Below are positions 1 through 64,000 of a stretch of DNA of 64,000 nucleotides, one piece after another. The first letter of the stretch is position 1, and each line of letters opens with the position of its first letter. Source of the stretch: a virus (lineage: Duplodnaviria > Heunggongvirae > Uroviricota > Caudoviricetes); IMG/VR virus record IMGVR_UViG_3300037466_003153, positions 25,253-89,252 of that record; one strand, written 5' to 3'. The position numbers were made by a program, and so were the translations under genes. The notes beneath the pieces are model-generated. The model was not told where the DNA came from. It ran no database searches and saw nothing but the letters and a program-made list of their open reading frames with translations.

Positions 1-155
1 TCATCAACAGATTTACCTCCGGCAGCACCTTCTTCGGATGCTTCCATTTCAGGAGCTTCACCTTCAACCGCTTGTTCTACAGCTTGTTCGGTGACATTTT
101 CTGCTGGTGTATTTGCTGCTTCTGGTGCAGCACTAGATTGTACTTGTTCAGACAT
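1..155 (-). CDS. Partial CDS (N-terminal part only; continues past the window start): acidic Ala/Glu-rich protein, probably virion-associated
   Basis: Reverse-strand ATG at 153-155. Open frame runs to position 1 (MSEQVQSSAAPEAANTPAENVTEQAVEQAVEGEAPEMEAS...). Same strand as the structural module. Confidence 0.4.
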   Translation of the reverse strand, partial: MSEQVQSSAAPEAANTPAENVTEQAVEQAVEGEAPEMEASEEGAAGGKSVD

Positions 156-238
156 ATATTATCCTTATTAAGTGTATGCCAAAGCAATAATAACATATGC
201 TTAAAACATACGATTAGCTATCGCGTTAGTGCGGTAAG

Positions 239-260
239 CCTCTATAATAAGTTGTTAACC
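239..260 (-). promoter_or_regulatory. Late-promoter-like motif, exact 22-mer copy
   Basis: Identical to 6303-6324. Lies ~83 nt upstream of the ATG at 155. Confidence 0.45.
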
Positions 261-388
261 AATAAATAAAGACTAAAAAATTAAAAAGTAAGCTTAATCT
301 AAATACACTTCTTTTGATTTTTATCTTGGTGTGATAATGAGTTTTTTTGGTTTTTTGACCTTTTTTTAAATAAATAATTTTAGCCATT

Positions 389-2329
389 TTAAGCTTCAAA
401 CCAAAAAATACAATAAACAGATGGAGTTGCGTTTGCTTTTGCTAGTGCAGTAAAAAGAACTGACTTCCCTGGAGGTACAACAAGATATGGTTTCATATCG
501 CTAGTTGTTCCACTAGCTCCAGTAAGAGGGTTTGCGCTACCAGTAGGAGATGGAATTGTAAGTAAGGTTGAACCTTTCGCACTATATGTGGGCGATGTAT
601 ATGCGTTTGCAACAGAGACGTTAGAAGAGCCTGCGTTCATATTTGCTATAGATTGAACAGTTCCATTTGTGGTGATTGTAGGATTTAAATTGATACGAGT
701 TTTTACCCAGTTGGCACTAGATACGTCTGCACCGGCGAGAATATTTGTAAAGTATAAATTCTTTCCACTGTTTGAAGGGTTAGAAATTAATATAATTCCA
801 CTTTCTGCAGAGTTCACGTTAATTGTATCAACGTTGATTCCGAATGAAAAACCCTGAATAGATGCAGCATTCATGTCCTCTGCAGTACGAAGAGAGTTTG
901 TTGGAGTGACATTTGCTTTACGCCATTGGTAATAACCATCGGAAATACCTTTACTATTACAGCCGGTATCACCCATTCCTAGTGCTTGGACTTTAAAGGT
1001 GGGCGCACCAGAAAGAGTTGATGCACCGTTAAGTACATGCATACGGAGAGGTAGAACAATACTATCCGGAGTCACGAGCTGAGCAACAGCGACAGGAATC
1101 TGAGTTGTTCCAACAAAGAAATAAACACTATCGGCACGAACATTCATGCCTAAAAGTCCTGGCGTTCCCTTAACAAAGGATGTATATGTATTAAGGTTTT
1201 GTGACCAAATTTTCGAACCATTCGAGTAAATACACGCATTAAGATTTCCACTTGAATTAATTTCAAATCCGATCGCATTTAAAAGTGGAGTTGTAACTGT
1301 GTATGAAGGGTTTGGAGTTCCAAGACCAAAAAATCTATGGCATCCAGTAACAAAATTTGTTTCGAACTGGAAAAGACCACCGATTTCAAAAAATGAAGTA
1401 CCGATTGGACTGAAGGTAGGTTGAGAACTAATACCAATTGCACTTGCTGCTGCAGTTCCTGTAGAAAGAGTAAGAGTACCTGAGCTTTGAGAAGCAGCTC
1501 CAGCACCGGCAGTAACTGGAGAATTCCATCGGTTGACGGTGTCAAATCCTGAAGAATCGAACGTGTCAGTGAAGAGTGCTGTTGATTCAGGACTGACAGA
1601 AAGATGTCCATATGGCGTCGCCGTGAGTGATAGTCCATTGCACTCATTGAGTGCAACAGGCTTATTATTCAAATTTGTAGCAGAATCGATAATACCATAA
1701 GCTACGTTAAGATTGAACGTAGTTGTCGTTGCATTCCCGATATTTGTTACAACAACATTGACGTAGTTACCATTAACAACATTGGACCTTGCCCATCCCG
1801 CATTTGCATTAACAACAAAGGTTTCAGAATAAGCAAGAGCTGTTCCTGCTGCATCAATATACTGATTAATCGTGATTTGCATCGGCTGATCAGATGTCAT
1901 CAATATTGTATAGCTTGGTTGATTTACAGTAGTTTCAACACTGCCTATAAATGTAGCACCTGCTGCTAATTGTGCTGTAGTAGAGTTAACTGTACTGAAA
2001 ACATAATTGGTGGCACACAATGCAACTGCAAGATTATTAATTCCTGCAGAAGGAACTGTTCCTAGTCGATTTCCTGTTCCATCGCTAAGATTAACGTTGA
2101 CATTTCCAGAAGAATCAACTGATAACCCTTGAAGATTTCCAGAACTATTTTTTCCCGCAATAAAAGTCGCACTTGAAGGAACAGATGAACTAGTCGTTCC
2201 TGTAGAATAATCAATTACTTTTAAATTACCATGAATGTCAGCTCCAACAGGATTGGTTTCTAGTCCAGTACTGTCAGAACCGACGATCTTAGTAGATCCA
2301 GAAGATTGAATATCATTAAGATCTGCCAT
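389..2329 (-). CDS. Tail fiber / tail spike-like protein (646 aa, Ser/Thr/Asn/Gly-rich, predicted beta-rich)
   Basis: Long ORF at the distal end of the minus-strand late module, downstream of terminase and portal. Composition is typical of phage fibers. Confidence 0.55.
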   Translation of the reverse strand: MADLNDIQSSGSTKIVGSDSTGLETNPVGADIHGNLKVIDYSTGTTSSSVPSSATFIAGKNSSGNLQGLSVDSSGNVNVNLSDGTGNRLGTVPSAGINNLAVALCATNYVFSTVNSTTAQLAAGATFIGSVETTVNQPSYTILMTSDQPMQITINQYIDAAGTALAYSETFVVNANAGWARSNVVNGNYVNVVVTNIGNATTTTFNLNVAYGIIDSATNLNNKPVALNECNGLSLTATPYGHLSVSPESTALFTDTFDSSGFDTVNRWNSPVTAGAGAASQSSGTLTLSTGTAAASAIGISSQPTFSPIGTSFFEIGGLFQFETNFVTGCHRFFGLGTPNPSYTVTTPLLNAIGFEINSSGNLNACIYSNGSKIWSQNLNTYTSFVKGTPGLLGMNVRADSVYFFVGTTQIPVAVAQLVTPDSIVLPLRMHVLNGASTLSGAPTFKVQALGMGDTGCNSKGISDGYYQWRKANVTPTNSLRTAEDMNAASIQGFSFGINVDTINVNSAESGIILISNPSNSGKNLYFTNILAGADVSSANWVKTRINLNPTITTNGTVQSIANMNAGSSNVSVANAYTSPTYSAKGSTLLTIPSPTGSANPLTGASGTTSDMKPYLVVPPGKSVLFTALAKANATPSVYCIFWFEA

Positions 2330-2333
2330 AAAA

Positions 2334-3083
2334 TTATACTAATACGCCAATAATTGTGGAATATAAATCCTGATCGGCCAAATCTTTGTTAGTTCTAATA
2401 ACACGAATTTTACCACTAGTAGGACAATCTAAAGCTTGAGAAAGAGTTAATTCTAAATTGGGATTTGATGTGCTATTAAAAAGAACGGCTTTTGTTGTAA
2501 AAGTTACACCGTCAGTTGCAATTTGTATTTCAATTTTGAGTTTACCACTAGCAGATGCTAACACTTGAGTTAGACGAAATATTCCACTAGCAACGGTGTA
2601 ATCGTGGTTTGAAGTTCCGGCAGCAGCTACTGCAGAAGATGTGGAGTAATCGTGAACTTCAGTTCCTTCTGATTCTTCGATAGAAACAGGAAGTGGATTA
2701 GATTGAGTATATGCAGCACCGGTTTCATCATGAAGTGAAATATCTAATGCGTGTACTGTTGAATTTGTAATTGCTGTTAAACGTTTTGTTTGGTCAGAGT
2801 CAGAAGGACTAGAAGTACGGACATGTGCAACGATACCAATATTTGAAGGATCAGTATTTGTTGATGCATTATAAACACCATCAATATTGACGCTGCCTTG
2901 TTCTGATAATTTTACAACTTTATCTGTACCAGTGGGATCATTACCGTGAATTTCAACGTGAGCATTACTATCACTATCTACAGTCATTTGTTGTGTCGTT
3001 GGGCTTGTTTTATCAACAATTTTTACACCAACATCACCAGCGGTTTCTGTTCTAATCGGTAAGCTGCTATTATAATCTGACAT
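2334..3083 (-). CDS. Virion structural protein (249 aa), paralogous segment shared with 3281..3865
   Basis: Immediately upstream of the tail fiber (4-nt gap). Shares the motif SNPLPV(S/E)(I/V)..E.. with the 194-aa protein. Confidence 0.45.
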   Translation of the reverse strand: MSDYNSSLPIRTETAGDVGVKIVDKTSPTTQQMTVDSDSNAHVEIHGNDPTGTDKVVKLSEQGSVNIDGVYNASTNTDPSNIGIVAHVRTSSPSDSDQTKRLTAITNSTVHALDISLHDETGAAYTQSNPLPVSIEESEGTEVHDYSTSSAVAAAGTSNHDYTVASGIFRLTQVLASASGKLKIEIQIATDGVTFTTKAVLFNSTSNPNLELTLSQALDCPTSGKIRVIRTNKDLADQDLYSTIIGVLV

Positions 3084-3086
3084 GTA

Positions 3087-3266
3087 TTATCCTCCGAAAG
3101 ATTTAATTTTATTTTCCAATTCTTCTTCTTTAGTCTTTTGAATGACAACCGCAGCTTCTAGACGTTTTATTTCTTCCATTCTTTCTAAAATTCTTAATTC
3201 TTGTTCTGATCTAGCGGCTTTTACTTGGAGCAATTGAGATTCAAGTCTTTTCAGTTCTAAATTCAT
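3087..3266 (-). CDS. Small coiled-coil protein (59 aa)
   Basis: ATG at 3266 (reverse) to TAA at 3087. MNLELKRLESQLLQVKAARSEQELRILERMEEIKRLEAAVVIQKTKEEELENKIKSFGG. A late-promoter-like motif lies just upstream. Confidence 0.3.
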   Translation of the reverse strand: MNLELKRLESQLLQVKAARSEQELRILERMEEIKRLEAAVVIQKTKEEELENKIKSFGG

Positions 3267-3274
3267 TTAGTTTA

Positions 3275-3295
3275 CCTATACTAAGTTGTTAAAAT
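3275..3295 (-). promoter_or_regulatory. Late-promoter-like motif variant (TTTTAACAACTTAGTATAGG)
   Basis: Upstream of the 59-aa coiled-coil ORF. Overlaps the stop of 3281..3865. Confidence 0.35.
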
Positions 3296-3865
3296 AATTT
3301 GCAATCTTGTGTTAAAATCACCCAAATCTGGCCTGTTATGTAAAACTTTAACATTTACTACTGAATTTGAAGGGAGTAATATTCCTTTATTACTATCAGC
3401 ATCAAAAACAAATGTTTCGTTCAAAGAATTTCCAAAGTATGTTCGCTTTTTACAACTTAATACGTTATTAATATAAAGCTCATAAGTTGCAATGTTAGTA
3501 CCGCTTACATCAGCTTTTTGTATATACGCAGTTTTTCCTGATGGAACTGTATAGTTAATTATTGTTGTGCTAATTCCAGAAACTACCGAACTAACTTCAT
3601 TAAATAGAGAAATTACTTCTTCGTTAGTTGTATTTTGACTAACAACTTCAACCGGTAGTGGATTTGATGAAGAAAAAGAATTACCCGATCCATCTTTTAT
3701 CCAAGCTTCAATGGAATCTTCTGTAGCATTGATAGCAACTTCCTGTTGACCAGAAAGAGTAACATCCGATTCTATATCAACTCGAATACGATCGTTTTCT
3801 TCATCGAACGCACGTTTAATGATTTGACCTGAATCTAATAATGATGGATTTGGATTTTTTGACAA
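3281..3865 (-). CDS. Virion structural protein (194 aa)
   Basis: Sits in the late module and shares the SNPLPV motif with 2334..3083. Confidence 0.45.
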   Translation of the reverse strand: MSKNPNPSLLDSGQIIKRAFDEENDRIRVDIESDVTLSGQQEVAINATEDSIEAWIKDGSGNSFSSSNPLPVEVVSQNTTNEEVISLFNEVSSVVSGISTTIINYTVPSGKTAYIQKADVSGTNIATYELYINNVLSCKKRTYFGNSLNETFVFDADSNKGILLPSNSVVNVKVLHNRPDLGDFNTRLQIILTT

Positions 3866-4207
3866 TTATTTACCCATTAATGCTTTAATTCTTTCGAATC
3901 GTGCTGATTGTTGTTTGGCCCTGTTGGAAAAATCTACAGCTCTACTTAAAGCTTGCTGTTTTCTAGCAACTTCAATTAGTGGAGAACCTGCATCTACGGC
4001 TTGATTAACTGCTTTATTTGCCAAAGCTTCTTTGGCGAGATTATAACCTTCACCTACTTCAGATACTGGACTAATAGTACCAGCTACAGCTCCGACAAGA
4101 TTATGATAATAATCATTTTCTTCTGGTGTTGGTTCGGGATTGAGATCCCCTTGTTTGTTACGTTGTAATTGGAGTGCTGCTAATTTTTTAAGCTCATCAT
4201 AATCCAT
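3866..4207 (-). CDS. Hypothetical late protein (113 aa)
   Basis: Tightly packed between the portal and the structural genes. Confidence 0.4.
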   Translation of the reverse strand: MDYDELKKLAALQLQRNKQGDLNPEPTPEENDYYHNLVGAVAGTISPVSEVGEGYNLAKEALANKAVNQAVDAGSPLIEVARKQQALSRAVDFSNRAKQQSARFERIKALMGK

Positions 4208-4209
4208 AA

Positions 4210-6297
4210 CTATCCTTGCGATTGTGGACCTTGCTGTTGTTGTAATGCGGGATTAGGTAACATGTTTGGATCAACTTTAGGTAAGTTTGGCATAGGAATA
4301 TTTTGTTGCATTCCTGGTGCGTTCATTGTTGGACCACTTGGACCTTGCTGTTGAGTCATTCCAGATTGACCTTGTTCTGGAGTTCCCATCGGACCTTGTT
4401 GTGGATTACCAGGAGGACCACCAGCTTGCGGACCTTGACCTGGTGGAGGGCCAGGAGGTGGTAGAGGTTGTTGTCCTAAAAGTTGTAATAGATTTGGATC
4501 ACCAGTTTGAAGTTGTGTAATGTGAGCTTGAATATGATCTAATGTATTTTGAACAAGCTTTGCATCTTTACGTAAATCTGGATCTTGTAACACTTTACGA
4601 TGTTCCATAATGTGTTCTTTATGGTCATCAATCATTGTTACTGGTGGATTTTCACCATCCATAAGCTTTTCGTTTTCTGCTCTAATAAGATCCAATTCAT
4701 TTTGAAGATCTTCAGTAAGAGCTTCCAATTTACCGGTATTAAGAACTTCAATAAGTTGATTTGGATTCTTAATAATTTGGTATTGCATCATTTGTTGAGC
4801 AAGTTCCATACGTCCAGCAATTGTTTTTGCTAGAGGATTACCAACGTCAACATAAACACGAGTGATGTTAGAAATATCATCACCGACGAATTCCTTAAGT
4901 TCAGTACGGCTAGATTTACCAACGATTGCAAGCATACGTGGAGCTTTTGCGTAATCTTGGAGGATCTTAATAATACCACCACCAACGTCTTCAATAAGTT
5001 GAACGTAGGATTGTTGTAATCCTGACATAAATTGAAGTGCCATTGATTGAACAAGAGCTAGAGCTGCACCAGTTTTAAGAGAAGCTTCTGGATTACCGCG
5101 AGCAACAGAGTTAACACCAGTGAGTGTTTCAGCAACACGTTCTAACATTTGTAGGAAGTCAAAAATTTCTTTAGGTGTATGGCAGAGTTCTAACACTTCT
5201 GGTTTTTCCATACTTTCAATAAGATTCAATCCGCCACCAAGAGAAGAAACGTTCAAATTACTTCCTGGTTTAGACCAGAAATTTTGTACACCTGAAGCGT
5301 TTTGATTGGTGAGAATTGTGCTATAAAGAGTGTTAATTGCTTCTTGAACAGGAAGAACATCAAAGAGAGGTGTATAGCCGTATGGACTTCCAAGAATATC
5401 ACCAGAAGAAATACGGAAAACAGGAATTACACGATATGGCATTCCAATATCTTGGAGAACGATTTCTTCATCCAAGAAAAGCATGTAGCGACCGTTAGGA
5501 AGAGCATCTGTTCTTCTGTGATAAAATTCATATACAGGAACATCATCGGTTTCGTCGTTAAGATTAGTAATCCCAACTCTAAAACGTTCAATATCGCTCT
5601 TTGTTTTTAAACCTTTAATTTTATCTGCAAATTCAGGATATTTTACTGCAAGATCATATTTATTTTTGAATGAACGAACCAACAACCAATCATGGTTTTG
5701 ATGTTCTTTAGTTCCATCCATCACAACATCAAAAGGTGAAAGATTGGAAAATTCAATGTCACCTTCGTAAATAGGACGGTTAGGATCAGGTTCGCCAGTG
5801 GTTTCATCTTCAAAATAATCGTAGATTTCGCCAGTGGTAGCGTTCCATTCCATCTTAATAAAACCAGCGCCGAGAACAACCGCATATTCAACTGCGATTT
5901 TTAAATATTTCTCAAGGCGCTTCTCGCGCATGTAATATTCAAGAATGCCATTTGCGAGTTTACATTGTGAAATTGATTTATAATCTGTATTGACTGCTCT
6001 AGTTTCCATTGTAGGACGATTAGAGGTAGTCATTGTAATAATATGAGAACCAAGATTTCTGAGATGATTAATAGGAAGTTGTACTAATTCGCCTTGTTCG
6101 CCAGAAAAAGAAATTTGATGACCATCAGATACATCATTGTAGTATGCACCGTGATATGCCGCCCACATGGCTTTAAGCTTTTCAAGATAGCCGGAAGATT
6201 CGATATTATTGGACCAAGCTTCGGCTTTAGATAAAAGCACGCTAGCTGTATCCTTACCTTCCTTTGTAGCGAAATAAATATTAGTGGTGTTTTCCAT
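4210..6297 (-). CDS. Probable portal protein (695 aa) with ~115-aa Pro/Gln/Gly-rich disordered C-terminal tail
   Basis: Directly downstream of the large terminase with 27 nt between them. Its size and position fit a portal. The last ~115 residues are PQG-rich low complexity (PPGPPPGQGPQAGGPPGNPQQGP...). Confidence 0.55.
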   Translation of the reverse strand: MENTTNIYFATKEGKDTASVLLSKAEAWSNNIESSGYLEKLKAMWAAYHGAYYNDVSDGHQISFSGEQGELVQLPINHLRNLGSHIITMTTSNRPTMETRAVNTDYKSISQCKLANGILEYYMREKRLEKYLKIAVEYAVVLGAGFIKMEWNATTGEIYDYFEDETTGEPDPNRPIYEGDIEFSNLSPFDVVMDGTKEHQNHDWLLVRSFKNKYDLAVKYPEFADKIKGLKTKSDIERFRVGITNLNDETDDVPVYEFYHRRTDALPNGRYMLFLDEEIVLQDIGMPYRVIPVFRISSGDILGSPYGYTPLFDVLPVQEAINTLYSTILTNQNASGVQNFWSKPGSNLNVSSLGGGLNLIESMEKPEVLELCHTPKEIFDFLQMLERVAETLTGVNSVARGNPEASLKTGAALALVQSMALQFMSGLQQSYVQLIEDVGGGIIKILQDYAKAPRMLAIVGKSSRTELKEFVGDDISNITRVYVDVGNPLAKTIAGRMELAQQMMQYQIIKNPNQLIEVLNTGKLEALTEDLQNELDLIRAENEKLMDGENPPVTMIDDHKEHIMEHRKVLQDPDLRKDAKLVQNTLDHIQAHITQLQTGDPNLLQLLGQQPLPPPGPPPGQGPQAGGPPGNPQQGPMGTPEQGQSGMTQQQGPSGPTMNAPGMQQNIPMPNLPKVDPNMLPNPALQQQQGPQSQG

Positions 6298-6302
6298 TTA
6301 AA

Positions 6303-6324
6303 CCTCTATAATAAGTTGTTAACC
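6303..6324 (-). promoter_or_regulatory. Late-promoter-like motif (GGTTAACAACTTATTATAGAGG on the minus strand) immediately upstream of the portal gene
   Basis: Exact 22-mer identical to 239-260. Abuts the terL stop and ends 5 nt before the portal ATG, so it includes the GAGG Shine-Dalgarno. Confidence 0.45.
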
Positions 6325-7764
6325 TTATTTGATATTTAAAATTTTCTTTAGATTATTAAAATTAGTATTGGTAACTTGCTTGGTTTGATAGAAAACGTTA
6401 GGGCCAGTAGCAGTACCAAAATAAGCCGGATATGGGTTTTTCTGGAATTCAACGTTACGAACTAAATATTTTAAGGAGTCAATCGCGTCAAAGTGTCCTT
6501 TATCTCCAGAACGATCAAAGGAAGTCTTACTTTTATTCCAAACACCTGATTCTAAATGTAAAATTAATGTCTTACATCTTGGATTAATGATAATAAGTTC
6601 ATCCTTAAGCATAATACGCATGTTATTAAGTGCTGCATCAGCGTCATCTTTACGCGTAGGATGAAAAATAAGACCGTGAAGCCGGTAAAGGTCATTAATA
6701 AGGATAAGGTTATTATCTGATACTCGTTTAAATGGGTCTGGACATTCACCCGTAACCGGATGAGTGAAAATCTTAGCTTCTCTTTCCTTGATTCCTCTAG
6801 CTAAAGCATCAGTTGTAAACTGTTGGCCGTTAATAACATACTCATCCTCAATAATGAGTTTATTAACTCTAAAGTCGAAATAGGCAAACAAGACAACTGT
6901 CAAGTCTTTCATACCAACGTCCATTGCAACGTAAGTGTCATAGAAAGGAGGTCTTGGCCATTCCTTCACAATCTTAGCTTTTAGCTCTTCATTAAACTCA
7001 GGAACGATAGCATAATTGTCATCCTTAATAATTTGAGCAAGATATTCTCTTCTAAAGTTGACACTTTCATAACCACCTGCAGCTTTAGCAAGAAGATCAA
7101 TATCGGCTTTTGTTAGACGTGGATTATGGAACACGTTTTTATGACAATAAGCTCCCTCATGTCTTGCAATGTTGATGAATGTTACGAATTCGTGTGATTG
7201 AGACTTAGGAGGTGTGGAACAAAGGATGATTTTTCCTTTAGTCATTGTAGTTGTCGGAAGCAAAATTGAGTTGACGATGTAATCCAAGTCACGAGACACG
7301 AAACCGGCTTCGTCAATAATACAAAGATCAGCGTTAGATCCACGAACAGACTCTGCACGTCCGTTATCACATCCAGCAAATTGAATCTTTGAACCAGTGC
7401 TAGGGAAAACCCATTCACTTGCTGAAGATTTTTCAATTGGTTTTAACTCTTCAGGACAAGATGCAATAATTTCTCTCATGAGCGGTCGAATATTAGTTCT
7501 AACGTCCTTTTGTTTAGGTTGAAGAAACTTTACCACTGCATTCTTTTTTGTAAGACAAAGTTCAATTGCGATTACACAAAGAGTATATGATTTACCAATA
7601 CGACGACTCATTGACCAAACAAGAGTTTTTGTAACTGAGTTTTTATAAAGATTAACCATCTCAACTTGATTAGAGTCGAGGAGAAACGAAAGATTGCCTT
7701 TACGCCAGAGTATTTCTCTAGCCTGTTCAGGAGTTATGTCTATTGTTTTATTCTCATCACTCAT
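6325..7764 (-). CDS. terL: Terminase large subunit (479 aa)
   Basis: Walker A (SRRIGKSYT) and Walker B (LCIIDEAGFV) motifs, followed by a C-terminal nuclease-like domain. Stop and start overlap the neighbouring genes. Confidence 0.85.
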   Translation of the reverse strand: MSDENKTIDITPEQAREILWRKGNLSFLLDSNQVEMVNLYKNSVTKTLVWSMSRRIGKSYTLCVIAIELCLTKKNAVVKFLQPKQKDVRTNIRPLMREIIASCPEELKPIEKSSASEWVFPSTGSKIQFAGCDNGRAESVRGSNADLCIIDEAGFVSRDLDYIVNSILLPTTTMTKGKIILCSTPPKSQSHEFVTFINIARHEGAYCHKNVFHNPRLTKADIDLLAKAAGGYESVNFRREYLAQIIKDDNYAIVPEFNEELKAKIVKEWPRPPFYDTYVAMDVGMKDLTVVLFAYFDFRVNKLIIEDEYVINGQQFTTDALARGIKEREAKIFTHPVTGECPDPFKRVSDNNLILINDLYRLHGLIFHPTRKDDADAALNNMRIMLKDELIIINPRCKTLILHLESGVWNKSKTSFDRSGDKGHFDAIDSLKYLVRNVEFQKNPYPAYFGTATGPNVFYQTKQVTNTNFNNLKKILNIK

Positions 7765-7892
7765 TTCTTAATTTCTTTGGTAAATCCACAAATCGGACAT
7801 TTGAAATAGTTATGTAAACTTTCGTGTGGTCGCAAAATAGCTACATGACAATTGGAACATATAAACTTGCGCAGAAATTCTTCACTTGCCAT
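7761..7892 (-). CDS. Small zinc-ribbon protein (43 aa)
   Basis: MASEEFLRKFICSNCHVAILRPHESLHNYFKCPICGFTKEIKK. Its TGA overlaps the terL ATG in an ATGA arrangement. Confidence 0.3.
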   Translation of the reverse strand: MASEEFLRKFICSNCHVAILRPHESLHNYFKCPICGFTKEIKK

Positions 7893-8208
7893 TGTTGGTA
7901 TACGTTATAAAAGTTTCAAATTGACCACACTTCTTACATCTTCGAAGCATACTTGCTAAACCGTTTCCTTGACCTACTTCATATTCATGAACACAAGATG
8001 GTGTTAGAATAAATGGACTATAAGGTGTTGTTGGACCATAAACTTGTGGTTTAGTTTCAGGTACAGGTGGTATGGCAGGGAAAGTATATTTGGGTTTAGC
8101 TTTCTCTTCAGCGAGCTGACTTTCTAAACTTTTAATAATTTGATCTTTAAATCCAAGGAGCTTTTCAAGAGCTTCAACTTGTTGTTGTAGGATTTGTTCT
8201 TTAGTCAT
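7882..8208 (-). CDS. Hypothetical protein with C-terminal Cys4 zinc finger (108 aa)
   Basis: ORF with CVHEYE...CKKCGQ. Its stop overlaps the upstream gene start. Confidence 0.45.
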   Translation of the reverse strand: MTKEQILQQQVEALEKLLGFKDQIIKSLESQLAEEKAKPKYTFPAIPPVPETKPQVYGPTTPYSPFILTPSCVHEYEVGQGNGLASMLRRCKKCGQFETFITYTNNGK

Positions 8209-8615
8209 TGTTTATCGTCCTTTTGAGCGATGAGAACCAATTCAGCGTCAGTATATTGCCTTTTAGGTTTTTTCTTTTCACCTTCAATAGTGGTAGGATC
8301 TCCACTTAGTAATCTTTTATTTTTAATGAGAAGATCTAGTTGCTTGGTTTCTTCCAATGTAAGCTCTTTAGTCAAAGCTCTCATTTTTAACATATCAATT
8401 TGAGCATTACAGATAGCTAATTCTGGTGATTCAATAATCACTTCAACTTTATTTTCTTTTGGAGTAGCAACTAACTCTCTGAGCTTTACGTTCTCTTCTT
8501 CAAGTTGTTTGATTTTTTCAGCCGAAGCTTTCAAAGCGGTGTATGCAGCATTACAATAAGTTTGTAATTCTTTTTGGTTCTTAAACGTTCCAGCGAGAGT
8601 AATAATTTCAGACAT
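8205..8615 (-). CDS. Coiled-coil protein, possible small terminase subunit (136 aa)
   Basis: Positioned upstream of terL, with coiled-coil sequence. The functional assignment is speculative. Confidence 0.3.
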   Translation of the reverse strand: MSEIITLAGTFKNQKELQTYCNAAYTALKASAEKIKQLEEENVKLRELVATPKENKVEVIIESPELAICNAQIDMLKMRALTKELTLEETKQLDLLIKNKRLLSGDPTTIEGEKKKPKRQYTDAELVLIAQKDDKQ

Positions 8616-8616
8616 T

Positions 8617-8880
8617 TTAACGCCTTAATCCTAGAGCACCGACTTTGTTTTGAACAGAAGACACACGTTCTTCCATTTCAATAAGCTTGTCTTTGATTTC
8701 TTTATTAGGTTCGGGAACTTTCTTGAATTCGAGATACATCCAGAACCCATTTAGACCGGCCAAGGCAGAGATAGCTATGGCGTCACCAATAGATGCACCA
8801 AACACTAATATGCGAATAAGAAAAGCAGATAATAATATCTGTGTTAGAGACTTGATTTTAAACATTCCCAATCCTTTCAA
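8617..8880 (-). CDS. Small membrane protein (87 aa)
   Basis: Two hydrophobic helices. First gene of the minus-strand block, preceded by a divergent control region. Confidence 0.45.
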   Translation of the reverse strand: MKGLGMFKIKSLTQILLSAFLIRILVFGASIGDAIAISALAGLNGFWMYLEFKKVPEPNKEIKDKLIEMEERVSSVQNKVGALGLRR

Positions 8881-8996
8881 GGGTATGGTTCATTTTTTGT
8901 TATCCCGTAAGGGGTAAACTAAGAATTACAAGGTTGCGTAAGTAGCTAGTTTTATTAAATTTCCCAAATGGGTCGTCTACATTGCTAACTTTCATT

Positions 8997-9020
8997 CTCT
9001 TATAAGAAGTTGTTAATTTA
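8997..9020 (-). promoter_or_regulatory. Late-promoter-like motif copy (TTAACAACTTCTTATAAGAG on the minus strand)
   Basis: Third copy of the conserved structural-module motif. Lies in the divergent intergenic region 8881-9062. Confidence 0.4.
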
Positions 9021-9062
9021 TTAGGACTTGATGTTTGCGAGCGGCTATTATAAAATAGATAT

Positions 9063-9755
9063 ATGATTAGGATGGTCATCTATCTCTTTTTAATACTGAT
9101 TAGCCTACCTTGTGTATCTTACAGTCGTGGTATTGCAAAGATTGCGGTTATAGATACCGGTCTTGATGTAAATGATGACCGTTTTAAAGAATTGATTTGT
9201 GGTTACAGAGACTTAACTGGAGAAGGAATTGAGGATAAGCATGGGCATGGAACGCATATCGCTGGCCTTATTAAGCAATACGCTGAAAATGCTCATTATT
9301 GTCTTTATATTATTAAGTTCTATTCTGAGCGTGCATCGAATTTCTCAAATACTAGCCGAATGGCAGAAGCAATTAGAGATGCAGCAAATTCAGGTGCAAA
9401 AATTGTAAATATCTCAGGTGGTGGCGGATCTTTTAGTGAAATTGAATACCTTGCTATAAAAAATCATCCTAAAGTCCGTTTTATTGTAGCTGCAGGTAAT
9501 GATGGTGCTAATTTGGATAAGTCTACCTACAAATATTATCCAGCTTGTTATAATTTAAAAAATATTACAGCAGTCGGTGCTCTAGGAACTAATAATAAAA
9601 GATTGCATGATAGCAACTATGGGAGCAACATAAAGACTTGGGAAGTTGGCGAAAATATTTTGTCAACTCTGCCCAATGGAGAGAATGGAGTATTCTCAGG
9701 CACAAGTATGGCAACAGCCATTCACACAGGGAAAGTGATTCATGAACTTTATTAA
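9063..9755 (+). CDS. Secreted subtilisin-like serine protease (S8 family, 230 aa)
   Basis: N-terminal signal peptide, followed by Asp motif VIDTG, His motif HGHGTHIAG and Ser motif GTSMATA. That is a complete S8 catalytic triad. Confidence 0.75.
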   Translation: MIRMVIYLFLILISLPCVSYSRGIAKIAVIDTGLDVNDDRFKELICGYRDLTGEGIEDKHGHGTHIAGLIKQYAENAHYCLYIIKFYSERASNFSNTSRMAEAIRDAANSGAKIVNISGGGGSFSEIEYLAIKNHPKVRFIVAAGNDGANLDKSTYKYYPACYNLKNITAVGALGTNNKRLHDSNYGSNIKTWEVGENILSTLPNGENGVFSGTSMATAIHTGKVIHELY

Positions 9756-10218
9756 AGCTTTGATTATTAGCGTATTATTTGTTACAATGTTATTCGTATC
9801 CACAATTGTAGCATCAAAAGTAGCAAGAGCAGATGATTATCACGTCATTGATTTGAATGAGCTTTCTCTTGATTATAAAAATTATAAGATGGTTAACGCT
9901 AATAGCCACAATATGCTAATTTGGCCAACTCCACCAAAAGAAAGTATCAACGTCAACATTAAATTAGACTTGTTTAAATACTTTTATTGGGATAGCATTA
10001 TTGAATCACTAACAAATGATGCGAAGTATGCTTCTATTGGATTGGATACAAGACTTGGTGTTAGATTATCGGATTATTTAGAACTAGGTTTGTATCATCA
10101 CAGTCAACATGTTCTTGATAGAACATATGATTATATGAATGGACATTATCCAGAAGAAGATGCGGTAGAAATTAAACTTTATCTCTTTCGCAAGGACAAA
10201 AGGGAGTCACTTTTTTAA
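9742..10218 (+). CDS. Secreted/membrane-anchored protein (158 aa), translationally coupled to the subtilase
   Basis: N-terminal hydrophobic segment. Its start overlaps the subtilase 3' end. Confidence 0.45.
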   Translation: MNFIKALIISVLFVTMLFVSTIVASKVARADDYHVIDLNELSLDYKNYKMVNANSHNMLIWPTPPKESINVNIKLDLFKYFYWDSIIESLTNDAKYASIGLDTRLGVRLSDYLELGLYHHSQHVLDRTYDYMNGHYPEEDAVEIKLYLFRKDKRESLF

Positions 10219-10442
10219 TGAAACGTTCGGAAGCATTAAAAGCGATTGAAAACATTCTTAGAGAAAACCTACATCAGCGTTATTATGATGTTAAGCATGA
10301 AGATGTAGCTAAGGAACTTCTAAACAAACTAGAAGAATTGGGAATGGTTCCTCCTAATGGGTATCATTTTCCTACACCGGATGAAATTAAACAAGGTTAT
10401 TATCCTGTTCCGTTTCTAAGTAACAGATGGGAGCAAGAATGA
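10218..10442 (+). CDS. Hypothetical protein (74 aa)
   Basis: ORF with overlapping start/stop coupling. Confidence 0.4.
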   Translation: MKRSEALKAIENILRENLHQRYYDVKHEDVAKELLNKLEELGMVPPNGYHFPTPDEIKQGYYPVPFLSNRWEQE

Positions 10443-10768
10443 GCAGCAATTATGATAGCAAGCAAGGTCATAGTTTTGTTCTCACTGAGTTCTTACATCC
10501 TGAAGATGAAGCTCTTCTTTGTACATTGTTTGATGAATATCAAGATCATGAAGAACAAGAAATCATTAGGATTATGCATGAGACAAAAATTCTTAAGAAC
10601 GTTTGTCTTGTTAAAACTCTCATGTATCCATACGAATACATTTTATCCAAAATTTTTCTTCCTAAGACAATGGTTAGGGAAAGAATTCAATTTCAGGCAC
10701 TCTATTGGAAATTCTTACGTGGTAAAATGACGTATGAAGAATTTAAAGATAAATTAGGACTACCATGA
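10427..10768 (+). CDS. Hypothetical protein (113 aa)
   Basis: ORF in an operon-like arrangement. Confidence 0.4.
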   Translation: MGARMSSNYDSKQGHSFVLTEFLHPEDEALLCTLFDEYQDHEEQEIIRIMHETKILKNVCLVKTLMYPYEYILSKIFLPKTMVRERIQFQALYWKFLRGKMTYEEFKDKLGLP

Positions 10769-10831
10769 ACACCGAAGTACTAATTCTTTTAGCAAGCATT
10801 TTAGTTTTATATTTTTATTATAGGAGATAAC

Positions 10832-11938
10832 GTGAGTACTTTTAAAGTTGAAATTGTTAAAATTAATGGTGTCATGCCACACCCAAATGCAGATAGACTT
10901 GATATTGTACAAGTTAATGATTGGCAATGCGTAACTGCTAAAGGTAACTTCAAAGTTGGCGACCTTGCTGTTTATTTTCCAATTGATTCCTTGCTACCAG
11001 CAAACGTTGAATCTGCTATCTTTGGACCAGATGCAAAAGTAAAGCTTACTAATAGCCGTGTCCGTACTATTAAACTTCGCGGTGCCATTTCTCAAGGCAT
11101 TGCGGTAAGACCAGAAACCTTTTATTCATCACACGGTCCTTGGTATTTAGGTCAAGATGTAACTAATGAGTTAGGAATTACTAAATACGAACCTGAAGTC
11201 AAGGGACCATCTACAACTCTAGGTAAATCTTCTCGTAATCAATCCAATCCTAATTTCCATAAGTATGGCGGGATTGAGAATGCTAAGAATTATCCAGATT
11301 TGTTTCAAGAAGGGGAAGAAGTTGTTGTTACTGAAAAGATTCACGGTACAAATTTTAGAGCGGGATATGTTCCTTTCTATGCTGATACACTATTTAAACG
11401 TGTAAAACAATTTTTTGGACTAACCCCTAAATATGAGTTTGTTTATGGATCTAATAATGTTCAACTTCAAAGCAAACTACTTTATAAAGGTTATTACAAC
11501 ACTAACGTTTATGCTGAAACTGTTTTTAACTACGGTCTTCAAGATCTTCTAGAGGAAGGTGAAGTTATTTACGGTGAAGTTTATGGAGATGGCGTTCAAA
11601 AAGGATACACCTATGGATGCGGTAAAGACGAACGTAATCTTATTGTATTCGATGTCATGGTAAATGGCAAATACCTTAACATCTTGGATGCAAAGAATTT
11701 TTGTGATGCTAGAGGACTAAACTTTGTCCCTATTATCTACATGGGAACCTTTAATAAGGAAAAGATTTTAGCTATGAGAGATGGTGACAGTATTTTGTCA
11801 CCTGAACAAAAGATTAGAGAAGGTGTTGTTGTAAAACCTGTTGAAGAACAAATGTGTTATATTGGACGCAAGTTCCTAAAGTATATCAGTGATAATTATT
11901 TGCTAAAGAATCAGGATAATGAAACTTTACCACATTAA
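10832..11938 (+). CDS. RNA ligase, Rnl2-like (ATP-dependent nucleotidyltransferase)
   Basis: Motif I EKIHGTNFRAGY around the lysine, and a downstream EGVVVKP motif, both as in T4 Rnl2. A GGAG Shine-Dalgarno precedes the start. Confidence 0.7.
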   Translation: MSTFKVEIVKINGVMPHPNADRLDIVQVNDWQCVTAKGNFKVGDLAVYFPIDSLLPANVESAIFGPDAKVKLTNSRVRTIKLRGAISQGIAVRPETFYSSHGPWYLGQDVTNELGITKYEPEVKGPSTTLGKSSRNQSNPNFHKYGGIENAKNYPDLFQEGEEVVVTEKIHGTNFRAGYVPFYADTLFKRVKQFFGLTPKYEFVYGSNNVQLQSKLLYKGYYNTNVYAETVFNYGLQDLLEEGEVIYGEVYGDGVQKGYTYGCGKDERNLIVFDVMVNGKYLNILDAKNFCDARGLNFVPIIYMGTFNKEKILAMRDGDSILSPEQKIREGVVVKPVEEQMCYIGRKFLKYISDNYLLKNQDNETLPH

Positions 11939-12080
11939 TTTTCTTGATGTTTACGCTAATAGTGTATATAATTATTAGGGTAAGGGATACAATTTTGGGT
12001 TAGTTCAACAGCAGAATGTGGAGACTTCAGACCTCTAAGATAAGTGTGCAATTCACTTACCCAAAACTTTTTAGGATATT

Positions 12081-12872
12081 ATGAATAAACCATACATTTT
12101 ATATCATGGAAACTGTTTCGATGGATATGGAGCAGCATTTGCAGCGTGGAAGAAATTTGGATCAAACGCAGTATACATTCCTTGTGTTTACGGTGCTACT
12201 ACTCCTTTGGTGCCTAAAGGAGTTGAAGTGTTCATGATTGACTTCTCCCTCAAACGAGATGAGATGTTAAAACTTCATGAAAATTGTAATGGTAAGCTTA
12301 CTGTATTAGATCATCATAAAACCGCAGAAGAAAATCTTAAAGGATTAGACTTCGCATATTTCGATATGAATCGTTCTGGAGCTATGATGGCTTGGGACTT
12401 CTTTCATGGTACAGAAGCACCAGAACTTATTAAGTATATTCAGGATAGAGATCTTTGGAAGCATGAACTTCCTTTCTCTAAAGAAGTTTCTGCAGCATTA
12501 CAATCATATCCTTATGAGTTTGCAGTTTGGGACACACTTCAAGTTCCAACACTTATCGAAGAAGGAAAAACATTACTTCGTTATCAAGAAGTATTGGTTG
12601 ATATGATTTGTGCAAAAGCATTCAAAGCAAATCTTGGTGGCCATGAAATCATGGTAGTTAATAGCACTTCTCATTGGTCAGAAGTCGGAAATAAGCTTTG
12701 TAAGATGTTTCCAGATGCTCCATTCTGTGCTTCTTTCTTTGTAGATAGCGCAACTGGAAATCAAAAATATTCGCTCCGTTCTATTGGTGATTTCGACGTA
12801 AGTGTTATTGCTAAACAGTATGGTGGCGGTGGTCATAAAAACGCTGCCGGATTTGAGGTGAAGTTTGACTAA
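12081..12872 (+). CDS. DHH-family phosphoesterase (NrnA/nanoRNase-like, 263 aa)
   Basis: DHH motif (LTVLDHHKT) and DHHA1 motif (GGGGHKNAAGF). Confidence 0.75.
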   Translation: MNKPYILYHGNCFDGYGAAFAAWKKFGSNAVYIPCVYGATTPLVPKGVEVFMIDFSLKRDEMLKLHENCNGKLTVLDHHKTAEENLKGLDFAYFDMNRSGAMMAWDFFHGTEAPELIKYIQDRDLWKHELPFSKEVSAALQSYPYEFAVWDTLQVPTLIEEGKTLLRYQEVLVDMICAKAFKANLGGHEIMVVNSTSHWSEVGNKLCKMFPDAPFCASFFVDSATGNQKYSLRSIGDFDVSVIAKQYGGGGHKNAAGFEVKFD

Positions 12873-13056
12873 GAAAAAGATAGTTAATAAGATCCAAGAA
12901 GTACTAGACAACTTAAGTGTTGTTAAAATTTCTAATAAGCAAAAAGCAGAAGCCATCTACTCTGATCTTGAAGCTATGTTTCAAGAAGAGCTAGGTAAAA
13001 GAAATATTAAGTTACAACCAGTCAGAGTTAAAGGAAATGATGATGCTACACATTAA
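12865..13056 (+). CDS. Hypothetical protein (63 aa)
   Basis: ORF coupled to the neighbouring genes. Confidence 0.35.
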   Translation: MTKKKIVNKIQEVLDNLSVVKISNKQKAEAIYSDLEAMFQEELGKRNIKLQPVRVKGNDDATH

Positions 13057-13435
13057 ACACCAAAATCCTGATGCCTCATCGGGTTTCTCACGCTGTACAT
13101 TCGCAGTTAAAGTTTTTTCAAAAATCTTTCTTTATTCTCTTTTTGAGAATGGAGTTAATATTGTTCCAGTACAGCTTGGTGTAGCTTTTGTTCATCCTAA
13201 AGACCACTATGTTAAAAAGGTTGGAGCAGAAAAGGCTATCGAAAACGTAGGATTTGTAGACGCTCATCTCACTAATATTGAAATGCGTGAACCAAATCGT
13301 GTTGTATTTCACTTTCAGGCACACGTAAAAGATCCACGTCCACATAATCCCGAAGGTGAAACTCTTGTCGATTTTGGATTTTCTTTTATTCCAGAAAGTC
13401 CGAATGTCCGTTTGGAATATATTGTTACAATTTAA
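13037..13435 (+). CDS. Hypothetical protein (132 aa)
   Basis: ORF. Confidence 0.4.
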   Translation: MMMLHIKHQNPDASSGFSRCTFAVKVFSKIFLYSLFENGVNIVPVQLGVAFVHPKDHYVKKVGAEKAIENVGFVDAHLTNIEMREPNRVVFHFQAHVKDPRPHNPEGETLVDFGFSFIPESPNVRLEYIVTI

Positions 13436-13444
13436 GGAGCAAGC

Positions 13445-13759
13445 ATGTCTGCAAGTACACAAGAAGATGTAAACACGTATGTAGTTGGTGATCGAGTTAA
13501 GTTTAACGAAAAGCATCACTTCTTATATGGTAACAAAGGTAAAGTTACTGGCGTATTTGGTATTTCCGTTGAAATTAAGATGGATGATAAACTAACAATC
13601 ATTACTTCTTATAAAAATCTTAAAAAAATTAAGTTGGTAAAGAAAAATGAAAATGGATCAGGAAACACTAAAACAAATAATGGTTCAAGCAAAAATCGAA
13701 CTCGCTCAGGAAGAGTTTCGAAAAGCAGTGGAAGCAAAAAAGGTAGAACTTCGAAATAA
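13445..13759 (+). CDS. Hypothetical protein with basic Ser/Lys/Arg-rich C-terminal tail (104 aa)
   Basis: AGGAG Shine-Dalgarno. The C-terminal tail is of a type often involved in nucleic-acid binding. Confidence 0.45.
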   Translation: MSASTQEDVNTYVVGDRVKFNEKHHFLYGNKGKVTGVFGISVEIKMDDKLTIITSYKNLKKIKLVKKNENGSGNTKTNNGSSKNRTRSGRVSKSSGSKKGRTSK

Positions 13760-13815
13760 GAAGAGTCTTTTTGATAAGTTATTTCCATATAAAATCATTA
13801 TTGTAAGGAAATAAT

Positions 13816-13980
13816 ATGACGATGATTTTTAATTTTACGATTTTAGCATTAAATATCCTTTTTGCTATTATCTGTTTAAAGAATTATTTAAAGTATAATA
13901 ATAGTATGGATTTTGTTGTTGGTGTTATTAACGTTGTGTCTGCTATCATTGGTATGTTTAATATTGCTATTAGATTATAA
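13816..13980 (+). CDS. Small hydrophobic membrane peptide (54 aa)
   Basis: MTMIFNFTILALNILFAIICLK... Confidence 0.3.
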   Translation: MTMIFNFTILALNILFAIICLKNYLKYNNSMDFVVGVINVVSAIIGMFNIAIRL

Positions 13981-13989
13981 GGAGAAAGT

Positions 13990-14163
13990 ATGTTGGATAT
14001 TAAGAAGGTTCAGGAAGAAGCTCAACAAGAACTCGTTCAAGAGCGTATGGAAAAAGCTAAGAAGCAAGTTAAGTCCAAGCTCAATGAAATTGCTACTGCA
14101 GAAAAAGTTGTTGCTAATCTAAAACGTGAATTAGACGATCTTTACGCTGAGCTAGGACAATGA
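13990..14163 (+). CDS. Small coiled-coil protein (57 aa)
   Basis: GGAG Shine-Dalgarno. ATGA overlap with the next gene. Confidence 0.3.
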   Translation: MLDIKKVQEEAQQELVQERMEKAKKQVKSKLNEIATAEKVVANLKRELDDLYAELGQ

Positions 14164-14771
14164 GAAGTGCGCTAGACTACTGGCTTCAAAACCCTATTTG
14201 TCAGGTTCATTTTGCCGGTTTTACTAGCGATACATATACTCTTCAGCGTGCAGGTTGGGATATTTCTGCTCAACAAGGGTTTTCGCCTTGGAGATCTGGA
14301 TATGAAATTACTCTAGCATTAAGAAATAGGAACGCAGGTCTTTATGCACTATCTACTCCACTTGAAATCGATTTATATTTGATGTCGAGGGAACCAAGAT
14401 ACTATCAAGGACTTGTTTTCGATGTCCAACGTGTTAGTAGTGAGATTGAAATGAGAAGCTACGGTGGAAAGATTGATTACTTTAATAACTTTGAAGCTGT
14501 TGATGCAGAACCAATGTTAATTAAAGAACCAAGCTACCAAAAGATTTCGGAAATGAAAATCTTTAAGCCGATGGTGAAAACTCAAGAGATTCTAATCGGT
14601 CCTCAGTCAGTTCCAGAAGCATTAGAGTATATTCTAAAGCTACAAGATCCTAAGCAAAAGGAAATTAGAGAAAAGAAACGTAAGGAAGTAGCCAGAAACG
14701 AAGTAAGGGATGTTCTAGATGGTAAACCTCAAGAAGAATTCATTGCTCAAATTATTAGCCTTACTGGTTAG
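14160..14771 (+). CDS. Hypothetical protein (203 aa)
   Basis: ORF. No recognisable motif. Confidence 0.5.
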   Translation: MRSALDYWLQNPICQVHFAGFTSDTYTLQRAGWDISAQQGFSPWRSGYEITLALRNRNAGLYALSTPLEIDLYLMSREPRYYQGLVFDVQRVSSEIEMRSYGGKIDYFNNFEAVDAEPMLIKEPSYQKISEMKIFKPMVKTQEILIGPQSVPEALEYILKLQDPKQKEIREKKRKEVARNEVRDVLDGKPQEEFIAQIISLTG

Positions 14772-15024
14772 TCTGAATTGTCAGGCCGGTCAGAAAGATG
14801 TTGCTATTAATAATGCTAAAGAAGCATTCTTGATCCAATCTAGAACTTACGAATATGCAAATAAGGCTGGTAAATACATGTTAACTCAGTTGAACGCTGA
14901 GAAACCTGTTGTTACCAGCCTTTTTGTTTATAAAACGATCCGAAATAAAACTATCTCGTTCCCATACAAAGACAAAAAAATCACCTTGACACCAAATCAA
15001 GTACAAATAAGTTTTCCTTTTTAA
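14719..15024 (+). CDS. Secreted small protein (101 aa)
   Basis: Signal-peptide-like N-terminus. Confidence 0.4.
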   Translation: MVNLKKNSLLKLLALLVSLNCQAGQKDVAINNAKEAFLIQSRTYEYANKAGKYMLTQLNAEKPVVTSLFVYKTIRNKTISFPYKDKKITLTPNQVQISFPF

Positions 15025-15025
15025 T

Positions 15026-16063
15026 ATGAATAATATCCTATATACACAATTTGGTTCTCATATTTACGGAACGAATGTTCCAACTTCAGATATGGACTTT
15101 AAAGCGGTTTTTATTCCTACTGCTAAAGATATTGTCCTTCAGCGTGCTCCTGGCACTATTGTACAGAATACTAAAACTGACAAGAATGCACGTAACACTG
15201 CAGACGATGTAGATATCGAGATGTTTTCTCTTCATCGCTATCTAGATCTTCTCATGCAAGGTCAGACGGTGGCCCTTGACATGCTTTTTACTCCAGATTC
15301 TTTTCATTCAAAAGGTTCTTGGCAATGGGATTATATTAGACAACACAAAAACGAGTTTCTACACAAAGGAACCGTAGCTTTCATTGGCTATGCGAAACAG
15401 CAGGCGGGTAAATATGGAATTAAAGGAACTAGAGTTGCAGCGTTAAGAACAACTTTAGATCTATTTAATAAACATGAAGATTATAAAAAACTTAATCATG
15501 TAGATGTGTTTTTTGATTTACTTGTTTTATGTTATTCTAATTTTATCGATTATAATGGAGATCCATTAGATACTAATCTTAATTTGAACAATGAATTTAT
15601 TAAACTTATAAATATAAAAGGACCAAACAATAAAATAGAACTTCATTTAGAAGTTTGTAATAGAAAAATTCCTCTACATGCCACGGTTAAATACGCTAAA
15701 TCTATCTTTCAGAAAATCTTTGATGAGTATGGAGCTAGAGCTTTACAAGCTGAGAAGAATGAAGGTGTCGATTGGAAAGCACTTATGCACGCAGTTCGCG
15801 TTTGCGGACAAGCATATGAACTATTAAGTACTGGACATATCACTTTTCCAAGACCGGAAGCTCATATTCTTCTTCAAATTCGAAAAGGCGAGCTACAATA
15901 CAAAGCAGTAGCAGAATGTATTGAAATGGGACTTGAAGATTTGGAGAAAGCTAAGCTAAAGTCTTCACTAAGAGATGAACCTAACCGTTTGTTCGCTTCT
16001 GAGTTTATTGAAGACGTTTATTCTGCAGCTGTATTAGGCGAATATGGTTATGAAGGAAATTAA
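15026..16063 (+). CDS. Pol-beta-superfamily nucleotidyltransferase (345 aa)
   Basis: N-terminal GS-x9-SDMD motif (FGSHIYGTNVPTSDMDFKAV), typical of minimal nucleotidyltransferases. Confidence 0.55.
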   Translation: MNNILYTQFGSHIYGTNVPTSDMDFKAVFIPTAKDIVLQRAPGTIVQNTKTDKNARNTADDVDIEMFSLHRYLDLLMQGQTVALDMLFTPDSFHSKGSWQWDYIRQHKNEFLHKGTVAFIGYAKQQAGKYGIKGTRVAALRTTLDLFNKHEDYKKLNHVDVFFDLLVLCYSNFIDYNGDPLDTNLNLNNEFIKLINIKGPNNKIELHLEVCNRKIPLHATVKYAKSIFQKIFDEYGARALQAEKNEGVDWKALMHAVRVCGQAYELLSTGHITFPRPEAHILLQIRKGELQYKAVAECIEMGLEDLEKAKLKSSLRDEPNRLFASEFIEDVYSAAVLGEYGYEGN

Positions 16064-16607
16064 ATTAACAAAGGGTTATGTTGCCCTAGTAGATGATGAA
16101 GATTATGAAAAACTTTCAGAAAGAAGCTGGCATGTCTCATTCTCTAATAAAAATAAACGACATAAACAACATGTTTACGCTCAAGTTACTATTAAAAAAG
16201 ATGGAATAAAAAAGACTTATAAGATACATCGTATAATTTTAGGAGTAAATGATCCAAAAATTGATGTAGATCATATTAATGGTAATACATTAGATAATAG
16301 ACGTTGTAATCTCAGACTTTGTAGTAGATCCGATAACAATAAAAATTCAATTAAAAGAAGTAAACTTGATAGTAAATCTCCTGTTTCTAAGTATAAAGGT
16401 GTCAGATATTCTTTTATTTACAAACCTAATGGTAAAAAACATATAAGATCTAAACCTTGGATGGCAGCAGGATCTGAAAATGGTAAACCTGTGCATTTGG
16501 GTTATTTTAAAACAGAACTTGAAGCAGCTAAAGCTTATAATGAATTTGCATTGAAATATTATGGCGAATTTGCTAAAATTAATGAAATAGAGGATAAAAA
16601 TGAGTAA
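16044..16607 (+). CDS. HNH homing endonuclease with C-terminal AP2 DNA-binding domain
   Basis: HNH core (DVDHINGNTLDNRRCNLR) plus an AP2-like segment (YKGVRY...GKPVHLGYFKTELEAAKAYNEFALKYYG). Confidence 0.7.
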   Translation: MVMKEIKLTKGYVALVDDEDYEKLSERSWHVSFSNKNKRHKQHVYAQVTIKKDGIKKTYKIHRIILGVNDPKIDVDHINGNTLDNRRCNLRLCSRSDNNKNSIKRSKLDSKSPVSKYKGVRYSFIYKPNGKKHIRSKPWMAAGSENGKPVHLGYFKTELEAAKAYNEFALKYYGEFAKINEIEDKNE

Positions 16608-17369
16608 AAAAATTGCAGCAATAGGCGATGTACATGGTTGTTATGAGGAACTCGAACAACTATACAATAGCTTGTGTTGGATTTCACTAGATGAGATCTG
16701 GCACTTGGGGGATCTTTAGTTGACCGTGGTCCTGATAGTGGAAAAACTGTTCAATTTTGCCGTGAGAACAACATCAAAGGTGTGATGGGCAATCATGACG
16801 ACTCTATTATTAATCATTGGAATAGGTTTAATAGCAGTGGTGGACTTCCTCGGAATCTCGACAAGAGGAAAACCTTATCTGAACTTTGTCAACGCGATGT
16901 TGATTACCTTAGTACTCTGCCTTATCTTCACGTTTTCGATGATTTGGGTCTTGTTTTAGTTCACGGCGGACTATTTCCTAAAATTCCACTCTACGCACAA
17001 CCTATTAACGTGTGTAGAACACAAATGGTAAATCCTTTTTATCCTGGTAAGAGCGTTTGGTGGGGAAATGACGCTAAACTCATGTTTAAAAATGGTAAAA
17101 CCGAAGATGAAATGCGAGCCGAAGGTTGGGAACGCTGGTATCGCGTGTATGATCATGAACAAGACGTGATTTTTGGTCATAGTACGTTCGCACAACCCAT
17201 GATTTATCAAAATAAAGGCTATGGAAGGTGTATCGGAGTAGACACAGGCTCTTGTTTTGGTGGTTCTGTCACTGCTGCTATCTATTCTGCTAGTAGTTTG
17301 AGTTTTATTAGTGTAAAATGTAAGGAACTTTATTATCCAGATGCTCATAGAGCGTTTAATGAGGGATGA
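16600..17369 (+). pseudogene. Ser/Thr protein phosphatase (lambda-PPase / metallophosphoesterase family), reading frame interrupted at 16717-16719
   Basis: MSKKIAAIGDVHGCYEE...IWHLGDL then a TAG stop. The canonical continuation VDRGPDSGKT...GNHD resumes in the frame offset by 2 nt. An extra TA splits the GDLVDRG motif. Confidence 0.7.
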
Positions 17370-17494
17370 ATAGCATGGAATATCTCACTGGACTTAGTAT
17401 TGGTCTATTAGTTGGTGTTACAGTTCTCTATTTTATACTCGATAAAATATAAAGTCTCTTGAAGTTTAGGTTAATAAGGATTATAATCTTATTT

Positions 17495-17866
17495 ATGACG
17501 AACACTGTAGTAAGGAAGCTACAAAACCTGAGACGTTTATCCAATCACAAGCAACACAAGCTCAGTGCGTTGATTTTACATCGTGGTCGCCCTATTTCTT
17601 TCGGATATAATAACCAAACAAAGACACATCCAAAGATTAAAAAGTATTCTGACCTCAAAACTCTTCATGCTGAAATGTCTGCCTTGTTTAAAATTAAAAA
17701 TAAATCAATTCTTAAAGACTGTACGATGGTAATTTATCGTGAACATCGTAATGGAGTGATGGCAAATGCAAAACCTTGTGAAGTTTGTACGGAGATGCTT
17801 AGGGATTATGGAATTACTCAAGTCATTTATTCAACACCTAATGGTTGGATTGAAGAGATTCTTTAA
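17495..17866 (+). CDS. dCMP/cytidine deaminase-like zinc-dependent deaminase (~123 aa)
   Basis: HAEMSAL (H-x-E) and PCEVC (PCxxC) zinc-binding motifs. The start could alternatively be the TTG at 17459. Confidence 0.6.
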   Translation: MTNTVVRKLQNLRRLSNHKQHKLSALILHRGRPISFGYNNQTKTHPKIKKYSDLKTLHAEMSALFKIKNKSILKDCTMVIYREHRNGVMANAKPCEVCTEMLRDYGITQVIYSTPNGWIEEIL

Positions 17867-18089
17867 TATTGGTCCCAAATTTAAAGTGGGAGATGTTCTT
17901 ATTATCGATCACGAGCGCGAAGAATGGGAAAGAATAACTACTGGTATTAAAATTGTAAATGTTGGTAAGAAAAAATACCTACATAAGGATGTTTATTTTA
18001 ATAATGACGGATCAATAAAAGAAGAACGTTACCTAGATGATAGTAACTTCAGATATATTGAACTTTTATACAAAAAATATGAACGCTAA
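17841..18089 (+). CDS. Hypothetical protein (82 aa)
   Basis: ORF overlapping the deaminase 3' end. The start is uncertain. Confidence 0.3.
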   Translation: MVGLKRFFNIGPKFKVGDVLIIDHEREEWERITTGIKIVNVGKKKYLHKDVYFNNDGSIKEERYLDDSNFRYIELLYKKYER

Positions 18090-18249
18090 ACTTTGTTCCC
18101 AATGTGAAAAGATTATCCAAATGCCTGCTTCTATTAGCAGAGTAAAAGAAGACGATTTTTGTGATGATTGTTATAGGTTTAAACTAAAAATTGAAAGCAT
18201 TATTAAAGAAAATAGAGAGTTAATCGAAGATCTTAAGAGAGAATGGTGA
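18079..18249 (+). CDS. Small zinc-ribbon protein
   Basis: CSQCEK...CDDCYRF. Confidence 0.35.
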   Translation: MNAKLCSQCEKIIQMPASISRVKEDDFCDDCYRFKLKIESIIKENRELIEDLKREW

Positions 18250-18252
18250 AGA

Positions 18253-18711
18253 ATGACTGACCTGACCGACCAAAATGTAGTTAACAAGCTAACAAGAACA
18301 GCACATGCTGTAGCTAAAGGCTATGGATTGTTAGATCATGTTGACGATTTTAAACAATTTATGTTTGAAAAGTATCTTGGTGGTCGAAAAGGTAAAGTTT
18401 CTCAAATTTTTATCGATTATATTAGATACGAATTTGGAGATAGTCGTCACGAAAACGAAACTTTTAGATTTAATAAGGCTGTTGAATGGGAGGAAAGTAT
18501 GGATACTGAAGTTTTTGATCAACATGAAGTTGACCTCAACCGAATTTTAAACAGTTTTAAGGGTGAAGAACGCACAATGATGACTCTCTATCACAAATGG
18601 GGATTCACTTATAAGGAAATTGGGGAAACTCTTGGCTACAGTGAAGCAAAAGTTTTCTTAATTATGAAGGATCTTAACAGAAAAGTAAGGAAGGTATTCG
18701 GAAATGCGTAG
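18253..18711 (+). CDS. Sigma-70 region-4-like HTH protein (candidate phage sigma factor or transcription regulator, 152 aa)
   Basis: The C-terminus (RTMMTLYHKWGFTYKEIGETLGYSEAKVFLIMKDLNRKVR) resembles sigma region 4 / ECF-type HTH. Confidence 0.5.
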   Translation: MTDLTDQNVVNKLTRTAHAVAKGYGLLDHVDDFKQFMFEKYLGGRKGKVSQIFIDYIRYEFGDSRHENETFRFNKAVEWEESMDTEVFDQHEVDLNRILNSFKGEERTMMTLYHKWGFTYKEIGETLGYSEAKVFLIMKDLNRKVRKVFGNA

Positions 18712-18859
18712 TATTATCTTGTTTGTCTGTTTGCTCGCTATTACAGGATGTTCAACAGTCAACATCGATTGCTTCCGAGATGAGAATAAAGACACTCCTT
18801 ATTGTGTAGACCGTAGATTTAACCAAATTGAACACAGTCATGGTGGAAGATACCAATGA
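18704..18859 (+). CDS. Small lipoprotein (51 aa)
   Basis: Lipobox LAITGC. Confidence 0.3.
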   Translation: MRSIILFVCLLAITGCSTVNIDCFRDENKDTPYCVDRRFNQIEHSHGGRYQ

Positions 18860-19095
18860 AACTTTGTAACGATGTTCCTTGCAGTTGTACAGGTGAAGAC
18901 TATTACTATTGTAGCAACACTAATAAAAAACCCAAGAAGTCCGTTAAGAAGAAAAAGAAGAAGGTTAATGTACTTCTTGATGGCGAAACAGTTTCTCAAC
19001 TAGCAAGAGTTGCACAATTAGCTTCTACGGATGTTAATACTGTTGCTAACGTTTTACTTGCTCTTCATGTAGTTCAGAAGTCGGAGAAGAAATAA
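18856..19095 (+). CDS. Hypothetical Lys-rich protein (79 aa)
   Basis: ORF. Confidence 0.4.
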   Translation: MKLCNDVPCSCTGEDYYYCSNTNKKPKKSVKKKKKKVNVLLDGETVSQLARVAQLASTDVNTVANVLLALHVVQKSEKK

Positions 19096-19475
19096 TGATC
19101 GAAGGATGTGGATGTCAACGTGGTGATTTCTGTCCCTTTTGTAACCCACTCGCTTGGTATGACTTAAGTATTTCTTGGAAAGAAGAACGCGACACGCTCA
19201 AGGCCGAAGTTGAAGCCTGTAACGAACGCATCCGTTTACAAGCAGCTAGGCATGTCCGAGAACTCAAGCAAGAGCGCGAACGAAATGCGAGGCTTGTTGA
19301 GGCCGCCCAAGATATTCTCACGCAGAACTATGGGCTACGTAATTTCTGGGCTGGCATGTTTAAGCAATGTCAGACTCATGGTCATTATGCTTATGGTGGT
19401 AACTGGCAAATGAGCGAAGAGTGTCCGTATTGCCGACTACATAGCGCAGCAAAACTTGATGGTGTTAAATCATGA
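19095..19475 (+). CDS. Cys-cluster + coiled-coil protein (126 aa), GC-richer than its surroundings
   Basis: GCGCQRGDFCPFCNP then a coiled-coil segment. Its architecture resembles 41637..41984. Confidence 0.45.
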   Translation: MIEGCGCQRGDFCPFCNPLAWYDLSISWKEERDTLKAEVEACNERIRLQAARHVRELKQERERNARLVEAAQDILTQNYGLRNFWAGMFKQCQTHGHYAYGGNWQMSEECPYCRLHSAAKLDGVKS

Positions 19476-19627
19476 AAGAATTTTTTGTTGGCTTAGCAAT
19501 TATTATTTTACTTAGTACATTGACCAAAGCGAAAGTTCGAGTTGAGGGATTGTTTGGCCTACTTATCTTCAGTGGTGTTTGTTGGGGTTTTGGTAAATTG
19601 TTTTTTATGCTACTCGGTAGGAGCTAA
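19472..19627 (+). CDS. Small membrane protein (51 aa)
   Basis: Hydrophobic throughout. Confidence 0.3.
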   Translation: MKEFFVGLAIIILLSTLTKAKVRVEGLFGLLIFSGVCWGFGKLFFMLLGRS

Positions 19628-19628
19628 C

Positions 19629-20315
19629 GTGATTACTCTAGAACAAATGGCACCCTACATTGATAAGGAAACCGGACTAATTACAGCTCCAGATGGTGGA
19701 CGCGACAACCTTCTTTTATACACAGCTAGACTAACACGCTTCTTGGCGCTCGATGACGCTGAAAAATATAGACCGACCGTTTTGAAAGCTGTCGAATCTC
19801 TCACTATTAAACCTGGGTTATATCGTCGGTATCCGACTCACAATGATGAGAACAGTCCTGATAACTTTATTGGCGCAGTGGTTTTATTTAGAAACTTAGG
19901 AATGCAAGACAAGCTTCAAGAGATGAGAAGCTACGTTCGCTGGCACTTCTGGTTTTATAATACCTCAGATAGTTTCATTCGTTTCAAAGGATTTAAGTTT
20001 CTTACCAAGGATTTTTACGCTATTCATATTGGACTTCCTCCACTTATTAAAGCCGCTTGCGGCGAGCGTCTTAATGTATGGGATGTGTTCGCGTACAAAA
20101 TCGCGGTAAAGTATCTTATGAAAACTACCAGTGGGTCGAGTGACACCTGTCTTCAGGACGATATGAATAGCATTATGACCGATGATAGACTTGTTGAAAC
20201 TATCAATGAGTTTGACGACTGGATTAAGCGTGATCGCGGTGGAAGAAAAGCTGTATATAGCGATTTCTATGGACCAGAACATCCGTTCACAAAGGAACAA
20301 ACTAATTATGAGTAG
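19629..20315 (+). CDS. Hypothetical protein (~228 aa, GTG start)
   Basis: AGGAG Shine-Dalgarno 5 nt upstream of the GTG. The long ORF continues to 20315. Confidence 0.5.
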   Translation: MITLEQMAPYIDKETGLITAPDGGRDNLLLYTARLTRFLALDDAEKYRPTVLKAVESLTIKPGLYRRYPTHNDENSPDNFIGAVVLFRNLGMQDKLQEMRSYVRWHFWFYNTSDSFIRFKGFKFLTKDFYAIHIGLPPLIKAACGERLNVWDVFAYKIAVKYLMKTTSGSSDTCLQDDMNSIMTDDRLVETINEFDDWIKRDRGGRKAVYSDFYGPEHPFTKEQTNYE

Positions 20316-20541
20316 ATTAGAGAAACAAATCCTAGAAGCTTGGCAAGGATTAAAAGATCTTAGCGACTTCCAAATGGAATGTGAACATAACTTTTGGGAA
20401 ACTCCCGGTCATGCTGGTGATAGATGTATCATATGTGGGATTGAAGATGGAGATACAACCGAAAAAGATGACTTCTATTATTTCCACGATGGTTATCAAA
20501 TGGGATATAACTCTGCTATTAGTAAGAAGAGTAAAAAATGA
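20308..20541 (+). CDS. Hypothetical Cys-containing protein (77 aa)
   Basis: ORF with CEHNF...CIICG. Confidence 0.4.
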   Translation: MSRLEKQILEAWQGLKDLSDFQMECEHNFWETPGHAGDRCIICGIEDGDTTEKDDFYYFHDGYQMGYNSAISKKSKK

Positions 20542-20768
20542 AAAAAGTAATCTGCTTCTTCGTTGGTCATAAGTGGAAAAACTTTGGCGGTAATCAAAGT
20601 AAAGCTTCATGGCTAGGACATCTTCATTCACAAGCCGGACTTATTGAAGTATGTGAACGTTGTAAAACTCTTTGGGATGATTTCTTTTGGGGTTTAGACA
20701 TTGATGAAATTGACGCTAAAATTTATTACGATGAACGTATGAAACGAGTAGAGGAATATCTAAAATGA
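20538..20768 (+). CDS. Hypothetical protein (76 aa)
   Basis: ORF with coupled starts. Confidence 0.4.
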   Translation: MKKVICFFVGHKWKNFGGNQSKASWLGHLHSQAGLIEVCERCKTLWDDFFWGLDIDEIDAKIYYDERMKRVEEYLK

Positions 20769-20968
20769 AACCTCCTTATTTCACTATTAACGGATCTATT
20801 GTTGATGGTTGGCGCGTGATGAAATACGCATATGTCTTTGCTAAGGGTAAGGATGGTGTTGAGCGAGAGACAGACGCCGTGACTGCCGCATGGTTAGAAC
20901 CTAAACAATTAGAGACACTATCCGAAGTCGGAACGTTATTAAAAGAAGAGATGAAGGATTTTGTTTAA
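20765..20968 (+). CDS. Hypothetical protein (67 aa)
   Basis: ORF. Confidence 0.4.
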   Translation: MKPPYFTINGSIVDGWRVMKYAYVFAKGKDGVERETDAVTAAWLEPKQLETLSEVGTLLKEEMKDFV

Positions 20969-21053
20969 ATAAGCACAACTGGTAATTAATAGCTATCCCT
21001 GTTTGACCAGTGTGCGCTTCCGCGCAATAGGCGCGGGAGCAGTTAGGATTGAT

Positions 21054-21227
21054 ATGAAACGTTGTAAGGATCATCCACGTTATACAGGTAAAACCCCGCC
21101 GCTTCGTTGCGGAGCTTGCATGGCTATTCACTTCAGCATTGGAGTTATGCGTAAGCCGGTAGCTCCACCTAGCCGACCGCATTCATCTCGCGGTTACACA
21201 CGCAAAGTTAAACACAAAAAAGCTTGA
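21054..21227 (+). CDS. Small basic zinc-ribbon protein (57 aa) in a GC-rich patch
   Basis: MKRCKDHPRYTGKTPPLRCGACMAIHF... A GC hairpin lies upstream. Confidence 0.35.
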   Translation: MKRCKDHPRYTGKTPPLRCGACMAIHFSIGVMRKPVAPPSRPHSSRGYTRKVKHKKA

Positions 21228-21257
21228 CTCAATCTTAAATCACTTTACTCTAAGTGT

Positions 21258-21458
21258 ATGGCAACAATTTTTTGTACTGAACATCCTTACGATGTACCTA
21301 GCCGTACTTGTCTAAAATGTAACGCGATGCAATGGGAACTCTTCGCTCGCGCTGTAGAGAAAGTGAAAGAAAATGAACGAAAGCCAACGGAAGGCAATGA
21401 TCGTTTACCTAGTGAAGCTGCTTGTGAAACATTCGGGCGACATATCCCGAACATCTAA
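21258..21458 (+). CDS. Hypothetical protein (66 aa)
   Basis: ORF. Confidence 0.35.
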   Translation: MATIFCTEHPYDVPSRTCLKCNAMQWELFARAVEKVKENERKPTEGNDRLPSEAACETFGRHIPNI

Positions 21459-21569
21459 AGAAGTAGGTGTGTCTAGAAAGACATTCCTAAAGATGTGTGA
21501 GAAGTACAACATCAATCCTAATATTTATAGGTGTTGATGTTTGCTTATTAGTGTGTTATTATCTTCTAT

Positions 21570-21758
21570 ATGCTAGTATTAAAAATTTATTTAGCTATAG
21601 GATTTCTTCTCTATCCCATGTTTTGTTATATGGATTTGTATAACAAACCCTATCAACCTATGCTATTTAAACGTCCACAACGAATTCATTTCTTTTGTGG
21701 ATATGTTCTTTCGGTTATTTGTTGGCCGATTCTTTTGTTTTGGAAACCTAAAGTATGA
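21570..21758 (+). CDS. Small membrane protein (62 aa)
   Basis: Two hydrophobic segments. Confidence 0.35.
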   Translation: MLVLKIYLAIGFLLYPMFCYMDLYNKPYQPMLFKRPQRIHFFCGYVLSVICWPILLFWKPKV

Positions 21759-22003
21759 AAAAAGATAAGAAGAACACTAATAACACTGTAGACGATAGGG
21801 AACGTAGGTTAAACTTACATTGTCCTCTTTGTCGTCCAAACAAGGGTGAGAACAAGAAAACCTATCGCAAGCATGGTGTTCGAAAACCAAAGTATAAGGA
21901 CAAGAGAACTAACATTTGTCCAAACTGTCTAGGTAGCGGTGTTGCTAGAACTGCCTATCAAGAAGAATACTCATGTCCTTGTAAATCGAGGGAGAAACGA
22001 TGA
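21755..22003 (+). CDS. Basic Cys-rich zinc-ribbon protein (82 aa)
   Basis: CPLCRP...CPNC...CPC. Confidence 0.4.
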   Translation: MKKDKKNTNNTVDDRERRLNLHCPLCRPNKGENKKTYRKHGVRKPKYKDKRTNICPNCLGSGVARTAYQEEYSCPCKSREKR

Positions 22004-22251
22004 AAAAGATTATAGACTATATCACCGAAAAGGCCATGGAAGAAAATAAATGCGGGGACGGATTTATTATGTACAATGCATGGCAAAACCTCTGCTATCA
22101 AACAGAAGCCCACCAACAAGAGAACATCATCCTTGATGTTATTAACTTCCTATATCTCCAAAACAAATATTCTAGAAATGCCCATTTGGATCATATGAAA
22201 CGTTGTCCAATAGCAGTACCTATTATTAACATTGATTGGAATGACAAATGA
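22000..22251 (+). CDS. Hypothetical protein (83 aa)
   Basis: ORF. Confidence 0.4.
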   Translation: MKKIIDYITEKAMEENKCGDGFIMYNAWQNLCYQTEAHQQENIILDVINFLYLQNKYSRNAHLDHMKRCPIAVPIINIDWNDK

Positions 22252-22363
22252 ATAATAATACGTGTTGGCATAAAAACAATGTAGCTCTTTGTGATAATTG
22301 TTTTCAAGAAAGAGTGCTTGCATTATTAACTCAAATCCTTAATGAATTGAAAAAGGTTAATTC

Positions 22364-22615
22364 ATGAAATTTCTAATTATTGCAACTTTCGTGGTTGTTA
22401 TTAAACCGGGTGTCACTTATAATACTAAACCTACTAAAGAACAGGTTTATATTCAAGCAAACAGGATTACTGCTTTTTGGAATGATATACCTTATAAACT
22501 TAAAGGTAGCAAGAATAACCAATATTCCTGTATGTTTGAAGTAGATCACCAACTTATTATGTATGCCGACGATCTTTGTAGTAATATTGTCGAGGAGGTT
22601 AATAGTAAGTTATGA
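22364..22615 (+). CDS. Hypothetical protein (83 aa)
   Basis: ORF. Confidence 0.4.
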   Translation: MKFLIIATFVVVIKPGVTYNTKPTKEQVYIQANRITAFWNDIPYKLKGSKNNQYSCMFEVDHQLIMYADDLCSNIVEEVNSKL

Positions 22616-22911
22616 TTACCGCAGAACAAGCCAGAAAGACCGCCAGAAGCATTATTTACCAAAGGCTAAGGGATCAGGCCAAGGAAGTGTTGAAAGCTTA
22701 TCCTGGTGCCCTAGAAGCTACCTATGAGATTATTAAACATGATGCTGAGCGGGGCCACACCACTATTTCCACACGCAGCTTTCCTGTCAACCATATTACC
22801 GATGGAGTAGTACAGGCAAGGGTGTTACAGAAGATAGTAAGGAAGTTATTATCTTTAGGATATAAAATAAAAAATTATCCTAGTGGTACAAATATTATCT
22901 ATTGGTACTAA
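22612..22911 (+). CDS. Hypothetical protein (99 aa)
   Basis: ORF. Confidence 0.4.
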   Translation: MITAEQARKTARSIIYQRLRDQAKEVLKAYPGALEATYEIIKHDAERGHTTISTRSFPVNHITDGVVQARVLQKIVRKLLSLGYKIKNYPSGTNIIYWY

Positions 22912-22912
22912 T

Positions 22913-23317
22913 ATGTCTAAACTTCTTTATAACACTTGGTTATATAAACAGCCTAAGCGCAAAAAGAAGAAGCGTAAAGTTAAGTCCACTATAGAGAAGT
23001 ATGCCGACAAGCTCCAGAAGAACACACCTAAATCAGAGGTTTGGTTCTTAACCCACTATAAACCCCACCGGTTTGATAGTTTTAATGTACCCTTTGGTCC
23101 CTTCATCCCCGACGTAATTAATAAACGATTACGCTATGTTATCGAGATTGATGGGAGCATCCATAACCTCAAAGAAGTAATGTTTAACGACTGGAAAAAA
23201 GACCAATATTACAAAAAACGTTACTATAAGGTTTTTCGTGTAAAAGCCTATGATATTGAAAGCTTAAATAAGTTTTTAATAGAATACCAAGACCATCTAT
23301 CCAAATTAACAACTTAG
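22913..23317 (+). CDS. DUF559/Vsr-like endonuclease-fold protein (134 aa)
   Basis: The VIEIDGSIHN motif resembles the E..DG..H core of DUF559 proteins. Confidence 0.4.
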   Translation: MSKLLYNTWLYKQPKRKKKKRKVKSTIEKYADKLQKNTPKSEVWFLTHYKPHRFDSFNVPFGPFIPDVINKRLRYVIEIDGSIHNLKEVMFNDWKKDQYYKKRYYKVFRVKAYDIESLNKFLIEYQDHLSKLTT

Positions 23318-23319
23318 TA

Positions 23320-24550
23320 TGAAGGTCTTTGGAACCGTTAAAAAAGCCTTGGAACTTATTGAGAGAATGAAGGTTCTCAAGAAGGGATAGAGATCGCGGG
23401 TAGGACTAAACATCCTAAGATCACTAAGCAACGACCCATTAAGTGCTTAGCGGAAGGTCCAAAGATATAATAAGCAAGCATTGTAGGTTATATTGCTTAT
23501 TCTTCGTGATAGTTGGTGTTAAAAGCACAAAGCCTATTAGCTGAAACTCTCCAAGTAAGCTAATCTGAAAATCCAATGTGGAAGAATGTTATTAATTCTA
23601 CCATAGATAGGATTACTACGTCCTGAAGCTTAGGTTAATTTCAAACATCCTAACAAATCAATAACCCCCTCAAAACTAACACATTAAGTTATTAACTTCT
23701 ACAACTTGCTACCCAAAAAATTGTAGTAGCAAATTATTAAATAACACGTTATTAAGTCTAAAAAATAGACAAATAGTGTTTCTTATGTATGCAAATTTAA
23801 CAAGGGTAAAAGTTAACCCTAGCCCCCCTGGTAGTTAACATTTCTAAACACTGTTAATTTATTTTAACACTGTTAAGTTTTCTTAACTTTGTTTAGATTG
23901 CTTAACAATCCTGTAATAACATAGAGTTAGCTTTCTTGGTACACTACTTGCTAATAAGCAAAGGTGATGCCAAGGCACACACCAAGGTAGCTGGAATAGA
24001 TAATGCATTAGCAAGAAGCATACTAGTCAAGTAAACATAATAACCATTATCAGACTCCAGCTAATAAATAAAATATAAGATACCTTGTAGTACCTGAGTG
24101 AATTAGAATGGTTAATAAAGTGAATTGATGGGAAAGTTATGTCAATTCACACTTTACTAACACACCACACTTTCCATCTAACCTAGTCAATTGCTACACT
24201 TTATATTCATCAACCCAGTTAATTAACTAATAGACATTGACCAATCATTCTACTCATTCTAAACTTAATAAGCTAATAGCTAACAGTAGTTATTAATGGC
24301 ATAAGTTTAGCATTATTAAGCTAACATGAACAACACTAGATATTCAGAACTCACAGGCATTGGATTTGAAACCATAACAGTTAACAATCGCATTATAGCT
24401 CTCTTTTATAATGGTAAACTACTCTATAGAGCTAGTGTGTAACTATTATACATTGTCTGAAAGATATACACTCTTTTAGGATATTCACTATCGTGGACAC
24501 TTGATATTATTAGATTGTTAACTGGCATGGCTTTAGCAATATAATATGGC
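23320..24550. other. 1.2-kb AT-rich ORF-free region with direct and inverted repeats (candidate replication origin / regulatory hub)
   Basis: No ORF >=60 aa on either strand. Inverted repeats at 23468-23500 and 24140-24170. Direct repeats GTGAATT(A)GA(A)TGG x2 and AACACTGTTAA x2. Also a sigma70-like promoter at 24237-24265. Confidence 0.4.
24237..24265 (+). promoter_or_regulatory. Sigma70-like promoter (TTGACC-17-TAAACT)
   Basis: Spacing and hexamers are close to consensus. Lies within the large noncoding region. Confidence 0.35.
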
Positions 24551-24766
24551 ATGACTAACGCAATTCTTACAACTAATAACGGTGTTGAACTCAAAATCTC
24601 ACAATATAAGTCTGCTAGTAATCACCTTGTTACGCTCTATGAAAATAAGCTAACAGGTCAAGCCTTTACGGTTGTAGATGGAAATATCACGATTTATAAT
24701 CGTAATGGTGATATGGTATGCGGAGCAACTAGCATTGAAGCCGCTATTCGTTTGATCTCGGAATAA
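24551..24766 (+). CDS. Hypothetical early protein (71 aa)
   Basis: ORF. Confidence 0.4.
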   Translation: MTNAILTTNNGVELKISQYKSASNHLVTLYENKLTGQAFTVVDGNITIYNRNGDMVCGATSIEAAIRLISE

Positions 24767-24814
24767 GTATTGACTTAATAACTTAGTGTGTTAGTCTGTT
24801 ATTAGGAGAACATT

Positions 24815-25033
24815 ATGACTTTACATATTGTTTACGTTGCTAAAAACCAAGATGCTCCAGCTAAAAAACTTGGTAGTTATGTTTCATTCTACGATGCAGC
24901 CGAAACTATTAAGCAGCTCAAAATCACTCATCCACAATTTTATTACTTTATCGATGAGAAGTGGGTCAATTTAGACGCTCTAACACTTTCTCAACGTCAA
25001 GCCATGCTCATTGACCTTTGTTTAGCTAAATAA
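24815..25033 (+). CDS. Hypothetical early protein (72 aa)
   Basis: AGGAG Shine-Dalgarno. Confidence 0.4.
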   Translation: MTLHIVYVAKNQDAPAKKLGSYVSFYDAAETIKQLKITHPQFYYFIDEKWVNLDALTLSQRQAMLIDLCLAK

Positions 25034-25043
25034 GGAGCTGTTT

Positions 25044-25196
25044 ATGATTTTCATTTACATGTTCATTTTCGGTGTAGCTTTTAAACTCCATGATAAAGAC
25101 GCTAACACTTTCTTAAGCTTTACGGTTTATCCGTTTTTTGTTCCTTTGTTCTTTATTATGAGATTTTGTATTGACGCAGTTAGTCATTCGTTATAA
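25044..25196 (+). CDS. Small membrane peptide (50 aa)
   Basis: AGGAG Shine-Dalgarno. Hydrophobic. Confidence 0.3.
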   Translation: MIFIYMFIFGVAFKLHDKDANTFLSFTVYPFFVPLFFIMRFCIDAVSHSL

Positions 25197-25199
25197 CCT
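25171..25199 (+). promoter_or_regulatory. Early promoter, TTGACGCA family (TTGACG-17-TAACCT)
   Basis: One of four copies of the extended -35 element TTGACGCA. Confidence 0.3.
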
Positions 25200-25205
25200 A
25201 ATATT

Positions 25206-25610
25206 ATGACAATCTCAAATGAACTGAATAGACGAATTATACAACACGCTAACAAGCTAACTTATAACGTTAGCGATGTAGCTCCAGATACGTTTGAAAC
25301 TCTCAAGTCAAACGTTGTTAGCATTCTAACCGTTTGGTCGGGTGCTAGCGATAAAACAATCTATGGAGATGCTGCAGTCAATCATGCGTTTCGTGCGTGG
25401 CATGACTCATTGCATCTCAAACTTAATGCACCTTTCACGCTAGAAGGTGAGATTTTAGTTGCTAAGTTTCAAGCTAACGCGCTAAAGAATGATGCATTAG
25501 GTGCTATCATTATGGCCGAGGTACAAGGTCAAGCTGAATACTTCGCTAAGCATGGAACATTCCCAGAAAATCAAGTTGAATTTATTCAATCCTATTTAAA
25601 GGCCGCTTAA
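25206..25610 (+). CDS. Hypothetical protein (134 aa)
   Basis: ORF. Confidence 0.45.
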   Translation: MTISNELNRRIIQHANKLTYNVSDVAPDTFETLKSNVVSILTVWSGASDKTIYGDAAVNHAFRAWHDSLHLKLNAPFTLEGEILVAKFQANALKNDALGAIIMAEVQGQAEYFAKHGTFPENQVEFIQSYLKAA

Positions 25611-25611
25611 C

Positions 25612-25875
25612 ATGCCTAAATTAAAACGATGTCACAAATTGTGTCCGGCATTCGCATGTATTGAAAATTCTATCAACTTAATTGAGTTGTATAATAAAGA
25701 CAATTTGTTTAGATTGGCAGCTAAACCAATTATGTTACAACGCTCTAGACTCAATTGGAAAAGAGATCAATTGAGAGCTAAGCTTAAGGAATTAGGTTTA
25801 GATGATAACTTTACAATGGCCGATTTAAGAGAGTTACATTATTATTTACATCCTGAAGACGAAAAACGAGTTTAA
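25612..25875 (+). CDS. Hypothetical protein (87 aa)
   Basis: ORF. Confidence 0.4.
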   Translation: MPKLKRCHKLCPAFACIENSINLIELYNKDNLFRLAAKPIMLQRSRLNWKRDQLRAKLKELGLDDNFTMADLRELHYYLHPEDEKRV

Positions 25876-25876
25876 T

Positions 25877-26077
25877 ATGAATATTTTTAAGCAATGGTAT
25901 TTAAGACTATTCAAAGGCTACACTTATATGCCAGAACTTGACGCAAAGATAGTTAAACTTTTCTTATTAGGATCTAATAAAAAATGTGACTTTATTAGTC
26001 TCAACAAAGGATATTTAGTGTCTAAGCCTTATTCACCGTCTAAAAGATCGCCACTATTTAAAAATGACACATCCTAA
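25877..26077 (+). CDS. Hypothetical protein (66 aa)
   Basis: ORF. Confidence 0.35.
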   Translation: MNIFKQWYLRLFKGYTYMPELDAKIVKLFLLGSNKKCDFISLNKGYLVSKPYSPSKRSPLFKNDTS

Positions 26078-26268
26078 TCTTATTAGCTTATTAGTGGCAC
26101 GTTCGCTGCAATAGTATAGTAGTATGAAAAATATAACATCTAAGCAAAAACTAATCAAAGGTCAATTGTTCAAGTTTCAAGGTGTTGTTATTCAAGTGTT
26201 GTCCGCCTACTATTCAGCAGCATCTAATAAGTATATTGCTCAAGTAAAAGTGATCCGCTAAATAATTG

Positions 26269-26297
26269 TTGACGCACAGTGTTAGTTAGGTTATTCT
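26269..26297 (+). promoter_or_regulatory. Early promoter, TTGACGCA family (TTGACG-17-TATTCT)
   Basis: The -35 element is TTGACGCA and the spacer contains TTAGGT. Confidence 0.4.
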
Positions 26298-26524
26298 GTT
26301 ATTAACAAGGAGCTAAACATATGATGTTCTACAAAAGATTTCTTATCAATTGGATGGATTTACATGGCAAGGCTCATATGAGATCACGCCGCATTAGTTT
26401 GGCTAGACTCGTTAACATGGGAATTGGTTGTTAATATGACTAACAAACGAGAAGCATTGATTTGTTTTTTAGTTGGAATTATTTTTGTAACTTCTTATTT
26501 TTTGTCTTGATCGCTATTTGTTGC

Positions 26525-26553
26525 TTGACGCAACGCGTCTATTAGGTTAGATT
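26525..26553 (+). promoter_or_regulatory. Early promoter, TTGACGCA family (TTGACG-17-TAGATT)
   Basis: Same architecture as 26269, including TTAGGT in the spacer. Confidence 0.4.
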
Positions 26554-26690
26554 GGTATTAGATACTAACGAAAGGAAAAAATATGACTTCGCAACTTATC
26601 TTTACGGCTAATGAATTGAGTGTGTTTGGAATTGCAATGATCGCGGTTTTTGTTCTTAGTATTGTTTGGGAATAATTAACAGGAGCAATT

Positions 26691-26888
26691 ATGTATAACT
26701 TAACTAAACTCATTTTAGATGCTAAATCGATCGGTGTAACGGTTTATTTTGTCCCTGCAGAGGATAACGCAGCTAAAGCTAAACAAGGTATTCACCTGTT
26801 AATGCCAAGTGAATATGAGCTAGAAGATGCTTTAAACACTGCAGAGCGAGACGGTTTTAAAACGATCTTTATCCACAATCAGTTTTAA
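26691..26888 (+). CDS. Hypothetical protein (65 aa)
   Basis: AGGAG Shine-Dalgarno. Confidence 0.4.
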   Translation: MYNLTKLILDAKSIGVTVYFVPAEDNAAKAKQGIHLLMPSEYELEDALNTAERDGFKTIFIHNQF

Positions 26889-26926
26889 AATCTAACTGTT
26901 ATAGTCTAATAATAGGAGCAAATATT

Positions 26927-27637
26927 ATGACGAAACTTGAATCATTAAACCAAAAATATAACAACGCTGTTAAAAAATATCGCAAATCTCAAAAAGAAAA
27001 ATTACATCGTGAGATTGACGATAAAGAACCTAGTCGCGGTTACATTGAGCGATTGACTGATAACATGATCAATGGCAATCCGTTTGAACTTCGTTTCATT
27101 AAAACTAAGGGTATTTTTCGTAACTCTTCCGGTTCGTGTTGGGTTGATATGATTAACGAATATGGTACATCCTATAACTGGTGGGTTATGGTTAAACGTA
27201 TCAAAGGTGTTCTAGTATTGAATACCTATCGCTATAGTATGCAAACGTCTATGCATATCAATAAAACTGGGTATATGTTAGATCTTTTAGGTCTTAAATA
27301 TATCGAAATTGCAGCGCCTAGCGGCTTACAGCGTCTAGATATTGCTGCAGCTCACGCAGCTGATTTAATGGGTAAGGCTATCGTAGCTAAAAAATATGCA
27401 CGTAAACCGCACAATTGCGATATTCTTAGAGCGCAAAAATATATTGATAACCTCGCTAAAATCGGCGTAAAGGTATCGAAAGGTGCAATTAAGGATGGTA
27501 TTAAACATGCTGAAGAGCAACGCGCTAGCAGATTGGTACGCCTAAAAGAACGCCGCAAGTTCTTAGAGCAAAAACGTCTAGAGCGTGAGATTCAACAGGG
27601 CAACGTCGAAAACGTTATCCCAATTAAATCAGCTTAA
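26927..27637 (+). CDS. Hypothetical protein (236 aa)
   Basis: AGGAG Shine-Dalgarno. No recognisable motif. Confidence 0.5.
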   Translation: MTKLESLNQKYNNAVKKYRKSQKEKLHREIDDKEPSRGYIERLTDNMINGNPFELRFIKTKGIFRNSSGSCWVDMINEYGTSYNWWVMVKRIKGVLVLNTYRYSMQTSMHINKTGYMLDLLGLKYIEIAAPSGLQRLDIAAAHAADLMGKAIVAKKYARKPHNCDILRAQKYIDNLAKIGVKVSKGAIKDGIKHAEEQRASRLVRLKERRKFLEQKRLEREIQQGNVENVIPIKSA

Positions 27638-27646
27638 GGAGTTTTT

Positions 27647-27868
27647 ATGGATTTAGCGTTTACTACAAAAACTATAATCATACCCGATATTGAGATTAAA
27701 TCAATTCAGACAAATCATAAATATGTACCTTTGCGTGGTCATGGTTATGTTATGGCGGTATACGATAATCATAAAAATTGCATTGGTTGGGTTGACGTTA
27801 AAACATTGGGTTATGAAACTGTAAAAGATTGGATGTCTAAAACTAATTGGATTGATGAAGGATTTTAA
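27647..27868 (+). CDS. Hypothetical protein (73 aa)
   Basis: ORF. Confidence 0.4.
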   Translation: MDLAFTTKTIIIPDIEIKSIQTNHKYVPLRGHGYVMAVYDNHKNCIGWVDVKTLGYETVKDWMSKTNWIDEGF

Positions 27869-27945
27869 ACGCAATTTTAAAAGTTGCTCCACGAAAGACC
27901 CTATCGGCTTAATTGCTGGTGGGGTTTTTTGTTTTTGGAAACCCT

Positions 27946-27979
27946 TAAAGGGGCTTTACAATTTTAATTTAGTAGTACC
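27946..27979 (+). promoter_or_regulatory. Conserved ~32-nt element copy 1 (AAAGGGGCTTTACAATTTTAATTTAGTAGTACC)
   Basis: Near-identical to 30625-30656. Preceded by a T-rich hairpin-like sequence. Confidence 0.35.
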
Positions 27980-28184
27980 GGCGATGTCAAAGAAATGTTC
28001 AGTGGCTAAAAGATCGTCAATTTTCAATCTAATCTTAACACTTAACAATTTATAAAGCATTGAATCATAACGATTGTTAAGAGGGTGTGTCCTGGCATAT
28101 CTGCTGCAATATACTAATAACATAACAAGCAACGTAGAACGGTTAGTGGATGCTTGTTAGGCTCGCATAGGTAGTAATCAAAAA

Positions 28185-28361
28185 ATGAAGTTTAACGACT
28201 TGGAACGGATTCTGAGGGGTTTAGGGTTTAACCTAGTACGCTCTAGTAAGCACAAGGTTTACTCTAACGGCGTTAAGTCGGTAGCAATACCACACCAGCG
28301 CATTGTTAACAGGATGCTATCTAAGCGAATTCTTAAAGAGGTTGGTTATGTTCAACAATAA
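28185..28361 (+). CDS. HicA-like mRNA-interferase toxin-family protein (58 aa)
   Basis: LRGLGFNLVRSSKHKVYSNGVKSVAIPHQR-IVNRMLSKRILKEVG matches the YcfA/HicA pattern (G-F/W...R..GSH...IPxH...IlKqaG). Confidence 0.45.
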   Translation: MKFNDLERILRGLGFNLVRSSKHKVYSNGVKSVAIPHQRIVNRMLSKRILKEVGYVQQ

Positions 28362-28590
28362 GGAAAAAGAAAAAAAGGCAGCCGAATTGATCGCTAAGCG
28401 CAACGCAGAGATGCAACGCAAAGCGGAGCTTGAAGCTAATCACAATATGCTAATGGAGCAATGGAATATCGCTAATAGCATCAAAGATGAAGCTAAACGC
28501 CTGAAGCATACTGCTAAAATTTCTTATTGGATCGAGAAGGTTGAAGCGGAGCTTTATTATTCTAACACAAGATTGTCTGAAGCCGTTTAA
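28348..28590 (+). CDS. Small coiled-coil protein overlapping the hicA-like 3' end (80 aa)
   Basis: The ATG overlaps the hicA-like stop by 14 nt, which makes it a possible antitoxin partner. Confidence 0.35.
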   Translation: MFNNKEKEKKAAELIAKRNAEMQRKAELEANHNMLMEQWNIANSIKDEAKRLKHTAKISYWIEKVEAELYYSNTRLSEAV

Positions 28591-28781
28591 TTTCCTTGTT
28601 TCGGCTTTAGATATGGGAGAAGTTGGTTAAGGATGATCGACTTCTCTCTTTTAAAAAGTGTGTAAGGATTATACACTGACTGTAAGATATACAAGGTTTC
28701 TTAATAACCTAACAAGGAATCGTTAGGGTTTTCCTTGGCACAAGATGTGCTTTATAGTATGGTAAGAAATGAGGAAAGATT

Positions 28782-29189
28782 ATGACTAAACAAGAAGCAT
28801 TGGCTAAGTTTTTGGGATATGGCACCGAAGGTGTAGAACAATCTAGCTATGATGAAAATAGTTTTTCGTGTGGCCGTGAAGAGTATCTAGTGTTGACTGA
28901 TTCGGAAGCTGATGAAAAAACTAGAGAATATATTCTTGATAGTGTTTGGGCTTTTAATCCAAACTTCCTAGCGTCTCACGCTAAAGAAGGAATTGACGAA
29001 GATGTTATCAAGGCAATTCAAGACAATGGTAAGTGTGAAAGTAACAACAAAGCTTTAACGGCTTTACTTGATGACGTTGATCATTTTGTTAACGATGCAA
29101 TTCGTTCAGACGGTCGTGGTCACTTTCTTTCGTCCTATGACGGTGAAGAGAACGAAGAAGGTCAATTTTTTATCTACAGAACTAATTAA
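28782..29189 (+). CDS. Acidic hypothetical protein (135 aa)
   Basis: ORF. Confidence 0.45.
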   Translation: MTKQEALAKFLGYGTEGVEQSSYDENSFSCGREEYLVLTDSEADEKTREYILDSVWAFNPNFLASHAKEGIDEDVIKAIQDNGKCESNNKALTALLDDVDHFVNDAIRSDGRGHFLSSYDGEENEEGQFFIYRTN

Positions 29190-29276
29190 GGAGTTTATAT
29201 GCATACTGATCAATTTGATTATAAAACTGAATGTAGTTGTCATGGTAAAAAACTCATTAAAGGTTAAGAGGTAGTT

Positions 29277-29729
29277 ATGAAATTCATTGAATTCTGTTTA
29301 GTATATTGGACTGGTATGGTCATGGCAATAGCAGTTCAAAGTTGCGGCAGTGCCCCTAGCAGCTCAGTGTTGCCAGTTGGAGACACTGCAGCAGCTCCTA
29401 CAGAGGTTTTTGTTAGCAAGACGTACAATATGAATAGTACAACGCTAGGACCAGATGTTAACGGATTTAGTGTTAAAACTATTGTTCACTTGCCATCAAG
29501 TGTAACAGTTACAAATGGAGCTAGTCCATCAGGTAAAACAGTTTACATTAAACTTAATTCAATGACCTGTCGATACCTTTGGTATACTGCTAATGTAATG
29601 AACTTCGTTGACTGCAATGGTAGCACCACTAAGGATTATACTTTACAGTCTGGCACCATTACGCTAGATAGTACTGGATCGGGATTGTCGGTTAATGCCT
29701 TTGTGAACACAGAGGAGTTAAAACAATGA
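29277..29729 (+). CDS. Lipoprotein (150 aa)
   Basis: Signal peptide followed by lipobox AVQSC. Confidence 0.45.
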   Translation: MKFIEFCLVYWTGMVMAIAVQSCGSAPSSSVLPVGDTAAAPTEVFVSKTYNMNSTTLGPDVNGFSVKTIVHLPSSVTVTNGASPSGKTVYIKLNSMTCRYLWYTANVMNFVDCNGSTTKDYTLQSGTITLDSTGSGLSVNAFVNTEELKQ

Positions 29730-29900
29730 AAGTATTTATGGCATTTGTTTTTGGTTGGTTGTTTCATGTTATGGCGTTTCAATATGCATCGGATAATATA
29801 GTTATTAGATATATGCACACTGGAATTCTTGAACAGAACAAAATTGAAAGAATTGTATTTTGGACGCCTAATTTTATTAAAAGAGAATGGAAGAAGTAAA
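29727..29900 (+). CDS. Small membrane protein (57 aa)
   Basis: Hydrophobic N-terminus. Confidence 0.3.
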
Positions 29901-29916
29901 TCCTAAAAGGAGCTTT

Positions 29917-30219
29917 ATGAAAACACTTTTAGTTATCACAAGTTTGATGTTTGTCGGTTGTTCTAGTCCTGTTCATACGGGAGAGGTCATTGGTCTTGTT
30001 AGTGGTGTTAGCTTAACTGAAACCACGTTTGTTCAAGGTGTCTATGTTTGTTTAACCGATCACGGTAAGTCATTGGGATGTTACAAACATTCTAGTGTTT
30101 ATGAGTACAGCAGACTTAAAGAGCTGGTTGGTAAGCACGTTAAAATGAAGTACGAAATTCACATTGGATTTATTCAAGATCATGATATAATCACCGAAAT
30201 TCAAGTAGAGAAAGAATAA
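29917..30219 (+). CDS. Lipoprotein (100 aa)
   Basis: Lipobox MFVGC. Confidence 0.45.
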   Translation: MKTLLVITSLMFVGCSSPVHTGEVIGLVSGVSLTETTFVQGVYVCLTDHGKSLGCYKHSSVYEYSRLKELVGKHVKMKYEIHIGFIQDHDIITEIQVEKE

Positions 30220-30221
30220 TT

Positions 30222-30443
30222 ATGAAAAAATTTAAATGGGTTGTTGAAATTGAAATCGATGAAACTTGGGTAGCTGATGGTTACGAAGCTAAAGCCGATA
30301 GAGTAAAAGATGCAATCCTAAATTACTCACTTGGATATGCTTATGATCATGAAGTTAACGTAAAAGTTCTTAAAGCGCCAAGTAAAGACAGAATTAAGAA
30401 AGCTCAAGGATATCCTGTTAAAAAGAAAAAGAAAGCTGCTTAA
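30222..30443 (+). CDS. Hypothetical protein (73 aa)
   Basis: ORF. Confidence 0.4.
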   Translation: MKKFKWVVEIEIDETWVADGYEAKADRVKDAILNYSLGYAYDHEVNVKVLKAPSKDRIKKAQGYPVKKKKKAA

Positions 30444-30624
30444 CTTCGCATATCCACAATTGACGTATTCACGTCGAAAGGATTGATATGATTGTTAAAT
30501 TGTCTCTGTTAGCTATCAGGTGTGCAGTGTTAGCTGGTATAGTTTACGGATTTAGTTTAATTAATCCAAAGCTAGGTGTACTTGTTGGCTTTTTGTTCTT
30601 TATCTATTTGTTCTAGGAAATCAC

Positions 30625-30656
30625 TAAAAGGGCTTTACAAATTTAACTTTGGTACT
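30625..30656 (+). promoter_or_regulatory. Conserved ~32-nt element copy 2 (AAAAGGGCTTTACAAATTTAACTTTGGTACT)
   Basis: Near-identical to 27946-27979. Followed by a 150-nt AT-rich untranslated stretch. Confidence 0.35.
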
Positions 30657-30808
30657 GTATGATTGAAAAGAATACACTAATAACGGATATGAAAGCTAAC
30701 GGCTACGCTTACGAGCTTCGCCTATCAAGTAAGCTAACGGTACTTGGTAGCTAACTATTAATTCCTGTTAATAATAACATATTTTTAATAAAAAAACAAG
30801 AGGGTGGC

Positions 30809-31009
30809 ATGGAAAAGATTTATAAAAAAGGAACTAAGATTAAAATGTTTGCAAGTTGTAACTTTGTTGGTTGTGATATGGAAGACGAATTTACACTTGA
30901 ACATGATATGACCGAAACAGAAGTAAATCAATTGGTAGATGATTTTGTTATGGAGTCAATCCAACCAGATGGTTATTTCAAAGTCATCGCTGAAAATGAG
31001 GAAGAATAA
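30809..31009 (+). CDS. Hypothetical protein (66 aa)
   Basis: GGAGG-like Shine-Dalgarno. Confidence 0.4.
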   Translation: MEKIYKKGTKIKMFASCNFVGCDMEDEFTLEHDMTETEVNQLVDDFVMESIQPDGYFKVIAENEEE

Positions 31010-31290
31010 TTAAAAATAAATTTGACAGCCGACAATAAGTTAGATAAGCTAATAGTATAAGATGTAATGAAGCATCTTAACCTTATCCAAGAAAGGGTAT
31101 TGAATGAGAACTGGAAGTCTTGTTAGCGTTAAAATCGATAGTTCAATTGTTGGAACCGTAGTTAGTGTTCAGTGCGATATTGTTGAAGTACGTTTGCAGT
31201 CGGGCAGCTCCATTGTTGCCCATAAATCATTCTTTAATCTCATATCAAATAACGTAGTCGTCCTTAAATAACTCATTCGGAGGAGTTGTC

Positions 31291-31485
31291 ATGGAAACGA
31301 AACAAAAGCGTAAATACGTCAAAAAAGACTTTGTTGAATCATCCGTTCGCAAGGCGAAGTGTGGTCATATCTCTAAACAAGGTCGTTGGTTGAATTGCGA
31401 AGATTGTGTTCCTGTGTTGCCAGAAGATAACGGCGATTGGGATTATTTCAACTTAGGTTCAGATGAACTTGAAGGTCTAGAATAA
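31291..31485 (+). CDS. Hypothetical acidic protein with C-terminal ELEGLE
   Basis: ORF. Shares the ELEGL motif with the next gene. Confidence 0.4.
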   Translation: METKQKRKYVKKDFVESSVRKAKCGHISKQGRWLNCEDCVPVLPEDNGDWDYFNLGSDELEGLE

Positions 31486-31512
31486 ACTAATAACAAATCA
31501 AAGGAGTGATTT

Positions 31513-31794
31513 ATGAGAAATAGTTATAGCTTTACCGAACATGTTTTTGTTGACGTGAATGACCATGAGTACTTTGTTGAAATCGATGGCACCAAATCTC
31601 TAGATGAGTTTGATCGTCGCACATGGCATGTCGAGTTTGATAAGATTACTATTACAAACGAACAAGACGAATACATTAATAGCAATCATCCTGATTATGA
31701 AGAGATCATGGAAGAGCTAGAGAATAGAGAGTTTGGTAGCGAATATGAACTTGAAGGTCTAGATGGCGATGATGATTTGGACGAATTGTTTTAA
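31513..31794 (+). CDS. Hypothetical acidic protein with YELEGLD motif
   Basis: ORF. Possibly paralogous to 31291. Confidence 0.4.
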   Translation: MRNSYSFTEHVFVDVNDHEYFVEIDGTKSLDEFDRRTWHVEFDKITITNEQDEYINSNHPDYEEIMEELENREFGSEYELEGLDGDDDLDELF

Positions 31795-31955
31795 TAAGGA
31801 GTTTGTATGGCTTTGTTAATGGCTAAATGTCTATTAGGTTTTTTCGGTGGTGGAATGATTGGTTGTTCAGTCAAACCTAACTGGAAATATTTTTGTCTTG
31901 CAATTGCAGGTTTGTTGATATGCGAACTCACAATGGTTCTTAAATAAGGATTAAT

Positions 31956-32474
31956 ATGAAATACTCGTTAATTGTTATCTGTTTATTGTTAGTAGCTTGT
32001 GGCCGTGGTCCGCAAGGTGAACAGGGTGTCCAAGGTGTCACAGGTGCTACCGGACCTACTGGCGCTAACGGATCTTCGTGTACAGTCCAACAAGCTAATA
32101 ATGGTGCAATTATTTCTTGCACAGATGGTACTAGCGTATTAGTATTAAATGGTAGGGATGGGATTGATGGCACCAACGGAGCCGACGGTAAAGATGGTGT
32201 CGATGGAAAAGACGGAACGAATGGCTTAAACGGTACTAACGGTATCAATGCTCTTCCGACTGCTTATTCGATTAAAGAAATCATTGATCCATGTGGAACA
32301 ACTCCTAACACTTATAATGAAGTGTTGTTGAGATTGGAAAACGGAACTCTAGTTGGTTACTTCGAAGATGGTGGAGCAAGATTTTTAGCAACCATTAGTC
32401 CTGGCTACTACGAAACGACAGATAAGAGTAAATGCAAGTTTACGGTTCATACGGATATGACTGTAACTTGGTAA
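31956..32474 (+). CDS. Collagen-like (Gly-X-Y repeat) lipoprotein (172 aa)
   Basis: Lipobox LLVAC. Two Gly-X-Y triplet runs (GPQGEQGVQGVTGATGPTGANG; GRDGIDGTNGADGKDGVDGKDGTNGLNGTNG). Confidence 0.6.
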   Translation: MKYSLIVICLLLVACGRGPQGEQGVQGVTGATGPTGANGSSCTVQQANNGAIISCTDGTSVLVLNGRDGIDGTNGADGKDGVDGKDGTNGLNGTNGINALPTAYSIKEIIDPCGTTPNTYNEVLLRLENGTLVGYFEDGGARFLATISPGYYETTDKSKCKFTVHTDMTVTW

Positions 32475-32523
32475 GTTACGCTAACGTGTAACAAAAACAA
32501 GGAAGGAAAGACGATGGCAAGGA

Positions 32524-33108
32524 ATGAACGCAGCTATCTTAGCATTGATTACTTATTACTCGGGAATGTATGGAATCGATCCAAACGTTGCTGTAGCAGT
32601 GGCTCAAAAGGAAAGTCAATTTCGAGTTGATGCGGTTGGTTCCAAGGGTGAGATTGGTTTGTTCCAACTTATGCCTAGTGCCTTTCCTAATAAAACCAAG
32701 AAAGAACTCTTTAATCCTAAAACTAATATCCAACTTGGGATTAAGCATCTCGCTTGGAATAAGAAATATTGCAAACACAAAGATGATATCAATTATCTCG
32801 TTTGCTACAATTATGGAATTAAGAACGCTGAGCACGTAAAGTATCCGCATCTTTTTCCATACGTCAAGGATGTTAGAAATATTATGAGTCAATTCAAAAA
32901 AGACCAAAAGGTAATGGTCCAAGGACTTCACTATGGACATGTAGACGGTGAAGGTATTTATCTTGGTGTGTCAACCGAACATGGTTACGTTGGCTATCTT
33001 CGTATCCAAAATGAATTTGGTTCAATCATGAAAGTTGAGCCGCAGCGTGTCACAGATTACGTTGCATATTGGGAAGAAAAAAAGAAAAGTTTCGCTAAAA
33101 AACATTGA
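32524..33108 (+). CDS. Lytic transglycosylase (SLT domain) - endolysin or virion-associated murein hydrolase
   Basis: SLT motifs AQKESQF...GLFQLMP. Confidence 0.7.
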   Translation: MNAAILALITYYSGMYGIDPNVAVAVAQKESQFRVDAVGSKGEIGLFQLMPSAFPNKTKKELFNPKTNIQLGIKHLAWNKKYCKHKDDINYLVCYNYGIKNAEHVKYPHLFPYVKDVRNIMSQFKKDQKVMVQGLHYGHVDGEGIYLGVSTEHGYVGYLRIQNEFGSIMKVEPQRVTDYVAYWEEKKKSFAKKH

Positions 33109-33133
33109 CGCTAGTCTGAATAGGCTGTTTCAT
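33105..33133 (+). promoter_or_regulatory. Weak promoter-like sequence (TTGACGCT-17-TTTCAT)
   Basis: Has the -35 of the TTGACGC family. The -10 is poor. Confidence 0.2.
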
Positions 33134-33171
33134 TAACATATGACCAAGAAGCTTACACGGAGGTAAGCTGT

Positions 33172-33465
33172 ATGTTAAGAGTAGTTGACAATGATAGTCA
33201 AAGTGTAGAGAATAACATCATACCCTTTAGGACTAAGGGTAAAGGAGTGCGTATGTTGAACCTGGATGTACAGGATGTAAGTGTTGTTGTCAAGGCAAAA
33301 TTACTTAAACCTATTGCATATAATTGCTTTGGTGTTCAAGTAATGGTTCCAGCGGGAACGGAAGTTACACTGGATGTGGATAAGATGGTCGCTTTTATCC
33401 CTGCACCGTTTAATGCTCATACCGATGTATCGATGGATGAGGTGCTAATCCAATACCAAAACTAA
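33172..33465 (+). CDS. Hypothetical protein (97 aa)
   Basis: GGAGG Shine-Dalgarno. Confidence 0.4.
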   Translation: MLRVVDNDSQSVENNIIPFRTKGKGVRMLNLDVQDVSVVVKAKLLKPIAYNCFGVQVMVPAGTEVTLDVDKMVAFIPAPFNAHTDVSMDEVLIQYQN

Positions 33466-33489
33466 ATAGATTTTTTTAGTTGACATAAG

Positions 33490-33527
33490 TCCCCAAGTTA
33501 TGCTGATAGCTTGGGGATTTTTGTTTC
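33490..33527 (+). terminator. Rho-independent terminator (CCCCAAGTT...AGCTTGGGG + T-run), overlapping a TTGACA promoter-like hexamer
   Basis: A 9-bp stem, 8-nt loop and ATTTTTGTTT tail. Confidence 0.5.
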
Positions 33528-33560
33528 TATAAGGTATGAAAAGTGTTAGGTGTAACTTCT

Positions 33561-33911
33561 ATGCATGTACTTATTGTAGAAGATGATGAAATTACGCTGG
33601 ATGTACTTAAAACTGTTATAGAAATGGAATGTCAAGCAAGATGTTATGCGGTGAATAATCTTGAGGATGCGCTAACGATATTAAAAGGTGTTCACTTTGA
33701 TCTCTTAGTTGCTGACCTATATCTAGATGACGTTGCTATTCCTATTATTCAACTCGCTAAACAACAGAAAATACCCACTGTAGTTATCAGCGCCGCTTCT
33801 TTTGCTAGACAAAAAATGCATGAATTAGGAGTTGAACATTTCATTCAAAAACCTTTTGAGTATGAAACTTTCGTACAAGTCATTGAATCTATTTGTGTAA
33901 AAAATAATTAA
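33561..33911 (+). CDS. Stand-alone response-regulator receiver (CheY-like REC) domain protein (116 aa)
   Basis: MHVLIVEDDE...FDLLVADLYL...TVVISA pattern of receiver domains. Acidic pocket plus conserved Asp and Thr/Ser. Confidence 0.6.
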   Translation: MHVLIVEDDEITLDVLKTVIEMECQARCYAVNNLEDALTILKGVHFDLLVADLYLDDVAIPIIQLAKQQKIPTVVISAASFARQKMHELGVEHFIQKPFEYETFVQVIESICVKNN

Positions 33912-33920
33912 AAATAGATG

Positions 33921-33949
33921 TTGACGCATTGTATTGGGTAATTTATAAC
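33921..33949 (+). promoter_or_regulatory. Early promoter, TTGACGCA family (TTGACG-17-TATAAC)
   Basis: Upstream of 34006. Confidence 0.4.
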
Positions 33950-34005
33950 TAATATCAAGCTAGTCAAAAGATTGGCGATAACTAAAACATAGGAGATAAA
34001 ATAGT

Positions 34006-34677
34006 ATGGTAAGCCAAGTAATCAAGAATCACATCGCAGAAATCGAAAACCGGAATGTTCCAGAAGCCCTGAGTAAAATGGGACCAGAGATTCAAAAGCT
34101 CGCTGAGTCAAGTGAAACTGCTAAGAACGTTCTTTACCGGTTGGCAGTGAGAGAAAGACACACCCATAGCGTTGAACTTCCTCGGTTTAAGAATGAATTG
34201 ATCCAACTTAAATTGAAAGTTGTTGATGAAGATTTTAATTATACCTTCAAACGTCTTGATGAACTTAAGGTTGGCGCTTTGATTTTTGGACGCAAAGGTA
34301 ATTCAGATCGTTTCGAATTCCATTATTCTATGCGCGACGTTGGTAACTTGTCTTATACCAATCCTTCAGTGCTTTCGCCGTTCATTCGTGCTAGAGATGA
34401 AGCTAAACAAATGAGGAAACTTTACCTTGAAAGTCTTTCAAAGCGTACTGAAGCGCCTAAGAAGCGTCGTGGACGTAAAGCTAAGATCAAGGCAGCTCCA
34501 GCTCCTAAAGTGGAAGCACCCAAGGTTAAAACTGAAACTGGCACCGTTCACATGGCTAATAAGATTCTTTACGTACCAATCCGTAAAGGGTTTGGAGTTC
34601 AGATTGTTGTACCTTCTGACTTGAACATGACCGAAGCTGAAATCATTTCCGACGCACTGAAACAGCTTTCAGCTTGA
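34006..34677 (+). CDS. Basic Lys/Ala/Pro-rich DNA-binding-like protein (223 aa)
   Basis: Histone-H1-like tail KRRGRKAKIKAAPAPKVEAPKVK. Confidence 0.5.
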   Translation: MVSQVIKNHIAEIENRNVPEALSKMGPEIQKLAESSETAKNVLYRLAVRERHTHSVELPRFKNELIQLKLKVVDEDFNYTFKRLDELKVGALIFGRKGNSDRFEFHYSMRDVGNLSYTNPSVLSPFIRARDEAKQMRKLYLESLSKRTEAPKKRRGRKAKIKAAPAPKVEAPKVKTETGTVHMANKILYVPIRKGFGVQIVVPSDLNMTEAEIISDALKQLSA

Positions 34678-34781
34678 AGTTAGGATAGAAGCATGTGATA
34701 ATAGGAATATTGGAATGTGTAGATGCGGATGCCGGTGCCGCTTAAAGCAAAAACCGTCTACACTACCAATAAACCTAAATT

Positions 34782-35042
34782 ATGTCACAATTGAAGTACG
34801 ATATAGCTGAGTTTATAATTAATAATAGAGATGAGATTAAAGACCACATCACAGATCAGCTTTCCATGCATTATGATTATAGCTCTTTGTTTCAGGAATA
34901 TCCTGAAATGTATGAGGAAATCCTTAAAGAGAGGTTTAGAAATCTACTTTTGAGTTTCCTTGTTAGTGAATTAAATCTTGATTATGAAAGTTTAATATTG
35001 ATCTTAGACGACGAATTTGTTAAAATAACTTTAGATTATTAA
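34782..35042 (+). CDS. Hypothetical protein (86 aa)
   Basis: ORF. Confidence 0.4.
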   Translation: MSQLKYDIAEFIINNRDEIKDHITDQLSMHYDYSSLFQEYPEMYEEILKERFRNLLLSFLVSELNLDYESLILILDDEFVKITLDY

Positions 35043-35059
35043 CAATCGGAGGTTATTTT

Positions 35060-35341
35060 ATGTCAGTTCGTATTCGTTATTTTGAAACTAATGAACCTGG
35101 AATTATCCAATCTGTAAAAATGTTCCAGCATCCAACTAATGGCGCTCGCTACAAAGTTCGTATCAATGAAAAAGAACTTGAGTACCATGTCATCGAAGAT
35201 ATGAGCGATACTGTTTCTGCTTCAGGACGTGCTGCTAATCTTCACCAAGTTAAAATTAAAGCTAAGAAAACTCTTCAAGAACTCGGTATTGAGTTTGAAG
35301 AAACTGAAAAGCGTGCTCGCACGCCAAAGGCATTAGCATGA
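35060..35341 (+). CDS. Hypothetical protein (93 aa)
   Basis: GGAGG Shine-Dalgarno. Confidence 0.45.
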   Translation: MSVRIRYFETNEPGIIQSVKMFQHPTNGARYKVRINEKELEYHVIEDMSDTVSASGRAANLHQVKIKAKKTLQELGIEFEETEKRARTPKALA

Positions 35342-35399
35342 CTTGTTTTATTGTTGTGCTATTTTTCGTTTATCTTACATACAAAATGTAATCAAGTTT

Positions 35400-35460
35400 G
35401 GTGGGTGGGGCCTTGAAACGGTACGTCCTGTAAGCCTCGGAAGTATCGGCCCACCGAAAC
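35400..35460 (+). ncRNA. GC-rich structured 5' leader element upstream of the ribonucleotide reductase gene
   Basis: GGTGGGTGGGGCC...GGCCCACC closing stem with internal stems. It is a GC island in otherwise AT-rich intergenic DNA. Confidence 0.3.
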
Positions 35461-35486
35461 AATTCTCTCTTTCTAATAAGGAACCT

Positions 35487-37112
35487 ATGACAGAGTTTGA
35501 TGTTTTTTCTAGTAAATTCGCACAAGATATTTTCCTTCAAAAGTATTCTATGGATAAACAAGAAACTTGGGAAGATACTTGTCGTCGTGTTGTTAGTAGT
35601 GTATGTGGTCAACTTCTCCCTAAAGAAGAACAAGAAGAAATCTTTAGAGCCATGTATGAAAGAAAGTTTATTCCTGGTGGGAGATATTTATATTCAGCAG
35701 GACGTGCTTTACATCAAGTAAATAATTGTTTCCTATTTAGAGCTGGAGATTCTCGTGAAGAATGGGCAGACGCCATGCAAAAGGCAACATCTGCTTTAAT
35801 GACGGGTGGAGGAATCGGCTTTGATTACTCTACACTCCGAGAAGAAGGCGCTCTTATTAAACGTACTGGCGGAACTTCTACCGGTCCTATTGCACTAATG
35901 AATATGGTTAACGAGGCTGGACGTTACATTATGCAAGGTGGTGCAAGACGTTCTGCTATTTGGGCAGGATTAAATTGGTCACATTCTGATATTGAAAAGT
36001 TCTTAAAGCTCAAAGATTGGCCAGAAGAAATTAAGAAGATCAAAGAAAAAGATTTTACTTTTCCAGTTCCAATGGAATTAACTAACATCTCTGTTATCTA
36101 TGATACAGAATTCTTTATTGCTATTGAAGATCCTAAACATCCTAAACACAAACTCGCTAAAGATATTTGGATGAAAAATTGTAGACAAGCTTTCAGTACT
36201 GCAGAACCTGGAATGTCTATGAATTTTCGCAAGGATAATGAATCACTTCGTAATGCTTGTACTGAAGTCGTTAGTGAAGACGATAGCGATAAATGTAACC
36301 TTGGTACAATTTGGATCAATCGTATTAAGGATAAAGATGAACTTGCACATATCACTCGTTTGTCTACTAAGTTTCTAATTTGTGGCGGCATTTATTCGGA
36401 CGTTCCAAATGATAAGATTAAGCAAGTTGGCGACAAGAATAACCGAATTGGATTAGGTTTGGGTGGTATGCATGATTGGCTTATGCAGCGCGGTGAAGAT
36501 TATGAAGTTACTCCTGAGCTTCATAAGTGGTTAAGTATTTACGAACAAGAATCAGATGGTGCTGCTTTCATGTATGCAAGAACGCTCGGTGTGTCTGTTC
36601 CTAAAGGCGTTAGAGCAATTGCACCAACTGGAACCATCGGTATTATTGCCGAAACTACAACAGGAATTGAACCGCTATTCTGTAAAGCTTACAAACGTCG
36701 TTATCTTAAAGGCGGTAAAGATTGGGTATATCAATATGTTGTTGATGGATCTGTTAAGAGACTTCTTGAACAAGGTGTTCCGCTTGAAAAGATCAAAGAT
36801 TCTTACGATCTAAGTTTTAAACAACGCGTTAAGTTTCAAGCGGACGTTCAAAATTACGTTGATATGGCTATATCTAGTACTTGTAATTTGCCAGCTTGGG
36901 GTAGTGAAACTAATAACGAAGAAACATTAAAATCGAATGCAAAAATCCTATTAAAGTATGCGAAACGTCTTAGAGGATTTACTTGTTATCCTGATGGTTC
37001 TCGCGGAGGTCAACCTCTAACCAGAGTTGATATTAAAGAAGCTTTGGATAATGAAGGAACTGTTTTTGAAGAAGTTGAAAATAAATGTGTTAACGGTGTC
37101 TGTGGATTATAA
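35487..37112 (+). CDS. Ribonucleotide reductase, probably class II-like monomeric (541 aa)
   Basis: Motifs VNNCFLF (active-site Asn-x-Cys) and GGGIGFDYSTLREEG...GGTSTGPIALMNM (RNR glycine-rich segments). C-terminal Cys pair CVNGVC. Start chosen at the ATG at 35487, downstream of the structured leader. Confidence 0.55.
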   Translation: MTEFDVFSSKFAQDIFLQKYSMDKQETWEDTCRRVVSSVCGQLLPKEEQEEIFRAMYERKFIPGGRYLYSAGRALHQVNNCFLFRAGDSREEWADAMQKATSALMTGGGIGFDYSTLREEGALIKRTGGTSTGPIALMNMVNEAGRYIMQGGARRSAIWAGLNWSHSDIEKFLKLKDWPEEIKKIKEKDFTFPVPMELTNISVIYDTEFFIAIEDPKHPKHKLAKDIWMKNCRQAFSTAEPGMSMNFRKDNESLRNACTEVVSEDDSDKCNLGTIWINRIKDKDELAHITRLSTKFLICGGIYSDVPNDKIKQVGDKNNRIGLGLGGMHDWLMQRGEDYEVTPELHKWLSIYEQESDGAAFMYARTLGVSVPKGVRAIAPTGTIGIIAETTTGIEPLFCKAYKRRYLKGGKDWVYQYVVDGSVKRLLEQGVPLEKIKDSYDLSFKQRVKFQADVQNYVDMAISSTCNLPAWGSETNNEETLKSNAKILLKYAKRLRGFTCYPDGSRGGQPLTRVDIKEALDNEGTVFEEVENKCVNGVCGL

Positions 37113-37612
37113 TGATAGATCGTAAGGATGCTATCTCTGTAGAAAGAAAATTTTACCCTGGTACTGGATATGTAAATACTTACATTTTTAAGTGTAAAGG
37201 GTTTGAATGTGATGAATTATGTCGTGTTCAAACCCAATATTTAAAGAAATCTAAAGGTCTTTGTAAAAGATGTGTTCAAAAAGGACTACCATTTGAAGCC
37301 AAATATAATGAGTTAAAAAAGAGCTGTAAGAGAAGAAATATAGATCTTACTATTAGTTATGAAGATTTTTTAGAATATACAAAAATAGTTAACTGTCACT
37401 ATTGTTTAGATAAGATTGTTTGGTATCCTTTTACAAGAGATACTAAAGATCATTCTGTTGTTAGTAGGAGCTATAATTTAGATAGAAAAAACAATGATTT
37501 AGGCTATACAAAAGAAAATTGTGTTGTTTGCTGTTGGAAATGTAACTCAGCTAAGAGTGCTAGATATACCTATGATGAATGGTATGGAATGACCGAGTAT
37601 TTTAGGTGTTGA
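37112..37612 (+). CDS. HNH endonuclease (homing-endonuclease-like, 166 aa)
   Basis: CHYC...NLDRKNNDLGY...CWKCN motif, as in the 42799 gene. Confidence 0.5.
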   Translation: MIDRKDAISVERKFYPGTGYVNTYIFKCKGFECDELCRVQTQYLKKSKGLCKRCVQKGLPFEAKYNELKKSCKRRNIDLTISYEDFLEYTKIVNCHYCLDKIVWYPFTRDTKDHSVVSRSYNLDRKNNDLGYTKENCVVCCWKCNSAKSARYTYDEWYGMTEYFRC

Positions 37613-37655
37613 AGTTAGTAATCTGCTATTATATAATAACCTAATAGGAGAGTTT

Positions 37656-37862
37656 ATGGACGAAAAGCGTAAAGAAGAAATTGAAAAAATTAAAGCCGAA
37701 GTCAAAGACTTACTTAATCAAATTGTCATTAAAACTACCGGTGTTAATGGCTCAGAAAGCGTTTATCTTACTTGTGTAAGAGCATATTCTAAACGTGTTC
37801 TCGATCGTGAATATGAAGCTGAACACAACGAAGATCAATATTACAACTCCAACTGTTACTGA
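37656..37862 (+). CDS. Small protein, tandem paralog A (C-terminal HNEDQYYNSNCY)
   Basis: GGAG Shine-Dalgarno. The C-terminal motif is shared with the next gene. Confidence 0.4.
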   Translation: MDEKRKEEIEKIKAEVKDLLNQIVIKTTGVNGSESVYLTCVRAYSKRVLDREYEAEHNEDQYYNSNCY

Positions 37863-37870
37863 GGTTTATT

Positions 37871-38188
37871 GTGGCTAAGAATAAAACCGATTATTCAGAA
37901 TTGAAAAGTGAAGTATTGGATACTCTTAATCAGCTTATGATTAAGCTTAAAGACATTGGCGAACCTATGACTTGCGAAGACGAGTATCGTGGTTCTCGTG
38001 TTTTGACAGAAGGTACCGAAGAAGTTTATGATGAAGAAGCCGACGACTATGTTGAAAAACCAGTCAAAGGTTTTGATGCAGAAAAACAATTTCTTGCTTG
38101 TGCAAAACAAATGTTAAAACGTATTGTTGCAGACGATCTTTGGACCGTTGCTCATAATGAAGATCAATATTACACTTCTAATTGTTAA
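37871..38188 (+). CDS. Small protein, tandem paralog B (C-terminal HNEDQYYTSNC)
   Basis: GTG start. Same C-terminal motif and similar N-terminal coiled coil. Confidence 0.4.
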   Translation: MAKNKTDYSELKSEVLDTLNQLMIKLKDIGEPMTCEDEYRGSRVLTEGTEEVYDEEADDYVEKPVKGFDAEKQFLACAKQMLKRIVADDLWTVAHNEDQYYTSNC

Positions 38189-38206
38189 TTTCTATATAGA
38201 GTAATG

Positions 38207-38278
38207 AAAATGTGTGGCAGCCTATGCTAGGAAGGGCGTATCCGTATTTGTTAGCAGACTTACGGGGCCACATTTTTT
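38207..38278 (+). terminator. Long compound hairpin with T-run (terminator-like or small structured RNA)
   Basis: AAAATGTGTGGC...GCCACATTTTTT closing stem around two internal hairpins. Confidence 0.3.
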
Positions 38279-38288
38279 AAGGATGATT

Positions 38289-38546
38289 ATGACCAGAGAA
38301 GAATCTAAAAAACTTAAACAGGAAATCATTGAAAAATTTAACGAAATTGCAGTTCTTCTACGCGATATTGAAGAAGAATATGAAGAACTTGACGTATATA
38401 ATGAAGAAACCAAAGAATGGGTATATGGTCCTAATCCAAATTGGACACCAGAAAATAAATTTCTTCTAACTTCCAAAAATGTTGTAGAGTCTCTTGCTTC
38501 AGGTGAAATCGACGACGCTTTGGATTACTACACCTCAAGTTTTTAA
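38289..38546 (+). CDS. Acidic hypothetical protein (85 aa)
   Basis: AAGGA Shine-Dalgarno. Confidence 0.4.
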   Translation: MTREESKKLKQEIIEKFNEIAVLLRDIEEEYEELDVYNEETKEWVYGPNPNWTPENKFLLTSKNVVESLASGEIDDALDYYTSSF

Positions 38547-38547
38547 T

Positions 38548-38973
38548 ATGTACGGTATAAAAAGAGGAACTATTGAAACTGAAGAAGCTAACGGAATCTG
38601 GAATGTAACAGGTGATTCCTTTTATGCTTATTTCATTCAATACACAGAACATCCTATTCACGATCCAGTTAAAGAAGTTCTTGAGCAAGAAAGTATGTTT
38701 GTAGACAAAACTAAAATGTCCACTAATCATATTAATAGAAGTGTTTATACTGTATATGAAGTTGATCAGGTAGAAACTGTTTGTCATTACAAGAATTTTT
38801 TACATGCGATTTGGAGATTAATCACTAGACAACCTTTACATACTACAAATGTTAGTAGGGTTAACCATAGCTATTTAGAGGGATATTACGTTAACAAAGA
38901 ACTATCTCCAAAGTTTGTTCAGCGTCATGTTACAGTTTGCTTTCCAATTGTTGTTTATAAAGAGGAAGGATAA
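38548..38973 (+). CDS. Hypothetical protein (141 aa)
   Basis: ORF. Confidence 0.4.
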   Translation: MYGIKRGTIETEEANGIWNVTGDSFYAYFIQYTEHPIHDPVKEVLEQESMFVDKTKMSTNHINRSVYTVYEVDQVETVCHYKNFLHAIWRLITRQPLHTTNVSRVNHSYLEGYYVNKELSPKFVQRHVTVCFPIVVYKEEG

Positions 38974-38975
38974 GT

Positions 38976-39956
38976 ATGATTTTAATTGGTAGCCAAGCTT
39001 TAAATCATTATGTTCCACTCAATCGTAAAATGCACGATTGGGATTTCATTATGACTAGGGAAGAACTAGTAGACTTTCATTGTGAGTATTATCAATACAA
39101 AGTTAAAGAAACTGATTACTCAATTCTTTACGATATTAATGGGACCATTGTAGAAATTAGAAATCCCGATCATCTAGATCCTACAGATGAAGTTCTTCTT
39201 TCTAATCCTGTTAATTACGTAAAGAAAATGAATACACCATTCGGTGAAACATACGTTGTTGAATTAGCTTATCTTTATGATATTAAACGTTCAACCGCTG
39301 AATGTATTCCTGAACATAAACATCAATACGATTTGAAATTGATGCAGGATACTTTTAAATTTACTAATGAATTTGAATCTCAGTTTTATAAGAAACGTTT
39401 AGCTGAAACTCAGCAACGTACTAAGAAAACCAATAAGGATATGTATGACTTCTTTCACAAGTACCATATTCCTGAGTACGTTGTTCACGATAGGCTTCAC
39501 GAAATGATTGCTGACTTATTGGATCTTCCTATGCCAACTTATGTCCGTACAATCACTGGAGCTGTTACCACTGTTCCCGAATTATATCATAAGCTAACTC
39601 ATGAGCAGAAGGTAAGTCTTATGGTGGAAGAAAGCATTGTCCTTTCTCTTGAACGTTGGTTTATTCCGCAAATGATCGAAAACGGAATCAACTATCGTGT
39701 GATTGACAAGTTTTATAACAACAATGAAGCCATGCCTACTTATAAGATTCTAAAGCATGTGAATCTTGTAGGTCTTAAAGGTGAAGCCGACTATGTTGTT
39801 CAGTTTGGTAAAGACAACTTCTTTGAAATTGAGAAGGAATGGATCAAAGCTAAGGAAGTCATTAAAGCTAAGGGAGGCTTCCCTGACTGGTTCTTTCAAG
39901 AGCTTTTCGATTTGAGAAAACGTTACAAGAATAACGAGAACATTGCTACCGTATGA
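38976..39956 (+). CDS. Hypothetical protein (326 aa); N-terminus has a GS...DWD pattern faintly reminiscent of a nucleotidyltransferase fold
   Basis: GGAAGG Shine-Dalgarno. MILIGSQALNHYVPLNRKMHDWDFI. Confidence 0.45.
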   Translation: MILIGSQALNHYVPLNRKMHDWDFIMTREELVDFHCEYYQYKVKETDYSILYDINGTIVEIRNPDHLDPTDEVLLSNPVNYVKKMNTPFGETYVVELAYLYDIKRSTAECIPEHKHQYDLKLMQDTFKFTNEFESQFYKKRLAETQQRTKKTNKDMYDFFHKYHIPEYVVHDRLHEMIADLLDLPMPTYVRTITGAVTTVPELYHKLTHEQKVSLMVEESIVLSLERWFIPQMIENGINYRVIDKFYNNNEAMPTYKILKHVNLVGLKGEADYVVQFGKDNFFEIEKEWIKAKEVIKAKGGFPDWFFQELFDLRKRYKNNENIATV

Positions 39957-40120
39957 GTAGAACCAAAAAGGGTAAGAAACCTCCCGGTTGGGACTATTGG
40001 GGTAAGCGTCCAATAGGTTGGGGAGATCATAGCACCAAGGGTAAACGTACTGGAATTAAACGTGAACGAGCTAAAGCAAAGCAATCTCTAATTAAGGAAA
40101 AGAAGAATGAAACGAAGTAA
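39953..40120 (+). CDS. Small basic protein (55 aa)
   Basis: Lys/Arg-rich. Confidence 0.3.
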   Translation: MSRTKKGKKPPGWDYWGKRPIGWGDHSTKGKRTGIKRERAKAKQSLIKEKKNETK

Positions 40121-40304
40121 AATTGTAAATCTCATTGCTGATTTTCTTTATGAGCTTAATCTTGATGCCGATGAAGCTAAAGAAAAGGCAGATAAACTAC
40201 TTACTTCTATCGAAGATTCAGGTATGGACCCACCTCAATACATGGATAAAGGATGTAGGTGTATGACTTGCTATAGCTATGGATGGGAACCTGAAAATGA
40301 TTAA
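40107..40304 (+). CDS. Hypothetical protein (65 aa)
   Basis: ORF. Confidence 0.4.
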   Translation: MKRSKIVNLIADFLYELNLDADEAKEKADKLLTSIEDSGMDPPQYMDKGCRCMTCYSYGWEPEND

Positions 40305-40743
40305 ATATATCAAAGGCGACTTGTTTGCTACCGATGCTGACATTATCGCTCATGGTGTGAATTGTCAGGGTAAATTCGAATCAGGTATTGCTGGTATCAT
40401 CAAACAAAAATACCCTAAAGCAAGACAATACTATCTTGATAAATACGAAGATGAAGGTTGGAATTTAGGCGATGTCCAATATGTGAAGATTGGTAGTGGT
40501 GATAATTTTATTGCCAACTGTGCCACTCAAGACACATATCTTCCTAGAGGTATATGTCACGTTGACTATAATGCTATTAGACAATGTATGGAAAATGTTA
40601 AACGTGTAGCAAAGTTACATGGGTACACAGTTGCTATACCTAAAATTGGTGCAGGACTTGCTGGTGGTGATTGGAATATTATCGAAAAAATTATTAATAA
40701 AGTATTTGATGATTATCCTATTATCTGTTATTATATAGACTGA
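40279..40743 (+). CDS. Macro-domain protein (ADP-ribose-binding / ADP-ribosyl hydrolase family, 154 aa)
   Basis: GDLFATDADIIAHGVNCQGKFESGIAGII and VAIPKIGAGLAGGDW match the macro-domain signature (GD..xxxDAIVNAAN..GGGV..AI / IAFP.I.tG..G). Confidence 0.65.
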   Translation: MDGNLKMIKYIKGDLFATDADIIAHGVNCQGKFESGIAGIIKQKYPKARQYYLDKYEDEGWNLGDVQYVKIGSGDNFIANCATQDTYLPRGICHVDYNAIRQCMENVKRVAKLHGYTVAIPKIGAGLAGGDWNIIEKIINKVFDDYPIICYYID

Positions 40744-40785
40744 TGTTACAAGTTAGGCAATTGTCACATTCTACGGAGTTAATTT

Positions 40786-41223
40786 ATGAAAGTAGTGATT
40801 AACAAGTGTTATGGCGGCTTTTCAATCTCCCCGGAGGCGGCGCTTTGGTTATATGAACGCGGCTTCAAAGCTGAAGGATTTGTAACGCCAATCGAAAACT
40901 ACTGGAGTGACTTAACGGCTGAGCGGGGCAAGACCTTAGGGTATAAAGCTCAACTGGCACGGTGGCAGGAATATCGTAGCGGAAAACATGCCGGAAGTAG
41001 TTTCATTACCGTTTTTGCTCCCGACGAAAAAAGTGTCCTTAGCACTCGCCCGGATTGTCGCCATGACCCGCTCTTGATTGAGTGTATCGAAACCCTTGGC
41101 GACAAAGCTAACGGGAGGTGCGCAGAGCTAAAGATTATCGAGATTCCAGACGGCGTTGATTACACCATCGATGAGTATGACGGCATGGAGCATATCGCCG
41201 AAAAACATCGGACTTGGGGATGA
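40786..41223 (+). CDS. Hypothetical protein (145 aa), first gene of the GC-rich island
   Basis: GGAG Shine-Dalgarno. GC content is clearly above the phage background. Confidence 0.5.
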   Translation: MKVVINKCYGGFSISPEAALWLYERGFKAEGFVTPIENYWSDLTAERGKTLGYKAQLARWQEYRSGKHAGSSFITVFAPDEKSVLSTRPDCRHDPLLIECIETLGDKANGRCAELKIIEIPDGVDYTIDEYDGMEHIAEKHRTWG

Positions 41224-41258
41224 GACACTTTCACAAAGAGTAACGAGGTATTGAAATC

Positions 41259-41438
41259 ATGGGCCAATCTTTAGACGAGTTTATCGCAAAATACGGCGCT
41301 GTTCAGGTGCTCAAAAAGAACCTGAAAGCCAATATAGACGTGTATTGCGACGGCTGGACCGAAGAACAGAAGGAACAGCTTCTCCGTATGAACATGATTA
41401 TGGTCCGCCAATGCCTAAATGACTTTGGAGCGGAATGA
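41259..41438 (+). CDS. Hypothetical small protein (59 aa), GC-rich island
   Basis: AGGTATTGAAATCATG context. Just under the 60-aa ORF-track cutoff. Confidence 0.35.
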   Translation: MGQSLDEFIAKYGAVQVLKKNLKANIDVYCDGWTEEQKEQLLRMNMIMVRQCLNDFGAE

Positions 41439-41439
41439 G

Positions 41440-41636
41440 ACAAATTAAATTGTAACCTCTGGTGATTCCAGTCCGTTCCAACGGTCAATTAGGGTCACTG
41501 TCGATGAGAGGTCGGCCCAGAGGAAACAAGCCTGCGGGTGCCCTCTACCAACGTATGGGTGGAGTCCGAAAGAGGGTAAATGGAAAGCTCGTACTCCCCA
41601 GCCCGCAGGATTCATTGAGCGCGAATTGAATGGAGT
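41440..41636 (+). ncRNA. Candidate structured noncoding RNA / cis-regulatory RNA (~190 nt, GC-rich, multi-stem)
   Basis: Perfect nested stems: CCTCTGG 41456-62 with CCAGAGG 41517-23; CCTGCGGG 41531-38 with CCCGCAGG 41602-09; CCCTCT 41541-46 with AGAGGG 41571-76; GGAGT 41561-65 with ACTCC 41594-98. Ends in the GGAG Shine-Dalgarno of the next gene. Confidence 0.35.
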
Positions 41637-41984
41637 TTGTTTATGAAAATAGATTGTGGCGATAACTCATGTCACTTTGCAGAAGATAAAAGCGGGATGC
41701 GGACAAATGGTGGCTGTAGGTGCTTGAGTAATGCGGGTTTTAGTCGCTCAGCCATAGCCAGCGCCTACGAGATGCTGCCCGAGATTCTTCGCTTACGAGA
41801 AGAGCGCGACGCACTCCGCGCTGAGCGTGACGACGCCCGCGAAAACTCGAATAGGTTTCAAATGCAGGTTATGCAACTCCGCGCTGCCGGGGACGCTATG
41901 TATAAGGTTTGCGTTGGCGATTCCAGCGAGAGCTTTCTCAAGGTCGCACGCGAGTGGAAAAAAGCCGTTGGAAAACAAGGCTAA
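41637..41984 (+). CDS. Cys-cluster + coiled-coil protein (115 aa), GC-rich island
   Basis: CGDNSCHF...GGCRC then LREERDALRAERDDAREN. Same architecture as 19095..19475. Confidence 0.45.
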   Translation: MFMKIDCGDNSCHFAEDKSGMRTNGGCRCLSNAGFSRSAIASAYEMLPEILRLREERDALRAERDDARENSNRFQMQVMQLRAAGDAMYKVCVGDSSESFLKVAREWKKAVGKQG

Positions 41985-42007
41985 GTAACAGTTCAAAGAA
42001 AGGTAAC

Positions 42008-42808
42008 ATGATTAAATTAAGAGCAAATGGCATTGAAGTTCCGTTTGAAGTATCGAAGTTTCCAGATGGCACCAGTCAACTTTGGAAAGCAGGTAGGTTA
42101 GACTTATTTAGCCATTTTCGTATCAATTTTATTTGGGAGAATGATGAAAGAGAAGTTTTTCATCTTCTAATGCTTATTGATCTAATAAGATCATATAATC
42201 CAGATGCTTTTATTTATCTTGCTATGCCATATTTACCTTATGCGCGTCAAGATAAGCCAGTTGTAAGTGAATTCACATTTGCATTAAATACGTTTGCTAA
42301 CTTGTTGAATTCTAAAAACATCGATCTTATTGAGAGTTTTGACGTTCATAGTAATCAAGCTCATAAACTAATCAAAAACTTTCATTCAATTAGTCCACAA
42401 AATTTTCATAATTGGGTATACTCAAAATTTAAACCAGATTTATTTTTTTATCCCGATCGCGGAGCTGCATATCGTTACGCTGCTGCTATTAATGAAATTA
42501 TGTTATTTGGTAACAAGGTTAGAAACCAAAGCACTGGTGAAATTACAGATTATGAAATTGCCAATCTAAACCACTTTGATATTAAGGATAAAAAGATTCT
42601 TATTATTGATGATATTTGTGATGGTGGTGCTACTTTCATTACCGCTGCTAAAAAGCTAAAAGAACATGGAGCTGGTGAAATTGGCTTGTGTGTATCACAT
42701 GGTTTGTTTTCTAAAGGATTTGATGAGATGAAAGCTGCTGGTATTAGTCAATTCTTCACAACTAATAGTTTGTTGAAAAATTCCGATGGGTACAAGGTTT
42801 GGGAATGA
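42008..42808 (+). CDS. Ribose-phosphate pyrophosphokinase (Prs)-like protein; candidate ADPR-pyrophosphate synthetase (Adps) of an NAD+ reconstitution pathway
   Basis: PRPP-binding loop KILIIDDICDGGATFITAAKKL, a Prs-like N-terminal half and an AGGTAACATG start context. Confidence 0.65.
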   Translation: MIKLRANGIEVPFEVSKFPDGTSQLWKAGRLDLFSHFRINFIWENDEREVFHLLMLIDLIRSYNPDAFIYLAMPYLPYARQDKPVVSEFTFALNTFANLLNSKNIDLIESFDVHSNQAHKLIKNFHSISPQNFHNWVYSKFKPDLFFYPDRGAAYRYAAAINEIMLFGNKVRNQSTGEITDYEIANLNHFDIKDKKILIIDDICDGGATFITAAKKLKEHGAGEIGLCVSHGLFSKGFDEMKAAGISQFFTTNSLLKNSDGYKVWE

Positions 42809-43362
42809 GACAACGTATTTACATGGAACCTGGTTTGAAGTTTGGAAGATGGACTTCCATTCAATTTTCTCATAAGGATTCAAGTAATATTTATTTTTGG
42901 TTGTTTAAATGTGACTGTGGTAATGAAAAAGTTATTAGAGCAATGTCTGTAACTTCAGGAAGATCTAAAAGTTGCGGTTGTTATGATAGAGAATTAAAAT
43001 CTAAAAGACAAATTAAACAACCGGGATATGCAGCTTGTAGAAAAGTATATAATACATACAAACATCATGCCGAACGTAGGAATTTGTGTTTTGAATTGAC
43101 GTTTGAAGAGTTTAAGAAATTAGGAGAAACTAATTGTTATATTTGTGGTATTGAACCTAAACAATTAGTTGCTATTGATAAATCAGGAATAACAACAAAT
43201 TGGTCATATAATGGTATTGATAGAGAAGATAATACCAAAGGTTATTCCTTGAATAATTGTAGAGCATGTTGTAAAATATGTAATGTAGCCAAAAATGACT
43301 TGACTGAGGAAGAATTCAAAAACTGGTTGAATCGTATTGTAACCTTTAATAAGGAAATGTAA
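42799..43362 (+). CDS. HNH endonuclease (homing-endonuclease-like) inserted between the Prs-like and NAMPT-like genes
   Basis: CYICG...NGIDREDNTKGY...CCKICN. Confidence 0.5.
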   Translation: MGMRQRIYMEPGLKFGRWTSIQFSHKDSSNIYFWLFKCDCGNEKVIRAMSVTSGRSKSCGCYDRELKSKRQIKQPGYAACRKVYNTYKHHAERRNLCFELTFEEFKKLGETNCYICGIEPKQLVAIDKSGITTNWSYNGIDREDNTKGYSLNNCRACCKICNVAKNDLTEEEFKNWLNRIVTFNKEM

Positions 43363-43363
43363 A

Positions 43364-44815
43364 ATGAACAAAAATCTTCTTTTATGTACTGATATTTACA
43401 AGGTCGGCCATATGCTTCAATATAAGCCAGGGACCACAAAAGTATATTCATATCTTACAACTCGTTCTGACAAGAAGATCCCTTACACTATTTTCTTTGG
43501 ACTTCAATATTATCTTAAGGAATATCTTTCTAGACCAATCACAAAAGAAGATGCTGATGAATTTTGTGAATATTACAAAATGATTCTAGGTGTAGAACCA
43601 AATGAAGAAACCAAAGTTAAAGTTTATGGTTTAGTTGAATTGGGTTATTTACCCTTAAAAATTAAGGCTGTACCGGAAGGTACCATTATGCCTGTAAAAA
43701 ATGTATTGCTAACTATGACCAATACACATCCCCAATTCGCATGGGTTGTTGGCTTTTTCGAATCTCTTATTCTAAAGCTTTGGAATACTACTACTGTTGC
43801 AAGCTATAGCCACAAGCTTAGACAACTCTGTGTAGAATATGCAGATGCGACTTGTGATAACAATGATCATGTCAACTTTCAAGTTCATGACTTTGGCTAT
43901 CGTGGTGTTAGTTCGGAAGAAACTGCAGCTCTATCTGGTGCGGCTCATCTTCTTAATTTTTTAGGAACTGACACTGTTCCTGCTGTAGCATTTCATAAGG
44001 AGTATTATGCTGGCGAATTTCCTATCGGTCTTAGCGTTCCTGCTTCTGAACATTCAGTTATGTGCAGTTTTGGTAGGGACAACGAACTCGACGCATTTAG
44101 AAATATGCTTAGCTTGTATCCAAGTGGTATTGTCAGTATTGTATCTGATACTTACAATATCTGGAACGTTTTGACTAATTTTGCTTCACAATTGAAGGAT
44201 GAAATTTTAGCTCGCGACGGTAAAGTTGTTTTCAGACCAGATAGTGGAGATCCTGAACAAATTATCAACGGTTCAAATGAATGTAATTGTAAAAATGATA
44301 TTTGCGGTCCAATGTGTGAACCGGATTGTAAAGGAGCATTACAACTTCTTTGGGAACAGTTTGGAGGAACAATTAACTCGAAAGGTTATAAAGTTCTAAA
44401 TCCTAAAGTTGGTCTAATTTACGGCGATGGCATGTATTATGATCGTTTCAAACGCATTCTAAAAACTATGGAAGAGAATGGATTTGCGAGTAGCAATTTA
44501 GTTATCGGCGTTGGTGGATTGCTCCTTCAGGATCATTCAAGAGATGACCAAGCATATGCTATTAAAGCTACATATTCAGAAGTGAATGGTGTTCCTTTTG
44601 AGCTTATGAAAGATCCTATTACAGATAGCAAAAAGAAGTCACATAAAGGATTACTCGCTCTATTTCAAAGTGAATATGATGGTAGTTATCTAACTTATGA
44701 TCAATGTACACCCGAAATGGAAGAAATGGGTTTGCTTAAAACTGTATTCGAAGATGGTAAAATTTTAGTTAATACCAATCTTCAAGAAATTCGTAAGAGA
44801 GTATTGGAAGGTTAA
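43364..44815 (+). CDS. nadV: Nicotinamide phosphoribosyltransferase family protein (NadV/NAMPT-like; candidate Namat)
   Basis: Signature DFGYRGVSS plus a full-length ~480-aa NAMPT fold pattern. Confidence 0.85.
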   Translation: MNKNLLLCTDIYKVGHMLQYKPGTTKVYSYLTTRSDKKIPYTIFFGLQYYLKEYLSRPITKEDADEFCEYYKMILGVEPNEETKVKVYGLVELGYLPLKIKAVPEGTIMPVKNVLLTMTNTHPQFAWVVGFFESLILKLWNTTTVASYSHKLRQLCVEYADATCDNNDHVNFQVHDFGYRGVSSEETAALSGAAHLLNFLGTDTVPAVAFHKEYYAGEFPIGLSVPASEHSVMCSFGRDNELDAFRNMLSLYPSGIVSIVSDTYNIWNVLTNFASQLKDEILARDGKVVFRPDSGDPEQIINGSNECNCKNDICGPMCEPDCKGALQLLWEQFGGTINSKGYKVLNPKVGLIYGDGMYYDRFKRILKTMEENGFASSNLVIGVGGLLLQDHSRDDQAYAIKATYSEVNGVPFELMKDPITDSKKKSHKGLLALFQSEYDGSYLTYDQCTPEMEEMGLLKTVFEDGKILVNTNLQEIRKRVLEG

Positions 44816-45024
44816 TGCCTAAAATTGAACTGACTTGCAAGTATTGTGGGAAAGAATGGACGCAGGTTGTCATGAATCAGGACGACTTGGAAAATCTAAA
44901 ATGTATCCTATGTGGAGATAGTAGTGTTTCCGCTAGACAAATAGATGAAACCAAGCGTGACGTTTTTGGATATGACAACCAAGACCCAAGAGAAGATGCT
45001 TATTTTCCTAGAAGAAAATACTAG
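44815..45024 (+). CDS. Small zinc-ribbon protein (69 aa)
   Basis: CKYCG...CILCG. Confidence 0.45.
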   Translation: MPKIELTCKYCGKEWTQVVMNQDDLENLKCILCGDSSVSARQIDETKRDVFGYDNQDPREDAYFPRRKY

Positions 45025-45071
45025 AAGTTTAAACTAATAATTGTTATAATATAGGAATATTAGGAGATAAC

Positions 45072-45296
45072 ATGTTTCGATGTGATTATTGTGATCAAGT
45101 TTCAGCACCAAGAGAACAAATGAATAAAAGAGTTCATCAAACTCGCGAGAAGATTTATTTTGAAATGACTCGCGAAACAAATGATGAAGGAAATGAAGTT
45201 ATTGTTCAAGGTAAGGAACTTGGTAGAGGTTTAGAAGTAGTTAGAGAAGTATCTCTTTGTAAGATTTGTGCAAAGGTCGAAGATCAATATGCGTAA
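45072..45296 (+). CDS. Small zinc-binding protein (74 aa)
   Basis: CDYCDQ...CKICA. Confidence 0.45.
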   Translation: MFRCDYCDQVSAPREQMNKRVHQTREKIYFEMTRETNDEGNEVIVQGKELGRGLEVVREVSLCKICAKVEDQYA

Positions 45297-45495
45297 TTAT
45301 CGTGTCACATTTTATAAGCTCGAAAAAGAAAATGACGAAAAGGGTAAATCCTTCGTTAAGGATAGTAAGTATTTAGGATCGGTTGTTGTAGACGATAGCG
45401 GAACTGGAACCAATCTTACTCTTACAGCTAAGGCTTTCCGCCAAGCTAGCGAAATCTGCCAAATTGCAGACAAGGTTCGCATTGAGCAACTATGA
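45289..45495 (+). CDS. Hypothetical protein (68 aa)
   Basis: ORF. Confidence 0.4.
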   Translation: MRNYRVTFYKLEKENDEKGKSFVKDSKYLGSVVVDDSGTGTNLTLTAKAFRQASEICQIADKVRIEQL

Positions 45496-45725
45496 AAGTC
45501 AAATTGGGTGATTACCGAGTACAGTATAACCCTATTAAACATGTCTTAGAGAAAGAAAATCCCAAAGATATTAACAAATTTATTACAACGTTTGCGGCGT
45601 GTTATCACGTTCCAATTATCGTAGTAGCTCATTACGTTTCTGAAATGATTGGCATGAAGCCTGAAATTCAGGAGCTTATTGATCGAATTACGAAGTTTTA
45701 CGGTTACACTGAAGTAACCGAATAA
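45492..45725 (+). CDS. Hypothetical protein (77 aa)
   Basis: ORF. Confidence 0.4.
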   Translation: MKVKLGDYRVQYNPIKHVLEKENPKDINKFITTFAACYHVPIIVVAHYVSEMIGMKPEIQELIDRITKFYGYTEVTE

Positions 45726-45783
45726 CAATGTCTAAAAGGACAAGGATTGTCCAATTAGGTAATAAACAAACAAGGAAAATAAA

Positions 45784-46098
45784 ATGGATCTATCAAGTCT
45801 ATTAGCAGTATTAGCACCTATTATTAGCGGTTTGGCTGGTCAATATGGTTTACTAGCACAAGTATTAATGTGGATTGGGATGCTTCGTCTCATTATGAAA
45901 CCGATCATGACCTGCATTCAGGCAGTTGTTGATGTTACACCTACAACTAAGGATAATGAAATTTTAAATGGTATTTTGAATTCAATTCCATACAAAGTAC
46001 TTTCATTTCTTTTCGATTTAGTCGCATCATTGAAACTTCCAAAAGCTGCAGTAGTAACTCCGGTAGCAACAGAAACTCAATCTCCTCCTTCTGTCTAA
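45784..46098 (+). CDS. Membrane protein (104 aa)
   Basis: Two transmembrane helices. Confidence 0.45.
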   Translation: MDLSSLLAVLAPIISGLAGQYGLLAQVLMWIGMLRLIMKPIMTCIQAVVDVTPTTKDNEILNGILNSIPYKVLSFLFDLVASLKLPKAAVVTPVATETQSPPSV

Positions 46099-46107
46099 CC
46101 TAATAAG

Positions 46108-46146
46108 GCGAGCATCTGTATTTTAGGTGCTCGCTTTTTTATTGAA
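46108..46146 (+). terminator. Rho-independent terminator (GCGAGCA...TGCTCGC + TTTTTT)
   Basis: A 7-bp GC-rich stem followed by a T6 run. Confidence 0.55.
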
Positions 46147-46176
46147 TTATTGTTAACAAAAGTTTATAATAAGAAT

Positions 46177-47289
46177 ATGTCAAATAAATTAAGCTTTTCT
46201 AAGATTTCATCATATAGCATTTGTGGTGAGCGTTATAGACTTCATTACATTGAAAAATTACGTGAAAAGTGGGCTAGAGCTTCACTTTTGTTTGGATCTG
46301 CTATTGACGAATCTCTAAACTCCCTTCTTGAGAATAGAGACTTGGATAAAGCCAAGCAAATCTTTCTCAAGACTTGGAACTTTCAATATGTCAATAACAA
46401 AATGACTGCATTGAAAAATAATCCAGATATTGTTTATGCTTCTGCAGACTTAGACCTTGATCTTATTGAACTTACAGAAGAAAATCGTAAATGGCTTAAG
46501 GAATTTGAAGATTTCAAAAGTCAGAACAAATGGGATTATATTAGCGAAGAAGATCGCTCAACATATAACTCTTTTTGTTGGGAAAGCATGAAAGCCAAAG
46601 GGCTTCTCATTCTCGAAAACTACTCAACAAAGGTACTACCTCAGTTTCTTAGTGTTACTGCAATTCAACATAAAACCGAACTCGTAAATGGTGATGGTGA
46701 TAGCGTTACTCAGGTTCTCGACTTTATCGCTACTCTTCACGATGGTAGTGTTGTTCTATTCGATAATAAAACAACCAGCAATTTGAGCTATTATCCAGAC
46801 GATGCTCCAGCTACTAGCCAGCAGCTTGTTTCCTACTATTACAATAATAAGCAAAAATTCGGTATCACGGCTGTAGGATTTGTTGCAATTCAGAAGCTTG
46901 TGATTAAGAATAAGACAAAGACATGTACTAAGTGTGGTTTTGATGGAACTGAAAGCAGAGCTAAAACCTGTGATCAAGAACATCCCGGTATGGTTGTCAA
47001 ACGTGGTAAAGAAGTTGAAGGAATGGTTCGTTGTAATGGTGAATGGGATGTAAAGATGAATCCTGAAGTAGCTATTAAGCTAATAGTCAATCCTGTTCCA
47101 GATGCTTCTGTTGATTTGGTTCTTAGTGCATTCGATGAAGCCAATCATGGAATTAAGACTGGTAATTTCTATAAGAATTTAACGGTTTGTAAGAATATTT
47201 ATGGAAGTCCTTGTACTTACTACAATTTGTGTTGGAAGGGTAAGGATGAAGAACTAGTTAAACTTGAAGATAATAAAAAATCTTCTTGA
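46177..47289 (+). CDS. PD-(D/E)XK nuclease (RecB/Cas4-like exonuclease) with C-terminal Cys cluster
   Basis: VLDFIATLHDGSVVLFDNKTT (D...D-x-K) core plus C-terminal cysteines. Sits upstream of the ERF annealase. Confidence 0.55.
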   Translation: MSNKLSFSKISSYSICGERYRLHYIEKLREKWARASLLFGSAIDESLNSLLENRDLDKAKQIFLKTWNFQYVNNKMTALKNNPDIVYASADLDLDLIELTEENRKWLKEFEDFKSQNKWDYISEEDRSTYNSFCWESMKAKGLLILENYSTKVLPQFLSVTAIQHKTELVNGDGDSVTQVLDFIATLHDGSVVLFDNKTTSNLSYYPDDAPATSQQLVSYYYNNKQKFGITAVGFVAIQKLVIKNKTKTCTKCGFDGTESRAKTCDQEHPGMVVKRGKEVEGMVRCNGEWDVKMNPEVAIKLIVNPVPDASVDLVLSAFDEANHGIKTGNFYKNLTVCKNIYGSPCTYYNLCWKGKDEELVKLEDNKKSS

Positions 47290-47323
47290 TGTTATTAGTT
47301 AGATAGTTTATTATTGAGGTTAT

Positions 47324-47677
47324 ATGGCTAGACCAACGACGATTAAAATGGGTGAAGGTGAAGTAGTTCTTCGTAACCTTCCTAAAGAAGAAGTTGAGAG
47401 AATTAAAGCTCTTCTAAATCCATCAATTGAAAATAGTCCAGAAGTTCAAAATGCTATTGAACAAGTAGTTGAGAAAATGGATGAAATTAATTACAATCTT
47501 CCACTAGACGAAACTGCTCTTGGATTTAGACAAAATAATAGTGGATCTTATGAGCTTGTTAGTGTAAAATACAATGTAGATTCAAAACAAGCTACAGTAG
47601 AGTCTGTTAAGAATTTAGGTAAAGATAAACAAGTTGCCCTTTACGATTTTAAAATCAAAATTGGCATCTTGGTTTAA
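47324..47677 (+). CDS. Hypothetical protein (117 aa)
   Basis: ORF. Confidence 0.4.
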   Translation: MARPTTIKMGEGEVVLRNLPKEEVERIKALLNPSIENSPEVQNAIEQVVEKMDEINYNLPLDETALGFRQNNSGSYELVSVKYNVDSKQATVESVKNLGKDKQVALYDFKIKIGILV

Positions 47678-47686
47678 GGAGAAAAA

Positions 47687-48094
47687 ATGAAGCTTACCAA
47701 GGAACAGATCATTACAGCTCTTAGAAACGAACCTCTTTCTGCTGGCAGGTTTATTCGTGCAGATGGAAAACCACTCAGTAGCTGCGCAGTTTGTGCGGTT
47801 GGTGCAGTAATGAGAGACGTATTAAATCGTAACATTACCGATGAAGATGATTTTAACGATATTTGTTATATTGTAACTAAAGATAGATTCATCGATGATG
47901 ATGTTTCGCAACTTCTTGCGGAAGAAAATTATCTTGGTGCTTTAAGTAATTATTTTGAGAAGATTACAGACGATGAAAATGATCGTTTTCTTAAAAAAGA
48001 AGTAACACCAGAAATTCGTCAAGATGTTATTAATTTTGTAGAAAACAATTTTCCAAATGAATTTGAAGTTGATATGAAAGAAGGAGTCATTTAA
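47687..48094 (+). CDS. Hypothetical protein (135 aa)
   Basis: GGAG Shine-Dalgarno. Confidence 0.45.
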   Translation: MKLTKEQIITALRNEPLSAGRFIRADGKPLSSCAVCAVGAVMRDVLNRNITDEDDFNDICYIVTKDRFIDDDVSQLLAEENYLGALSNYFEKITDDENDRFLKKEVTPEIRQDVINFVENNFPNEFEVDMKEGVI

Positions 48095-48669
48095 TGAAAC
48101 GTAGTGATAGTGTTACTAAAATTGTTCCAGCACTTCTCAAAGCTCAAAAGCTTATGGGTGGTGCAACTAAAGGTGCTGCTAATCCATATTTCAAGAGTAA
48201 ATATGCCGATTATGGTGCTGTTCTTGAAGCATGTAAGGATTTGCTTAACGATAACGGAATTGCAATTCTTCAACCACATACATTCCATGATGGTAAGAAT
48301 TTCGTAGAAACAACTCTTATTCATGAATCTGGTGAATATCTCACTTCAGAAACAGAAGTTGTATGTTCAAAGCAAAATGATCCACAGGCGTTAGGATCTG
48401 CTATTACTTATGCACGTCGCTATGGTTTGCAATCTCTACTCGCAATGCCAGCCGAAGATGACGACGGTGAAAAAGCAATGGGACGCACTGCAGCTCCTAA
48501 GCAAGAAGCTCCAAAGGCAGCTGCACCAGCAGCTAAGCCAGCGCAAGCTCCTGCAGCAAAAGTAGCAACAACTCCAGCAACAAAGTCTAGCTTTAAAGCA
48601 GCTACACCTGCAGCTCCAGCAACTACCACTGCTAAACCAGCTGGCGCTAATGATTTGAATTGGGATTAA
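48094..48669 (+). CDS. erf: ERF-family single-strand annealing protein with Ala/Pro-rich C-terminal tail
   Basis: ALLKAQKLM...ANPYFKSKYADYGAVLEA matches the ERF signature (NPxFKSKYAdL). Confidence 0.6.
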   Translation: MKRSDSVTKIVPALLKAQKLMGGATKGAANPYFKSKYADYGAVLEACKDLLNDNGIAILQPHTFHDGKNFVETTLIHESGEYLTSETEVVCSKQNDPQALGSAITYARRYGLQSLLAMPAEDDDGEKAMGRTAAPKQEAPKAAAPAAKPAQAPAAKVATTPATKSSFKAATPAAPATTTAKPAGANDLNWD

Positions 48670-48676
48670 ATAAAAT

Positions 48677-49063
48677 ATGATGAAACCAGAAACAACCACA
48701 CCTGCTAGCGAACCAACGGGAAGCGTAACTGTAGCTAATCCTGAAGTAGAACAAACTCCAGAAGTACAAGCTGCAATGTTCTTGCACTCAGCATTGCCAA
48801 TGTTCCGTAATCAGCTTGATAAGCTAACAGGAACTCAAGCTAAGCGTGTTCTCTCTGCTCTAATGGAAGCTCCACTAGAAAAGGAAACACCAGGATTTAC
48901 AACTAGGGAAGCAGACGATCTATTCGCACTAGGTCTTATGATTTCCAATGCAAAGTTTATCTTATTCAACGTAGCTCTTAAAGATAAAGAAATTACGGAT
49001 AAGGTAGAAGAAGAAGCTGCACAAGCTGGCGCGGAAGCAGCTGCTAACACTCAGGGAGAATAA
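48677..49063 (+). CDS. Hypothetical protein (128 aa)
   Basis: ORF. Possibly a recombination accessory or SSB-like protein, unverified. Confidence 0.4.
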   Translation: MMKPETTTPASEPTGSVTVANPEVEQTPEVQAAMFLHSALPMFRNQLDKLTGTQAKRVLSALMEAPLEKETPGFTTREADDLFALGLMISNAKFILFNVALKDKEITDKVEEEAAQAGAEAAANTQGE

Positions 49064-49065
49064 TA

Positions 49066-49344
49066 ATGATTAAGAAATTTAAAGTAGGAACTGTACAATC
49101 TAAGAAAGACCGTTCAGGTGTCACCATTGCTGTAGGTAATGCTAACGCTAAGAATGAAAAGTATCGTACTTCAGTAGAAATTACTGTTAAGGATGCAAAC
49201 GGTAATGTTCTAGCTCAAGTTGAAAACGGCTATCTTGTTGTTCAAGATCCTCGCAAGCGTGATGGCATCACCGAAGAACAACTCGCTAAGATTCCTGATT
49301 GGATCAAGAGCGAAGTTTTCGTTGTAGTTGATGACGGACAATAA
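49066..49344 (+). CDS. Hypothetical protein (92 aa)
   Basis: ORF. Confidence 0.4.
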   Translation: MIKKFKVGTVQSKKDRSGVTIAVGNANAKNEKYRTSVEITVKDANGNVLAQVENGYLVVQDPRKRDGITEEQLAKIPDWIKSEVFVVVDDGQ

Positions 49345-49354
49345 AAAGTAATCC

Positions 49355-49428
49355 CTCAGTACGTTTGACCGTAAATCGTTCCTAAGAATTCTTCCTCCTT
49401 CTTAGGTAAAAAACGGTCACTTTTTTTG
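49355..49428 (+). terminator. Compound terminator (nested hairpins TGACCGT...ACGGTCA enclosing CCTAAGAA...TTCTTAGG, then T7)
   Basis: Perfect 7-bp and 8-bp stems and CTTTTTTT. The primase-helicase Shine-Dalgarno follows. Confidence 0.55.
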
Positions 49429-49440
49429 GAGGAAACAAAA

Positions 49441-51402
49441 ATGTTCTATAGGCAATTTCGTAAGGGTGTTAACGATGGAAACTACATCCTGATCCCAACA
49501 ACAGACTCACTCTCACAACATGGCGCTAAACTAGGTGCCCCATTTCAAGATTATTACACCTCTCTTTACAAGTATAACGAACAGCAATATCAAACATTCC
49601 AAGAAACAAAGACTATTAAGGGTGTTGATGACGTTGTAACCGATTGGCTTGTTTTTGACTTTGATTCTAAAGATTTGGAAATTGCTAGAGAAGATGCAAT
49701 TGAAGTTTGTCATAGATTAATCGGAAGTGAGGTACCTGAAGAAGCATTACGTATTGCTTTCTCGGGTGGTAAAGGATTTCACATTCAAGTTAATTTGAAT
49801 GAAGACATTACCGTAGCCGAGTTTAAGGCTATCACTAAACAAATTGCAAACGGCCTTGAAACGTTCGATAAACGTATTTCAGACCATGCACGTCCATTTC
49901 GTGTATTAGGATCTGTAAATAAGAACACCGGTCTTTATAAGATTCCTTTGACCTTTGAAGACTTGGGAACATTGACTATTGATGCAATTAAAGAAAAAGC
50001 TAAAAGTTTGAGTAACGTTGATAAGAGACAATTTAATTACGTCTCTATTGACCTTACTGAAGAATTGAAAAAATTAAAGGGTTTTTCAGAAGAATATAAA
50101 CCAAAAATTCACGTTATTGAGACAACCGACATTGATTGGAAGAATAAGCCTAAGAACTTTACCAATTGTCGCTGGTCGCTTTATAATGGTTACTTCGGAC
50201 AAGGTGATCGCAACAATGCACTACTTTGTTTAGCCGCAACTTTCAAAAACCAAGGCGATAATGAAGATATTTGCTATCGCCGCTTAAAAGGTGTTGCCGA
50301 AACTCAATCAAAACGTAATAATGAAGAGCGTTATTCTGATAACGAACTTTATAACAACATTGTAAAAATCGTTTATGATGAGAGTTGGAAGGGTGGACAA
50401 TTCACTTGTCGTAAGGAAGATAATTGGCTTCACGACTATTGTCAATCTCTAGGTGAACATAAGTGTAACCACAAAGAAGAAGATGACCTTAAGCCTAAAA
50501 CGCTTATGGATATTCGCGATGCTTTCAAACAATATGTTGTTAATATCGAAAAGAACACCATCCTAACAGGAATTCCAAGCCTTGACGAAAAAATCTTTCT
50601 ATCTACTGGATGTAATGTTGGTATTATCGGTGCTCCTGGCAGTGGAAAAACTTCTCTCGCTCTTGATATTGTTAATAACACGAGTAAAGCAGGGGTAAGA
50701 AGCGTTCTAGCATCACTCGATATGCACGCCAATCGTTTGTTCGAAAAGGCACTCTATCGTGTTAGCGGATATGGACGTGAAGAACTTTATCAAATCTTCC
50801 AAGAAAATCGTGAAGATGAAGTTATGCAAAAGCTTGAGGAAGAGTTTGGAAACGTCAACTTTTTCCATAAGAGCTGTCCAACAGTTTCGGAGCTTCGCGA
50901 GTACATTCTTGCTTGTAATGAACAAGATCCTGAAAACAAGATTAAACTTGTTATGGTGGACTACTTTGAACGTATTACTTCTGACTTGTCGGATGACACT
51001 GCAGCGAGTAAACGTGTAGCAGGTGAGCTTCAGGACTTAGTGAATGATTTGGATATCTGCTTGGTAACACTTGTACAACCTAATAAGATGTCTCTTTCTG
51101 GTGGTCCAGATACTCCAATTATGAGCTATACTAATATTAAAGGTAGTTCATACGTTTATCAGGCATTTAGAATTATCGTTTCACTATGGCGTCCATTTTA
51201 CAATCCAAAGGACTTCAGTGAAGATAACTATATGCAAATGGCTATCTTGAAGAATGATTTGGGCGAACTCTGTGAACTCGATTTCGGATGGAATGGTAAA
51301 CGTGGTATGATTACCGAAATTGAAGATGATGAGAAGGACAATTTACATCGTCTTATTGCAGAAAAACAAGCTAAGAAAACTGGCGATACAGGTGGATTTT
51401 AA
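49441..51402 (+). CDS. Primase-helicase: N-terminal AEP (primase-polymerase)-like domain fused to DnaB-like SF4 helicase
   Basis: N-terminal DFDSKD (D-x-D) motif. Helicase Walker A GIIGAPGSGKTSLALD and Walker B LVMVDYFE. GGAGG Shine-Dalgarno. Confidence 0.7.
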   Translation: MFYRQFRKGVNDGNYILIPTTDSLSQHGAKLGAPFQDYYTSLYKYNEQQYQTFQETKTIKGVDDVVTDWLVFDFDSKDLEIAREDAIEVCHRLIGSEVPEEALRIAFSGGKGFHIQVNLNEDITVAEFKAITKQIANGLETFDKRISDHARPFRVLGSVNKNTGLYKIPLTFEDLGTLTIDAIKEKAKSLSNVDKRQFNYVSIDLTEELKKLKGFSEEYKPKIHVIETTDIDWKNKPKNFTNCRWSLYNGYFGQGDRNNALLCLAATFKNQGDNEDICYRRLKGVAETQSKRNNEERYSDNELYNNIVKIVYDESWKGGQFTCRKEDNWLHDYCQSLGEHKCNHKEEDDLKPKTLMDIRDAFKQYVVNIEKNTILTGIPSLDEKIFLSTGCNVGIIGAPGSGKTSLALDIVNNTSKAGVRSVLASLDMHANRLFEKALYRVSGYGREELYQIFQENREDEVMQKLEEEFGNVNFFHKSCPTVSELREYILACNEQDPENKIKLVMVDYFERITSDLSDDTAASKRVAGELQDLVNDLDICLVTLVQPNKMSLSGGPDTPIMSYTNIKGSSYVYQAFRIIVSLWRPFYNPKDFSEDNYMQMAILKNDLGELCELDFGWNGKRGMITEIEDDEKDNLHRLIAEKQAKKTGDTGGF

Positions 51403-51809
51403 TGAAAGTCGCATTGAAACGTTGTGAACATCTAGCAGTTGAACACGCTAAAAGATTTACTACCGCTTGGGATTACTTCTGTGTTGCAACAGGAGCTTAT
51501 CTAGCTGGTTATCGAGCGGCCAAAGAAGATATCTTCGATTACCTTGAAGGTGGATCATCTGATGAATATTTTATGGCTCAATATCTTAGAAGCATGATGA
51601 GAGATTTGTATATTGAGCAGGAAGTGTCAGATGGAACACATCAACTTGCGGTAGCATCCTTTCATAAGTTCCAAAAGGAAGTGGACGATCTTTCATTTGC
51701 TGAAGCTATGAAGAAGTTATTAACTAATTATCATATTAACGATATTAGAGTTGATGTTGATGCTTCAGGTGTGGTATCATTCCAAGGCACAGCACGTAAA
51801 AAGGATTAA
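51402..51809 (+). CDS. Hypothetical protein (135 aa)
   Basis: ORF coupled to the helicase. Confidence 0.45.
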
Positions 51810-51810
51810 A

Positions 51811-52437
51811 ATGGTTAAATTAATTGCAATCACTCCTGACGCCGAGAACATCATTAGTTATTGTGCCAGAGTGTCTAATCCTGCAAATCAGGACAACTAT
51901 GACACAGCCCCAAAGCTATTAGCTTATTGTATTAAGCATGGTCATTGGAGTGTTTTTGAAATGGCTAACATGGTGCTAGAGATTAAAACTGGACGTGACA
52001 TTGCTCCGCAAATTCTAAGGCATAGAAGTTTTAGCTTTCAGGAGTTCAGTCAACGTTATGCACAAGCTAACACTTATGTAGAACGTGAAGCACGTAGACA
52101 AGATCTCAAGAATCGTCAAAATAGCACTGCAGATTTTGATGAAGAAACTAAGAAATGGTTTCATGCTGCCCAAAGTTTTACATGGAACAACTGCTATGCT
52201 ATGTATGAAATTGCTTTGGAAAAGGGTATTGCTAAGGAATGTGCGAGATCCTTACTACCTCTAAATACTGAAACCACCATGTACATGAATGGTACTATCC
52301 GTTCTTGGATACATTATATTAATCTAAGAGCCGATGCTGCTACTCAAAAAGAACATCGTGAAATTGCAGAAGCTGCCAAGAAGATTTTCAGTGAACAATT
52401 ACCAAATGTTGCGAAAGCGTTAGGATGGATTGAATGA
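51811..52437 (+). CDS. thyX: Flavin-dependent thymidylate synthase ThyX
   Basis: ThyX signature [14 protein letters not shown] (RHR-x7-S). Confidence 0.85.
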
Positions 52438-52622
52438 TTTTCCTTTTATGTGTTTTTCTCTATCTTTGTGTAGGCGCATTCACATTAGGTATTTCTGGAA
52501 ATTCAGAAGATTGTGATGAGGTTATGTTCTGTATCTTTTTGTGGCCAGTGCTTTGTCTCGTTCTAATTTTGAAGTTTCCATTTAAAGCCGGTACATTTGT
52601 AAGAAATAGGTATTTAAAATGA
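52434..52622 (+). CDS. Small membrane protein (62 aa)
   Basis: Hydrophobic. Confidence 0.35.
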
Positions 52623-52870
52623 AAACCTATAAACAACTTTATCAAAAACTCCGTAACGAAAACGTTGATTTAAGAAATCAGCTCCAAAAAGCAATTGAAA
52701 GTCAAGTTCCATTTAATCCCGTAAAATACCAAGAAATGGAAGATAAATTAGCTACTTGTATTGAAGGATTAGAAGCAATTGAAGCGGTAGAGAAAGTTAA
52801 TACACCAGATAGTAAAACCACAAGCCGAATTATTGCAGAAGAAGTGTTGTATCAGATCGGGAGAAAATAA
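52619..52870 (+). CDS. Hypothetical protein (83 aa)
   Basis: ORF. Confidence 0.4.
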   Translation: MKTYKQLYQKLRNENVDLRNQLQKAIESQVPFNPVKYQEMEDKLATCIEGLEAIEAVEKVNTPDSKTTSRIIAEEVLYQIGRK

Positions 52871-55098
52871 TGTACAATCCTCTAATCTTCGGAAAAAATA
52901 ACATTGAAAGAATCGTATCGTGTGAGATTAATAACGATTCAACTGAACTTTTTATCGAAGAGAAGGACGGTACAGTAAGATCTGTATTTAAGCCTAATCG
53001 TTTCTGGCTTCTAGCTCCAGCCGCTCTTGATGGACAATTTAAGAGACTAACCGGCAATCTATATTACAAATACATTAAGACTTACAATGACAGAGATACT
53101 TTTCTAGAAGAGCGTAAACGTTACTATAAACGTGATATTTACTCTATCCATGATGAAAAAGAAGCAGGGATGGTTGGTTTTGGGTACACTTATTACAAAG
53201 GAATGAAAGTTAACGAAGTAAGTGTTCTTTCTTGGGATATTGAGTCTACAAGTCTTGAACACACTAACGACGCAAAAGTTCTTCTCATTAGTAATACCTT
53301 TCGTAAAGGAAACCATGTAGAAAGGAAATTGTTTGCATACACCGACTACAGCAGCGATCGTGAGTTTTTTGATGCATGGTCAGAATGGGTTAGATCCATT
53401 AATCCATCTATTATCATTGGGCATAATATCTATTGTTACGATTTGCCTTATATTGATTTTTGCGCGAGAAAAGCAGGGACCGAACTAAATCTTGGACGCG
53501 ATGGATCGGTTATTAAGTTTAACGAATACCCATCAAAATTTCGTAAGGATGGTAGTCAGTTTTATGAATATAAAAAATGCTACATCTATGGTCGTGAAAT
53601 TGTCGATACAATGTTTCTTGCATATAAATACGATATTGGAAGAAAGTATTCAAGCTATCGTTTGAAAACTATCATTAAAGAAGAAAATCTAGAAGTTGAA
53701 AATCGTCAATTTTACGATGCAGACACCATTCGAGATAACTATCTCATTCCTGAAGAATGGGAGAAGATTAAAAAGTATGCAGAGCATGATGCTGACGATG
53801 CTTTAGCTCTTTATGACCTAATGATTCCTGCATTCTTCTATTTGACTCCATCTATTCCTAAGTCATTTCAAAGCATGATGGTGTCTGCTAGCGGAAGTCA
53901 AATTAACGCTTTCCTTGTACGTTCTTATTTGCAAAATTTTCACAGCGTTCCAAAAGCTACTGAAGGTAATTCTTTTGAAGGTGGTATTAGCTTAGGTAAT
54001 CCTGGTATTTATCAAAACGTCTTCAAGGTTGACGTTGCGTCTCTTTATCCATCTATCATGCTTCAATATGAAGTGTATGACAAATATAAAGATCCTAATC
54101 GTCATTTCTTGCAAATGGTTGAGTACTTCACCAAAGAACGCTTGGAGAATAAGAAGCTTGGTAAGGAAACTGGCGATCGTTATTACAAGGATTTGGAACA
54201 AGCACAAAAAATCATTATTAACTCTGCTTACGGAATGATGGGAGCACCAGGACTTAATTTCAATAGTCCTTTCAATGCGGCTTTCGTTACTAAGAAGGGA
54301 AGAGAAATCTTACAAAAGTCTATCGACTGGGCAACTTCAAACGGATTTCAAATCGTTAATGCGGACACCGATAGTATTTCGATTACATTGAATGGGGAAG
54401 TTTTGCCTGATGAGACACGTAAGAAGATTGTTGAAGATATTAATTCTCTCTATCCATCAAGGATCAGGTTTGAAGACGACGGTTATTATTCTTCGGTTGT
54501 CGTTGTTAAAGCTAAAAATTATGTATTACAGACAGAAGATGGGAAAGTCAAAACTAAGGGTAGTGCGCTCAAAGCGACGATGAAAGAAAAAGCTCTTAAG
54601 GAATTCATTGATAATGTTATCAAGCATCTTTTGGCTAATAATAAAGATCAGATTCTTGATGTTTATCATCAGTACGTTAAAGAAATTTATTTCCTTACAG
54701 ACATTACCAGATGGTCATCCAAAAAAACAATCACCGATAAAGTTCTTAATGCTGAGCGTACTAATGAACAGAAGGTATTGGATGCTATTGAAGGTGAAGA
54801 GCTTCAAGAGGGTGATAAGATTTTTGTCTATTTTACGAAAGATGAAAGTCTCAAACTACAAGACAAATGGGATAAAGAAAATCCTGATCATGATCCTGAG
54901 AATCTAGTTGAAAAGTTATATAAAACTCTCAAGATTTTCGAAACAGTTTTGGATATGGGTGTATTTCCAAAATATCATTTAAAGGCACATGCTATTAAAT
55001 GCCAACTAGCCAATGTGCTAGGATTACCACATCCTGAAAAGGTCAAGAGGACCAGAAAAAAGAAAGAAGTTCAGGATGAACTACCTCAAACAGCCTAA
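52870..55098 (+). CDS. Family B DNA polymerase with 3'-5' exonuclease domain
   Basis: Exo I (WDIEST), motif A (DVASLYPSIM), motif C (VNADTDSISI) and a KxY-like region. Confidence 0.85.
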   Translation: MYNPLIFGKNNIERIVSCEINNDSTELFIEEKDGTVRSVFKPNRFWLLAPAALDGQFKRLTGNLYYKYIKTYNDRDTFLEERKRYYKRDIYSIHDEKEAGMVGFGYTYYKGMKVNEVSVLSWDIESTSLEHTNDAKVLLISNTFRKGNHVERKLFAYTDYSSDREFFDAWSEWVRSINPSIIIGHNIYCYDLPYIDFCARKAGTELNLGRDGSVIKFNEYPSKFRKDGSQFYEYKKCYIYGREIVDTMFLAYKYDIGRKYSSYRLKTIIKEENLEVENRQFYDADTIRDNYLIPEEWEKIKKYAEHDADDALALYDLMIPAFFYLTPSIPKSFQSMMVSASGSQINAFLVRSYLQNFHSVPKATEGNSFEGGISLGNPGIYQNVFKVDVASLYPSIMLQYEVYDKYKDPNRHFLQMVEYFTKERLENKKLGKETGDRYYKDLEQAQKIIINSAYGMMGAPGLNFNSPFNAAFVTKKGREILQKSIDWATSNGFQIVNADTDSISITLNGEVLPDETRKKIVEDINSLYPSRIRFEDDGYYSSVVVVKAKNYVLQTEDGKVKTKGSALKATMKEKALKEFIDNVIKHLLANNKDQILDVYHQYVKEIYFLTDITRWSSKKTITDKVLNAERTNEQKVLDAIEGEELQEGDKIFVYFTKDESLKLQDKWDKENPDHDPENLVEKLYKTLKIFETVLDMGVFPKYHLKAHAIKCQLANVLGLPHPEKVKRTRKKKEVQDELPQTA

Positions 55099-55492
55099 TT
55101 GGTATAGCTGTGCTCCTACTGCGTTATTAAATGCGTTTATTTTATTAGGATATAAAGTAAATAAAAAACAAAAATATAAAGAACTTTGTTTGTTGCTTAA
55201 ACTTAAGAAAAACTATGGAACAACTCAGAGTCGTTTTCATAAAGCTTTAAAGTATTTATTCCCAAACAGTAAAAAGATTAAACAACCAACACTCGAAGAT
55301 TTAAACGAACCTTGTATACTTACAGTTGATAATAGTTATTGGTGCCATGTTGGTATAGTTCTTAAATCTACTAAACATTACTTGTACTTAGTAAATTGGG
55401 GAACCAAATATCCTCTTATCAGGAAGGTCAAAAAAGACACATTTAAGAAAGAACTAAATCGAAGAGCAGTTGCTTATATTCTTAAAAAGTAG
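55076..55492 (+). CDS. Papain-like (C39-like) cysteine peptidase-domain protein (138 aa)
   Basis: QPNWYSCAPTALLNAFILLGY resembles the Q...C(G/A)xA.L C39 catalytic motif. A downstream His sits in CHVGIVL. Confidence 0.35.
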   Translation: MNYLKQPNWYSCAPTALLNAFILLGYKVNKKQKYKELCLLLKLKKNYGTTQSRFHKALKYLFPNSKKIKQPTLEDLNEPCILTVDNSYWCHVGIVLKSTKHYLYLVNWGTKYPLIRKVKKDTFKKELNRRAVAYILKK

Positions 55493-55543
55493 TTGAAGTC
55501 TTTCTAATAAACTAATATAATACTTATATCCAAGGAGGATATT

Positions 55544-56362
55544 ATGAAAAATTGGCTTATTTGCATTTTTGCTCTAGCTATGTCTAGCTGTTCGGTTGTT
55601 GGCCCTGGTGAAAAAGGAGTTTCTGTTTTCATGGGTGAAGTTCAACAAAACACTAAGGATAGCGGTTGGTATCTTTGGGTTCCATTCGTTCGTTCAGTGA
55701 AAACTATTAGCATTCGTGTTCAGAAGTCCGAAGTTGAATCAGAAGCTTCATCTAAGGATCTCCAAAAGGTGTTTGCTAAAGTTGCTCTTAACTGGCACGT
55801 AGACCCATCAACAGTTGGTAAGCTCCTTCAAGACATTGGTGATGAGAACGACGTTGTTGAACGTGCTATCATGCCAGCTGTTAACGAAGTTATGAAAGCA
55901 GCTACCGCTCAAATGACCGCAGAAGAAATTCTCACTAAACGTATCGAACTTAAGAAGAGTATCGATGAAGCTCTCATTGATCGTCTTAAGAAGTATAACG
56001 TATTGATTGATGACGTATCTCTAGTTAACCTTCATTTCACTCCAGAGTTTGACCATGCTGTTGAACAAAAGCAAGTTTCTGAACAACAAGCTAAGCAAGC
56101 TCAATATGTAGCACAAAAGGCAACTCAGGATGCTATTGCTGCAGTTAACAGAGCAAAAGGTCAAGCAGAAGCAGCTCTTGTTGTAGCAAAAGCACAAGCA
56201 GAATCTCAAAGACTTTTGAAGGCAAATCTAACTAAAGAAAATCTTCAACTTGAATGGATTAAGAAATGGAATGGTGATGTACCTTCTGTTTTAACTGGAA
56301 ACAGCAGTGGAATGATTTTTAATCTTCCTGGTAGTAAACCATCTAAAAAGTTCGAAGAGTAA
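55544..56362 (+). CDS. SPFH/band-7 (prohibitin/HflKC-like) domain lipoprotein
   Basis: Lipobox AMSSC. SPFH core GEKGVSVFMGEV...WYLWVPFVRSVKTISIRVQ, then an Ala/Gln-rich coiled coil EQKQVSEQQAKQAQYVAQKA. Confidence 0.65.
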   Translation: MKNWLICIFALAMSSCSVVGPGEKGVSVFMGEVQQNTKDSGWYLWVPFVRSVKTISIRVQKSEVESEASSKDLQKVFAKVALNWHVDPSTVGKLLQDIGDENDVVERAIMPAVNEVMKAATAQMTAEEILTKRIELKKSIDEALIDRLKKYNVLIDDVSLVNLHFTPEFDHAVEQKQVSEQQAKQAQYVAQKATQDAIAAVNRAKGQAEAALVVAKAQAESQRLLKANLTKENLQLEWIKKWNGDVPSVLTGNSSGMIFNLPGSKPSKKFEE

Positions 56363-56374
56363 TTACAGAGATGC

Positions 56375-56448
56375 TTGGGTAGCTCCCAAGACCAAACGTC
56401 AGGTGGCGTGACAAGCAGGGAGAGTCCTGCACATTTTTAAAGGGGATA
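56375..56448 (+). terminator. Tandem hairpins ending in a rho-independent terminator (GCAGGGAGAGTCCTGC + ACATTTTT)
   Basis: CTTGGGTAGCTCCCAAG hairpin, then GCAGG/CCTGC with a T-run. Confidence 0.45.
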
Positions 56449-56450
56449 AT

Positions 56451-56717
56451 ATGAAATTAGAAAAAGCTTATAAGAATCTTGATGTTGAAACAGTAAAAGA
56501 ATTGGAAGCTCTAGATGAGCAAGCTCTTAAGAAGCGTGTTGTTGAAGCTAACCAAGCAATGCAACAAGTAGCTAATGAGCTAGAAGCAAATGAAGAATAT
56601 CAAGAGTTGAAAGAATCACTCAAAGCCATGAGTGCTGGTAAACGTGAAGTCAATAAGAGACAGAACAGCGTTATTACCGTTTGCTTGCATATGCTTGAAA
56701 GTAAAGGTGTTGAATGA
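56451..56717 (+). CDS. Hypothetical coiled-coil protein (88 aa)
   Basis: ORF. Confidence 0.4.
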   Translation: MKLEKAYKNLDVETVKELEALDEQALKKRVVEANQAMQQVANELEANEEYQELKESLKAMSAGKREVNKRQNSVITVCLHMLESKGVE

Positions 56718-56935
56718 TTTTTAATTTCATTGAAATTTGCAGAACGGATGATAAGTACGCAGCTTATTATCTTAATGCAAACAAATCAAATGGATTGACT
56801 ATCCTAAGATATTTGACCAGATATTTTACTTTTGTTTCTACTTCTAATACCTGGAAATCTCCTACTGCAACATTTAAATCTGTTGAGAGTGGAACATACG
56901 TTCTTAGAGATAATAAGTTTGTAAAGATTTCATGA
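56714..56935 (+). CDS. Hypothetical protein (73 aa)
   Basis: ORF. Confidence 0.35.
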   Translation: MIFNFIEICRTDDKYAAYYLNANKSNGLTILRYLTRYFTFVSTSNTWKSPTATFKSVESGTYVLRDNKFVKIS

Positions 56936-56987
56936 AGAAGATCCTAAACAATACAAACGTGAATACCGCTTAAAAAATAAAAAGAAA

Positions 56988-57248
56988 TTGTATGAAAATA
57001 AAATGCGGTATTATCGTAAAAGAAAAGTTGAATTGGTAAGATTTATGGGTGGAGCGTGTTTTGATTGTGGAATACATTACAATGGTAAGAATGCGTGTAT
57101 ATTTCATTTTCATCACGTTGAGCCACATAAAAAGGAATTCAATATAAGATTTGCAAACTATAACAAAAATAAGATTATGAAAGAACTAGAAAAATGCGTT
57201 TTATTATGTGCAAATTGTCATGAAATGCAACACAGTTCGGAGTTTTGA
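56988..57248 (+). CDS. HNH endonuclease-like zinc-finger protein (86 aa)
   Basis: CFDCG...HFHHVEPH...CANCH. Confidence 0.45.
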   Translation: MYENKMRYYRKRKVELVRFMGGACFDCGIHYNGKNACIFHFHHVEPHKKEFNIRFANYNKNKIMKELEKCVLLCANCHEMQHSSEF

Positions 57249-58460
57249 ATGAAACAAGTTATTTCAGATACTAAAGTACCTATTAAAATTTGGACCGATG
57301 AAGTTGAAGAAGAATCAATGCGTCAACTTCGTAATATGTCTAATATGCCTTTCATCTACAAGCATATTGCCGTAATGCCGGATGTTCACGCAGGAAAAGG
57401 TTCTAGTGTCGGAACAGTAATTCCAACACAAGGAGCAATTTGTCCTTCAACCGTGGGCGTTGATATTGGTTGTGGAATGTGTGCAGCAAAGCTCCCATTT
57501 AATGTGGATGCTCTAGGTGGTGATGAACAACTTCGCAATCTTCGTCATAGCATTGAGCGTTCAATCCCTACTGGTCATCATGGAAATAAAATTGTGACAC
57601 CTTCAGCTTCTCAGTTTTTTAAGAGCTTAGGTGAAGTTTCACAATATGCTAAAGATCATATGCGTAACCATCATAACGTTATGCAAAAGGCTATTGCTTC
57701 TATCGGAACTCTTGGTGGTGGTAATCACTTCATTGAGATTTGTAAAGACCAAGATAACAACGCTTGGATTATGCTCCATAGCGGTAGTCGCAATGTGGGT
57801 AAATCTCTAGCAGAAATTCATATTGATAGGGCTAAAGGATTGATGAAACAATACTTTATTGATCTTCCTGATATGGATCTTGCTTTCTTAGCACAAGGAA
57901 CTGAAGAGTTTAAAAACTATCTTCATGACCTAATGTGGGCACAACAGTTTGCTATGTTCAATCGTCAAGAAATGATGAATCGTGTCATGGAACAAGTATA
58001 TCGACACGTTTATAAAAATGAATGGCAAGAAAAAATCAATACTAGAGTTGAATTCGTGGTAAATTGTCATCACAATTATACTTCGATTGAAAACCATTTT
58101 GGGAAGAATGTTTATGTCACTCGTAAAGGGGCTGTCTCCGCTCGCGAAGGTGAGTACGGTATCATTCCTGGCTCTATGGGCACTAGGTCTTATATCGTTA
58201 AAGGATTGGGTAATTCCGAATCTTTCTGTTCTTGTTCTCATGGTGCTGGCCGTAAAATGTCTAGAACCAAAGCAAGAGAACTCTTCACACTAGAAGATCT
58301 TAAGCAACAAACTGCAGGTATCGAGTGTCGTAAGGATGATGCAGTTATTGATGAGATTCCTGGCAGCTATAAAGACATCGATGTTGTTATGGAAAACCAG
58401 AAGGATTTGGTAACACCACTTTACGAGCTTAAACAACTCATCTGTATCAAGGGTGATTAA
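57249..58460 (+). CDS. rtcB: RtcB-family RNA 3'-phosphate/2',3'-cyclic-phosphate ligase
   Basis: PDVHAGKG, DIGCGM, GGGNHF, HNY and SCSHGAGR motifs, all RtcB hallmarks. Confidence 0.9.
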   Translation: MKQVISDTKVPIKIWTDEVEEESMRQLRNMSNMPFIYKHIAVMPDVHAGKGSSVGTVIPTQGAICPSTVGVDIGCGMCAAKLPFNVDALGGDEQLRNLRHSIERSIPTGHHGNKIVTPSASQFFKSLGEVSQYAKDHMRNHHNVMQKAIASIGTLGGGNHFIEICKDQDNNAWIMLHSGSRNVGKSLAEIHIDRAKGLMKQYFIDLPDMDLAFLAQGTEEFKNYLHDLMWAQQFAMFNRQEMMNRVMEQVYRHVYKNEWQEKINTRVEFVVNCHHNYTSIENHFGKNVYVTRKGAVSAREGEYGIIPGSMGTRSYIVKGLGNSESFCSCSHGAGRKMSRTKARELFTLEDLKQQTAGIECRKDDAVIDEIPGSYKDIDVVMENQKDLVTPLYELKQLICIKGD

Positions 58461-58639
58461 TGAAGTTCATTTTTAATCAGAAAGTAAAAATAACTGCTGG
58501 TTTTTATAAAGGTATGTGGGGATATGTAAAAAATGTCTCCAAACGATATGGGTTTTTTGGAAAGACTTGTTATTATATTAGAACTGAATCTGGTTGTCCT
58601 GATCTTTGGGTAGATGAAAATGAGTTGGAGATTGCATGA
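58460..58639 (+). CDS. Small protein (59 aa)
   Basis: TAATG overlap with rtcB. Confidence 0.3.
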   Translation: MKFIFNQKVKITAGFYKGMWGYVKNVSKRYGFFGKTCYYIRTESGCPDLWVDENELEIA

Positions 58640-59217
58640 GATTGGTAGGTGAAGAGTCTCGCAAGACTTACGAAGATAAACTTAAAAATGGCTTCTTTGA
58701 AAAGTACATGTCAGGAGAAGGTCTTGATATTGGCTTTTCTGGATACCTAGATAACGTAGTTCCAATTCTTGAAAATGCAATTGGAGTTGATACAAACTAT
58801 CCTGGCTATGATGGAAAGACATTACCATTTGAAGTTTGTTCACAGGATTATGTCTATTCTTCCCATTGCTTAGAACATATCCAAGATTACAAAAAAGCTA
58901 TTCAAGAGTGGTTTCGAGTAACTAATGTTGGTGGGCATGTTATTATTGTAGTCCCTCATCAATACTTGTACGAGAAACGTAAGAACCTACCTTCACGTTG
59001 GAATGGTGATCATAAGCGTTTCTACACACCTTCTTCTCTTTTAAAAGAAGTTGAAGAGTCACTACCGACAAATACATATCGCGTTAGATTTTTAGAAGAT
59101 GGCGATAAAGACTTTGATTATAGTATTGATCCAACTCAACATTCTAAAGGTCAATATGAAATCACTCTTGTAATCCAAAAGATTATACCAGCATCTTGGG
59201 AGCTAGATAATGTTTAG
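58636..59217 (+). CDS. Class I SAM-dependent methyltransferase (Methyltransf_11-like)
   Basis: GLDIGFSGY...GVD (motif I and post-I) and SSHCLEHI (motif II-like). Confidence 0.5.
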   Translation: MRLVGEESRKTYEDKLKNGFFEKYMSGEGLDIGFSGYLDNVVPILENAIGVDTNYPGYDGKTLPFEVCSQDYVYSSHCLEHIQDYKKAIQEWFRVTNVGGHVIIVVPHQYLYEKRKNLPSRWNGDHKRFYTPSSLLKEVEESLPTNTYRVRFLEDGDKDFDYSIDPTQHSKGQYEITLVIQKIIPASWELDNV

Positions 59218-60157
59218 AGATGGTCACTTTAGACCTAAATATACGTTAACGATTGTTTTTAATGATGGCGGTCTTGGAGATAACATTGCTCGCATGACTG
59301 CTATTAAATACATCAAGGATACAAATAAGAATTTCCATATCAATCTTATTGTTCCTGATTATTTCAAAGAGCTTGCTAATAACTTAGTTCCTGATCTAGA
59401 GATTCATACTTTTAGTGAAGGTCCAAGCCATTGGATGAGAAAAGCACCTGCTCTTCAAACTCGAAACGCAGCACATGACGCATTGAAAAGTCATCTTGTT
59501 GACCACGCTTTCCATGTTCTAGTTAATAGACAAGTTGACATTGAAGATAAAAACTATTGTAAACTTAATACTAAAGCTATTGATATTACTAAATTTAATC
59601 TCCCAGAGAAGTATGTCATTGTAACTACAGGATTTACTGCTCCAGTGAGAGAAATGTTACCACAAACAATTAACGATGTGGTAACTTTTGTCAAGTCTAA
59701 AGGATATGAAGTTGTTTTCTTGGGAAGCAAAGAAGCTGCTACCGGAATGCAACACAACATCCAAGGGAATTTCAAAGAAGAAATCGATTTCACTGCAGGA
59801 ATTGATCTTATTAATAAGACAAGCATCCTAGAAGCAGGGAAAATCATCTCACAAGCTAAAACTATTGTTGGACTAGATAACGGACTTCTCCATCTAGCCG
59901 GAACAACAGACATTCCTATTGTCATGGCTTTCACAACTGTAGATCCAGTTCATAGACTTCCCTATAGAAACAATCAATTGGGTTATAATTGTCAGGTAGT
60001 AGTTCCTGAACCTAGTCTCAAGTGTCGTTTTTGTCAGTCTAATTGGGACTTTGTATACAATCACGACTTTAAGTATTGTTTTTATAAGGATTATAAATGC
60101 ACCAAGATGCTAACCGCTAATAAGTATATAGAAAAATTAAATTTGTTATTGAACTAA
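59210..60157 (+). CDS. Glycosyltransferase family 9 (heptosyltransferase-like)
   Basis: GGLGDNIARMTAIKYIKD and VGLDNGLLHLAGTTDIPIVMAF match the GT9 signatures (GxGDxI..; vgnDsGpmHlAaA.g.P.valFgpT). Confidence 0.55.
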   Translation: MFRDGHFRPKYTLTIVFNDGGLGDNIARMTAIKYIKDTNKNFHINLIVPDYFKELANNLVPDLEIHTFSEGPSHWMRKAPALQTRNAAHDALKSHLVDHAFHVLVNRQVDIEDKNYCKLNTKAIDITKFNLPEKYVIVTTGFTAPVREMLPQTINDVVTFVKSKGYEVVFLGSKEAATGMQHNIQGNFKEEIDFTAGIDLINKTSILEAGKIISQAKTIVGLDNGLLHLAGTTDIPIVMAFTTVDPVHRLPYRNNQLGYNCQVVVPEPSLKCRFCQSNWDFVYNHDFKYCFYKDYKCTKMLTANKYIEKLNLLLN

Positions 60158-60187
60158 CAAGCTAATAGTGTTAAAATTAGGATCTAT

Positions 60188-60547
60188 ATGACGTTACAGG
60201 AAGTAATGAAATCCGGTAAAAAGTTTCGAAGACCAAATTTCAAACCATATATGGGTAGGGAAACTTTCTTATTCGTTGATGGTAATAAAATCTTATTTTT
60301 TAACACACATTCGGAATGGCAACCTAGAGTTGAAGATATTACAGCTACCGATTGGGTATTAGAAGAAGAGAAACGAGAATTTACATTCAAAGAAATTTTT
60401 GAAGCAGTAATTAATGTTTCATCAACTTCAGATTCTCAATCTAATTTTGAAAAAAATCTAAAAACAGCTTTAGGATATGACAATTCTTCAATGAGTCATT
60501 ACTGCGAAGGTTTGTTTTGTGATGAATGTAATGAATGGAAATTTTAA
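60188..60547 (+). CDS. Hypothetical protein (119 aa)
   Basis: ORF. Confidence 0.4.
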   Translation: MTLQEVMKSGKKFRRPNFKPYMGRETFLFVDGNKILFFNTHSEWQPRVEDITATDWVLEEEKREFTFKEIFEAVINVSSTSDSQSNFEKNLKTALGYDNSSMSHYCEGLFCDECNEWKF

Positions 60548-61632
60548 TGAAACAATTACTTAGTTTTGATGACGTTTTGATTGTTCCACATTTTTCAAAA
60601 ATCAAGTCTCGTAAAGACGTTGATCTTTCGCAATATTTTTGTGGATTGAAATTAGACCTTCCTATCATTAGTTCAAACATGGATACCGTAACAGGTGTTA
60701 ACATGGCTAATGCTATGCGTGAAGCTGGAGCAGTCGGCGCTCTACATCGTTTCATGAGTATCGACGAGAACGTTAAACAATTTTTAGAAACTTCTACCGG
60801 TACTATTGTTTCTATCGGTCTTGGAAAAGAAGAATTAAAACGTGCTGAAGCTCTACACTTCTCAGGAGCTAATACAATTCTTATCGATGTTGCCCATGGT
60901 GCTTCGATGGAAGTTGTAAATCAAGTTAAACAACTCAGAGAGTTTTTTGGTTATAATCTTTCAATTATTGTTGGGAACTTCGCAACATCACAATCGATTA
61001 GAGATTTTAACCATCACTTACGTAAAGATTATGTTGATGCGTATAAAGTTGGTATTGGGGGCGGGTCTGCTTGTCTTACTCGTGTTGTTACAGGATGTGG
61101 TGCTCCCACTCTTGCGAGCGTTCTTGATTGTGCTACTGTCGGTGTCCCTATCATTGCTGATGGTGGTATGCGCACTAGTGGTGACATTGCTAAGGCACTT
61201 GCTGCTGGTGCTACAACTGTAATGCTTGGCGGAATGCTAGCAGGAACAGATGAATCTCCTGGTGAAATTGTAAATAAAGAAGGCCATCCTGTTGATTTAA
61301 TAACAAAATGTGTAAAACCTACTAATGATCCAAGGGATTGGTATTACGATAACAAACTAACTCTTTATAAAAAATATCGTGGATCAGCTTCAACAGAATC
61401 TTACGAAATTCAAGGAAAGCTCGCTTCACACCGATCTTATGAAGGAGATAGTTTTTTAGTTCCTTTTAAGGGTCATGTTGGTAATGTTCTCCAACAAATT
61501 GAAGGTGGACTACGTTCAGCTCTATCATACGTTGGTGCTTCTAATATGGATGAATTTAGAGAGTATGCAGAGTTAATTCAAATTACTTCCGCTGGAACTA
61601 AGGAAAATGGAAGTCATGGCCGAAATTCGTAA
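60547..61632 (+). CDS. guaC: GMP reductase (GuaC-like; IMPDH/GMPR family without CBS insert)
   Basis: The N-terminus (FDDVLIVPHFSKIKSRKDVDL) and catalytic loop (GIGGGSACLTRVVTGCGAPTL) align with the E. coli GuaC pattern. Size ~360 aa. Confidence 0.75.
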   Translation: MKQLLSFDDVLIVPHFSKIKSRKDVDLSQYFCGLKLDLPIISSNMDTVTGVNMANAMREAGAVGALHRFMSIDENVKQFLETSTGTIVSIGLGKEELKRAEALHFSGANTILIDVAHGASMEVVNQVKQLREFFGYNLSIIVGNFATSQSIRDFNHHLRKDYVDAYKVGIGGGSACLTRVVTGCGAPTLASVLDCATVGVPIIADGGMRTSGDIAKALAAGATTVMLGGMLAGTDESPGEIVNKEGHPVDLITKCVKPTNDPRDWYYDNKLTLYKKYRGSASTESYEIQGKLASHRSYEGDSFLVPFKGHVGNVLQQIEGGLRSALSYVGASNMDEFREYAELIQITSAGTKENGSHGRNS

Positions 61633-61852
61633 TATAAAAGATTTTAAAGATGTAAAGAAAGCTAAGGTGTATCGAACACACCTAACGGCAATCTTGAAAG
61701 TAGTGAACCTAAGTATTGAAGGATTGAAACATTTCGAAATTTATACGTCTGTAAGAGAGATTCAAAAAACATTAAGATTTGAGAAGAAAATTCTAGAATC
61801 TCATTTATTTAAAGTAGAAAAGCTTATTAAGGAAAAGAGTAGTAATGAGTAA
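61607..61852 (+). CDS. Hypothetical protein (81 aa)
   Basis: ORF overlapping the guaC 3' end. Confidence 0.35.
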   Translation: MEVMAEIRNIKDFKDVKKAKVYRTHLTAILKVVNLSIEGLKHFEIYTSVREIQKTLRFEKKILESHLFKVEKLIKEKSSNE

Positions 61853-62642
61853 CAAAAAAACTGGTCCTAGAGTACTTATTTTTGACATCGAAACTTCACC
61901 AATTGAAGCAAGGGTATGGGGTTTATGGGATCAAAACATTGGACTTAACCAAATTATCAAAGATTGGACAGTACTTAGTTGGTCTGCCAAATGGCTAGGT
62001 GATAGTCCTGATAAGGTAATGTATCAGGATACTAGAAATCAAAAAGATATTAGAAACGATAAGAAGCTTCTTAAAAAGATGCACGCTTTGTTGGATGAAG
62101 CTGACATTGTTATTACCCAAAACGGTATTAGATTTGATCAAAAGAAGCTTAATGCTCGATTTGTTTTAAACGGATTTACTCCACCAAGTCCTTATAAACA
62201 TATTGATATTTGCGTAATTTCTCAAACGGTTTTCGGATTTACCAGCAATAAGTTGGAATATCTAACCGATAAGCTTTGTACAAAATATAAGAAACAAAAG
62301 CATAAAAAGTATCCTGGTATGGAACTTTGGAATGCTTGTTTGGATAATAAGCAAGATGCTTGGGAAGAAATGGAAACTTACAATAAGTATGACGTTCTTT
62401 CCCTAGAAGAACTTTACTACATTGTTTCTCCTTGGAAGAAATCAATTCAATTCAGTCTCTATCATGATGGTGACGATTACGTTTGTAATTGTGGTGGTGA
62501 TAAATTTGAAAGACGCGGCTTTAGTTATACAACAACAGGTAAATATCAACGCTTCCGTTGTAAAAAATGTGGAGCTTGGTCAAGGGGAGCTGAAAATTTA
62601 TTGGATAAAGATAAAAGAAAATCCTTACACAGAAAGATCTAA
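61845..62642 (+). CDS. DEDD-family 3'-5' exonuclease with C-terminal zinc ribbon
   Basis: Exo I LIFDIETS. C-terminal CNCGG...CKKCG. Confidence 0.5.
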   Translation: MSNKKTGPRVLIFDIETSPIEARVWGLWDQNIGLNQIIKDWTVLSWSAKWLGDSPDKVMYQDTRNQKDIRNDKKLLKKMHALLDEADIVITQNGIRFDQKKLNARFVLNGFTPPSPYKHIDICVISQTVFGFTSNKLEYLTDKLCTKYKKQKHKKYPGMELWNACLDNKQDAWEEMETYNKYDVLSLEELYYIVSPWKKSIQFSLYHDGDDYVCNCGGDKFERRGFSYTTTGKYQRFRCKKCGAWSRGAENLLDKDKRKSLHRKI

Positions 62643-62644
62643 TT

Positions 62645-62968
62645 ATGTCTAAAAAGTTATTAGAGCTTATTCCTAATAGTGTGAGGATTAAGCATAATAT
62701 TAATTATGAAGTAGTATGGTGCGATAGCTTCCCTAACCCTAAACAGGTAGGGGAGTGTCGTCCTGCTCCTATTAGACAAATAGTTATTAAGAAAGGTGAG
62801 AGTCCAACAGAGACTTACAAAACCTTTATTCATGAAACATTACATGCGATTAACTTTGAATGTGAAGGATTAACTCTTACCGAAAATCAAACTGGCTTAT
62901 TAGAGAATGAGCTTTTTAGAGTAATGAAGTTGAACAAACTCCTTGAAGTGTTTCTAAAGAACAGGTAA
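62645..62968 (+). CDS. Putative HExxH zinc metallopeptidase-like small protein
   Basis: FIHETLHAINFE (HExxH). Confidence 0.35.
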   Translation: MSKKLLELIPNSVRIKHNINYEVVWCDSFPNPKQVGECRPAPIRQIVIKKGESPTETYKTFIHETLHAINFECEGLTLTENQTGLLENELFRVMKLNKLLEVFLKNR

Positions 62969-62979
62969 AATAAACTAAT

Positions 62980-63384
62980 ATGGAACAACCAAACCCAATT
63001 CCAAATACCAGCACTCCAATTGTCGATTTAGTTATGGAAGATATGAAGGAACGTAAGCGTTTAGGTATTGAACGTTACGGTACACCCTTACAAGCTAATA
63101 ACGGTAGAGATGCTCTTAGAGACGCTTATGAAGAAGCTCTAGACTTGGCCATCTATCTTAGACAAGCAATTGAAGAACGTCCTAAACCTGCACCTCAGCT
63201 TGAACCTTTTGCAAAAGGAACCATTGTTCAAATTGTTAAAAGTTCTGTGTATCCAGAATATAATGGTCGTTTTGGTAGGATTGCGGAATATTATGCGAAC
63301 AGCCCTGATAAACATTACATGATCAAGTTTAATGAAACATATTGTTATTGTACTGCAGATGAATTTATAAAAGTTGGTTATTAA
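62980..63384 (+). CDS. Hypothetical protein (134 aa)
   Basis: ORF. Confidence 0.4.
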   Translation: MEQPNPIPNTSTPIVDLVMEDMKERKRLGIERYGTPLQANNGRDALRDAYEEALDLAIYLRQAIEERPKPAPQLEPFAKGTIVQIVKSSVYPEYNGRFGRIAEYYANSPDKHYMIKFNETYCYCTADEFIKVGY

Positions 63385-63386
63385 TT

Positions 63387-63560
63387 ATGAAAACTGATCT
63401 TAAATTTATCTTCGATATCATTAATGGTAAAATTGATGAATACGAAAGAATGTACGATGAAGGTGAAATAAGCGTAATTGAAGGGGAAGCTGCTGTAGAA
63501 GCTTTAATTAATTTAAGAACAACGCTTAAAAGTTTTATTGATGAGGCGAACAAACTATGA
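63387..63560 (+). CDS. Small acidic protein (57 aa)
   Basis: ORF with ATGA coupling. Confidence 0.3.
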   Translation: MKTDLKFIFDIINGKIDEYERMYDEGEISVIEGEAAVEALINLRTTLKSFIDEANKL

Positions 63561-64000
63561 AAATTAAATTCTCAAAACTACATCCAGAGGCAATCACACC
63601 AACAAGTGCCAAGAAAGGTGATGCCGGTTTTGATCTCACTGCTATTTCTTACAATTATGTTCCAAATGCAGACGTGCCCTATTACAACTACGAATTCGGT
63701 CTAGCTGTAGAGATTCCTGAAGGTTATGTAGGATTACTCTTCCCTCGTTCTAGTGTGAGCAATAAAGACGTTATGCTTACTAATTGCGTAGGTGTTGTGG
63801 ATAGTGGTTATCGTGGACCACTCTCAGCTCGCTTTAAGACAACTCATTTCAAAGGTGAGCTACCTAAGATTTACAAAGCAGGTGAACGTGTTGTTCAACT
63901 TGTTATTGTTCCATATCTACAGGCCGAATTTGAAGAAGTTTCTTATGATGAATTAAGTAAAACTGAACGTGGAGAAGGTGGTTTCGGTTCATCAGGTAAG
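63557..64000 (+). CDS. dut: dUTP diphosphatase (dUTPase), 3'-truncated by the window end
   Basis: Motifs AGFDL, PRSS-like RSSVS and GVVDSGYRGP. Confidence 0.75.
   Translation, partial: MKIKFSKLHPEAITPTSAKKGDAGFDLTAISYNYVPNADVPYYNYEFGLAVEIPEGYVGLLFPRSSVSNKDVMLTNCVGVVDSGYRGPLSARFKTTHFKGELPKIYKAGERVVQLVIVPYLQAEFEEVSYDELSKTERGEGGFGSSGK

Follow-up and report, generated by a model that had tools for sequence, protein, structure and literature searches.

A macrodomain gene of the Tk.4/Adpp family near NAD+-rebuilding genes of an uncultivated phage, and its possible role in supplying ADP-ribose

Adps, the first enzyme of the NARP1 pathway of NAD+ reconstitution, converts ADPR and ATP to ADPR-PP. Its substrate can itself be prepared by accompanying enzymes, a growing set to which we add a candidate from an uncultivated phage. 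In Vibrio phage Gary the macrodomain protein Adpp (KNV71_gp137) turns ADPR-1''-phosphate into ADPR, is needed against aRES and lets NARP1 beat RES-type NAD+ depletion; the mutations H24A and N27A abolish its function, and the criterion for calling an Adpp was a macro gene at most two genes from Adps or Namat (Osterman et al., bioRxiv 10.64898/2026.01.28.702374). A further feeder precedent is RyDEP, a RyR-domain glycosidase encoded in NARP1 operons that converts cADPR to ADPR (PMC13232231). Relatives of Adpp have been met in another setting: T4 needs just one of its genes, tk.4 (encoding Tk.4, or AdfM), on hosts with DarTG2, and becomes sensitive when that gene is knocked out (HIDEN-SEQ preprint, bioRxiv 10.1101/2025.11.20.689424). 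Among cellular macrodomains, SCO6735 cuts thymidine-linked ADPr on DNA by means of Q85 and N27 (PMC9411070).

The gene studied here lies in the window, by which we mean the whole stretch of 64,000 nucleotides that was analysed (positions 25,253 to 89,252 of IMG/VR record IMGVR_UViG_3300037466_003153). The phage is uncultivated, with a DNA polymerase B that shares only ~27% identity with its nearest matches in cultured phages, those from Salinibacter phages. No near-identical DNA was found in cultured phages apart from a 33-nt match in a Prs gene; the macro protein (154-aa form) was matched in one separate Logan contig (L001), in which the junction between macro gene and insert is 100% identical. 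The features of the locus are as follows.

40297..40743, + strand: CDS of the macrodomain protein (148 aa and stop codon); PHROG_335 (Tk.4/Adpp family), Gln-type active site
40786..41990, + strand: GC-rich intervening segment with three small ORFs, from the composition profile
40786..41223, + strand: insert ORF145, 145 aa; PHROG_16527 (function not assigned)
41259..41438, + strand: insert ORF, 59 aa
41643..41984, + strand: insert ORF113, 113 aa
42008..42808, + strand: Adps-like (PRPS-like) gene, 266 aa; PHROG_619, E=2e-61
42799..43362, + strand: HNH homing-endonuclease-like gene; PHROG_374, PHROG_1035 and PHROG_3322 (HNH endonuclease / endonuclease VII), E=1e-15 to 1e-19
43364..44815, + strand: NAMPT-family (Namat-like) gene, 483 aa; Pfam NAPRTase and NAMPT_N; PHROG_448, E=7e-174

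The macro reading frame spans 40279..40743 (+) and would encode 154 aa if read from its upstream ATG, at 40279. Translation most probably starts at the ATG at 40297, giving 148 aa, because the homologues all start MIK/MIx there, because JGI calls the identical protein (P0001) at 148 aa, and because a GGGA lies ~10 nt 5' of this ATG. The CDS and the stop of the upstream ORF overlap by 8 nt. A clear macro-domain signature had been claimed in the preliminary description, and the comparisons bear this out. Pfam PF01661 matches with E=3.5e-9 and 37.1 bits (gathering score 22) over profile positions 2-117 of 118, and the best PHROG profile, PHROG_335, matches over its full length with E=1.1e-43; the homologues at E<=1e-5 number 724. 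The AlphaFold2 model (mean pLDDT 88.9, pTM 0.86) has the three-layer alpha/beta/alpha macro fold and in Foldseek aligns to solved macrodomains with TM 0.79-0.88, the top match being BT1257 (2FG1, TM 0.88), with TM 0.82-0.85 to the macrodomains of DarG, TARG1, SCO6735 and Poa1p. We are confident that the window protein is a genuine phage macrodomain, its signature standing far above chance. The fold search was also considered as a discriminator of function and was rejected for that use, with Poa1p-, DarG-, TARG1- and SCO6735-like structures all at TM 0.79-0.88.

Family membership places the protein beside both of the phage systems described above, since PHROG_335 is matched by Gary Adpp (1e-49) and T4 Tk.4 (1e-65), and also by a FelixO1-like protein (2e-113). 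Residues D8, H19, N22, G28-G30, Q78 and G118-W126 of the window protein are invariant or nearly so across the family, H19 and N22 being invariant, and the putative ADP-ribose-binding motifs (D8, the G28-S-G30 loop and the G118-G124 loop) are kept. In the BLASTP alignment, H24 and N27 of Gary Adpp correspond to H19 and N22; Q78 aligns with SCO6735 Q85 and with the catalytic Lys of DarG, and N22 with SCO6735 N27. The Gln-type active site is common to the window protein, Adpp, Tk.4 and SCO6735. With Adpp the window protein further shares its stand-alone architecture of ~150 aa and an identical GxGLAGGDW loop, and the two genes share an Adps/Namat-like pair in the neighbourhood, on the same strand. 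They differ in that the BLASTP match is modest (E=5e-13, 28% identity) and the window protein belongs to a different sub-clade. The gene order also differs: Gary has a tight adps-adpp-namat cassette, whereas the window reads macro, 1.26-kb insert, adps, HNH gene, namat.

The Prs-like gene of the downstream module was examined for the C-terminal signature that tells Adps from PRPS (PMC13586617). Its product does not have the PRPS C-terminal module, scores 104.6 against TIGR01251 (PRPS), under the cut-off of 113, and nests within the Adps radiation of the tree at a distance to E. coli Prs like that of canonical Adps; the catalytic Lys is kept (K170 = Gary K192). As judged from tree position, C-terminal truncation and this lysine, the gene is a genuine Adps. 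The second gene, separated from the first by the inserted HNH gene, is less orthodox. Its product keeps the catalytic His (H230 = Gary H243) and branches as a clade of its own, sister to canonical Namat, and the region of its selectivity-clamp helix (SCH) reads GVGGLLLQDHSRD, where the Namat signature is GS[F/Y][T/S]Y[Q/N]xxTRD. We regard it as a putative Namat-like second NARP1 enzyme with a non-canonical clamp helix. The Gary-type partner is a canonical Namat; here the aromatic selectivity-clamp signature that defines Namat is missing, so that the use of ADPR-PP by the module is not certain. The Nampt-like clamp motif raised the idea that the module might instead be a Prs plus Nampt pair working through PRPP and NMN. 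This idea became less likely because the Prs-like gene falls within Adps in the tree, has a truncated C-terminus, and clusters away from the genuine PRPS that accompany Nampt-type genes.

According to the preliminary description, the macro gene adjoins this NAD module. The Adps/NAMPT-like pair does lie just downstream on the same strand; immediate adjacency is broken by a foreign-looking segment of 1.26 kb. From the macro stop (40743) to the Adps start (42008) there are 1,264 bp, at ~50% GC in a genome of roughly 34%. Besides the three ORFs listed, there is a doubtful fourth (41462..41629). Homologues of ORF145 are sporadic and occur in unrelated phages, ORF113 had no match in cultured phages, and ORF145 and ORF113 have a similar 28-nt translation-start context. 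The insert ORFs gave no match in PADLOC, Pfam or NCBIfam, nor the insert any in Rfam, and neither a target-site duplication nor terminal inverted repeats were found around it. The GC-rich segment is probably a later insertion, outside the enzyme pathway. The macro gene, insert ORFs and NAD genes are all on the + strand, with no terminator-like site from macro to Adps, and a search of this interval for terminators, promoters, Rfam families and RNA structure gave nothing exceeding background; we infer that the macro gene could be co-transcribed with the NAD genes.

We also asked how often members of this macrodomain family accompany NARP1 in other phages. Loci were gathered by alignment-based searches, single-protein queries having yielded too few. 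Around Namat homologues in IMG/VR, 19 of 80 loci have a family macro gene within 10 kb, invariably co-oriented and in ~10 cases within 1.6 kb; conversely, 21 of 84 macro-centred loci have Namat within 10 kb. For comparison, ~4-5% of phage records carry a macro gene of this kind at any genomic position, and by a rough chance estimate the family adjoins NARP1 genes ~24-fold more often than expected. The linkage is polyphyletic and all three gene orders occur, including cassettes with the macro gene between Adps and Namat. The order macro-adps-namat of the window recurs in four other loci (L025, L026, L031 and L003), whose macro proteins are 41-48% identical to that of the window. A Geobacillus virus E3 neighbour labelled 'toxin-antitoxin-like' proved to be an anti-repressor family protein, irrelevant to the macro locus.

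Taken with the experiments on Adpp, this recurrent linkage suggests that the window macrodomain frees ADPR from 1''-substituted ADP-ribose and so feeds NARP1, in the manner of the NARP1-AP arrangement, a reading to which we give a probability of about 0.45. The protein would be a small stand-alone hydrolase that binds ADP-ribose substituted at the 1'' carbon of its distal ribose, and strips off the substituent to leave free ADP-ribose. Four steps can be proposed: (i) a host RES-type defence would cut NAD+ into nicotinamide and ADPR-1''-phosphate, which NARP1 cannot use; (ii) the macrodomain would dephosphorylate ADPR-1''-phosphate to ADPR; (iii) Adps, encoded 1.3 kb downstream, would pyrophosphorylate ADPR to ADPR-PP; and (iv) the NAMPT-like enzyme would join ADPR-PP with nicotinamide to give NAD+. 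Both this substrate and a RES-type system as the defence countered are what we infer for the locus. The same enzyme may also remove ADP-ribose from DarT2-modified thymidines, both reactions yielding free ADPR for NARP1. That the macro protein might feed ADPR into a reconstitution pathway was foreseen in the preliminary description, and the suggestion agrees with the Adpp experiments on NARP1-associated macrodomains (bioRxiv 10.64898/2026.01.28.702374).

The proposed phosphatase reaction is that of Poa1p, the yeast ADPR-1''-phosphate phosphatase (PDB 6LFQ), which the window protein resembles in fold (TM 0.85) and by a full-length profile match (E=2e-17), with His23 corresponding to H19. Poa1p differs in being a eukaryotic housekeeping enzyme of tRNA splicing, in an insertion of ~20 residues, and at Ser30 and Phe152, which are replaced by K26 and A122; His23, Ser30 and Phe152 are the residues probed in PDB 6LFS, 6LFT and 6LFU.

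Several observations count against a feeder role. With three small ORFs and 1,264 bp before Adps, the window macro gene falls outside the two-gene definition of Adpp. At 28% identity to Gary Adpp, the protein is nearer to Tk.4-type proteins that have no NARP1 nearby. Among nine contexts of relatives at least 54% identical, NARP1 lies within 10 kb only in L014; in the others the macro gene stands beside RNR and RNA-repair genes. Comparison of NARP1-adjacent with non-adjacent macrodomains gave no usable residue signature, the top column difference being 0.58 (95th percentile of permutations, 0.54), with variable, gap-rich positions as the top-scoring columns. Two related phages (L002 and L020) retain the backbone order RNR-macro-PD(D/E)XK-helicase and have NARP1 on the other side of RNR, so the adjacency in the window results from a rearrangement. 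The macro gene thus appears, from these gene orders, to be resident in the backbone independently of the position of NARP1.

These same facts invite the main rival account, in which the macrodomain serves only against DarT2, removing the ADP-ribose that this host toxin puts on thymidines in phage DNA, and its proximity to the NAD genes reflects the clustering of counter-defence genes. A backbone-resident gene, wherever NARP1 sits, with closest relatives mostly free of NARP1 within 10 kb, fits this account. The top cultured-phage matches fit it too: they are Tk.4 orthologues from T4-like phages of Acinetobacter, 41-43% identical and without NARP1 in the vicinity. T4 Tk.4 itself is 34% identical to the window protein (64 bits) and agrees in PHROG, size and H/N/Q motif set; both genes lie in the early/middle accessory region of a lytic phage, although T4 has no NARP1 and carries tk.4 between vs and tk. 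The preliminary description had named ADP-ribosyl modifications as a possible target, and the anti-DarTG2 role of AdfM, from the same PHROG, makes this plausible (bioRxiv 10.1101/2025.11.20.689424).

The cellular relatives point the same way, up to a limit. SCO6735 and BT1257 (ALC1-like/TARG1-like sub-class; PDB 5E3B and 2FG1) are the top sequence and fold matches (E=1e-19 to 3e-27, TM 0.82-0.88), and this sub-class, like the window protein, has Gln in place of the catalytic Lys (TARG1 K84, DarG K80) and keeps the supporting Asn; SCO6735 uses the equivalents of Q78 and N22. Both are cellular, however, and SCO6735 is strongly basic, with Lys34, Lys89 and Lys94 and a longer mobile DNA loop (PMC9411070). 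These DNA features (Val/Ile25, the three lysines, the electropositive groove) are missing from the window protein, in which Val25 is replaced by G20 and, in an approximate alignment, Lys34 and Lys89 by S29 and L82. The window protein has pI 6.3 and net charge -1, whereas SCO6735 has pI 9.9 and net charge +7. This is a weak argument against a DNA substrate, since JS98, a T4-like phage, has an acidic Tk.4 too; charge and pI were for that reason rejected as a discriminator between DNA and small-molecule substrates.

In PADLOC the macro protein matches the macrodomain portion of DarG best (E=8e-19), which again favours DarT2 as the opponent. DarG2 and the PhiKZ-type AdfM (gp104; PMC13309987) share with it the macro fold and the N-terminal Asn, with TM 0.83-0.85 to DarG macrodomains, and differ in the catalytic Lys (DarG K80, PhiKZ K78), which is Gln here. 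Membership in DarG proper was rejected: the NCBIfam equivalog NF048014 scores 57 bits against a cut-off of 250, with the match confined to profile positions 1-139 of 338, and the 148-aa protein has neither the C-terminal DarT-binding domain, nor the catalytic Lys, nor an adjacent DarT, there being no DarT or other PADLOC match in the five neighbouring small ORFs scanned.

An exclusively anti-DarT2 role is a real possibility, although the odds are against it. A purely DNA-directed function leaves unexplained the ~24-fold same-strand linkage with Adps and Namat and the three-gene cassettes. The evidence on Tk.4 is genetic, with its DNA de-ADP-ribosylation inferred (bioRxiv 10.1101/2025.11.20.689424). 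Gary Adpp is itself 35-40% identical to Tk.4, so homology to Tk.4 leaves a phosphatase activity open to the window protein.

Some other ADP-ribose conjugate could also be the substrate, with no tie to NAD+ rebuilding: ADP-ribosylated protein or RNA, O-acetyl-ADPR, or ADPR-1''-phosphate from RNA repair or splicing, any ADP-ribosylation coming from ADP-ribosyltransferases of host defences or from one encoded by the phage. Macrodomains of the ALC1/TARG1 class are promiscuous, TARG1 and SCO6735 also de-modifying proteins (PMC9411070); Poa1p handles ADPR-1''-phosphate from tRNA splicing; and public databases label homologues 'O-acetyl-ADP-ribose deacetylase', although such names are automatic. The phage encodes RtcB, an RNA ligase and RlaP, and the macro genes of the closest relatives have an RNR-RlaP-PNKP-RNA ligase block close by; in the window, however, the RNA-repair genes are 17-30 kb away from the macro gene. 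The larger window ORFs have no ADP-ribosyltransferase, Tpt1/KptA, Nudix or sirtuin by Pfam, and a Pfam scan of 38 window ORFs (small ORFs covered in part) found no ADP-ribosyltransferase, Nudix, NMNAT or Tpt1. With the NARP1 linkage again left unexplained, we hold such a substrate to be quite improbable.

Degradation or sequestration of Thoeris cyclic ADPR signals, raised in the preliminary description, found no pointer in our analyses or in the cited literature, and we consider it highly improbable. All that speaks for it is that macrodomains in general bind derivatives of ADPR. Against it, the NARP1-linked hydrolase of 2'cADPR and 3'cADPR is the RyR-domain glycosidase, and the proteins known to act by sequestration are unrelated sponges (PMC13232231). 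The 1'' position of 2'/3' cADPR is held in a ribose-ribose glycosidic bond, which no characterised family member is reported in the cited literature to cleave, and the conserved catalytic residues favour an enzyme over a sponge.

Returning to the feeder role, its broadest form would have members of PHROG_335, the window protein included, cleave any 1'' substituent, be it the RES phosphate or the DarT2 thymine linkage, with the stripped ADPR passing to NAD+ in phages that have NARP1; in the window, a resident macro gene would have been joined by a mobile, HNH-associated NARP1 variant that has no aromatic adenine clamp. This whole combination is unlikely. If true, Adpp and AdfM would be one activity seen in two ways, and the locus a snapshot of the assembly of an extended pathway. 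If the family does perform both reactions, one small gene would weaken two unrelated defences that consume NAD+, and would return ADP-ribose to the NAD+ pool. Relatives have already been shown to free ADPR or to counter DarTG2, which makes the window gene a further example of a known counter-defence trick. The kinship of Adpp and T4 AdfM, at 35-40% identity within the same PHROG, also poses an annotation problem: because the two are so closely related, homology alone cannot assign the function of a phage macrodomain, and at present only genomic context can. The NAMPT-like enzyme, by its departure from the Namat clamp signature, marks a clade of interest for substrate choice.

The macro-domain signature that the preliminary description noticed in this ORF is solid: the Pfam PF01661 match scores 37.1 bits (gathering score 22) and covers nearly the whole profile, PHROG_335 matches at E=1e-43, 724 homologues are found at E<=1e-5, and the AlphaFold2 model (mean pLDDT 88.9) fits solved macrodomains with TM 0.79-0.88. 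The ORF opens at 40279, and the probable true start is ATG 40297, since the equivalent Met starts all 41 closest homologues (55-75% identity), an identical protein from an 89-kb JGI contig (P0001) is annotated as 148 aa, and this ATG overlaps the preceding small ORF's stop by 8 nt, with a purine-rich stretch upstream. At 38976-39956, two small ORFs upstream of the macro gene, lies the gene for a 326-aa protein with DUF7277 and DUF7275 domains.

Two phage functions already described in 2025-2026 preprints, a macro accessory of NARP1 and an anti-DarT2 macro factor, belong to one family. RES-domain defence proteins (aRES) convert NAD+ to nicotinamide and ADPR-1''-phosphate, the latter unusable by the NAD+ reconstitution pair NARP1 (Adps and Namat); 15% of NARP1 phages have a macro-domain gene at most two genes from the operon, and the Vibrio phage Gary example, Adpp, turns ADPR-1''P into ADPR. 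Overcoming aRES takes the whole set of three genes, and the substitutions H24A and N27A cost Adpp its function (Osterman et al., bioRxiv 10.64898/2026.01.28.702374). For T4 on DarTG2 hosts, tk.4 is the single required gene, renamed AdfM; the preprint deduces, from genetics, that it removes ADP-ribose from DNA (HIDEN-SEQ, bioRxiv 10.1101/2025.11.20.689424). A second 'AdfM', PhiKZ gp104, is DarG2-like and strips DarT2 marks from DNA with catalytic Lys78 (PMC13309987). The cellular macrodomain SCO6735 cleaves thymidine-linked ADP-ribose, with Gln85 replacing the TARG1/DarG lysine and Asn27 in support (PMC9411070).

PHROG_335 is the best PHROG for the window protein, Gary Adpp, T4 Tk.4, the FelixO1-like 'phosphatase' and other macros linked to NARP1. 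The window protein is 34% identical to T4 Tk.4 (64 bits), 28% to Gary Adpp (50 bits), 37% to the NARP1-linked macro of Acinetobacter phage phiAbaA1, and 41-43% to Tk.4 orthologues of Acinetobacter T4-like phages. Tk.4 (T4, JS98) and Gary Adpp share 35-40% identity, so each of this characterized pair is closer to the other than to the window protein, and a choice between their functions cannot be made by homology. The compared PHROG_335 proteins have in common D8, H19, N22, a G-x-G loop, Q78 and G118-x-G-L-A-G-G-D-W126. Window H19 and N22 correspond to the mutated residues of Gary Adpp, and Q78 aligns with Gln85 of SCO6735 and occupies the position of DarG's catalytic Lys; thus the window protein falls outside the lysine-type group of DarG, TARG1 and PhiKZ AdfM. 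DarG membership itself was rejected: the NCBIfam match reaches 57 bits (cut-off 250), the C-terminal DarT-binding domain is missing, and no DarT gene was found near the macro gene. Structure comparison gives no finer assignment (BT1257, DarG, TARG1, SCO6735 and Poa1p are all good matches), a search for residue positions setting NARP1-adjacent macros apart from other macros yielded none usable, and charge is uninformative because the Tk.4 type is also acidic. The main general lesson is that Adpp and AdfM annotations are currently inseparable by sequence.

The genes concerned are arranged as follows.
40279..40743, + strand: macro ORF, likely start ATG 40297 (148 aa)
40786..41990: GC-rich insert between the macro and Adps-like genes (~50% GC; genome ~34% GC)
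42008..42808, + strand: PRPS-like (Adps-like) gene, downstream of the macro gene
42799..43362, + strand: HNH endonuclease gene, exactly between the Adps-like and NAMPT-like genes, overlapping the Adps-like gene's end
43364..44815, + strand: NAMPT-family gene

The macro gene had been placed immediately upstream of the NAD module; it is indeed upstream and on the same strand, but the 1.2-kb GC-rich insert with its three small ORFs (145, 59 and 113 aa) intervenes. None of the three gave an informative family match among Pfam, PHROG, PADLOC or NCBIfam profiles; ORF145 matches PHROG_16527, with scattered homologues in unrelated phages, and ORF113 has no homologues among cultured phages. The insert could be a moron or anti-defence cargo, and its junction with the macro gene is also present in a separate Logan assembly. 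A 35-aa stretch of ORF113 has a 74% match near a macro and Nampt pair in another locus (L024). Between the macro and PRPS-like genes there was no terminator-like site, promoter-like matches were at background level only, and no Rfam match was found; RNA structure in the 200-nt gap inside the insert was not significantly stable. The macro gene is presumably co-transcribed with the module.

The window PRPS-like protein nests in the tree within Adps homologues having canonical Namat partners and lies at the same distance from E. coli Prs as they do. It lacks the C-terminal alpha11-alpha12 module, a loss defining for Adps (PMC13586617), keeps the catalytic Lys K170, and scores below the PRPS subfamily cut-off; by these features it is classed as a predicted Adps. 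The NAMPT-like protein, a less clear-cut case, keeps the catalytic His H230. The Namat selectivity-clamp helix has the signature GS-aromatic-T/S-aromatic-Q/N-aromatic-x-TRD (PMC12774641), and the pattern GS[F/Y][T/S]Y[Q/N]xxTRD is absent here, residues 382-394 reading GVGGLLLQDHSRD, as in the eight closest relatives; this resembles the motif of Nampt-type genes lacking an Adps partner. In a neighbour-joining tree the group branches as a clade of its own, the sister group of canonical Namat. All its members have an Adps-like gene next door, and the closest relative has a full adps-macro-namat cassette. Given the Adps features, the variant clamp and the paired Adps, we regard the module as a variant NARP1, which likely uses ADPR-PP, with PRPP as the alternative substrate.

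IMG/VR loci centred on macro relatives (84) and on NAMPT-like relatives (80) were fetched and their ORFs profile-searched. Adps was present in 74 of the 80 Namat-centred loci, and a PHROG_335-type macro lay within 10 kb in 19, without exception on the same strand; about 10 of these macros were within 1.6 kb. Conversely, Namat lay no more than 10 kb away in 21 of the 84 macro-centred loci, and in 12 of the 84 some NARP1 gene was at most 2 kb away. A macro gene of this type occurs anywhere in the genome in ~4-5% of phage records (2,225 and 2,705 of 50,697), giving an informal expectation of ~1% per 20-kb neighbourhood if genomes are taken as ~100 kb. All three gene orders were seen (adps-macro-namat, macro-adps-namat, adps-namat-macro), that of the window recurring in four loci (L025, L026, L031, L003), and NARP1-adjacent macros are dispersed across the macro family tree, so the association arose or was rearranged many times. 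Such repetition favours a functional connection for the family as a whole.

We note two further settings: (i) Escherichia phage heid (L088, Felixounavirus) encodes NARP1 and a 261-aa PHROG_335 macro protein (1801-4509 and 11995-12780). Such FelixO1-like proteins carry an extra C-terminal domain, and in these phages NARP1 and macro are ~7.5 kb apart, with rIIA/rIIB, lysis genes and PNK between, so that a 'within two genes' criterion misses them. (ii) In L015, L024, L060, L064, L069/L070 and L083/L085 the PHROG_335-type macro adjoins a Nampt-type gene (GMGGxLLQ motif) whose Prs partner, in the loci that have one, is a genuine PRPS of full length. PRPP-based NAD salvage modules may thus be another setting of the macro family.

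The neighbourhoods of close relatives temper the family-level link for the window gene. Among relatives of at least 54% identity with readable context, NARP1 lies within 10 kb only in L014 and not in L009-L013; in three further close relatives (L174, L176, L178) the macro gene is within a few kb of a conserved RNR-RlaP-PNKP-RNA ligase block. Two 84-kb IMG/VR phages (L002, L020) encode a reductase sharing 74-75% identity with that of the window and follow the same backbone order (35343-49426 in the window), reductase-macro-PD(D/E)XK nuclease-primase/helicase. Their NARP1, which belongs to another lineage (Namat just 40-41% identical), is upstream of the reductase, that of the window downstream of the macro gene. 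In L041 the macro gene directly follows the reductase, with NARP1 absent within 10 kb. The macro gene thus looks resident in this phage group and the NARP1 module a mobile cassette, which the HNH endonuclease gene inside the module fits. The window Adps and NAMPT-like genes also differ in their nearest relatives, as would fit endonuclease-associated module exchange. New here are the macro sub-clade, its interrupted and apparently secondarily assembled arrangement, and the variant Namat-like partner.

Parsimoniously, the window enzyme would remove a 1''-carbon substituent of ADP-ribose, yielding free ADPR. The two activities published for this family, on the phosphate of ADPR-1''P and on the thymine linkage made by DarT2, fit such a reaction, and the product of either is what Adps uses. 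Considering that the family as a whole is linked to NARP1 and that the gene lies 1.3 kb ahead of Adps on the same strand, we put a role like that of Adpp, feeding an extended NARP1 pathway, at a confidence of about 0.45. An AdfM-type anti-DarT2 role, its adjacency to NAD genes incidental, is a real possibility that the resident context would suit but that would leave the family-level linkage unexplained; the two roles are not mutually exclusive. What the analysis establishes is the fold, the family, the conservation of catalytic residues, the gene order and the linkage figures; the substrate and the defence countered are inferred. Action on other ADP-ribose conjugates is unlikely, and degradation of a Thoeris signal highly improbable.

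No close DNA relative of this uncultivated phage was found among 50,697 phage records. Its identified genes include those for a family-B DNA polymerase, primase-helicase, ThyX, ERF recombinase, RtcB, RNA ligase and RlaP, the RNA-repair genes (RNA ligase with PHA02142 OB domain, RlaP, RtcB) being at 10832-11938, 15026-16063 and 57249-58460. Further HNH endonuclease genes lie at 37112-37612 and 16044-16607. Adjoining the RNA ligase gene, ARAGORN reports a tRNA (11994-12067, anticodon TCA) labelled tRNA-SeC, possibly an opal suppressor.

Follow-up and report, generated by a model that had tools for sequence, protein, structure and literature searches.

A ~1.25-kb block (~40754-42007) of the window, i.e., of the whole 64-kb stretch of phage DNA analyzed here, is of foreign origin and, judging from its spacers, appears to be a single contiguous horizontal import from an unrelated, uncultured phage lineage of ~48-52% GC. 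The gap between the second and the third gene of this block most likely yields a folded sense-strand RNA. The reading that we favor, with a rough probability of 0.45, combines the one-piece import with a self-contained RNA module in the gap, which would act independently of the gene that follows it. The features are listed in Table 1.

Table 1. Features of the foreign block and of the putative RNA element (window coordinates)
Feature	Position	Strand	Remarks
Motif A (TAGGCAATTGTCACATT)	40754..40770	+	left block edge, just 3' of the macro gene stop
ORF1, 145 aa	40786..41223	+	conserved phage protein, function unassigned (phrog_16527); PHROG match E 5e-29
Motif B (GAGACACTTTCACAAAGAGTAAC)	41222..41244	+	overlaps the ORF1 TGA stop
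ORF2, 59 aa	41259..41438	+	conserved small protein; homologues P0002, P0003
Motif C (GACAAATTAAATTGTAAC)	41439..41456	+	3' end is the outer part of predicted helix P1
Predicted RNA domain 1	41450..41529	+	outer helix UUGU/ACAA (41450-53 with 41526-29), AA/AA internal loop, P1; inverted repeat I5
P1 CCUCUGG/CCAGAGG	41456-62 with 41517-23	+	encloses a 54-nt variable interior with two hairpins
AAACAA domain junction	41524..41529	+	within the 22-nt block AGAGGAAACAAGCCUGCGGGUG, invariant in three loci (window, L079, L100)
Predicted RNA domain 2	41530..41609	+	P2, P3; inverted repeat I8
P2 CCUGCGGG/CCCGCAGG	41531-38 with 41602-09	+	invariant in all four copies
P3 UGCCCUC/GAGGGUA	41539-45 with 41573-79	+	conserved UCCGA (41566-70) on the 3' side
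3' tail	41610..41642	+	conserved AUUCAUUGA, weak AU-rich hairpin, SD GGAG 41632-35, U-rich spacer
ORF3, 113 aa (115 aa from TTG 41637)	41643..41984	+	N-terminal Cys motif CGDNSCHF...GGCRC, then coiled coil
Motif D (GTAACAGTTCAAAGAAAGGTAAC)	41985..42007	+	right block edge, abuts the prs-like gene ATG at 42008

The GC content of 40786-41990 is ~50%, compared to 30-37% on both flanks, and is the maximum of the entire window. In 200-nt windows it amounts to 0.47-0.575 between 40800 and 41999, versus 0.28-0.40 in the flanks, and it is back to 0.32 from 42000 on. The jump that a preliminary description of this DNA had placed at 40786-41990 is real, the GC-rich run quoted there is found at ~40813-40843, and its claim of a compositionally foreign block is supported. 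The three ORFs announced there (145, 59, and 115 aa) are also in place (40786-41223, 41259-41438, and 41637/41643-41984, the last one of 115/113 aa); all three are genuine genes, with homologues elsewhere. The imported block would have been inserted between the macro-domain gene (stop codon 40741-40743) and the prs-like gene (ATG 42008) of an AT-rich phage; an “empty site” in a relative of this phage was not found, INPHARED and IMG/VR being without a close relative.

The spacers of the block carry four conserved motifs, A-D, that bracket every unit in the window block and in contigs L079, L100, L230, L231, and L263-L265. Their order is identical in the window (about 40754, 41224, 41439, and 41989), L230, L264/L265, L100, and L079, and 3.3 Mb of other loci are practically devoid of them. 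Motif A occurs once in the 64-kb window and is identical in L100, L230, and L263-L265 (48-52% GC phage contigs), each time in the interval from a stop codon to the following RBS; only three loose matches to it came from 3.3 Mb of unrelated loci. Motif B is also present in L100, L230, L231, and L264/L265, with 0 matches in the 3.3 Mb of other loci. Motif C belongs to a 28-nt stretch with 100% identity to L079 (3682-3709), and motif D resembles TAACTATTCAAAGGGACGTAACATG of L100, GTGACAATTCAAAGATTTGTAAC of L079, and the stretch of L230/L264 that starts with GACAATTCAAAG. Because all four spacers carry motifs of the donor set in the same order, the block is likely to have arrived in one piece. In the donor phages, small genes would be strung on this fixed series of conserved spacers. 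The donor lineage, which the preliminary description proposed to identify, can be narrowed to uncultured phage contigs of 48-52% GC that share motifs A-D, but not to any cultured group: L079 has no blastn match, and L100 has only remote ones, at no more than 31% protein identity.

This arrangement is reminiscent of the PeSL of T4-type phages, short conserved intergenic motifs on either side of small, variable genes of the hyperplastic regions, by which whole gene cassettes apparently pass from one phage genome to another (Arbiol et al. 2010, PMC2839356; Comeau et al. 2014, PMC4122927). The A-D spacers likewise are conserved intergenic motifs on both sides of variable ORFs in several genomes, bracket every unit of the block, the RNA included, and apparently have the same role. 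However, a PeSL by definition combines an early sigma-70 promoter with a stem-loop or terminator (PMC2839356, PMC4122927), whereas the A-D spacers have no sigma-70 consensus above background, differ in sequence, keep the fixed A-B-C-D order, and include one cassette that is an RNA. We infer that recombination occurred at motifs A-D; the donor spacer series would be a tidy, testable case of linker-mediated modular exchange.

The gap (41439-41642) comprises 204 nt to the ATG of ORF3 and 198 nt to the alternative TTG. The preliminary description, which gave 197 nt, considered it non-coding, and this holds: there are stops in all frames, and the L079 counterpart contains no ORF of at least 40 aa on either strand. 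A small protein gene in the gap was rejected on these grounds; a six-frame “spurious ORF” protein query of the gap found no match, and no gene is called over any homologue. An intron was also rejected, since the fold includes neither the upstream stop nor the downstream RBS/ATG, and an intron here would join unrelated exons. The gap ends, as had been described, at the downstream ribosome-binding site (GGAG 41632-35, 7 nt 5' of the ATG at 41643). All four stems quoted in that description are present, i.e., CCTCTGG 41456-62 / CCAGAGG 41517-23 (7 bp), CCTGCGGG 41531-38 / CCCGCAGG 41602-09 (8 bp), CCCTCT 41541-46 / AGAGGG 41572-77 (6 bp), and GGAGT 41562-66 / ACTCC 41594-98 (5 bp). After P3, domain 2 is predicted to form either a small 3' hairpin or the alternative GGAGU/ACUCC pairing, and the U-rich spacer of the 3' tail is complementary to GACAAAU of motif C, a long-range pairing that is seen in MFE folds.

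It should be noted that the term “highly structured”, previously applied to this element, is not borne out by the window sequence alone: the MFE z-score for 205 nt is -1.47, and 9 of 200 shuffles are equally good. For the 167-nt core the z-score is -1.87 to -1.96, and at least two perfect stems of at least 7 bp, including one of at least 8 bp, are found in 9% of dinucleotide shuffles. The window and L079 folds are individually not significant (z from -1.2 to -2.0); the z-score of the L100 fold is -4.7 to -4.95 (shuffles as good: 0/100 and 0/300). In all three loci, the sense fold is more stable than the antisense fold (-59.3/-57.7, -83.1/-76.6, and -119.0/-108.4 kcal/mol). The structure of the window element appears to exceed chance only via the comparison with L079 and L100.

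These two phage contigs retain exactly the P1, P2, and P3 strands and the AAACAA linker, with the helix interiors replaced. In the window and L079, the RNA is bordered by perfectly identical stretches of 28 nt and 45 nt, the latter at its 3' side, and domain 2 is 77% identical; L100 has in common with the window just the helix strands, the linker, UCCGA, and AUUCAUUGA, which also lies 3' of its second domain. Helix P1 is kept in L079 around an unrelated 88-nt interior and reads CCUCUAG/CUAGAGG in L100, with a 43-nt interior and one compensatory change (G-C to A-U). L100 carries domain 2 twice (L100a and L100b), and P2 is identical in the window, L079, L100a, and L100b, around interiors of 62, 58, 100, and 45 nt, respectively; as it never varies, P2 by itself is uninformative on pairing. 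P3 is UGCCCU/GGGGUA in L079 and UGACU/GGUCA in L100a, with one compensatory and two one-sided changes. MAFFT mis-aligns the non-homologous helix interiors. The three-sequence scaffold alignment was anchored by hand; 96% of its cells are paired, versus 38-50% with slid partners, and it contains two compensatory pairs (P1 and P3) and three one-sided changes. Statistically, the covariation is weak: with three sequences in a hand-chosen alignment, two compensatory pairs are reached by 51 of 500 shuffles, and the covariation score by 28 of 500. An independent RNAalifold run also yields P1 and P2. We regard the non-coding status of the gap and the conservation of its predicted helices, with two compensatory changes, as established at the level of sequence comparison. 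Recent mosaic recombination, rather than selection, could account in part for the exact identity of the conserved blocks.

The small number of loci, three in spite of very large searches, and the unremarkable single-sequence fold statistics of the window and L079 would also be expected of a gap that has no function, i.e., the relic of a decayed gene cassette or a spacer that has expanded, with chance stems of GC-rich DNA, its likeness to L079 and L100 reflecting recent common ancestry. We consider this rather improbable. L100 keeps precisely the complementary strands of P1, P2, and P3 and the junction while the rest between them is non-homologous, the sole difference in P1 is compensatory, and the L100 fold energy is a strong outlier in an element whose domain 2 is duplicated.

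Exhaustive searching yielded three independent copies only (window, L079, and L100). Exact and gapped pattern scans of IMG/VR returned only L079 (the same contig as L104) and L100, beyond unrelated coding matches; in a metagenome scan with the pattern AAGCCTGCGGGN{40,70}GCCCGCAGG, the matches listed (at least 120) were only unrelated GC-rich sequences. A helix-linker-helix descriptor search in 1.78 Mb of loci gave the known copies and random GC-rich matches, and cultured phages and plasmids had no blastn match at E ≤ 10. No further copy of the RNA was found on contigs with genes for homologues of ORF2, of ORF3, or of the L079 downstream protein (L262 is a repeat of L079). The core 18-mer, invariant in all three copies, had 21 unrelated matches among 185,579 species represented by one genome each, and a host-gene fragment or an attP core was rejected since all of these matches are unrelated.

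Rfam 15 (4227 models, including ribozymes, pRNA, 6S, tmRNA, RNase P, and phage and metagenome motifs) was applied to window 41400-41680 and 40000-42800, L079 3600-4000, and L100 4900-5500, with lax filters on the short inputs (281-601 nt), and gave no family match at E ≤ 10; at the gathering score, the whole window gave no match to ykkC-yxkD/PRPP-ppGpp (RF00442 and subtypes). The leftovers were chance-level eukaryotic/archaeal C/D-box snoRNA models, with bits far below gathering. ARAGORN found no tRNA or tmRNA in 40000-43000, its sole call in the window being 11994-12067. A hammerhead ribozyme was rejected as well: CUGAUGA is found only in domain 1 of L100, with the wrong helix topology, is absent from L079, and reads UCGAUGA in the window, with no Rfam hammerhead match. 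By these searches, the element appears to match no known RNA family.

This bears on the ligands suggested in the preliminary description (PRPP/ppGpp, NAD+, or ADPR). The cmscan check that it recommended, against Rfam including the ykkC-yxkD subtypes and NAD+-I/II, gave no match at E ≤ 10 for the window, L079, or L100 element, and the homologous loci are without macro, prs, or NAMPT genes. A riboswitch for PRPP/ppGpp (ykkC subtype 2), NAD+, or ADP-ribose, tied to the macro, prs-like, and NAMPT-like genes, thus seems very improbable indeed, although the element lies 370 nt 5' of the prs-like gene and adjoins the macro-domain gene, and the prs-like/NAMPT-like pair has the layout of NARP1, the phage NAD+ reconstitution operon (bioRxiv 10.1101/2024.02.11.579819). 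The predicted element resembles the aptamers of ykkC subtypes 2a/2b (ppGpp/PRPP), NAD+-I (nadA), and NAD+-II (pnuC) in its compact multi-helix junction, 5' position, invariant core, and tandem copy in one homologue; it differs from them in having no covariance-model match, even with the laxest filters, no conserved metabolic-gene association, and no expression platform. The gene directly 3' of it is ORF3, not prs, and the element with its flanking spacers is foreign to the window phage. Its only homologues precede small coiled-coil proteins, and their surroundings comprise small hypothetical genes, a gene of the integrase family, and Xre/RecT/exonuclease genes; no gene related to NAD is among them, and the NAD-gene association is unique to the window copy. 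Because the entire block is imported, the site beside ADP-ribose/NAD genes is likely to be an accident of insertion. This corrects a tempting mis-annotation as a riboswitch for the neighboring NAD/PRPP genes; context within a freshly imported island is no evidence of function.

More weight is due to a cis-regulatory 5' leader of ORF3, the Cys/coiled-coil gene, in which a protein- or metabolite-binding structure, including a riboswitch for some other ligand, would control translation or mRNA stability; we consider it unlikely. The distance from the end of the element to the SD of the following small (E)ERDALRAE coiled-coil gene is 10-24 nt in each of the three loci, and the three proteins encoded there are of the Cys and/or coiled-coil type and contain an ERDALRAE-like motif. 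Domain 2, as predicted, joins several helices around an invariant core, its tandem arrangement in L100 resembles tandem aptamers or operators, and MFE folds pair the 5' spacer motif with the SD-AUG spacer (window and L079) or with the SD itself (L100). Conversely, the downstream proteins are not orthologous: they share only an ERDALRAE motif, the BLASTP match being 11 residues long (E 0.005), and their N-terminal Cys motifs differ, L079 having none. Coiled-coil genes with ERDxLRAE are common in these phages, mostly without the RNA (e.g., the 176-aa gene of L231), the loci of ORF3 homologues contain no RNA element, and no gap precedes the homologues of the ORF3 N-terminal domain. Neither an anti-SD nor a terminator alternative is conserved (ACUCC of the window is missing in L079), and there is no Rfam riboswitch match. 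The upstream proteins of the RNA are also unrelated between the loci; because both neighboring genes vary, a leader bound to one particular gene is disfavored. The L079 contig carries the same spacer as the window 3' tail once more at its positions 4288-4318, without any RNA element, and the loci of ORF2 homologues have short spacers downstream and no RNA element.

Conserved ends around a center that is variable in sequence and length are also found in integron attC sites, imperfect inverted repeats beside mobile gene cassettes, which raises the possibility of an element that acts at the DNA level, with the P1/P2 inverted repeats as recombination joints or single-stranded DNA hairpins for a recombinase in cassette exchange, comparable to attC or to the PeSL-type linkers of T4-like phages, and with no RNA role. 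The wholesale swapping of helix interiors, the resemblance of the surrounding spacers to recombination linkers, a 175-aa tyrosine-recombinase-family protein encoded 650 nt downstream in L079, and the break of L236 (an independent assembly of the same phage) exactly 3' of GCCTGCGGGTGCC are consistent with this. It is nevertheless improbable in our view. Neither the window copy nor the L100 copy has an integrase nearby, and P3, inside the “variable center”, covaries; the unpaired AAACAA, UG, and UCCGA are also conserved, and G-U pairs consistently favor the sense fold, which fits an RNA or one specific DNA strand, not duplex recognition. Membership in the attC class (R'' RYYYAAC, R' GTTRRRY, IntI) was rejected: the arms are CCTCTGG/CCAGAGG and CCTGCGGG/CCCGCAGG, with no RYYYAAC/GTTRRRY core sites, two of the three copies are without an IntI-type integrase, and, unlike attC, the element has conserved single-stranded junctions and a covarying internal helix. 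The sequence GTTAGGC occurs once, at 40751-40757, and the donors have ATTAGGC, TTTAGGC, or AATAGGC instead.

Under the favored reading of an imported block with a self-contained RNA module, we infer that the module is transcribed from the sense strand together with the flanking genes, independently of its neighbors in its action. Between 40200 and 42400, there are 4 promoter-like sigma-70 sites versus 4.9 expected, none of them at motifs A-D, and 0 terminator-like sites; because no sigma-70 promoter or terminator surrounds the element and stop codons and RBSs are tightly packed, co-transcription with the flanking genes is likely. The module would fold into two helical domains with AAACAA as their connection, and a GC-rich helix of invariant sequence (P1 and P2, respectively) would close each domain, with the third helix P3 and the UCCGA loop in the interior of domain 2. 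It would be a cassette of its own, placed between two halves of an ordinary spacer. Since the closing strands are kept while the interiors and both neighboring genes are swapped, and domain 2 is doubled in one phage, the RNA probably acts independently of which protein gene follows. The RNA could be processed and stable, or it could be a generic cis element that affects transcript stability, processing, or read-through, and recognition may proceed via the invariant P1-AAACAA-P2 core.

Two kinds of phage RNA are similar in some respects. The put RNAs of phage HK022 (King, Weisberg and colleagues) are reportedly cis-acting two-stem RNAs that render RNA polymerase terminator-resistant; put elements are ~65-70 nt long and lie just 3' of early promoters. 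Compared by description, the likeness consists in phage-borne, self-contained two-domain sense-strand stems within an operon, gene-independent action, and conserved stem sequence; the element described here differs in its 160-310 nt, branched domains, and mid-operon position, and no downstream terminator was found. T7-like phages have intercistronic RNase III processing/stabilizer hairpins, which are single, irregular, and ~60 nt long. Like these hairpins, the element would be structured, lie between small genes of a polycistronic transcript, be conserved as structure, and be neighbor-independent, whereas it has two branched domains and an invariant single-stranded junction. If the fold is real and functional, an uncatalogued structured RNA would be added to the small phage set, and RNA modules, not ORFs alone, would be shuffled as cassettes via conserved spacers, even across very different base compositions; with three copies only, the present significance is modest. 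More speculatively, and with little likelihood in our estimate, the element may be the first member of a new phage non-coding RNA class that moves among unrelated phages as a cassette in its own right and acts in trans or generically in cis via the P1-AAACAA-P2 core. As such, it might sequester a host factor or a defense component (decoy or sponge), be directed at the polymerase or the ribosome, or be an aptamer, and it would have landed here in an anti-defense neighborhood (a macro domain and a NARP1-like Adps/Namat pair).

ORF3 has 41 database homologues, the majority matching just its N-terminal ~30 residues, and no significant Pfam, NCBIfam, or PDB sequence match; its nucleotides 41814-41886 (73 nt) are 90% identical to the L079 gene 3' of the RNA. 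The recurrence of its architecture at 19095-19475, pointed out in the preliminary description, consists only of Cys residues and one EERDxLxAE coiled-coil stretch common to both (8/19 identities, pairwise E 0.01); homology is not demonstrable. The ORF2 homologues P0002 (Logan contigs L230-L233) and P0003 (NCBI MAG contigs) have 81% and 58% identity, respectively. For ORF1, there is no match in Pfam or NCBIfam, the single-sequence AlphaFold model (pLDDT 40) is unusable, and a CRISPR-DR10 match at 40819-40855 (E 0.9), lying within the gene, was dismissed as chance. Relatives of ORF1 are encoded in 71 IMG/VR loci, at 29-44% identity, and a homologue is present in nine cultured phages of very different hosts, always annotated as hypothetical.

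Homologs of the RNA element in the gap at 41439-41642, between ORF2 and ORF3, were found in two further phage contigs, L079 (IMGVR_UViG_3300037466_001855, one and the same as contig L104; the element in L262, which comes from a second JGI sample, matches it exactly) and L100 (IMGVR_UViG_3300037313_001456). These three loci were the yield of IMG/VR, 241 million metagenome records (among the matches listed), 185,579 species genomes, cultured phages and plasmids; within this scope, the element is very rare. The window and L079 have perfectly matching edges (28 nt on the 5' side, 45 nt on the 3' side), and domain 2 (helices P2 and P3, with UCCGA) is 77% identical between them; the interior of domain 1, enclosed by helix P1, is wholly different (54 vs 88 nt). 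Likeness between the window and L100 is limited to the P1 5' strand, CYAGAGG-AAACAA-GCCUGCGGG-UG, UCCGA, the 3' strand CCCGCAGG, and AUUCAUUGA, and the L100 interiors (43 and 100 nt) bear no relation to those of the window. The P1 strands, CCUCUGG/CCAGAGG in both the window and L079, read CCUCUAG/CUAGAGG in L100, a compensatory change, and UGU/ACA extends P1 in all three loci. P3 (UGCCCUC/GAGGGUA in the window, UGCCCU/GGGGUA in L079, UGACU/GGUCA in L100) differs by one compensatory and two one-sided changes, and P2 is unchanged in four of four copies. L100 holds a second, shorter domain 2 at 5070-5190 (minus strand), with the same P2 arms and a 45-nt interior; a 9-bp hairpin, UUAACAGGG/CCUUGUUAA, replaces domain 1 on its 5' side, and AUUCAUUGAAGGAG and a start codon directly follow. 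The element is tandemly duplicated in this phage.

The preliminary description had called the gap highly structured. All stems that it listed are present, and the gap does end at the ribosome-binding site (RBS) of the downstream gene (GGAG at 41632-35, 7 nt 5' of the ATG). The label is not borne out by the gap on its own: the MFE z-score is -1.47 for the whole gap, the core reaches -1.87 to -1.96, and at least two perfect stems of at least 7 bp, one of them of at least 8 bp, occur in 9% of dinucleotide shuffles. Of the cells in the anchored scaffold alignment, 96% are paired, compared to 38-50% with slid partners; covariation amounts to two compensatory pairs (P1 and P3) among three sequences, for which 28-51 of 500 shuffle controls do as well. 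Extended P1 and P2 were recovered by RNAalifold from the unedited MAFFT alignment, the L100 element folds with z of -4.7 to -4.95, and in all three loci folding is better for the sense than for the antisense strand, as expected from G-U pairs. The structured-RNA reading is probably right on comparative rather than thermodynamic grounds, and these three sequences make a selected fold fairly probable. That the element has no function, which the single-sequence fold statistics of the window would allow and the compensatory pairs speak against, is unlikely.

A protein-coding role can be excluded from the reading frames, because all of them are broken by stops, no ORF of at least 40 aa crosses the element in L079, and database proteins compared with every frame gave no match; the earlier statement that the gap lacks coding potential thus holds. 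Rfam 15, which includes ykkC/PRPP-ppGpp, NAD+-I/II, all other curated riboswitches, ribozymes and phage RNAs, gave no match in the whole window at gathering score, and none at E<=10 (short inputs, lax filters) to the element in the window, L079 or L100; ARAGORN found no tRNA-like gene at the element. A riboswitch sensing PRPP, ppGpp, NAD+ or ADPR had been proposed from the neighborhood, in which the gene order is that of the Adps/Namat (NARP1) layout (bioRxiv 10.1101/2024.02.11.579819), with the macro-domain gene upstream. No NAD-related genes were found at the homologous loci, which carry small hypothetical genes with a tyrosine-recombinase-family gene (L079) or with Xre repressors, an exonuclease and RecT (L100). 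With neither an Rfam match nor such genes, the proposal is unsupported and a riboswitch of this type very improbable; the element has this neighborhood because the block happened to insert there. Its likeness to riboswitch aptamers, HK022 put RNAs and T7 intercistronic hairpins is general only, and it belongs to none of these groups. Its motif is uncatalogued, its general kind familiar, and a new phage RNA motif with few copies is credible.

The three small ORFs described between the macro-domain and prs-like genes are present, as is the sharp GC jump: 0.47-0.575 at 40800-41999 vs 0.28-0.40 on both sides (200-nt windows), the top bin of the 64-kb window being 41501-42000 (0.522; background 0.30-0.40). 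The island is foreign by this contrast and by its spacer motifs, which are those of a donor-type phage lineage. Motif A (TAGGCAATTGTCACATT, 40754-40770) lies directly 3' of the macro gene stop, occurs once in the window and is identical in L100, L230 and L263-L265 (IMG/VR and Logan phage contigs, 48-52% GC), every time between a stop codon and the following RBS. Motifs B, C and D follow in an order common to the window and the donor-type contigs; each motif begins at, or overlaps, the stop codon of the gene before it, and the prs-like ATG directly abuts motif D. In 3.3 Mb of unrelated loci, loose motif A had three matches and loose motif B none.

Coordinates of genes and spacer motifs
Feature	Position	Description
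Macro-domain gene (5' neighbor)	40279-40743	Pfam Macro, E 3.9e-9
ORF1	40786-41223	145 aa
ORF2	41259-41438	59 aa
ORF3	41637/41643-41984	115/113 aa
Ribose-phosphate-pyrophosphokinase-like (prs-like) gene (3' neighbor)	42008-42808	phrog_619, E 1.7e-61
Motif A		TAGGCAAYTGTMAC
Motif B		GACAYTTTCACA...GTAAC
Motif C		GACAA(A)TT.AA...TGTAAC
Motif D		...TTCAAAG....GTAAC
Motifs, window	40754, 41224, 41439, 41989	
Motifs, L230	777, 986, 1497	
Motifs, L264	829/409/146	
Motifs, L265	6014/6434/6697	
Motifs, L100	5606/5388	
Motifs, L079	3204/3686/4550	

ORF2 has a homolog (P0002) of 81% identity in the donor lineage, and one part of ORF3 is 90% identical in DNA to an L079 gene; the family of ORF1 (phrog_16527) is widespread among phages (71 IMG/VR loci and scattered cultured phages). 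Because of the ordered motifs and the ORF2/ORF3 homology, the block at ~40754-42007 is, judged from its sequence, one recent, un-ameliorated acquisition from an uncultured phage lineage of 48-52% GC, and exemplifies linker-mediated import cleanly. This lineage was not assignable to any cultured group, no DNA-level likeness of the region to any cultured phage was found, and INPHARED and IMG/VR yielded no relative without the block. The junction region recurs unchanged in a second sample: L236 (Logan SRR35106392), assembled independently from the same phage, is identical to 41439-41542 at its positions 3181-3284. This assembly stops within the RNA element, directly after the invariant block ...AAGCCTGCGGGTGCC, where a break in the assembly graph would be expected if the sample also contains other sequences that share this block.

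The element lies on the coding strand, 12-18 nt after a stop codon and 10-24 nt before an RBS, and neither a promoter-like nor a terminator-like signal belonging to it was found; it would most likely be transcribed as part of a polycistronic message. Its left flank is motif C or B and its right flank the second half of an ordinary spacer, which in L079 occurs undivided, TGAGACAATTGAATGGAGTTTGTTTTATG, one gene further on; therefore, the RNA sits in a cassette position. Cassettes are likewise bracketed by spacers in the PeSL system of T4-type phages (PMC2839356, PMC4122927), but the spacers here fall outside its definition (promoter + terminator). The GACAA part of the motifs is able to base-pair with the U-rich stretch between SD and AUG, which leaves the SD in a loop; the motifs might serve as a phage-specific promoter, translational operator or recombination linker. 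That the element itself acts in recombination as DNA is quite improbable. Proteins encoded upstream are unrelated between loci, and those downstream have only an 11-residue coiled-coil motif in common. This motif would suit a leader specific to the coiled-coil gene; ORF2 and ORF3 homologs occur elsewhere without the RNA, and such a leader is rather unlikely. Since the neighboring genes do not track the RNA, we tentatively favor (probability roughly 0.45) an RNA module that is self-contained, whether as a stable, processed RNA or as a generic cis element, and that would be recognized through the invariant P1-AAACAA-P2 core.

The ORF3 architecture was said to recur at 19095-19475 (+); the 126-aa protein there, with Cys pairs at its N- and C-terminal ends and an EERDTLKAE coiled coil between, has only the EERDxLxAE stretch in common with ORF3 (E 0.01). 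Donor-lineage proteins of 121 aa (L100) and 142 aa (L231) resemble it in general build. No donor-type spacer motif was found at 19095-19475 or in the other mildly GC-elevated bins (19001-19500, 0.44; 21001-21500, 0.45; 32001-32500, 0.43; 48501-49000, 0.44), which may be older, partly ameliorated imports. An Rfam CRISPR-DR10 hit at 40819-40855 (-), antisense in ORF1 (18.7 bits, E 0.9), is a single copy without an array and was attributed to chance. ARAGORN called a tRNA-SeC with anticodon TCA (UGA reader) at 11994-12067 (+), and Rfam at gathering score gave no tRNA anywhere in the window, including this site; the site either encodes a divergent tRNA of the suppressor type or was called falsely. 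The gap 3' of an ORF3 homolog (P0015) in contig L270 (2690-2912) holds a tRNA-like 3' half, GGUUCGAUUCCGGCUCAUCA, and then a long GC-rich terminator-like hairpin, and has no relation to the element studied. Between the prs-like and NAMPT-like genes, which are directly adjacent in Aeromonas phage APT65, the window carries a 187-aa HNH/endonuclease VII-like gene at 42799-43362 (+) (phrog_374, E 1.7e-19; phrog_1035, E 1.5e-15), overlapping the prs end by 10 nt; a homing endonuclease seems to have inserted here into a NARP1-like (Adps/Namat) operon.

Follow-up and report, generated by a model that had tools for sequence, protein, structure and literature searches.

A probable NARP1-type NAD+ reconstitution module with a clamp-less transferase and an inserted HNH endonuclease gene in a phage genome

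The 64-kb stretch of phage DNA analysed here (hereafter, the window) carries a locus that probably represents an NAD+ reconstitution module of the NARP1 type, although its second enzyme departs from the sequence signature by which such modules are currently recognised. The locus consists of three genes, all on the plus strand and all found where the earlier note had placed them: a Prs-like gene for an Adps-type kinase of 266 aa with a PRPS-like fold (positions 42008–42808), a free-standing HNH gene (42805–43362, within an ORF spanning 42799–43362) and the gene for a NAMPT-like transferase of 483 aa that belongs to the Namat/Nampt family (43364–44815). The three genes are closely packed. The ATG of the HNH gene overlaps the kinase stop codon (ATGA) and the transferase ATG follows 1 nt past the HNH stop; the start/stop overlap suggests that the kinase, HNH and transferase genes are still co-expressed. 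The distance from kinase to transferase is 556 nt with a single ORF in between, so that the Namat homologue lies no more than 10 genes from adps. RNA genes and terminators were sought within the module and none was found. The module is set in a nucleotide-metabolism and replication region, with genes for ribonucleotide reductase (RNR), ThyX, dCMP deaminase and GMP reductase as neighbours. A megablast search of the locus against the phage genome collection returned a single match of 33 nt. Elsewhere in the window, a weak Tad2-like Pfam match at 60188–60547 was dismissed, having no backing from PHROGs or the PDB.

NARP1, the pair of Adps and Namat, is known from phages Bas63, SpbetaL1, Fado and ICP1 (Osterman et al., 10.1101/2024.02.11.579819; structures in PMC12774641 and PMC13586617). 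In the mechanism proposed for the present locus, a host defence (Thoeris, DSR, SIR2-HerA or a similar system) would cleave NAD+ to ADP-ribose and nicotinamide. The 266-aa kinase would pyrophosphorylate ADP-ribose with ATP to give ADPR-PP, and the 483-aa transferase would exchange the pyrophosphate for nicotinamide, yielding NAD+ directly with no NMN adenylyltransferase (NMNAT) step; the pair would thereby counter the defence. A Macro protein encoded upstream would probably supply the pathway with ADP-ribose made from ADPR-1''-phosphate, as happens in NARP1-AP. The HNH gene would be a selfish homing-endonuclease gene, inserted precisely between the enzyme genes and disrupting neither.

Judged by its sequence, the kinase is an ordinary Adps, with predicted activity on ADP-ribose, and not a housekeeping Prs. 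It matches PHROG 619 'ribose-phosphate pyrophosphokinase' (E = 1.7e-61) and Pfam (Pribosyltran, 2.2e-10; domains PF00156, PF14572 and PF13793), and scores under every NCBIfam Prs cut-off. Its PP loop reads DDICDGGATF (D201-D202-I-C-D205-G-G207-A-T209-F210) and lacks the (D/S)TGGT sequence seen in E. coli Prs (DDMIDTGGTL) and archaeal Prs (DDIISTGGT); in ICP1 Adps, the DT(G/A)GT loop of Prs is replaced by the remodelled loop D212-D213-I-C215-D216-x-A-A-S220-F221. A beta-hairpin, K170-V-R172...G177-E-I179, carries the motif K-V-R-N-x-x-T-G-E-I, a signature common to 117 of 120 database relatives, and its catalytic lysine, K170 (K185 in ICP1, K162 in SpbetaL1), is invariant across the family. Both the PP loop and the hairpin agree with the Adps proteins of ICP1, SE131 and DAC15 and differ from the Prs of E. 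coli, M. jannaschii and S. solfataricus. The C-terminal alpha11–alpha12 module of PRPS is also missing: the protein ends 16 residues past TTNSLL, whereas Prs sequences run ~35–45 residues beyond it. In the phylogenetic tree, Prs (an outgroup of only three sequences) splits off at 100% bootstrap, and the kinases partnered with transferases of the present type interleave with classical Adps. The AF2 model (pLDDT 89) adopts a PRPS fold, with Foldseek TM scores of 0.75–0.79 to PRPP synthetases in a structure library that contained no Adps. The suggestion that the Prs-like gene encodes an Adps is therefore borne out by the loop, the hairpin, the lost C-terminal module, the tree and the NCBIfam scores alike.

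The transferase is less easily classified. It matches PF04095 (1.8e-46), PF18127 (9e-15) and PHROG 448 (7.4e-174) and passes NCBIfam NF006629, the NadV family, at 574 bits (cut-off 405). Among sequences in the PDB, SpbetaL1 Namat (9W5X) is the best match with 375 bits, followed by the Nampts of Xcc (323) and human (311). The NadV of H. ducreyi (9KE8), which we take to function as a Nampt, scores almost as high as Namat, so sequence proximity alone does not settle the substrate. Foldseek comparison of the AF2 models confirmed the folds of both enzymes, and that of the transferase (pLDDT 90) did not tell Namat from Nampt apart (TM 0.90 to Namat 9W5X, 0.88 to human NAMPT). The catalytic core is fully kept (D10, Y12, F177, R180, D203, H230, R291 and D293), with all ten core contact residues identical and the catalytic histidine, H230, invariant. 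A Cys-rich insertion, NECNCKNDICGPMCEPDCKG (residues 303–322; 44270–44329 on the plus strand), lies in a variable surface loop; in the alignment the insertion is seen only in this transferase and, in a related form, in one other sequence (P0123), and it is also the least confident stretch of the AF2 model (block pLDDT 74 and 63).

Substrate choice in Namat has been attributed to an aromatic selectivity clamp, which the published SCH consensus GS[F/Y]TYQY.TRD represents (PMC12774641); double mutations of the clamp in SpbetaL1 Namat lowered ADPR-PP activity 2.4- to 16.6-fold and left PRPP activity in place. The corresponding motif of the phage transferase is GGLLLQDHSRD (L386, D390), which fits the GG.LLQ of the Nampts from Xcc, human and the KVP40-like phage VH7D (the last representing the KVP40 type in our comparisons), and no aromatic residue is present at the motif in 117 of 120 relatives. 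Of the five ligand-contact positions that separate Namat from Nampt, three are in the Nampt state (G178, G385 and G356) and two are non-aromatic (L386 and D390). The three glycines are the phosphate contacts (NMN/AMP), for which Namat has S190, S391 and A/S362. At the F392 stacking position, all 13 aligned members of the clade to which the transferase belongs have Leu or Ile, where Nampt has Gly or Ala. K37 is near-invariant and D394 invariant in the clade; the former sits at the SCL stacking position (R40 in SpbetaL1), in a loop of Nampt length, and a lysine is found there in true Nampts too. Classical Namats have a long SCL loop and an 8-residue NxxFF insertion; the clade has neither. Across 25 discriminating columns, the clade is Nampt-like in 11, Namat-like in 10 and neither in 4. 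The specificity residues, which the earlier note had proposed as a check, thus went against a Namat assignment, being Nampt-like or non-aromatic at every discriminating contact. Since the SCH consensus is missing as well, the protein does not qualify as a canonical Namat. In the absence of an aromatic adenine clamp, binding of ADPR-PP may be less selective or follow another mode; a preference for ADPR-PP, and its condensation with nicotinamide, are nevertheless predicted.

Relatives of the transferase were collected from IMG/VR with an alignment-based search, a single-protein query having given none. The tree resolved Nampt (100% bootstrap), classical Namat (100%) and a non-aromatic branch containing the phage transferase, here called the window clade (79%). 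The window clade is the sister of classical Namat, from which it is split at 100%; the transferase groups with Adps-linked enzymes, and the NMNAT-linked Nampts of the KVP40 type are split from it, again at 100%. The proposal that the NAMPT homologue is a NARP1-type Namat therefore stands as to the Adps-linked side of the tree on which it falls, but not as to the specificity residues of Namat, which it lacks. All 17 IMG/VR loci of the window clade have an Adps-type kinase nearby, usually abutting or overlapping the transferase, and in none of the 17 was a match to NMNAT/Nudix HMMs found within 10 kb. Canonical Nampt loci with an NMNAT nearby include those of Mx1, B23, ACP17, BcepSauron and the phage contig L025; at the Nampt locus of a second contig, L085, the homologous ORF showed a NUDIX domain alone. 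For comparison, Osterman et al. (10.1101/2024.02.11.579819) reported a Namat next to 97% of Adps-clade genes and an NMNAT in 94% of the phages with a KVP40-type Nampt.

The absence of an NMNAT from the window, already noted earlier, was upheld and could be extended to ~17 kb of flanking sequence, so that ~81 kb of the 89-kb genome was covered, with the remaining ~8 kb lying between tail genes. No ORF of the window matched the CTP_transf_like or NUDIX families of Pfam, and a phmmer search in which four phage NMNATs were compared with all six translated frames of the window and the flanking contigs (L011 and L012) gave a best E-value of 0.39; the same four controls detect one another at 1e-9 to 1e-48. 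Negative results from regular expressions were discarded in favour of phmmer and HMMs, since the NMNAT pattern missed three of four positive controls and the Nudix-box pattern missed all NMNAT-Nudix controls.

The window clade has no member in the phage genome collection, where the best protein identity was 44%. It extends to bacterial chromosomes. Members from Pedobacter and Mucilaginibacter are encoded in chromosomal nrtR-adps-transferase clusters; their transferases are 59–61% identical to that of the phage and likewise have a motif of the non-aromatic type. The repressor NrtR, which responds to ADP-ribose, controls 'prs-nadV' operons (PMC2330246), and its presence in the bacterial clusters thus ties the clade to ADP-ribose. 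Apparent NMNATs beside the bacterial transferases (HMM matches of ~240 aa) were rejected, as Pfam identified them as NrtR regulators (NUDIX + NrtR_WHD); the misleading matches came from an NMNAT HMM built on NMNAT-Nudix fusions. Taken together, the relatives hint, as a tentative proposal only, at a large undescribed sister clade of Namat, distributed over metagenomic phages of ~80–90 kb and bacteria, among them Pedobacter and Mucilaginibacter, in which it occurs in chromosomal nrtR-adps-transferase clusters, with an ordinary Adps as partner and no aromatic clamp.

The Nampt-like features of the transferase make it necessary to consider classical salvage, in which the kinase would provide PRPP, a true Nampt would make NMN, and host NadR or PncC together with NadD/NadE would finish NAD+, with no use of ADPR-PP. 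Such a scheme would fit the glycines of the substrate pocket and the loss of both aromatic clamp residues, as well as the GG.LLQ-type motif and the NadV-family score, and pairs of true Prs and true Nampt do exist in phages (contigs L025 and L085). However, the kinase has neither the ribose-5-phosphate loop nor the C-terminal module of Prs and clusters with Adps, and SpbetaL1 Adps gave no measurable product in a Prs-type control reaction. Moreover, the two loci that pair a genuine Prs with a Nampt each carry NrtR and a further ORF with a NUDIX domain (an NMNAT-Nudix in the case of L025), neither of which was found here, and the deep split of the transferase from NMNAT-linked Nampts also argues against salvage, which we regard as improbable. 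Even less can be said for a role in general nucleotide metabolism, with the pair serving nucleotide synthesis in the phage as a source of PRPP or NMN and playing no counter-defence part. The RNR, ThyX, dCMP deaminase and GMP reductase genes nearby would suit it, but the signatures of the kinase are those of Adps and not Prs, an ADPR-handling Macro gene is close by and an ADPR-sensing regulator controls the bacterial homologues, so that this explanation is very hard to sustain.

A further possibility, which we consider unlikely, accepts the kinase as an Adps and holds that the clamp-less transferase is promiscuous, taking both ADPR-PP and PRPP and producing NAD+ as well as NMN. It comes in two forms, one in which the enzyme retains a state that preceded the clamp and one in which a clamp is built from other residues (L386, K37 and H391). 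The mixed character of the 25 columns, intermediate between Nampt and classical Namat, and the sister position of the clade are in line with this explanation, as are Leu/Ile at the F392 position and the conservation of K37 and D394; in addition, KVP40 Nampt also accepts ADPR-PP and Namat accepts PRPP. Against a special role for K37 speaks the occurrence of the SCL-position lysine in true Nampts. Direct reconstitution of NAD+ by a NARP1-type module remains the reading that we favour.

A Macro-domain gene is located upstream on the same strand (40279–40743, with the ATG at 40297 as the probable start). Its product matches PF01661 (3.9e-9) and PHROG 335 'phosphatase' (2.9e-44); in the PDB, BT1257 is the better match (5e-16), and similarity to Poa1p (1.6e-8) covers the N-terminal part only. 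Of 80 related loci, 15 contain a Macro homologue, in several cases exactly between Adps and Namat in classical NARP1 operons, and those embedded between or beside the two genes were recovered at E-values of 1e-7 to 1e-23. In the closest relative (L097), the Macro gene is 50% identical and lies two genes 5' of adps, with an HNH gene alone intervening. Here it lies four ORFs, or 1.26 kb, upstream of adps, beyond the two genes of the published criterion, within which that of L097 falls. The Macro family is also common among phages without NARP1. The earlier note made no mention of this gene. Its presence makes an arrangement like that of NARP1-AP (Adps-Adpp-Namat, Vibrio phage Gary; 10.64898/2026.01.28.702374) plausible, and the protein, which resembles the NARP1-associated phosphatase Adpp, is a candidate ADPR-1''-phosphate phosphatase. 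The locus differs from NARP1-AP in the intervening ORFs and in the extent of the Poa1p similarity, and the likeness is drawn from homologous Macro proteins between Adps and Namat in other phages. The three small ORFs between the Macro gene and adps (40786–41223, 41259–41438 and 41637–41984, all on the plus strand; 40786–41984 together) lie within a GC-rich island with a GC content of 44–52%, compared with 30–38% in its flanks. None matches Pfam, only the first matches a PHROG (16527, unknown function), homologues are absent from the related loci, and no Rfam or tRNA match was obtained; the island DNA gave one match of 77 nt (77% identity) in the phage collection, to a hypothetical protein gene. 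The three ORFs probably lie outside the NAD+ pathway.

The likely start of the HNH gene, ATG 42805, gives a protein of 185 aa, the length also called on an identical Logan contig (L001). The protein matches the HNH endonucleases of PHROG 374 (1.7e-19) and also PHROG 1035 (1.5e-15), and its best match in the PDB is the HNH restriction enzyme PacI (3LDY; 7.9e-5), of the beta-beta-alpha-metal type; a Pfam search gave no match. The usual catalytic His position is occupied by Arg ('IDRED'), unlike in most HNH proteins but as in PacI. The adps/transferase junction is free of the gene in three relatives (L097, L098 and L101) and in most IMG/VR loci of the window clade, and in the first two adps and the transferase gene overlap by 8 nt. 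The gene that splits the pair, as had been noticed earlier, is therefore a real insertion with presence/absence polymorphism among relatives. An origin as an intron or intein was rejected, because the HNH gene is an ORF of its own between two intact genes. In these respects it resembles the free-standing HNH homing genes of phages, small ORFs that lie between conserved genes, are variably present and have paralogues elsewhere in the genome. An HNH homologue is located upstream of adps in L097 (36% identity, E = 1e-38), and in another relative (L099) the adps/transferase junction is taken up by an Endonuclease_7 ORF unrelated to the HNH gene. The NARP1 locus of this phage group is a hotspot for mobile endonuclease genes.

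Compared with known systems, the module shares with NARP1 the order of kinase then transferase, the Adps PP loop, hairpin lysine and short C-terminus, the Nampt-like catalytic core, the linkage to Adps and the lack of a detected NMNAT. It differs in its transferase, which shares only ~42% identity with SpbetaL1 Namat, belongs to a sister clade of its own and is devoid of the GS-X-Phi-X-Phi-X-Phi-TRD clamp, of the NxxFF insertion and of a long SCL loop, and in the HNH gene between the two genes. With NARP2 (Nampt and NMNAT/Nudix; Vibrio phage KVP40 and relatives) it has in common the GG.LLQ-type motif and the glycine phosphate contacts, but not the NMNAT/Nudix partner, the place of which is taken by an Adps-type kinase, nor the position of the transferase in the tree. 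Kinase-transferase pairs are likewise found in bacterial nrtR-prs-nadV operons (Rodionov et al. 2008, PMC2330246) and in the NARP1 of Paenibacillus foliorum (PMC12774641); the phage, however, has no NrtR, and the Bacteroidota motif is one residue shorter (GG-ILRNHSRD).

NARP1 is a recently discovered, widespread phage counter-defence, the second enzyme of which is currently recognised by its aromatic clamp signature. Should the enzymes act like those of classical NARP1, the locus would be a routine extra member with a divergent sequence. If the clade makes NAD+ from ADPR-PP, the clamp would be dispensable for NARP1, the partnership with Adps would be older than the clamp, and signature-based annotation would overlook an entire NARP1 branch; should it prefer PRPP instead, an Adps-type kinase would feed a different, undescribed route. 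The clamp-less branch, present in phages and on Bacteroidota chromosomes, bears on the evolution of Namat from Nampt and on the annotation of such modules, and allows the need for the clamp in NAD+ reconstitution in vivo to be tested directly.

All three genes described in the earlier note were recovered, exactly at the positions stated there, as open reading frames on the plus strand. A 266-aa Prs-like protein is encoded at 42008–42808 (PHROG 619, E=1.7e-61; Pfam Pribosyltran, Pribosyl_synth and Pribosyltran_N), followed by an HNH ORF at 42799–43362 (PHROG 374, E=1.7e-19) and a 483-aa NAMPT-like protein at 43364–44815 (PF04095, 1.8e-46; PF18127, 9e-15; PHROG 448, 7.4e-174). The stop codon of the kinase gene overlaps the start of the HNH gene (ATGA), for which the ATG at 42805 is the likely initiation codon, matching the gene call of L001, an identical Logan contig; a single base separates the HNH stop codon from the ATG of the transferase gene. 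We assign the locus to the NARP1 type; a mobile HNH gene interrupts the module, which probably includes an Adpp-like accessory gene. The window is derived from a JGI contig of 89,252 bp. Deposited phage genomes include no close relative of this lineage: identity to their proteins reaches at most 30% for the terminase and 44% for the transferase.

Three features characterize the Adps family (PMC13586617): the PP loop is remodelled (D212-D213-I-C215-D216-x-A-A-S220-F221), the catalytic Lys185 is situated on a beta-hairpin, and the C-terminal alpha11–alpha12 module has been lost. The PP loop of the window kinase reads IIDDICDGGATF, to be compared with DDICDGAASF, DDICDGGMTF and DDLCDGGSTF in the Adps of ICP1, SE131 and DAC15, whereas the corresponding loops of Prs are DDMIDTGGTL in E. 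coli and DDIISTGGT in archaea. The hairpin carries K170 within the motif K-V-R-N-x-x-T-G-E-I, and the protein ends 16 residues past the TTNSLL motif, whereas Prs run on for ∼35–45 residues. The kinase scores under every NCBIfam Prs cut-off (e.g. 94.5 bits vs 296), and when 84 kinases were placed in a neighbour-joining (NJ) tree, the three true Prs split off at 100% bootstrap, while the kinases associated with the window clade of transferases (see below) interleave with classical Adps. The Adps signatures are retained in nearly all of 120 database relatives. Judged by its sequence, the Prs-like protein is thus a standard Adps rather than a housekeeping Prs.

The interrupting HNH gene encodes, by sequence homology, a PacI-like beta-beta-alpha-metal nuclease. 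A paralogue (34% identity) is located at 37112–37612, directly 3' of the ribonucleotide reductase gene, and the genome contains several free-standing homing-endonuclease genes, among them one of HNH_3 type (16044–16607) located after that for RlaP. The junction between adps and the transferase gene varies among relatives. In the close phage relatives L097 and L098 the two genes overlap by 8 nt and the HNH homologue (36% identical, E=1e-38) lies upstream of adps; in L099 and L100 the junction holds an unrelated Endonuclease_7 ORF and in L101 only a 72-aa ORF. HNH homologues are also found between Adps and Namat in the IMG/VR loci L075 and L024. Such presence/absence and positional polymorphism is the pattern expected of free-standing homing-endonuclease genes, in agreement with the earlier view that a free-standing HNH gene splits the pair.

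A Macro-domain protein (PF01661; PHROG 335 'phosphatase', 2.9e-44) is encoded at 40279–40743. Among NARP1 phages, 15% carry Adpp, a Poa1p-like Macro phosphatase that converts ADPR-1''-phosphate to ADP-ribose and overcomes aRES defence (10.64898/2026.01.28.702374). Homologues of the window Macro protein were found in 15 of 80 loci, six of which (L043, L050, L052, L079, L088 and L089) have the gene exactly between Adps and Namat. The closest relative, L097, possesses a 50%-identical Macro gene with only an HNH gene between it and adps; the window gene lies four ORFs upstream of adps, with a GC-rich island intervening. Since the match to Poa1p is limited to the N-terminal part and members of the family are also widespread in phages that lack NARP1, the assignment as Adpp is plausible only. 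The island itself (∼40,900–42,000; 44–52% GC vs 30–38% in the flanks) is sharply bounded, contains three small ORFs of unassigned product and is replaced by the HNH gene in L097. It appears to be foreign DNA that was inserted recently.

Several other genes of the phage and its relatives merit mention. An extensive RNA-repair set consisting of an OB-domain RNA ligase, a RlaP-family nucleotidyltransferase and RtcB (10832–11938, 15026–16063 and 57249–58460) suggests protection against host tRNA- or RNA-cleaving systems. The only tRNA gene (11994–12067; anticodon TCA, labelled tRNA-SeC by ARAGORN) is flanked by the genes for RNA ligase and DHH phosphoesterase and is possibly an opal suppressor; no sign of recoding was seen in the window, where ORFs are normal under table 11. 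A stand-alone response-regulator receiver domain protein (33543–33911) is found at the same position in L097 and L098. The ORF at 60188–60547 was considered as Tad2-like (Thoeris anti-defence 2), but the Pfam match (E=8.9e-4) is below the cut-off, PHROGs and PDB searches were unsupportive, and the match is probably due to chance. In L099, an 80-aa ORF (12261–12503) with a weak Acb2/Tad1-hairpin Pfam match, a few kb downstream of the NARP1-like module, may encode a cyclic-nucleotide sponge.

NAD+ could alternatively be rebuilt by the NARP2 route, which combines Nampt with an NMNAT. The earlier note had seen no NMNAT in the window, and this held up: a Pfam scan of all window ORFs, concatenated, revealed neither a cytidylyltransferase-like nor a NUDIX domain. 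The flanks were covered by Logan segments with identical proteins, L011 (∼9.4 kb rightward) and L012 (∼7.7 kb leftward), which contain dUTPase, ClpP, endolysin, tail or capsid genes and in which NMNAT was not found. Four phage NMNATs (from Mx1, B23, ACP17 and BcepSauron) were then used as phmmer queries against the window and both flanks translated in six frames, which cover the genome except for ∼8 kb between large tail genes; the best E was 0.39, and the control queries find one another at 1e-9 to 1e-48. The two loci with a canonical Nampt motif, on the viral IMG/VR contigs L025 and L085, encode a full-length canonical Prs (DDMIDTGGT, 309–320 aa) instead of Adps. They also encode NrtR and, separately, a NUDIX-containing ORF, which in L025 is an NMNAT-Nudix fusion; in L085 the NUDIX domain alone was detected. 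This near-complete canonical set makes up a NARP2-like pathway that brings along a PRPP synthetase and an ADPR-sensing regulator.

An alignment-based scan of IMG/VR yielded the 80 loci with flanks. In the NJ tree of transferases (90 taxa, 465 columns, 100 bootstraps) canonical Nampts and classical Namats each form a group with 100% support, and between them lies a third group (79%) comprising the window clade and a sister subclade with the motif GG-ILRNHSRD. When the tree is rooted on Nampts, the Adps-linked transferases fall into two branches, one being classical Namat and the other the window clade. An Adps-type kinase is encoded near the transferase in every window-clade locus, the two genes mostly abutting or overlapping.

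The best PDB sequence match of the window transferase is the SpbetaL1 Namat 9W5X (375 bits), ahead of H. ducreyi NadV (359), Xcc Nampt (323) and human NAMPT (311). AlphaFold2 models built from family alignments (pLDDT 89 for the kinase and 90 for the transferase) displayed the expected folds in Foldseek searches, the transferase having a TM score of 0.90 to Namat vs 0.88 to human NAMPT; with a structure library lacking Adps, Foldseek did not tell the candidate families apart. A Cys-rich insertion of 20 residues, NECNCKNDICGPMCEPDCKG (44270–44329), in a variable loop of the transferase modelled with low confidence, is shared, in related form, only with one relative, P0123, and may constitute a small metal-binding knuckle. 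The selectivity clamp of Namat consists of the SCH element (consensus GS-X-Phi-X-Phi-X-Phi-TRD), whose aromatic residues F392 and Y396 stack on the adenine, the SCL loop residue R40, and D361 and A362 as contacts to the AMP phosphate (PMC12774641). The SCH motif of the window protein is GGLLLQDHSRD; a GG[LI]L[LI]Q-type motif occurs in all 120 close database relatives, 117 of which have no aromatic residue there. The SCL loop of the window clade is short, of Nampt length, and the clade lacks an NxxFF insertion of 8 residues that all classical Namats share. In a column-by-column comparison the catalytic core was identical across all groups, whereas every contact position separating Namat from Nampt is occupied in the window clade by the residue seen in Nampt (S190 to G178, S391 to G385, A/S362 to G356) or by one lacking an aromatic ring (F/Y392 to L386, Y/F/H396 to D/Q/S390). 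Over 25 discriminating columns the clade is Nampt-like in 11, Namat-like in 10 and neither in four. The Namat identity proposed earlier was thus not borne out by the specificity residues: none of the separating contacts is in the Namat state and the published clamp signature fails. From sequence comparison, the transferase belongs to a previously undescribed clade that is sister to Namat; its preferred substrate may be ADPR-PP, PRPP or both. H. ducreyi NadV, whose structure was solved in complex with NMN (PDB 9KE8/9KEO), has a hybrid motif, GAQTYQRNTRD, and scores nearly at Namat level against the window protein. This enzyme has been described as a Nampt, a warning that substrate choice cannot simply be read off from motif or sequence closeness.

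When bacterial genomes were scanned, homologues sharing 59–61% identity with the window transferase turned up in Pedobacter steynii, P. caeni, P. cryoconitis, Pedobacter sp. AW31-3R, Mucilaginibacter and Ilyomonas, all on large chromosomal contigs (L105–L116). These Bacteroidota proteins carry the motif GG-ILRNHSRD, are nested within the window clade and are encoded in the order ∼240-aa protein, Adps-type kinase, transferase. An HMM match had made the ∼240-aa neighbour a candidate NMNAT, but Pfam reveals a NUDIX domain and an NrtR winged-helix domain, identifying it as NrtR. NrtR, a repressor responsive to ADP-ribose, controls 'prs-nadV' operons, among them one in Cytophaga, which belongs to the Bacteroidota; the discoverers of NrtR remarked that the role of the dedicated prs paralogue was unexplained (PMC2330246). 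Enterobacterial and Acinetobacter chromosomes have the same nrtR/adps arrangement, but with the classical Namat motif; activity of a bacterial NARP1 has already been demonstrated. Because its bacterial members sit in NrtR-linked clusters, the window clade is tied to ADP-ribose, and we infer that this genomic context supports NARP1-like chemistry for the clade. The chromosomal nrtR-adps-transferase clusters of cultured Bacteroidota would offer experimentally tractable stand-ins for it.
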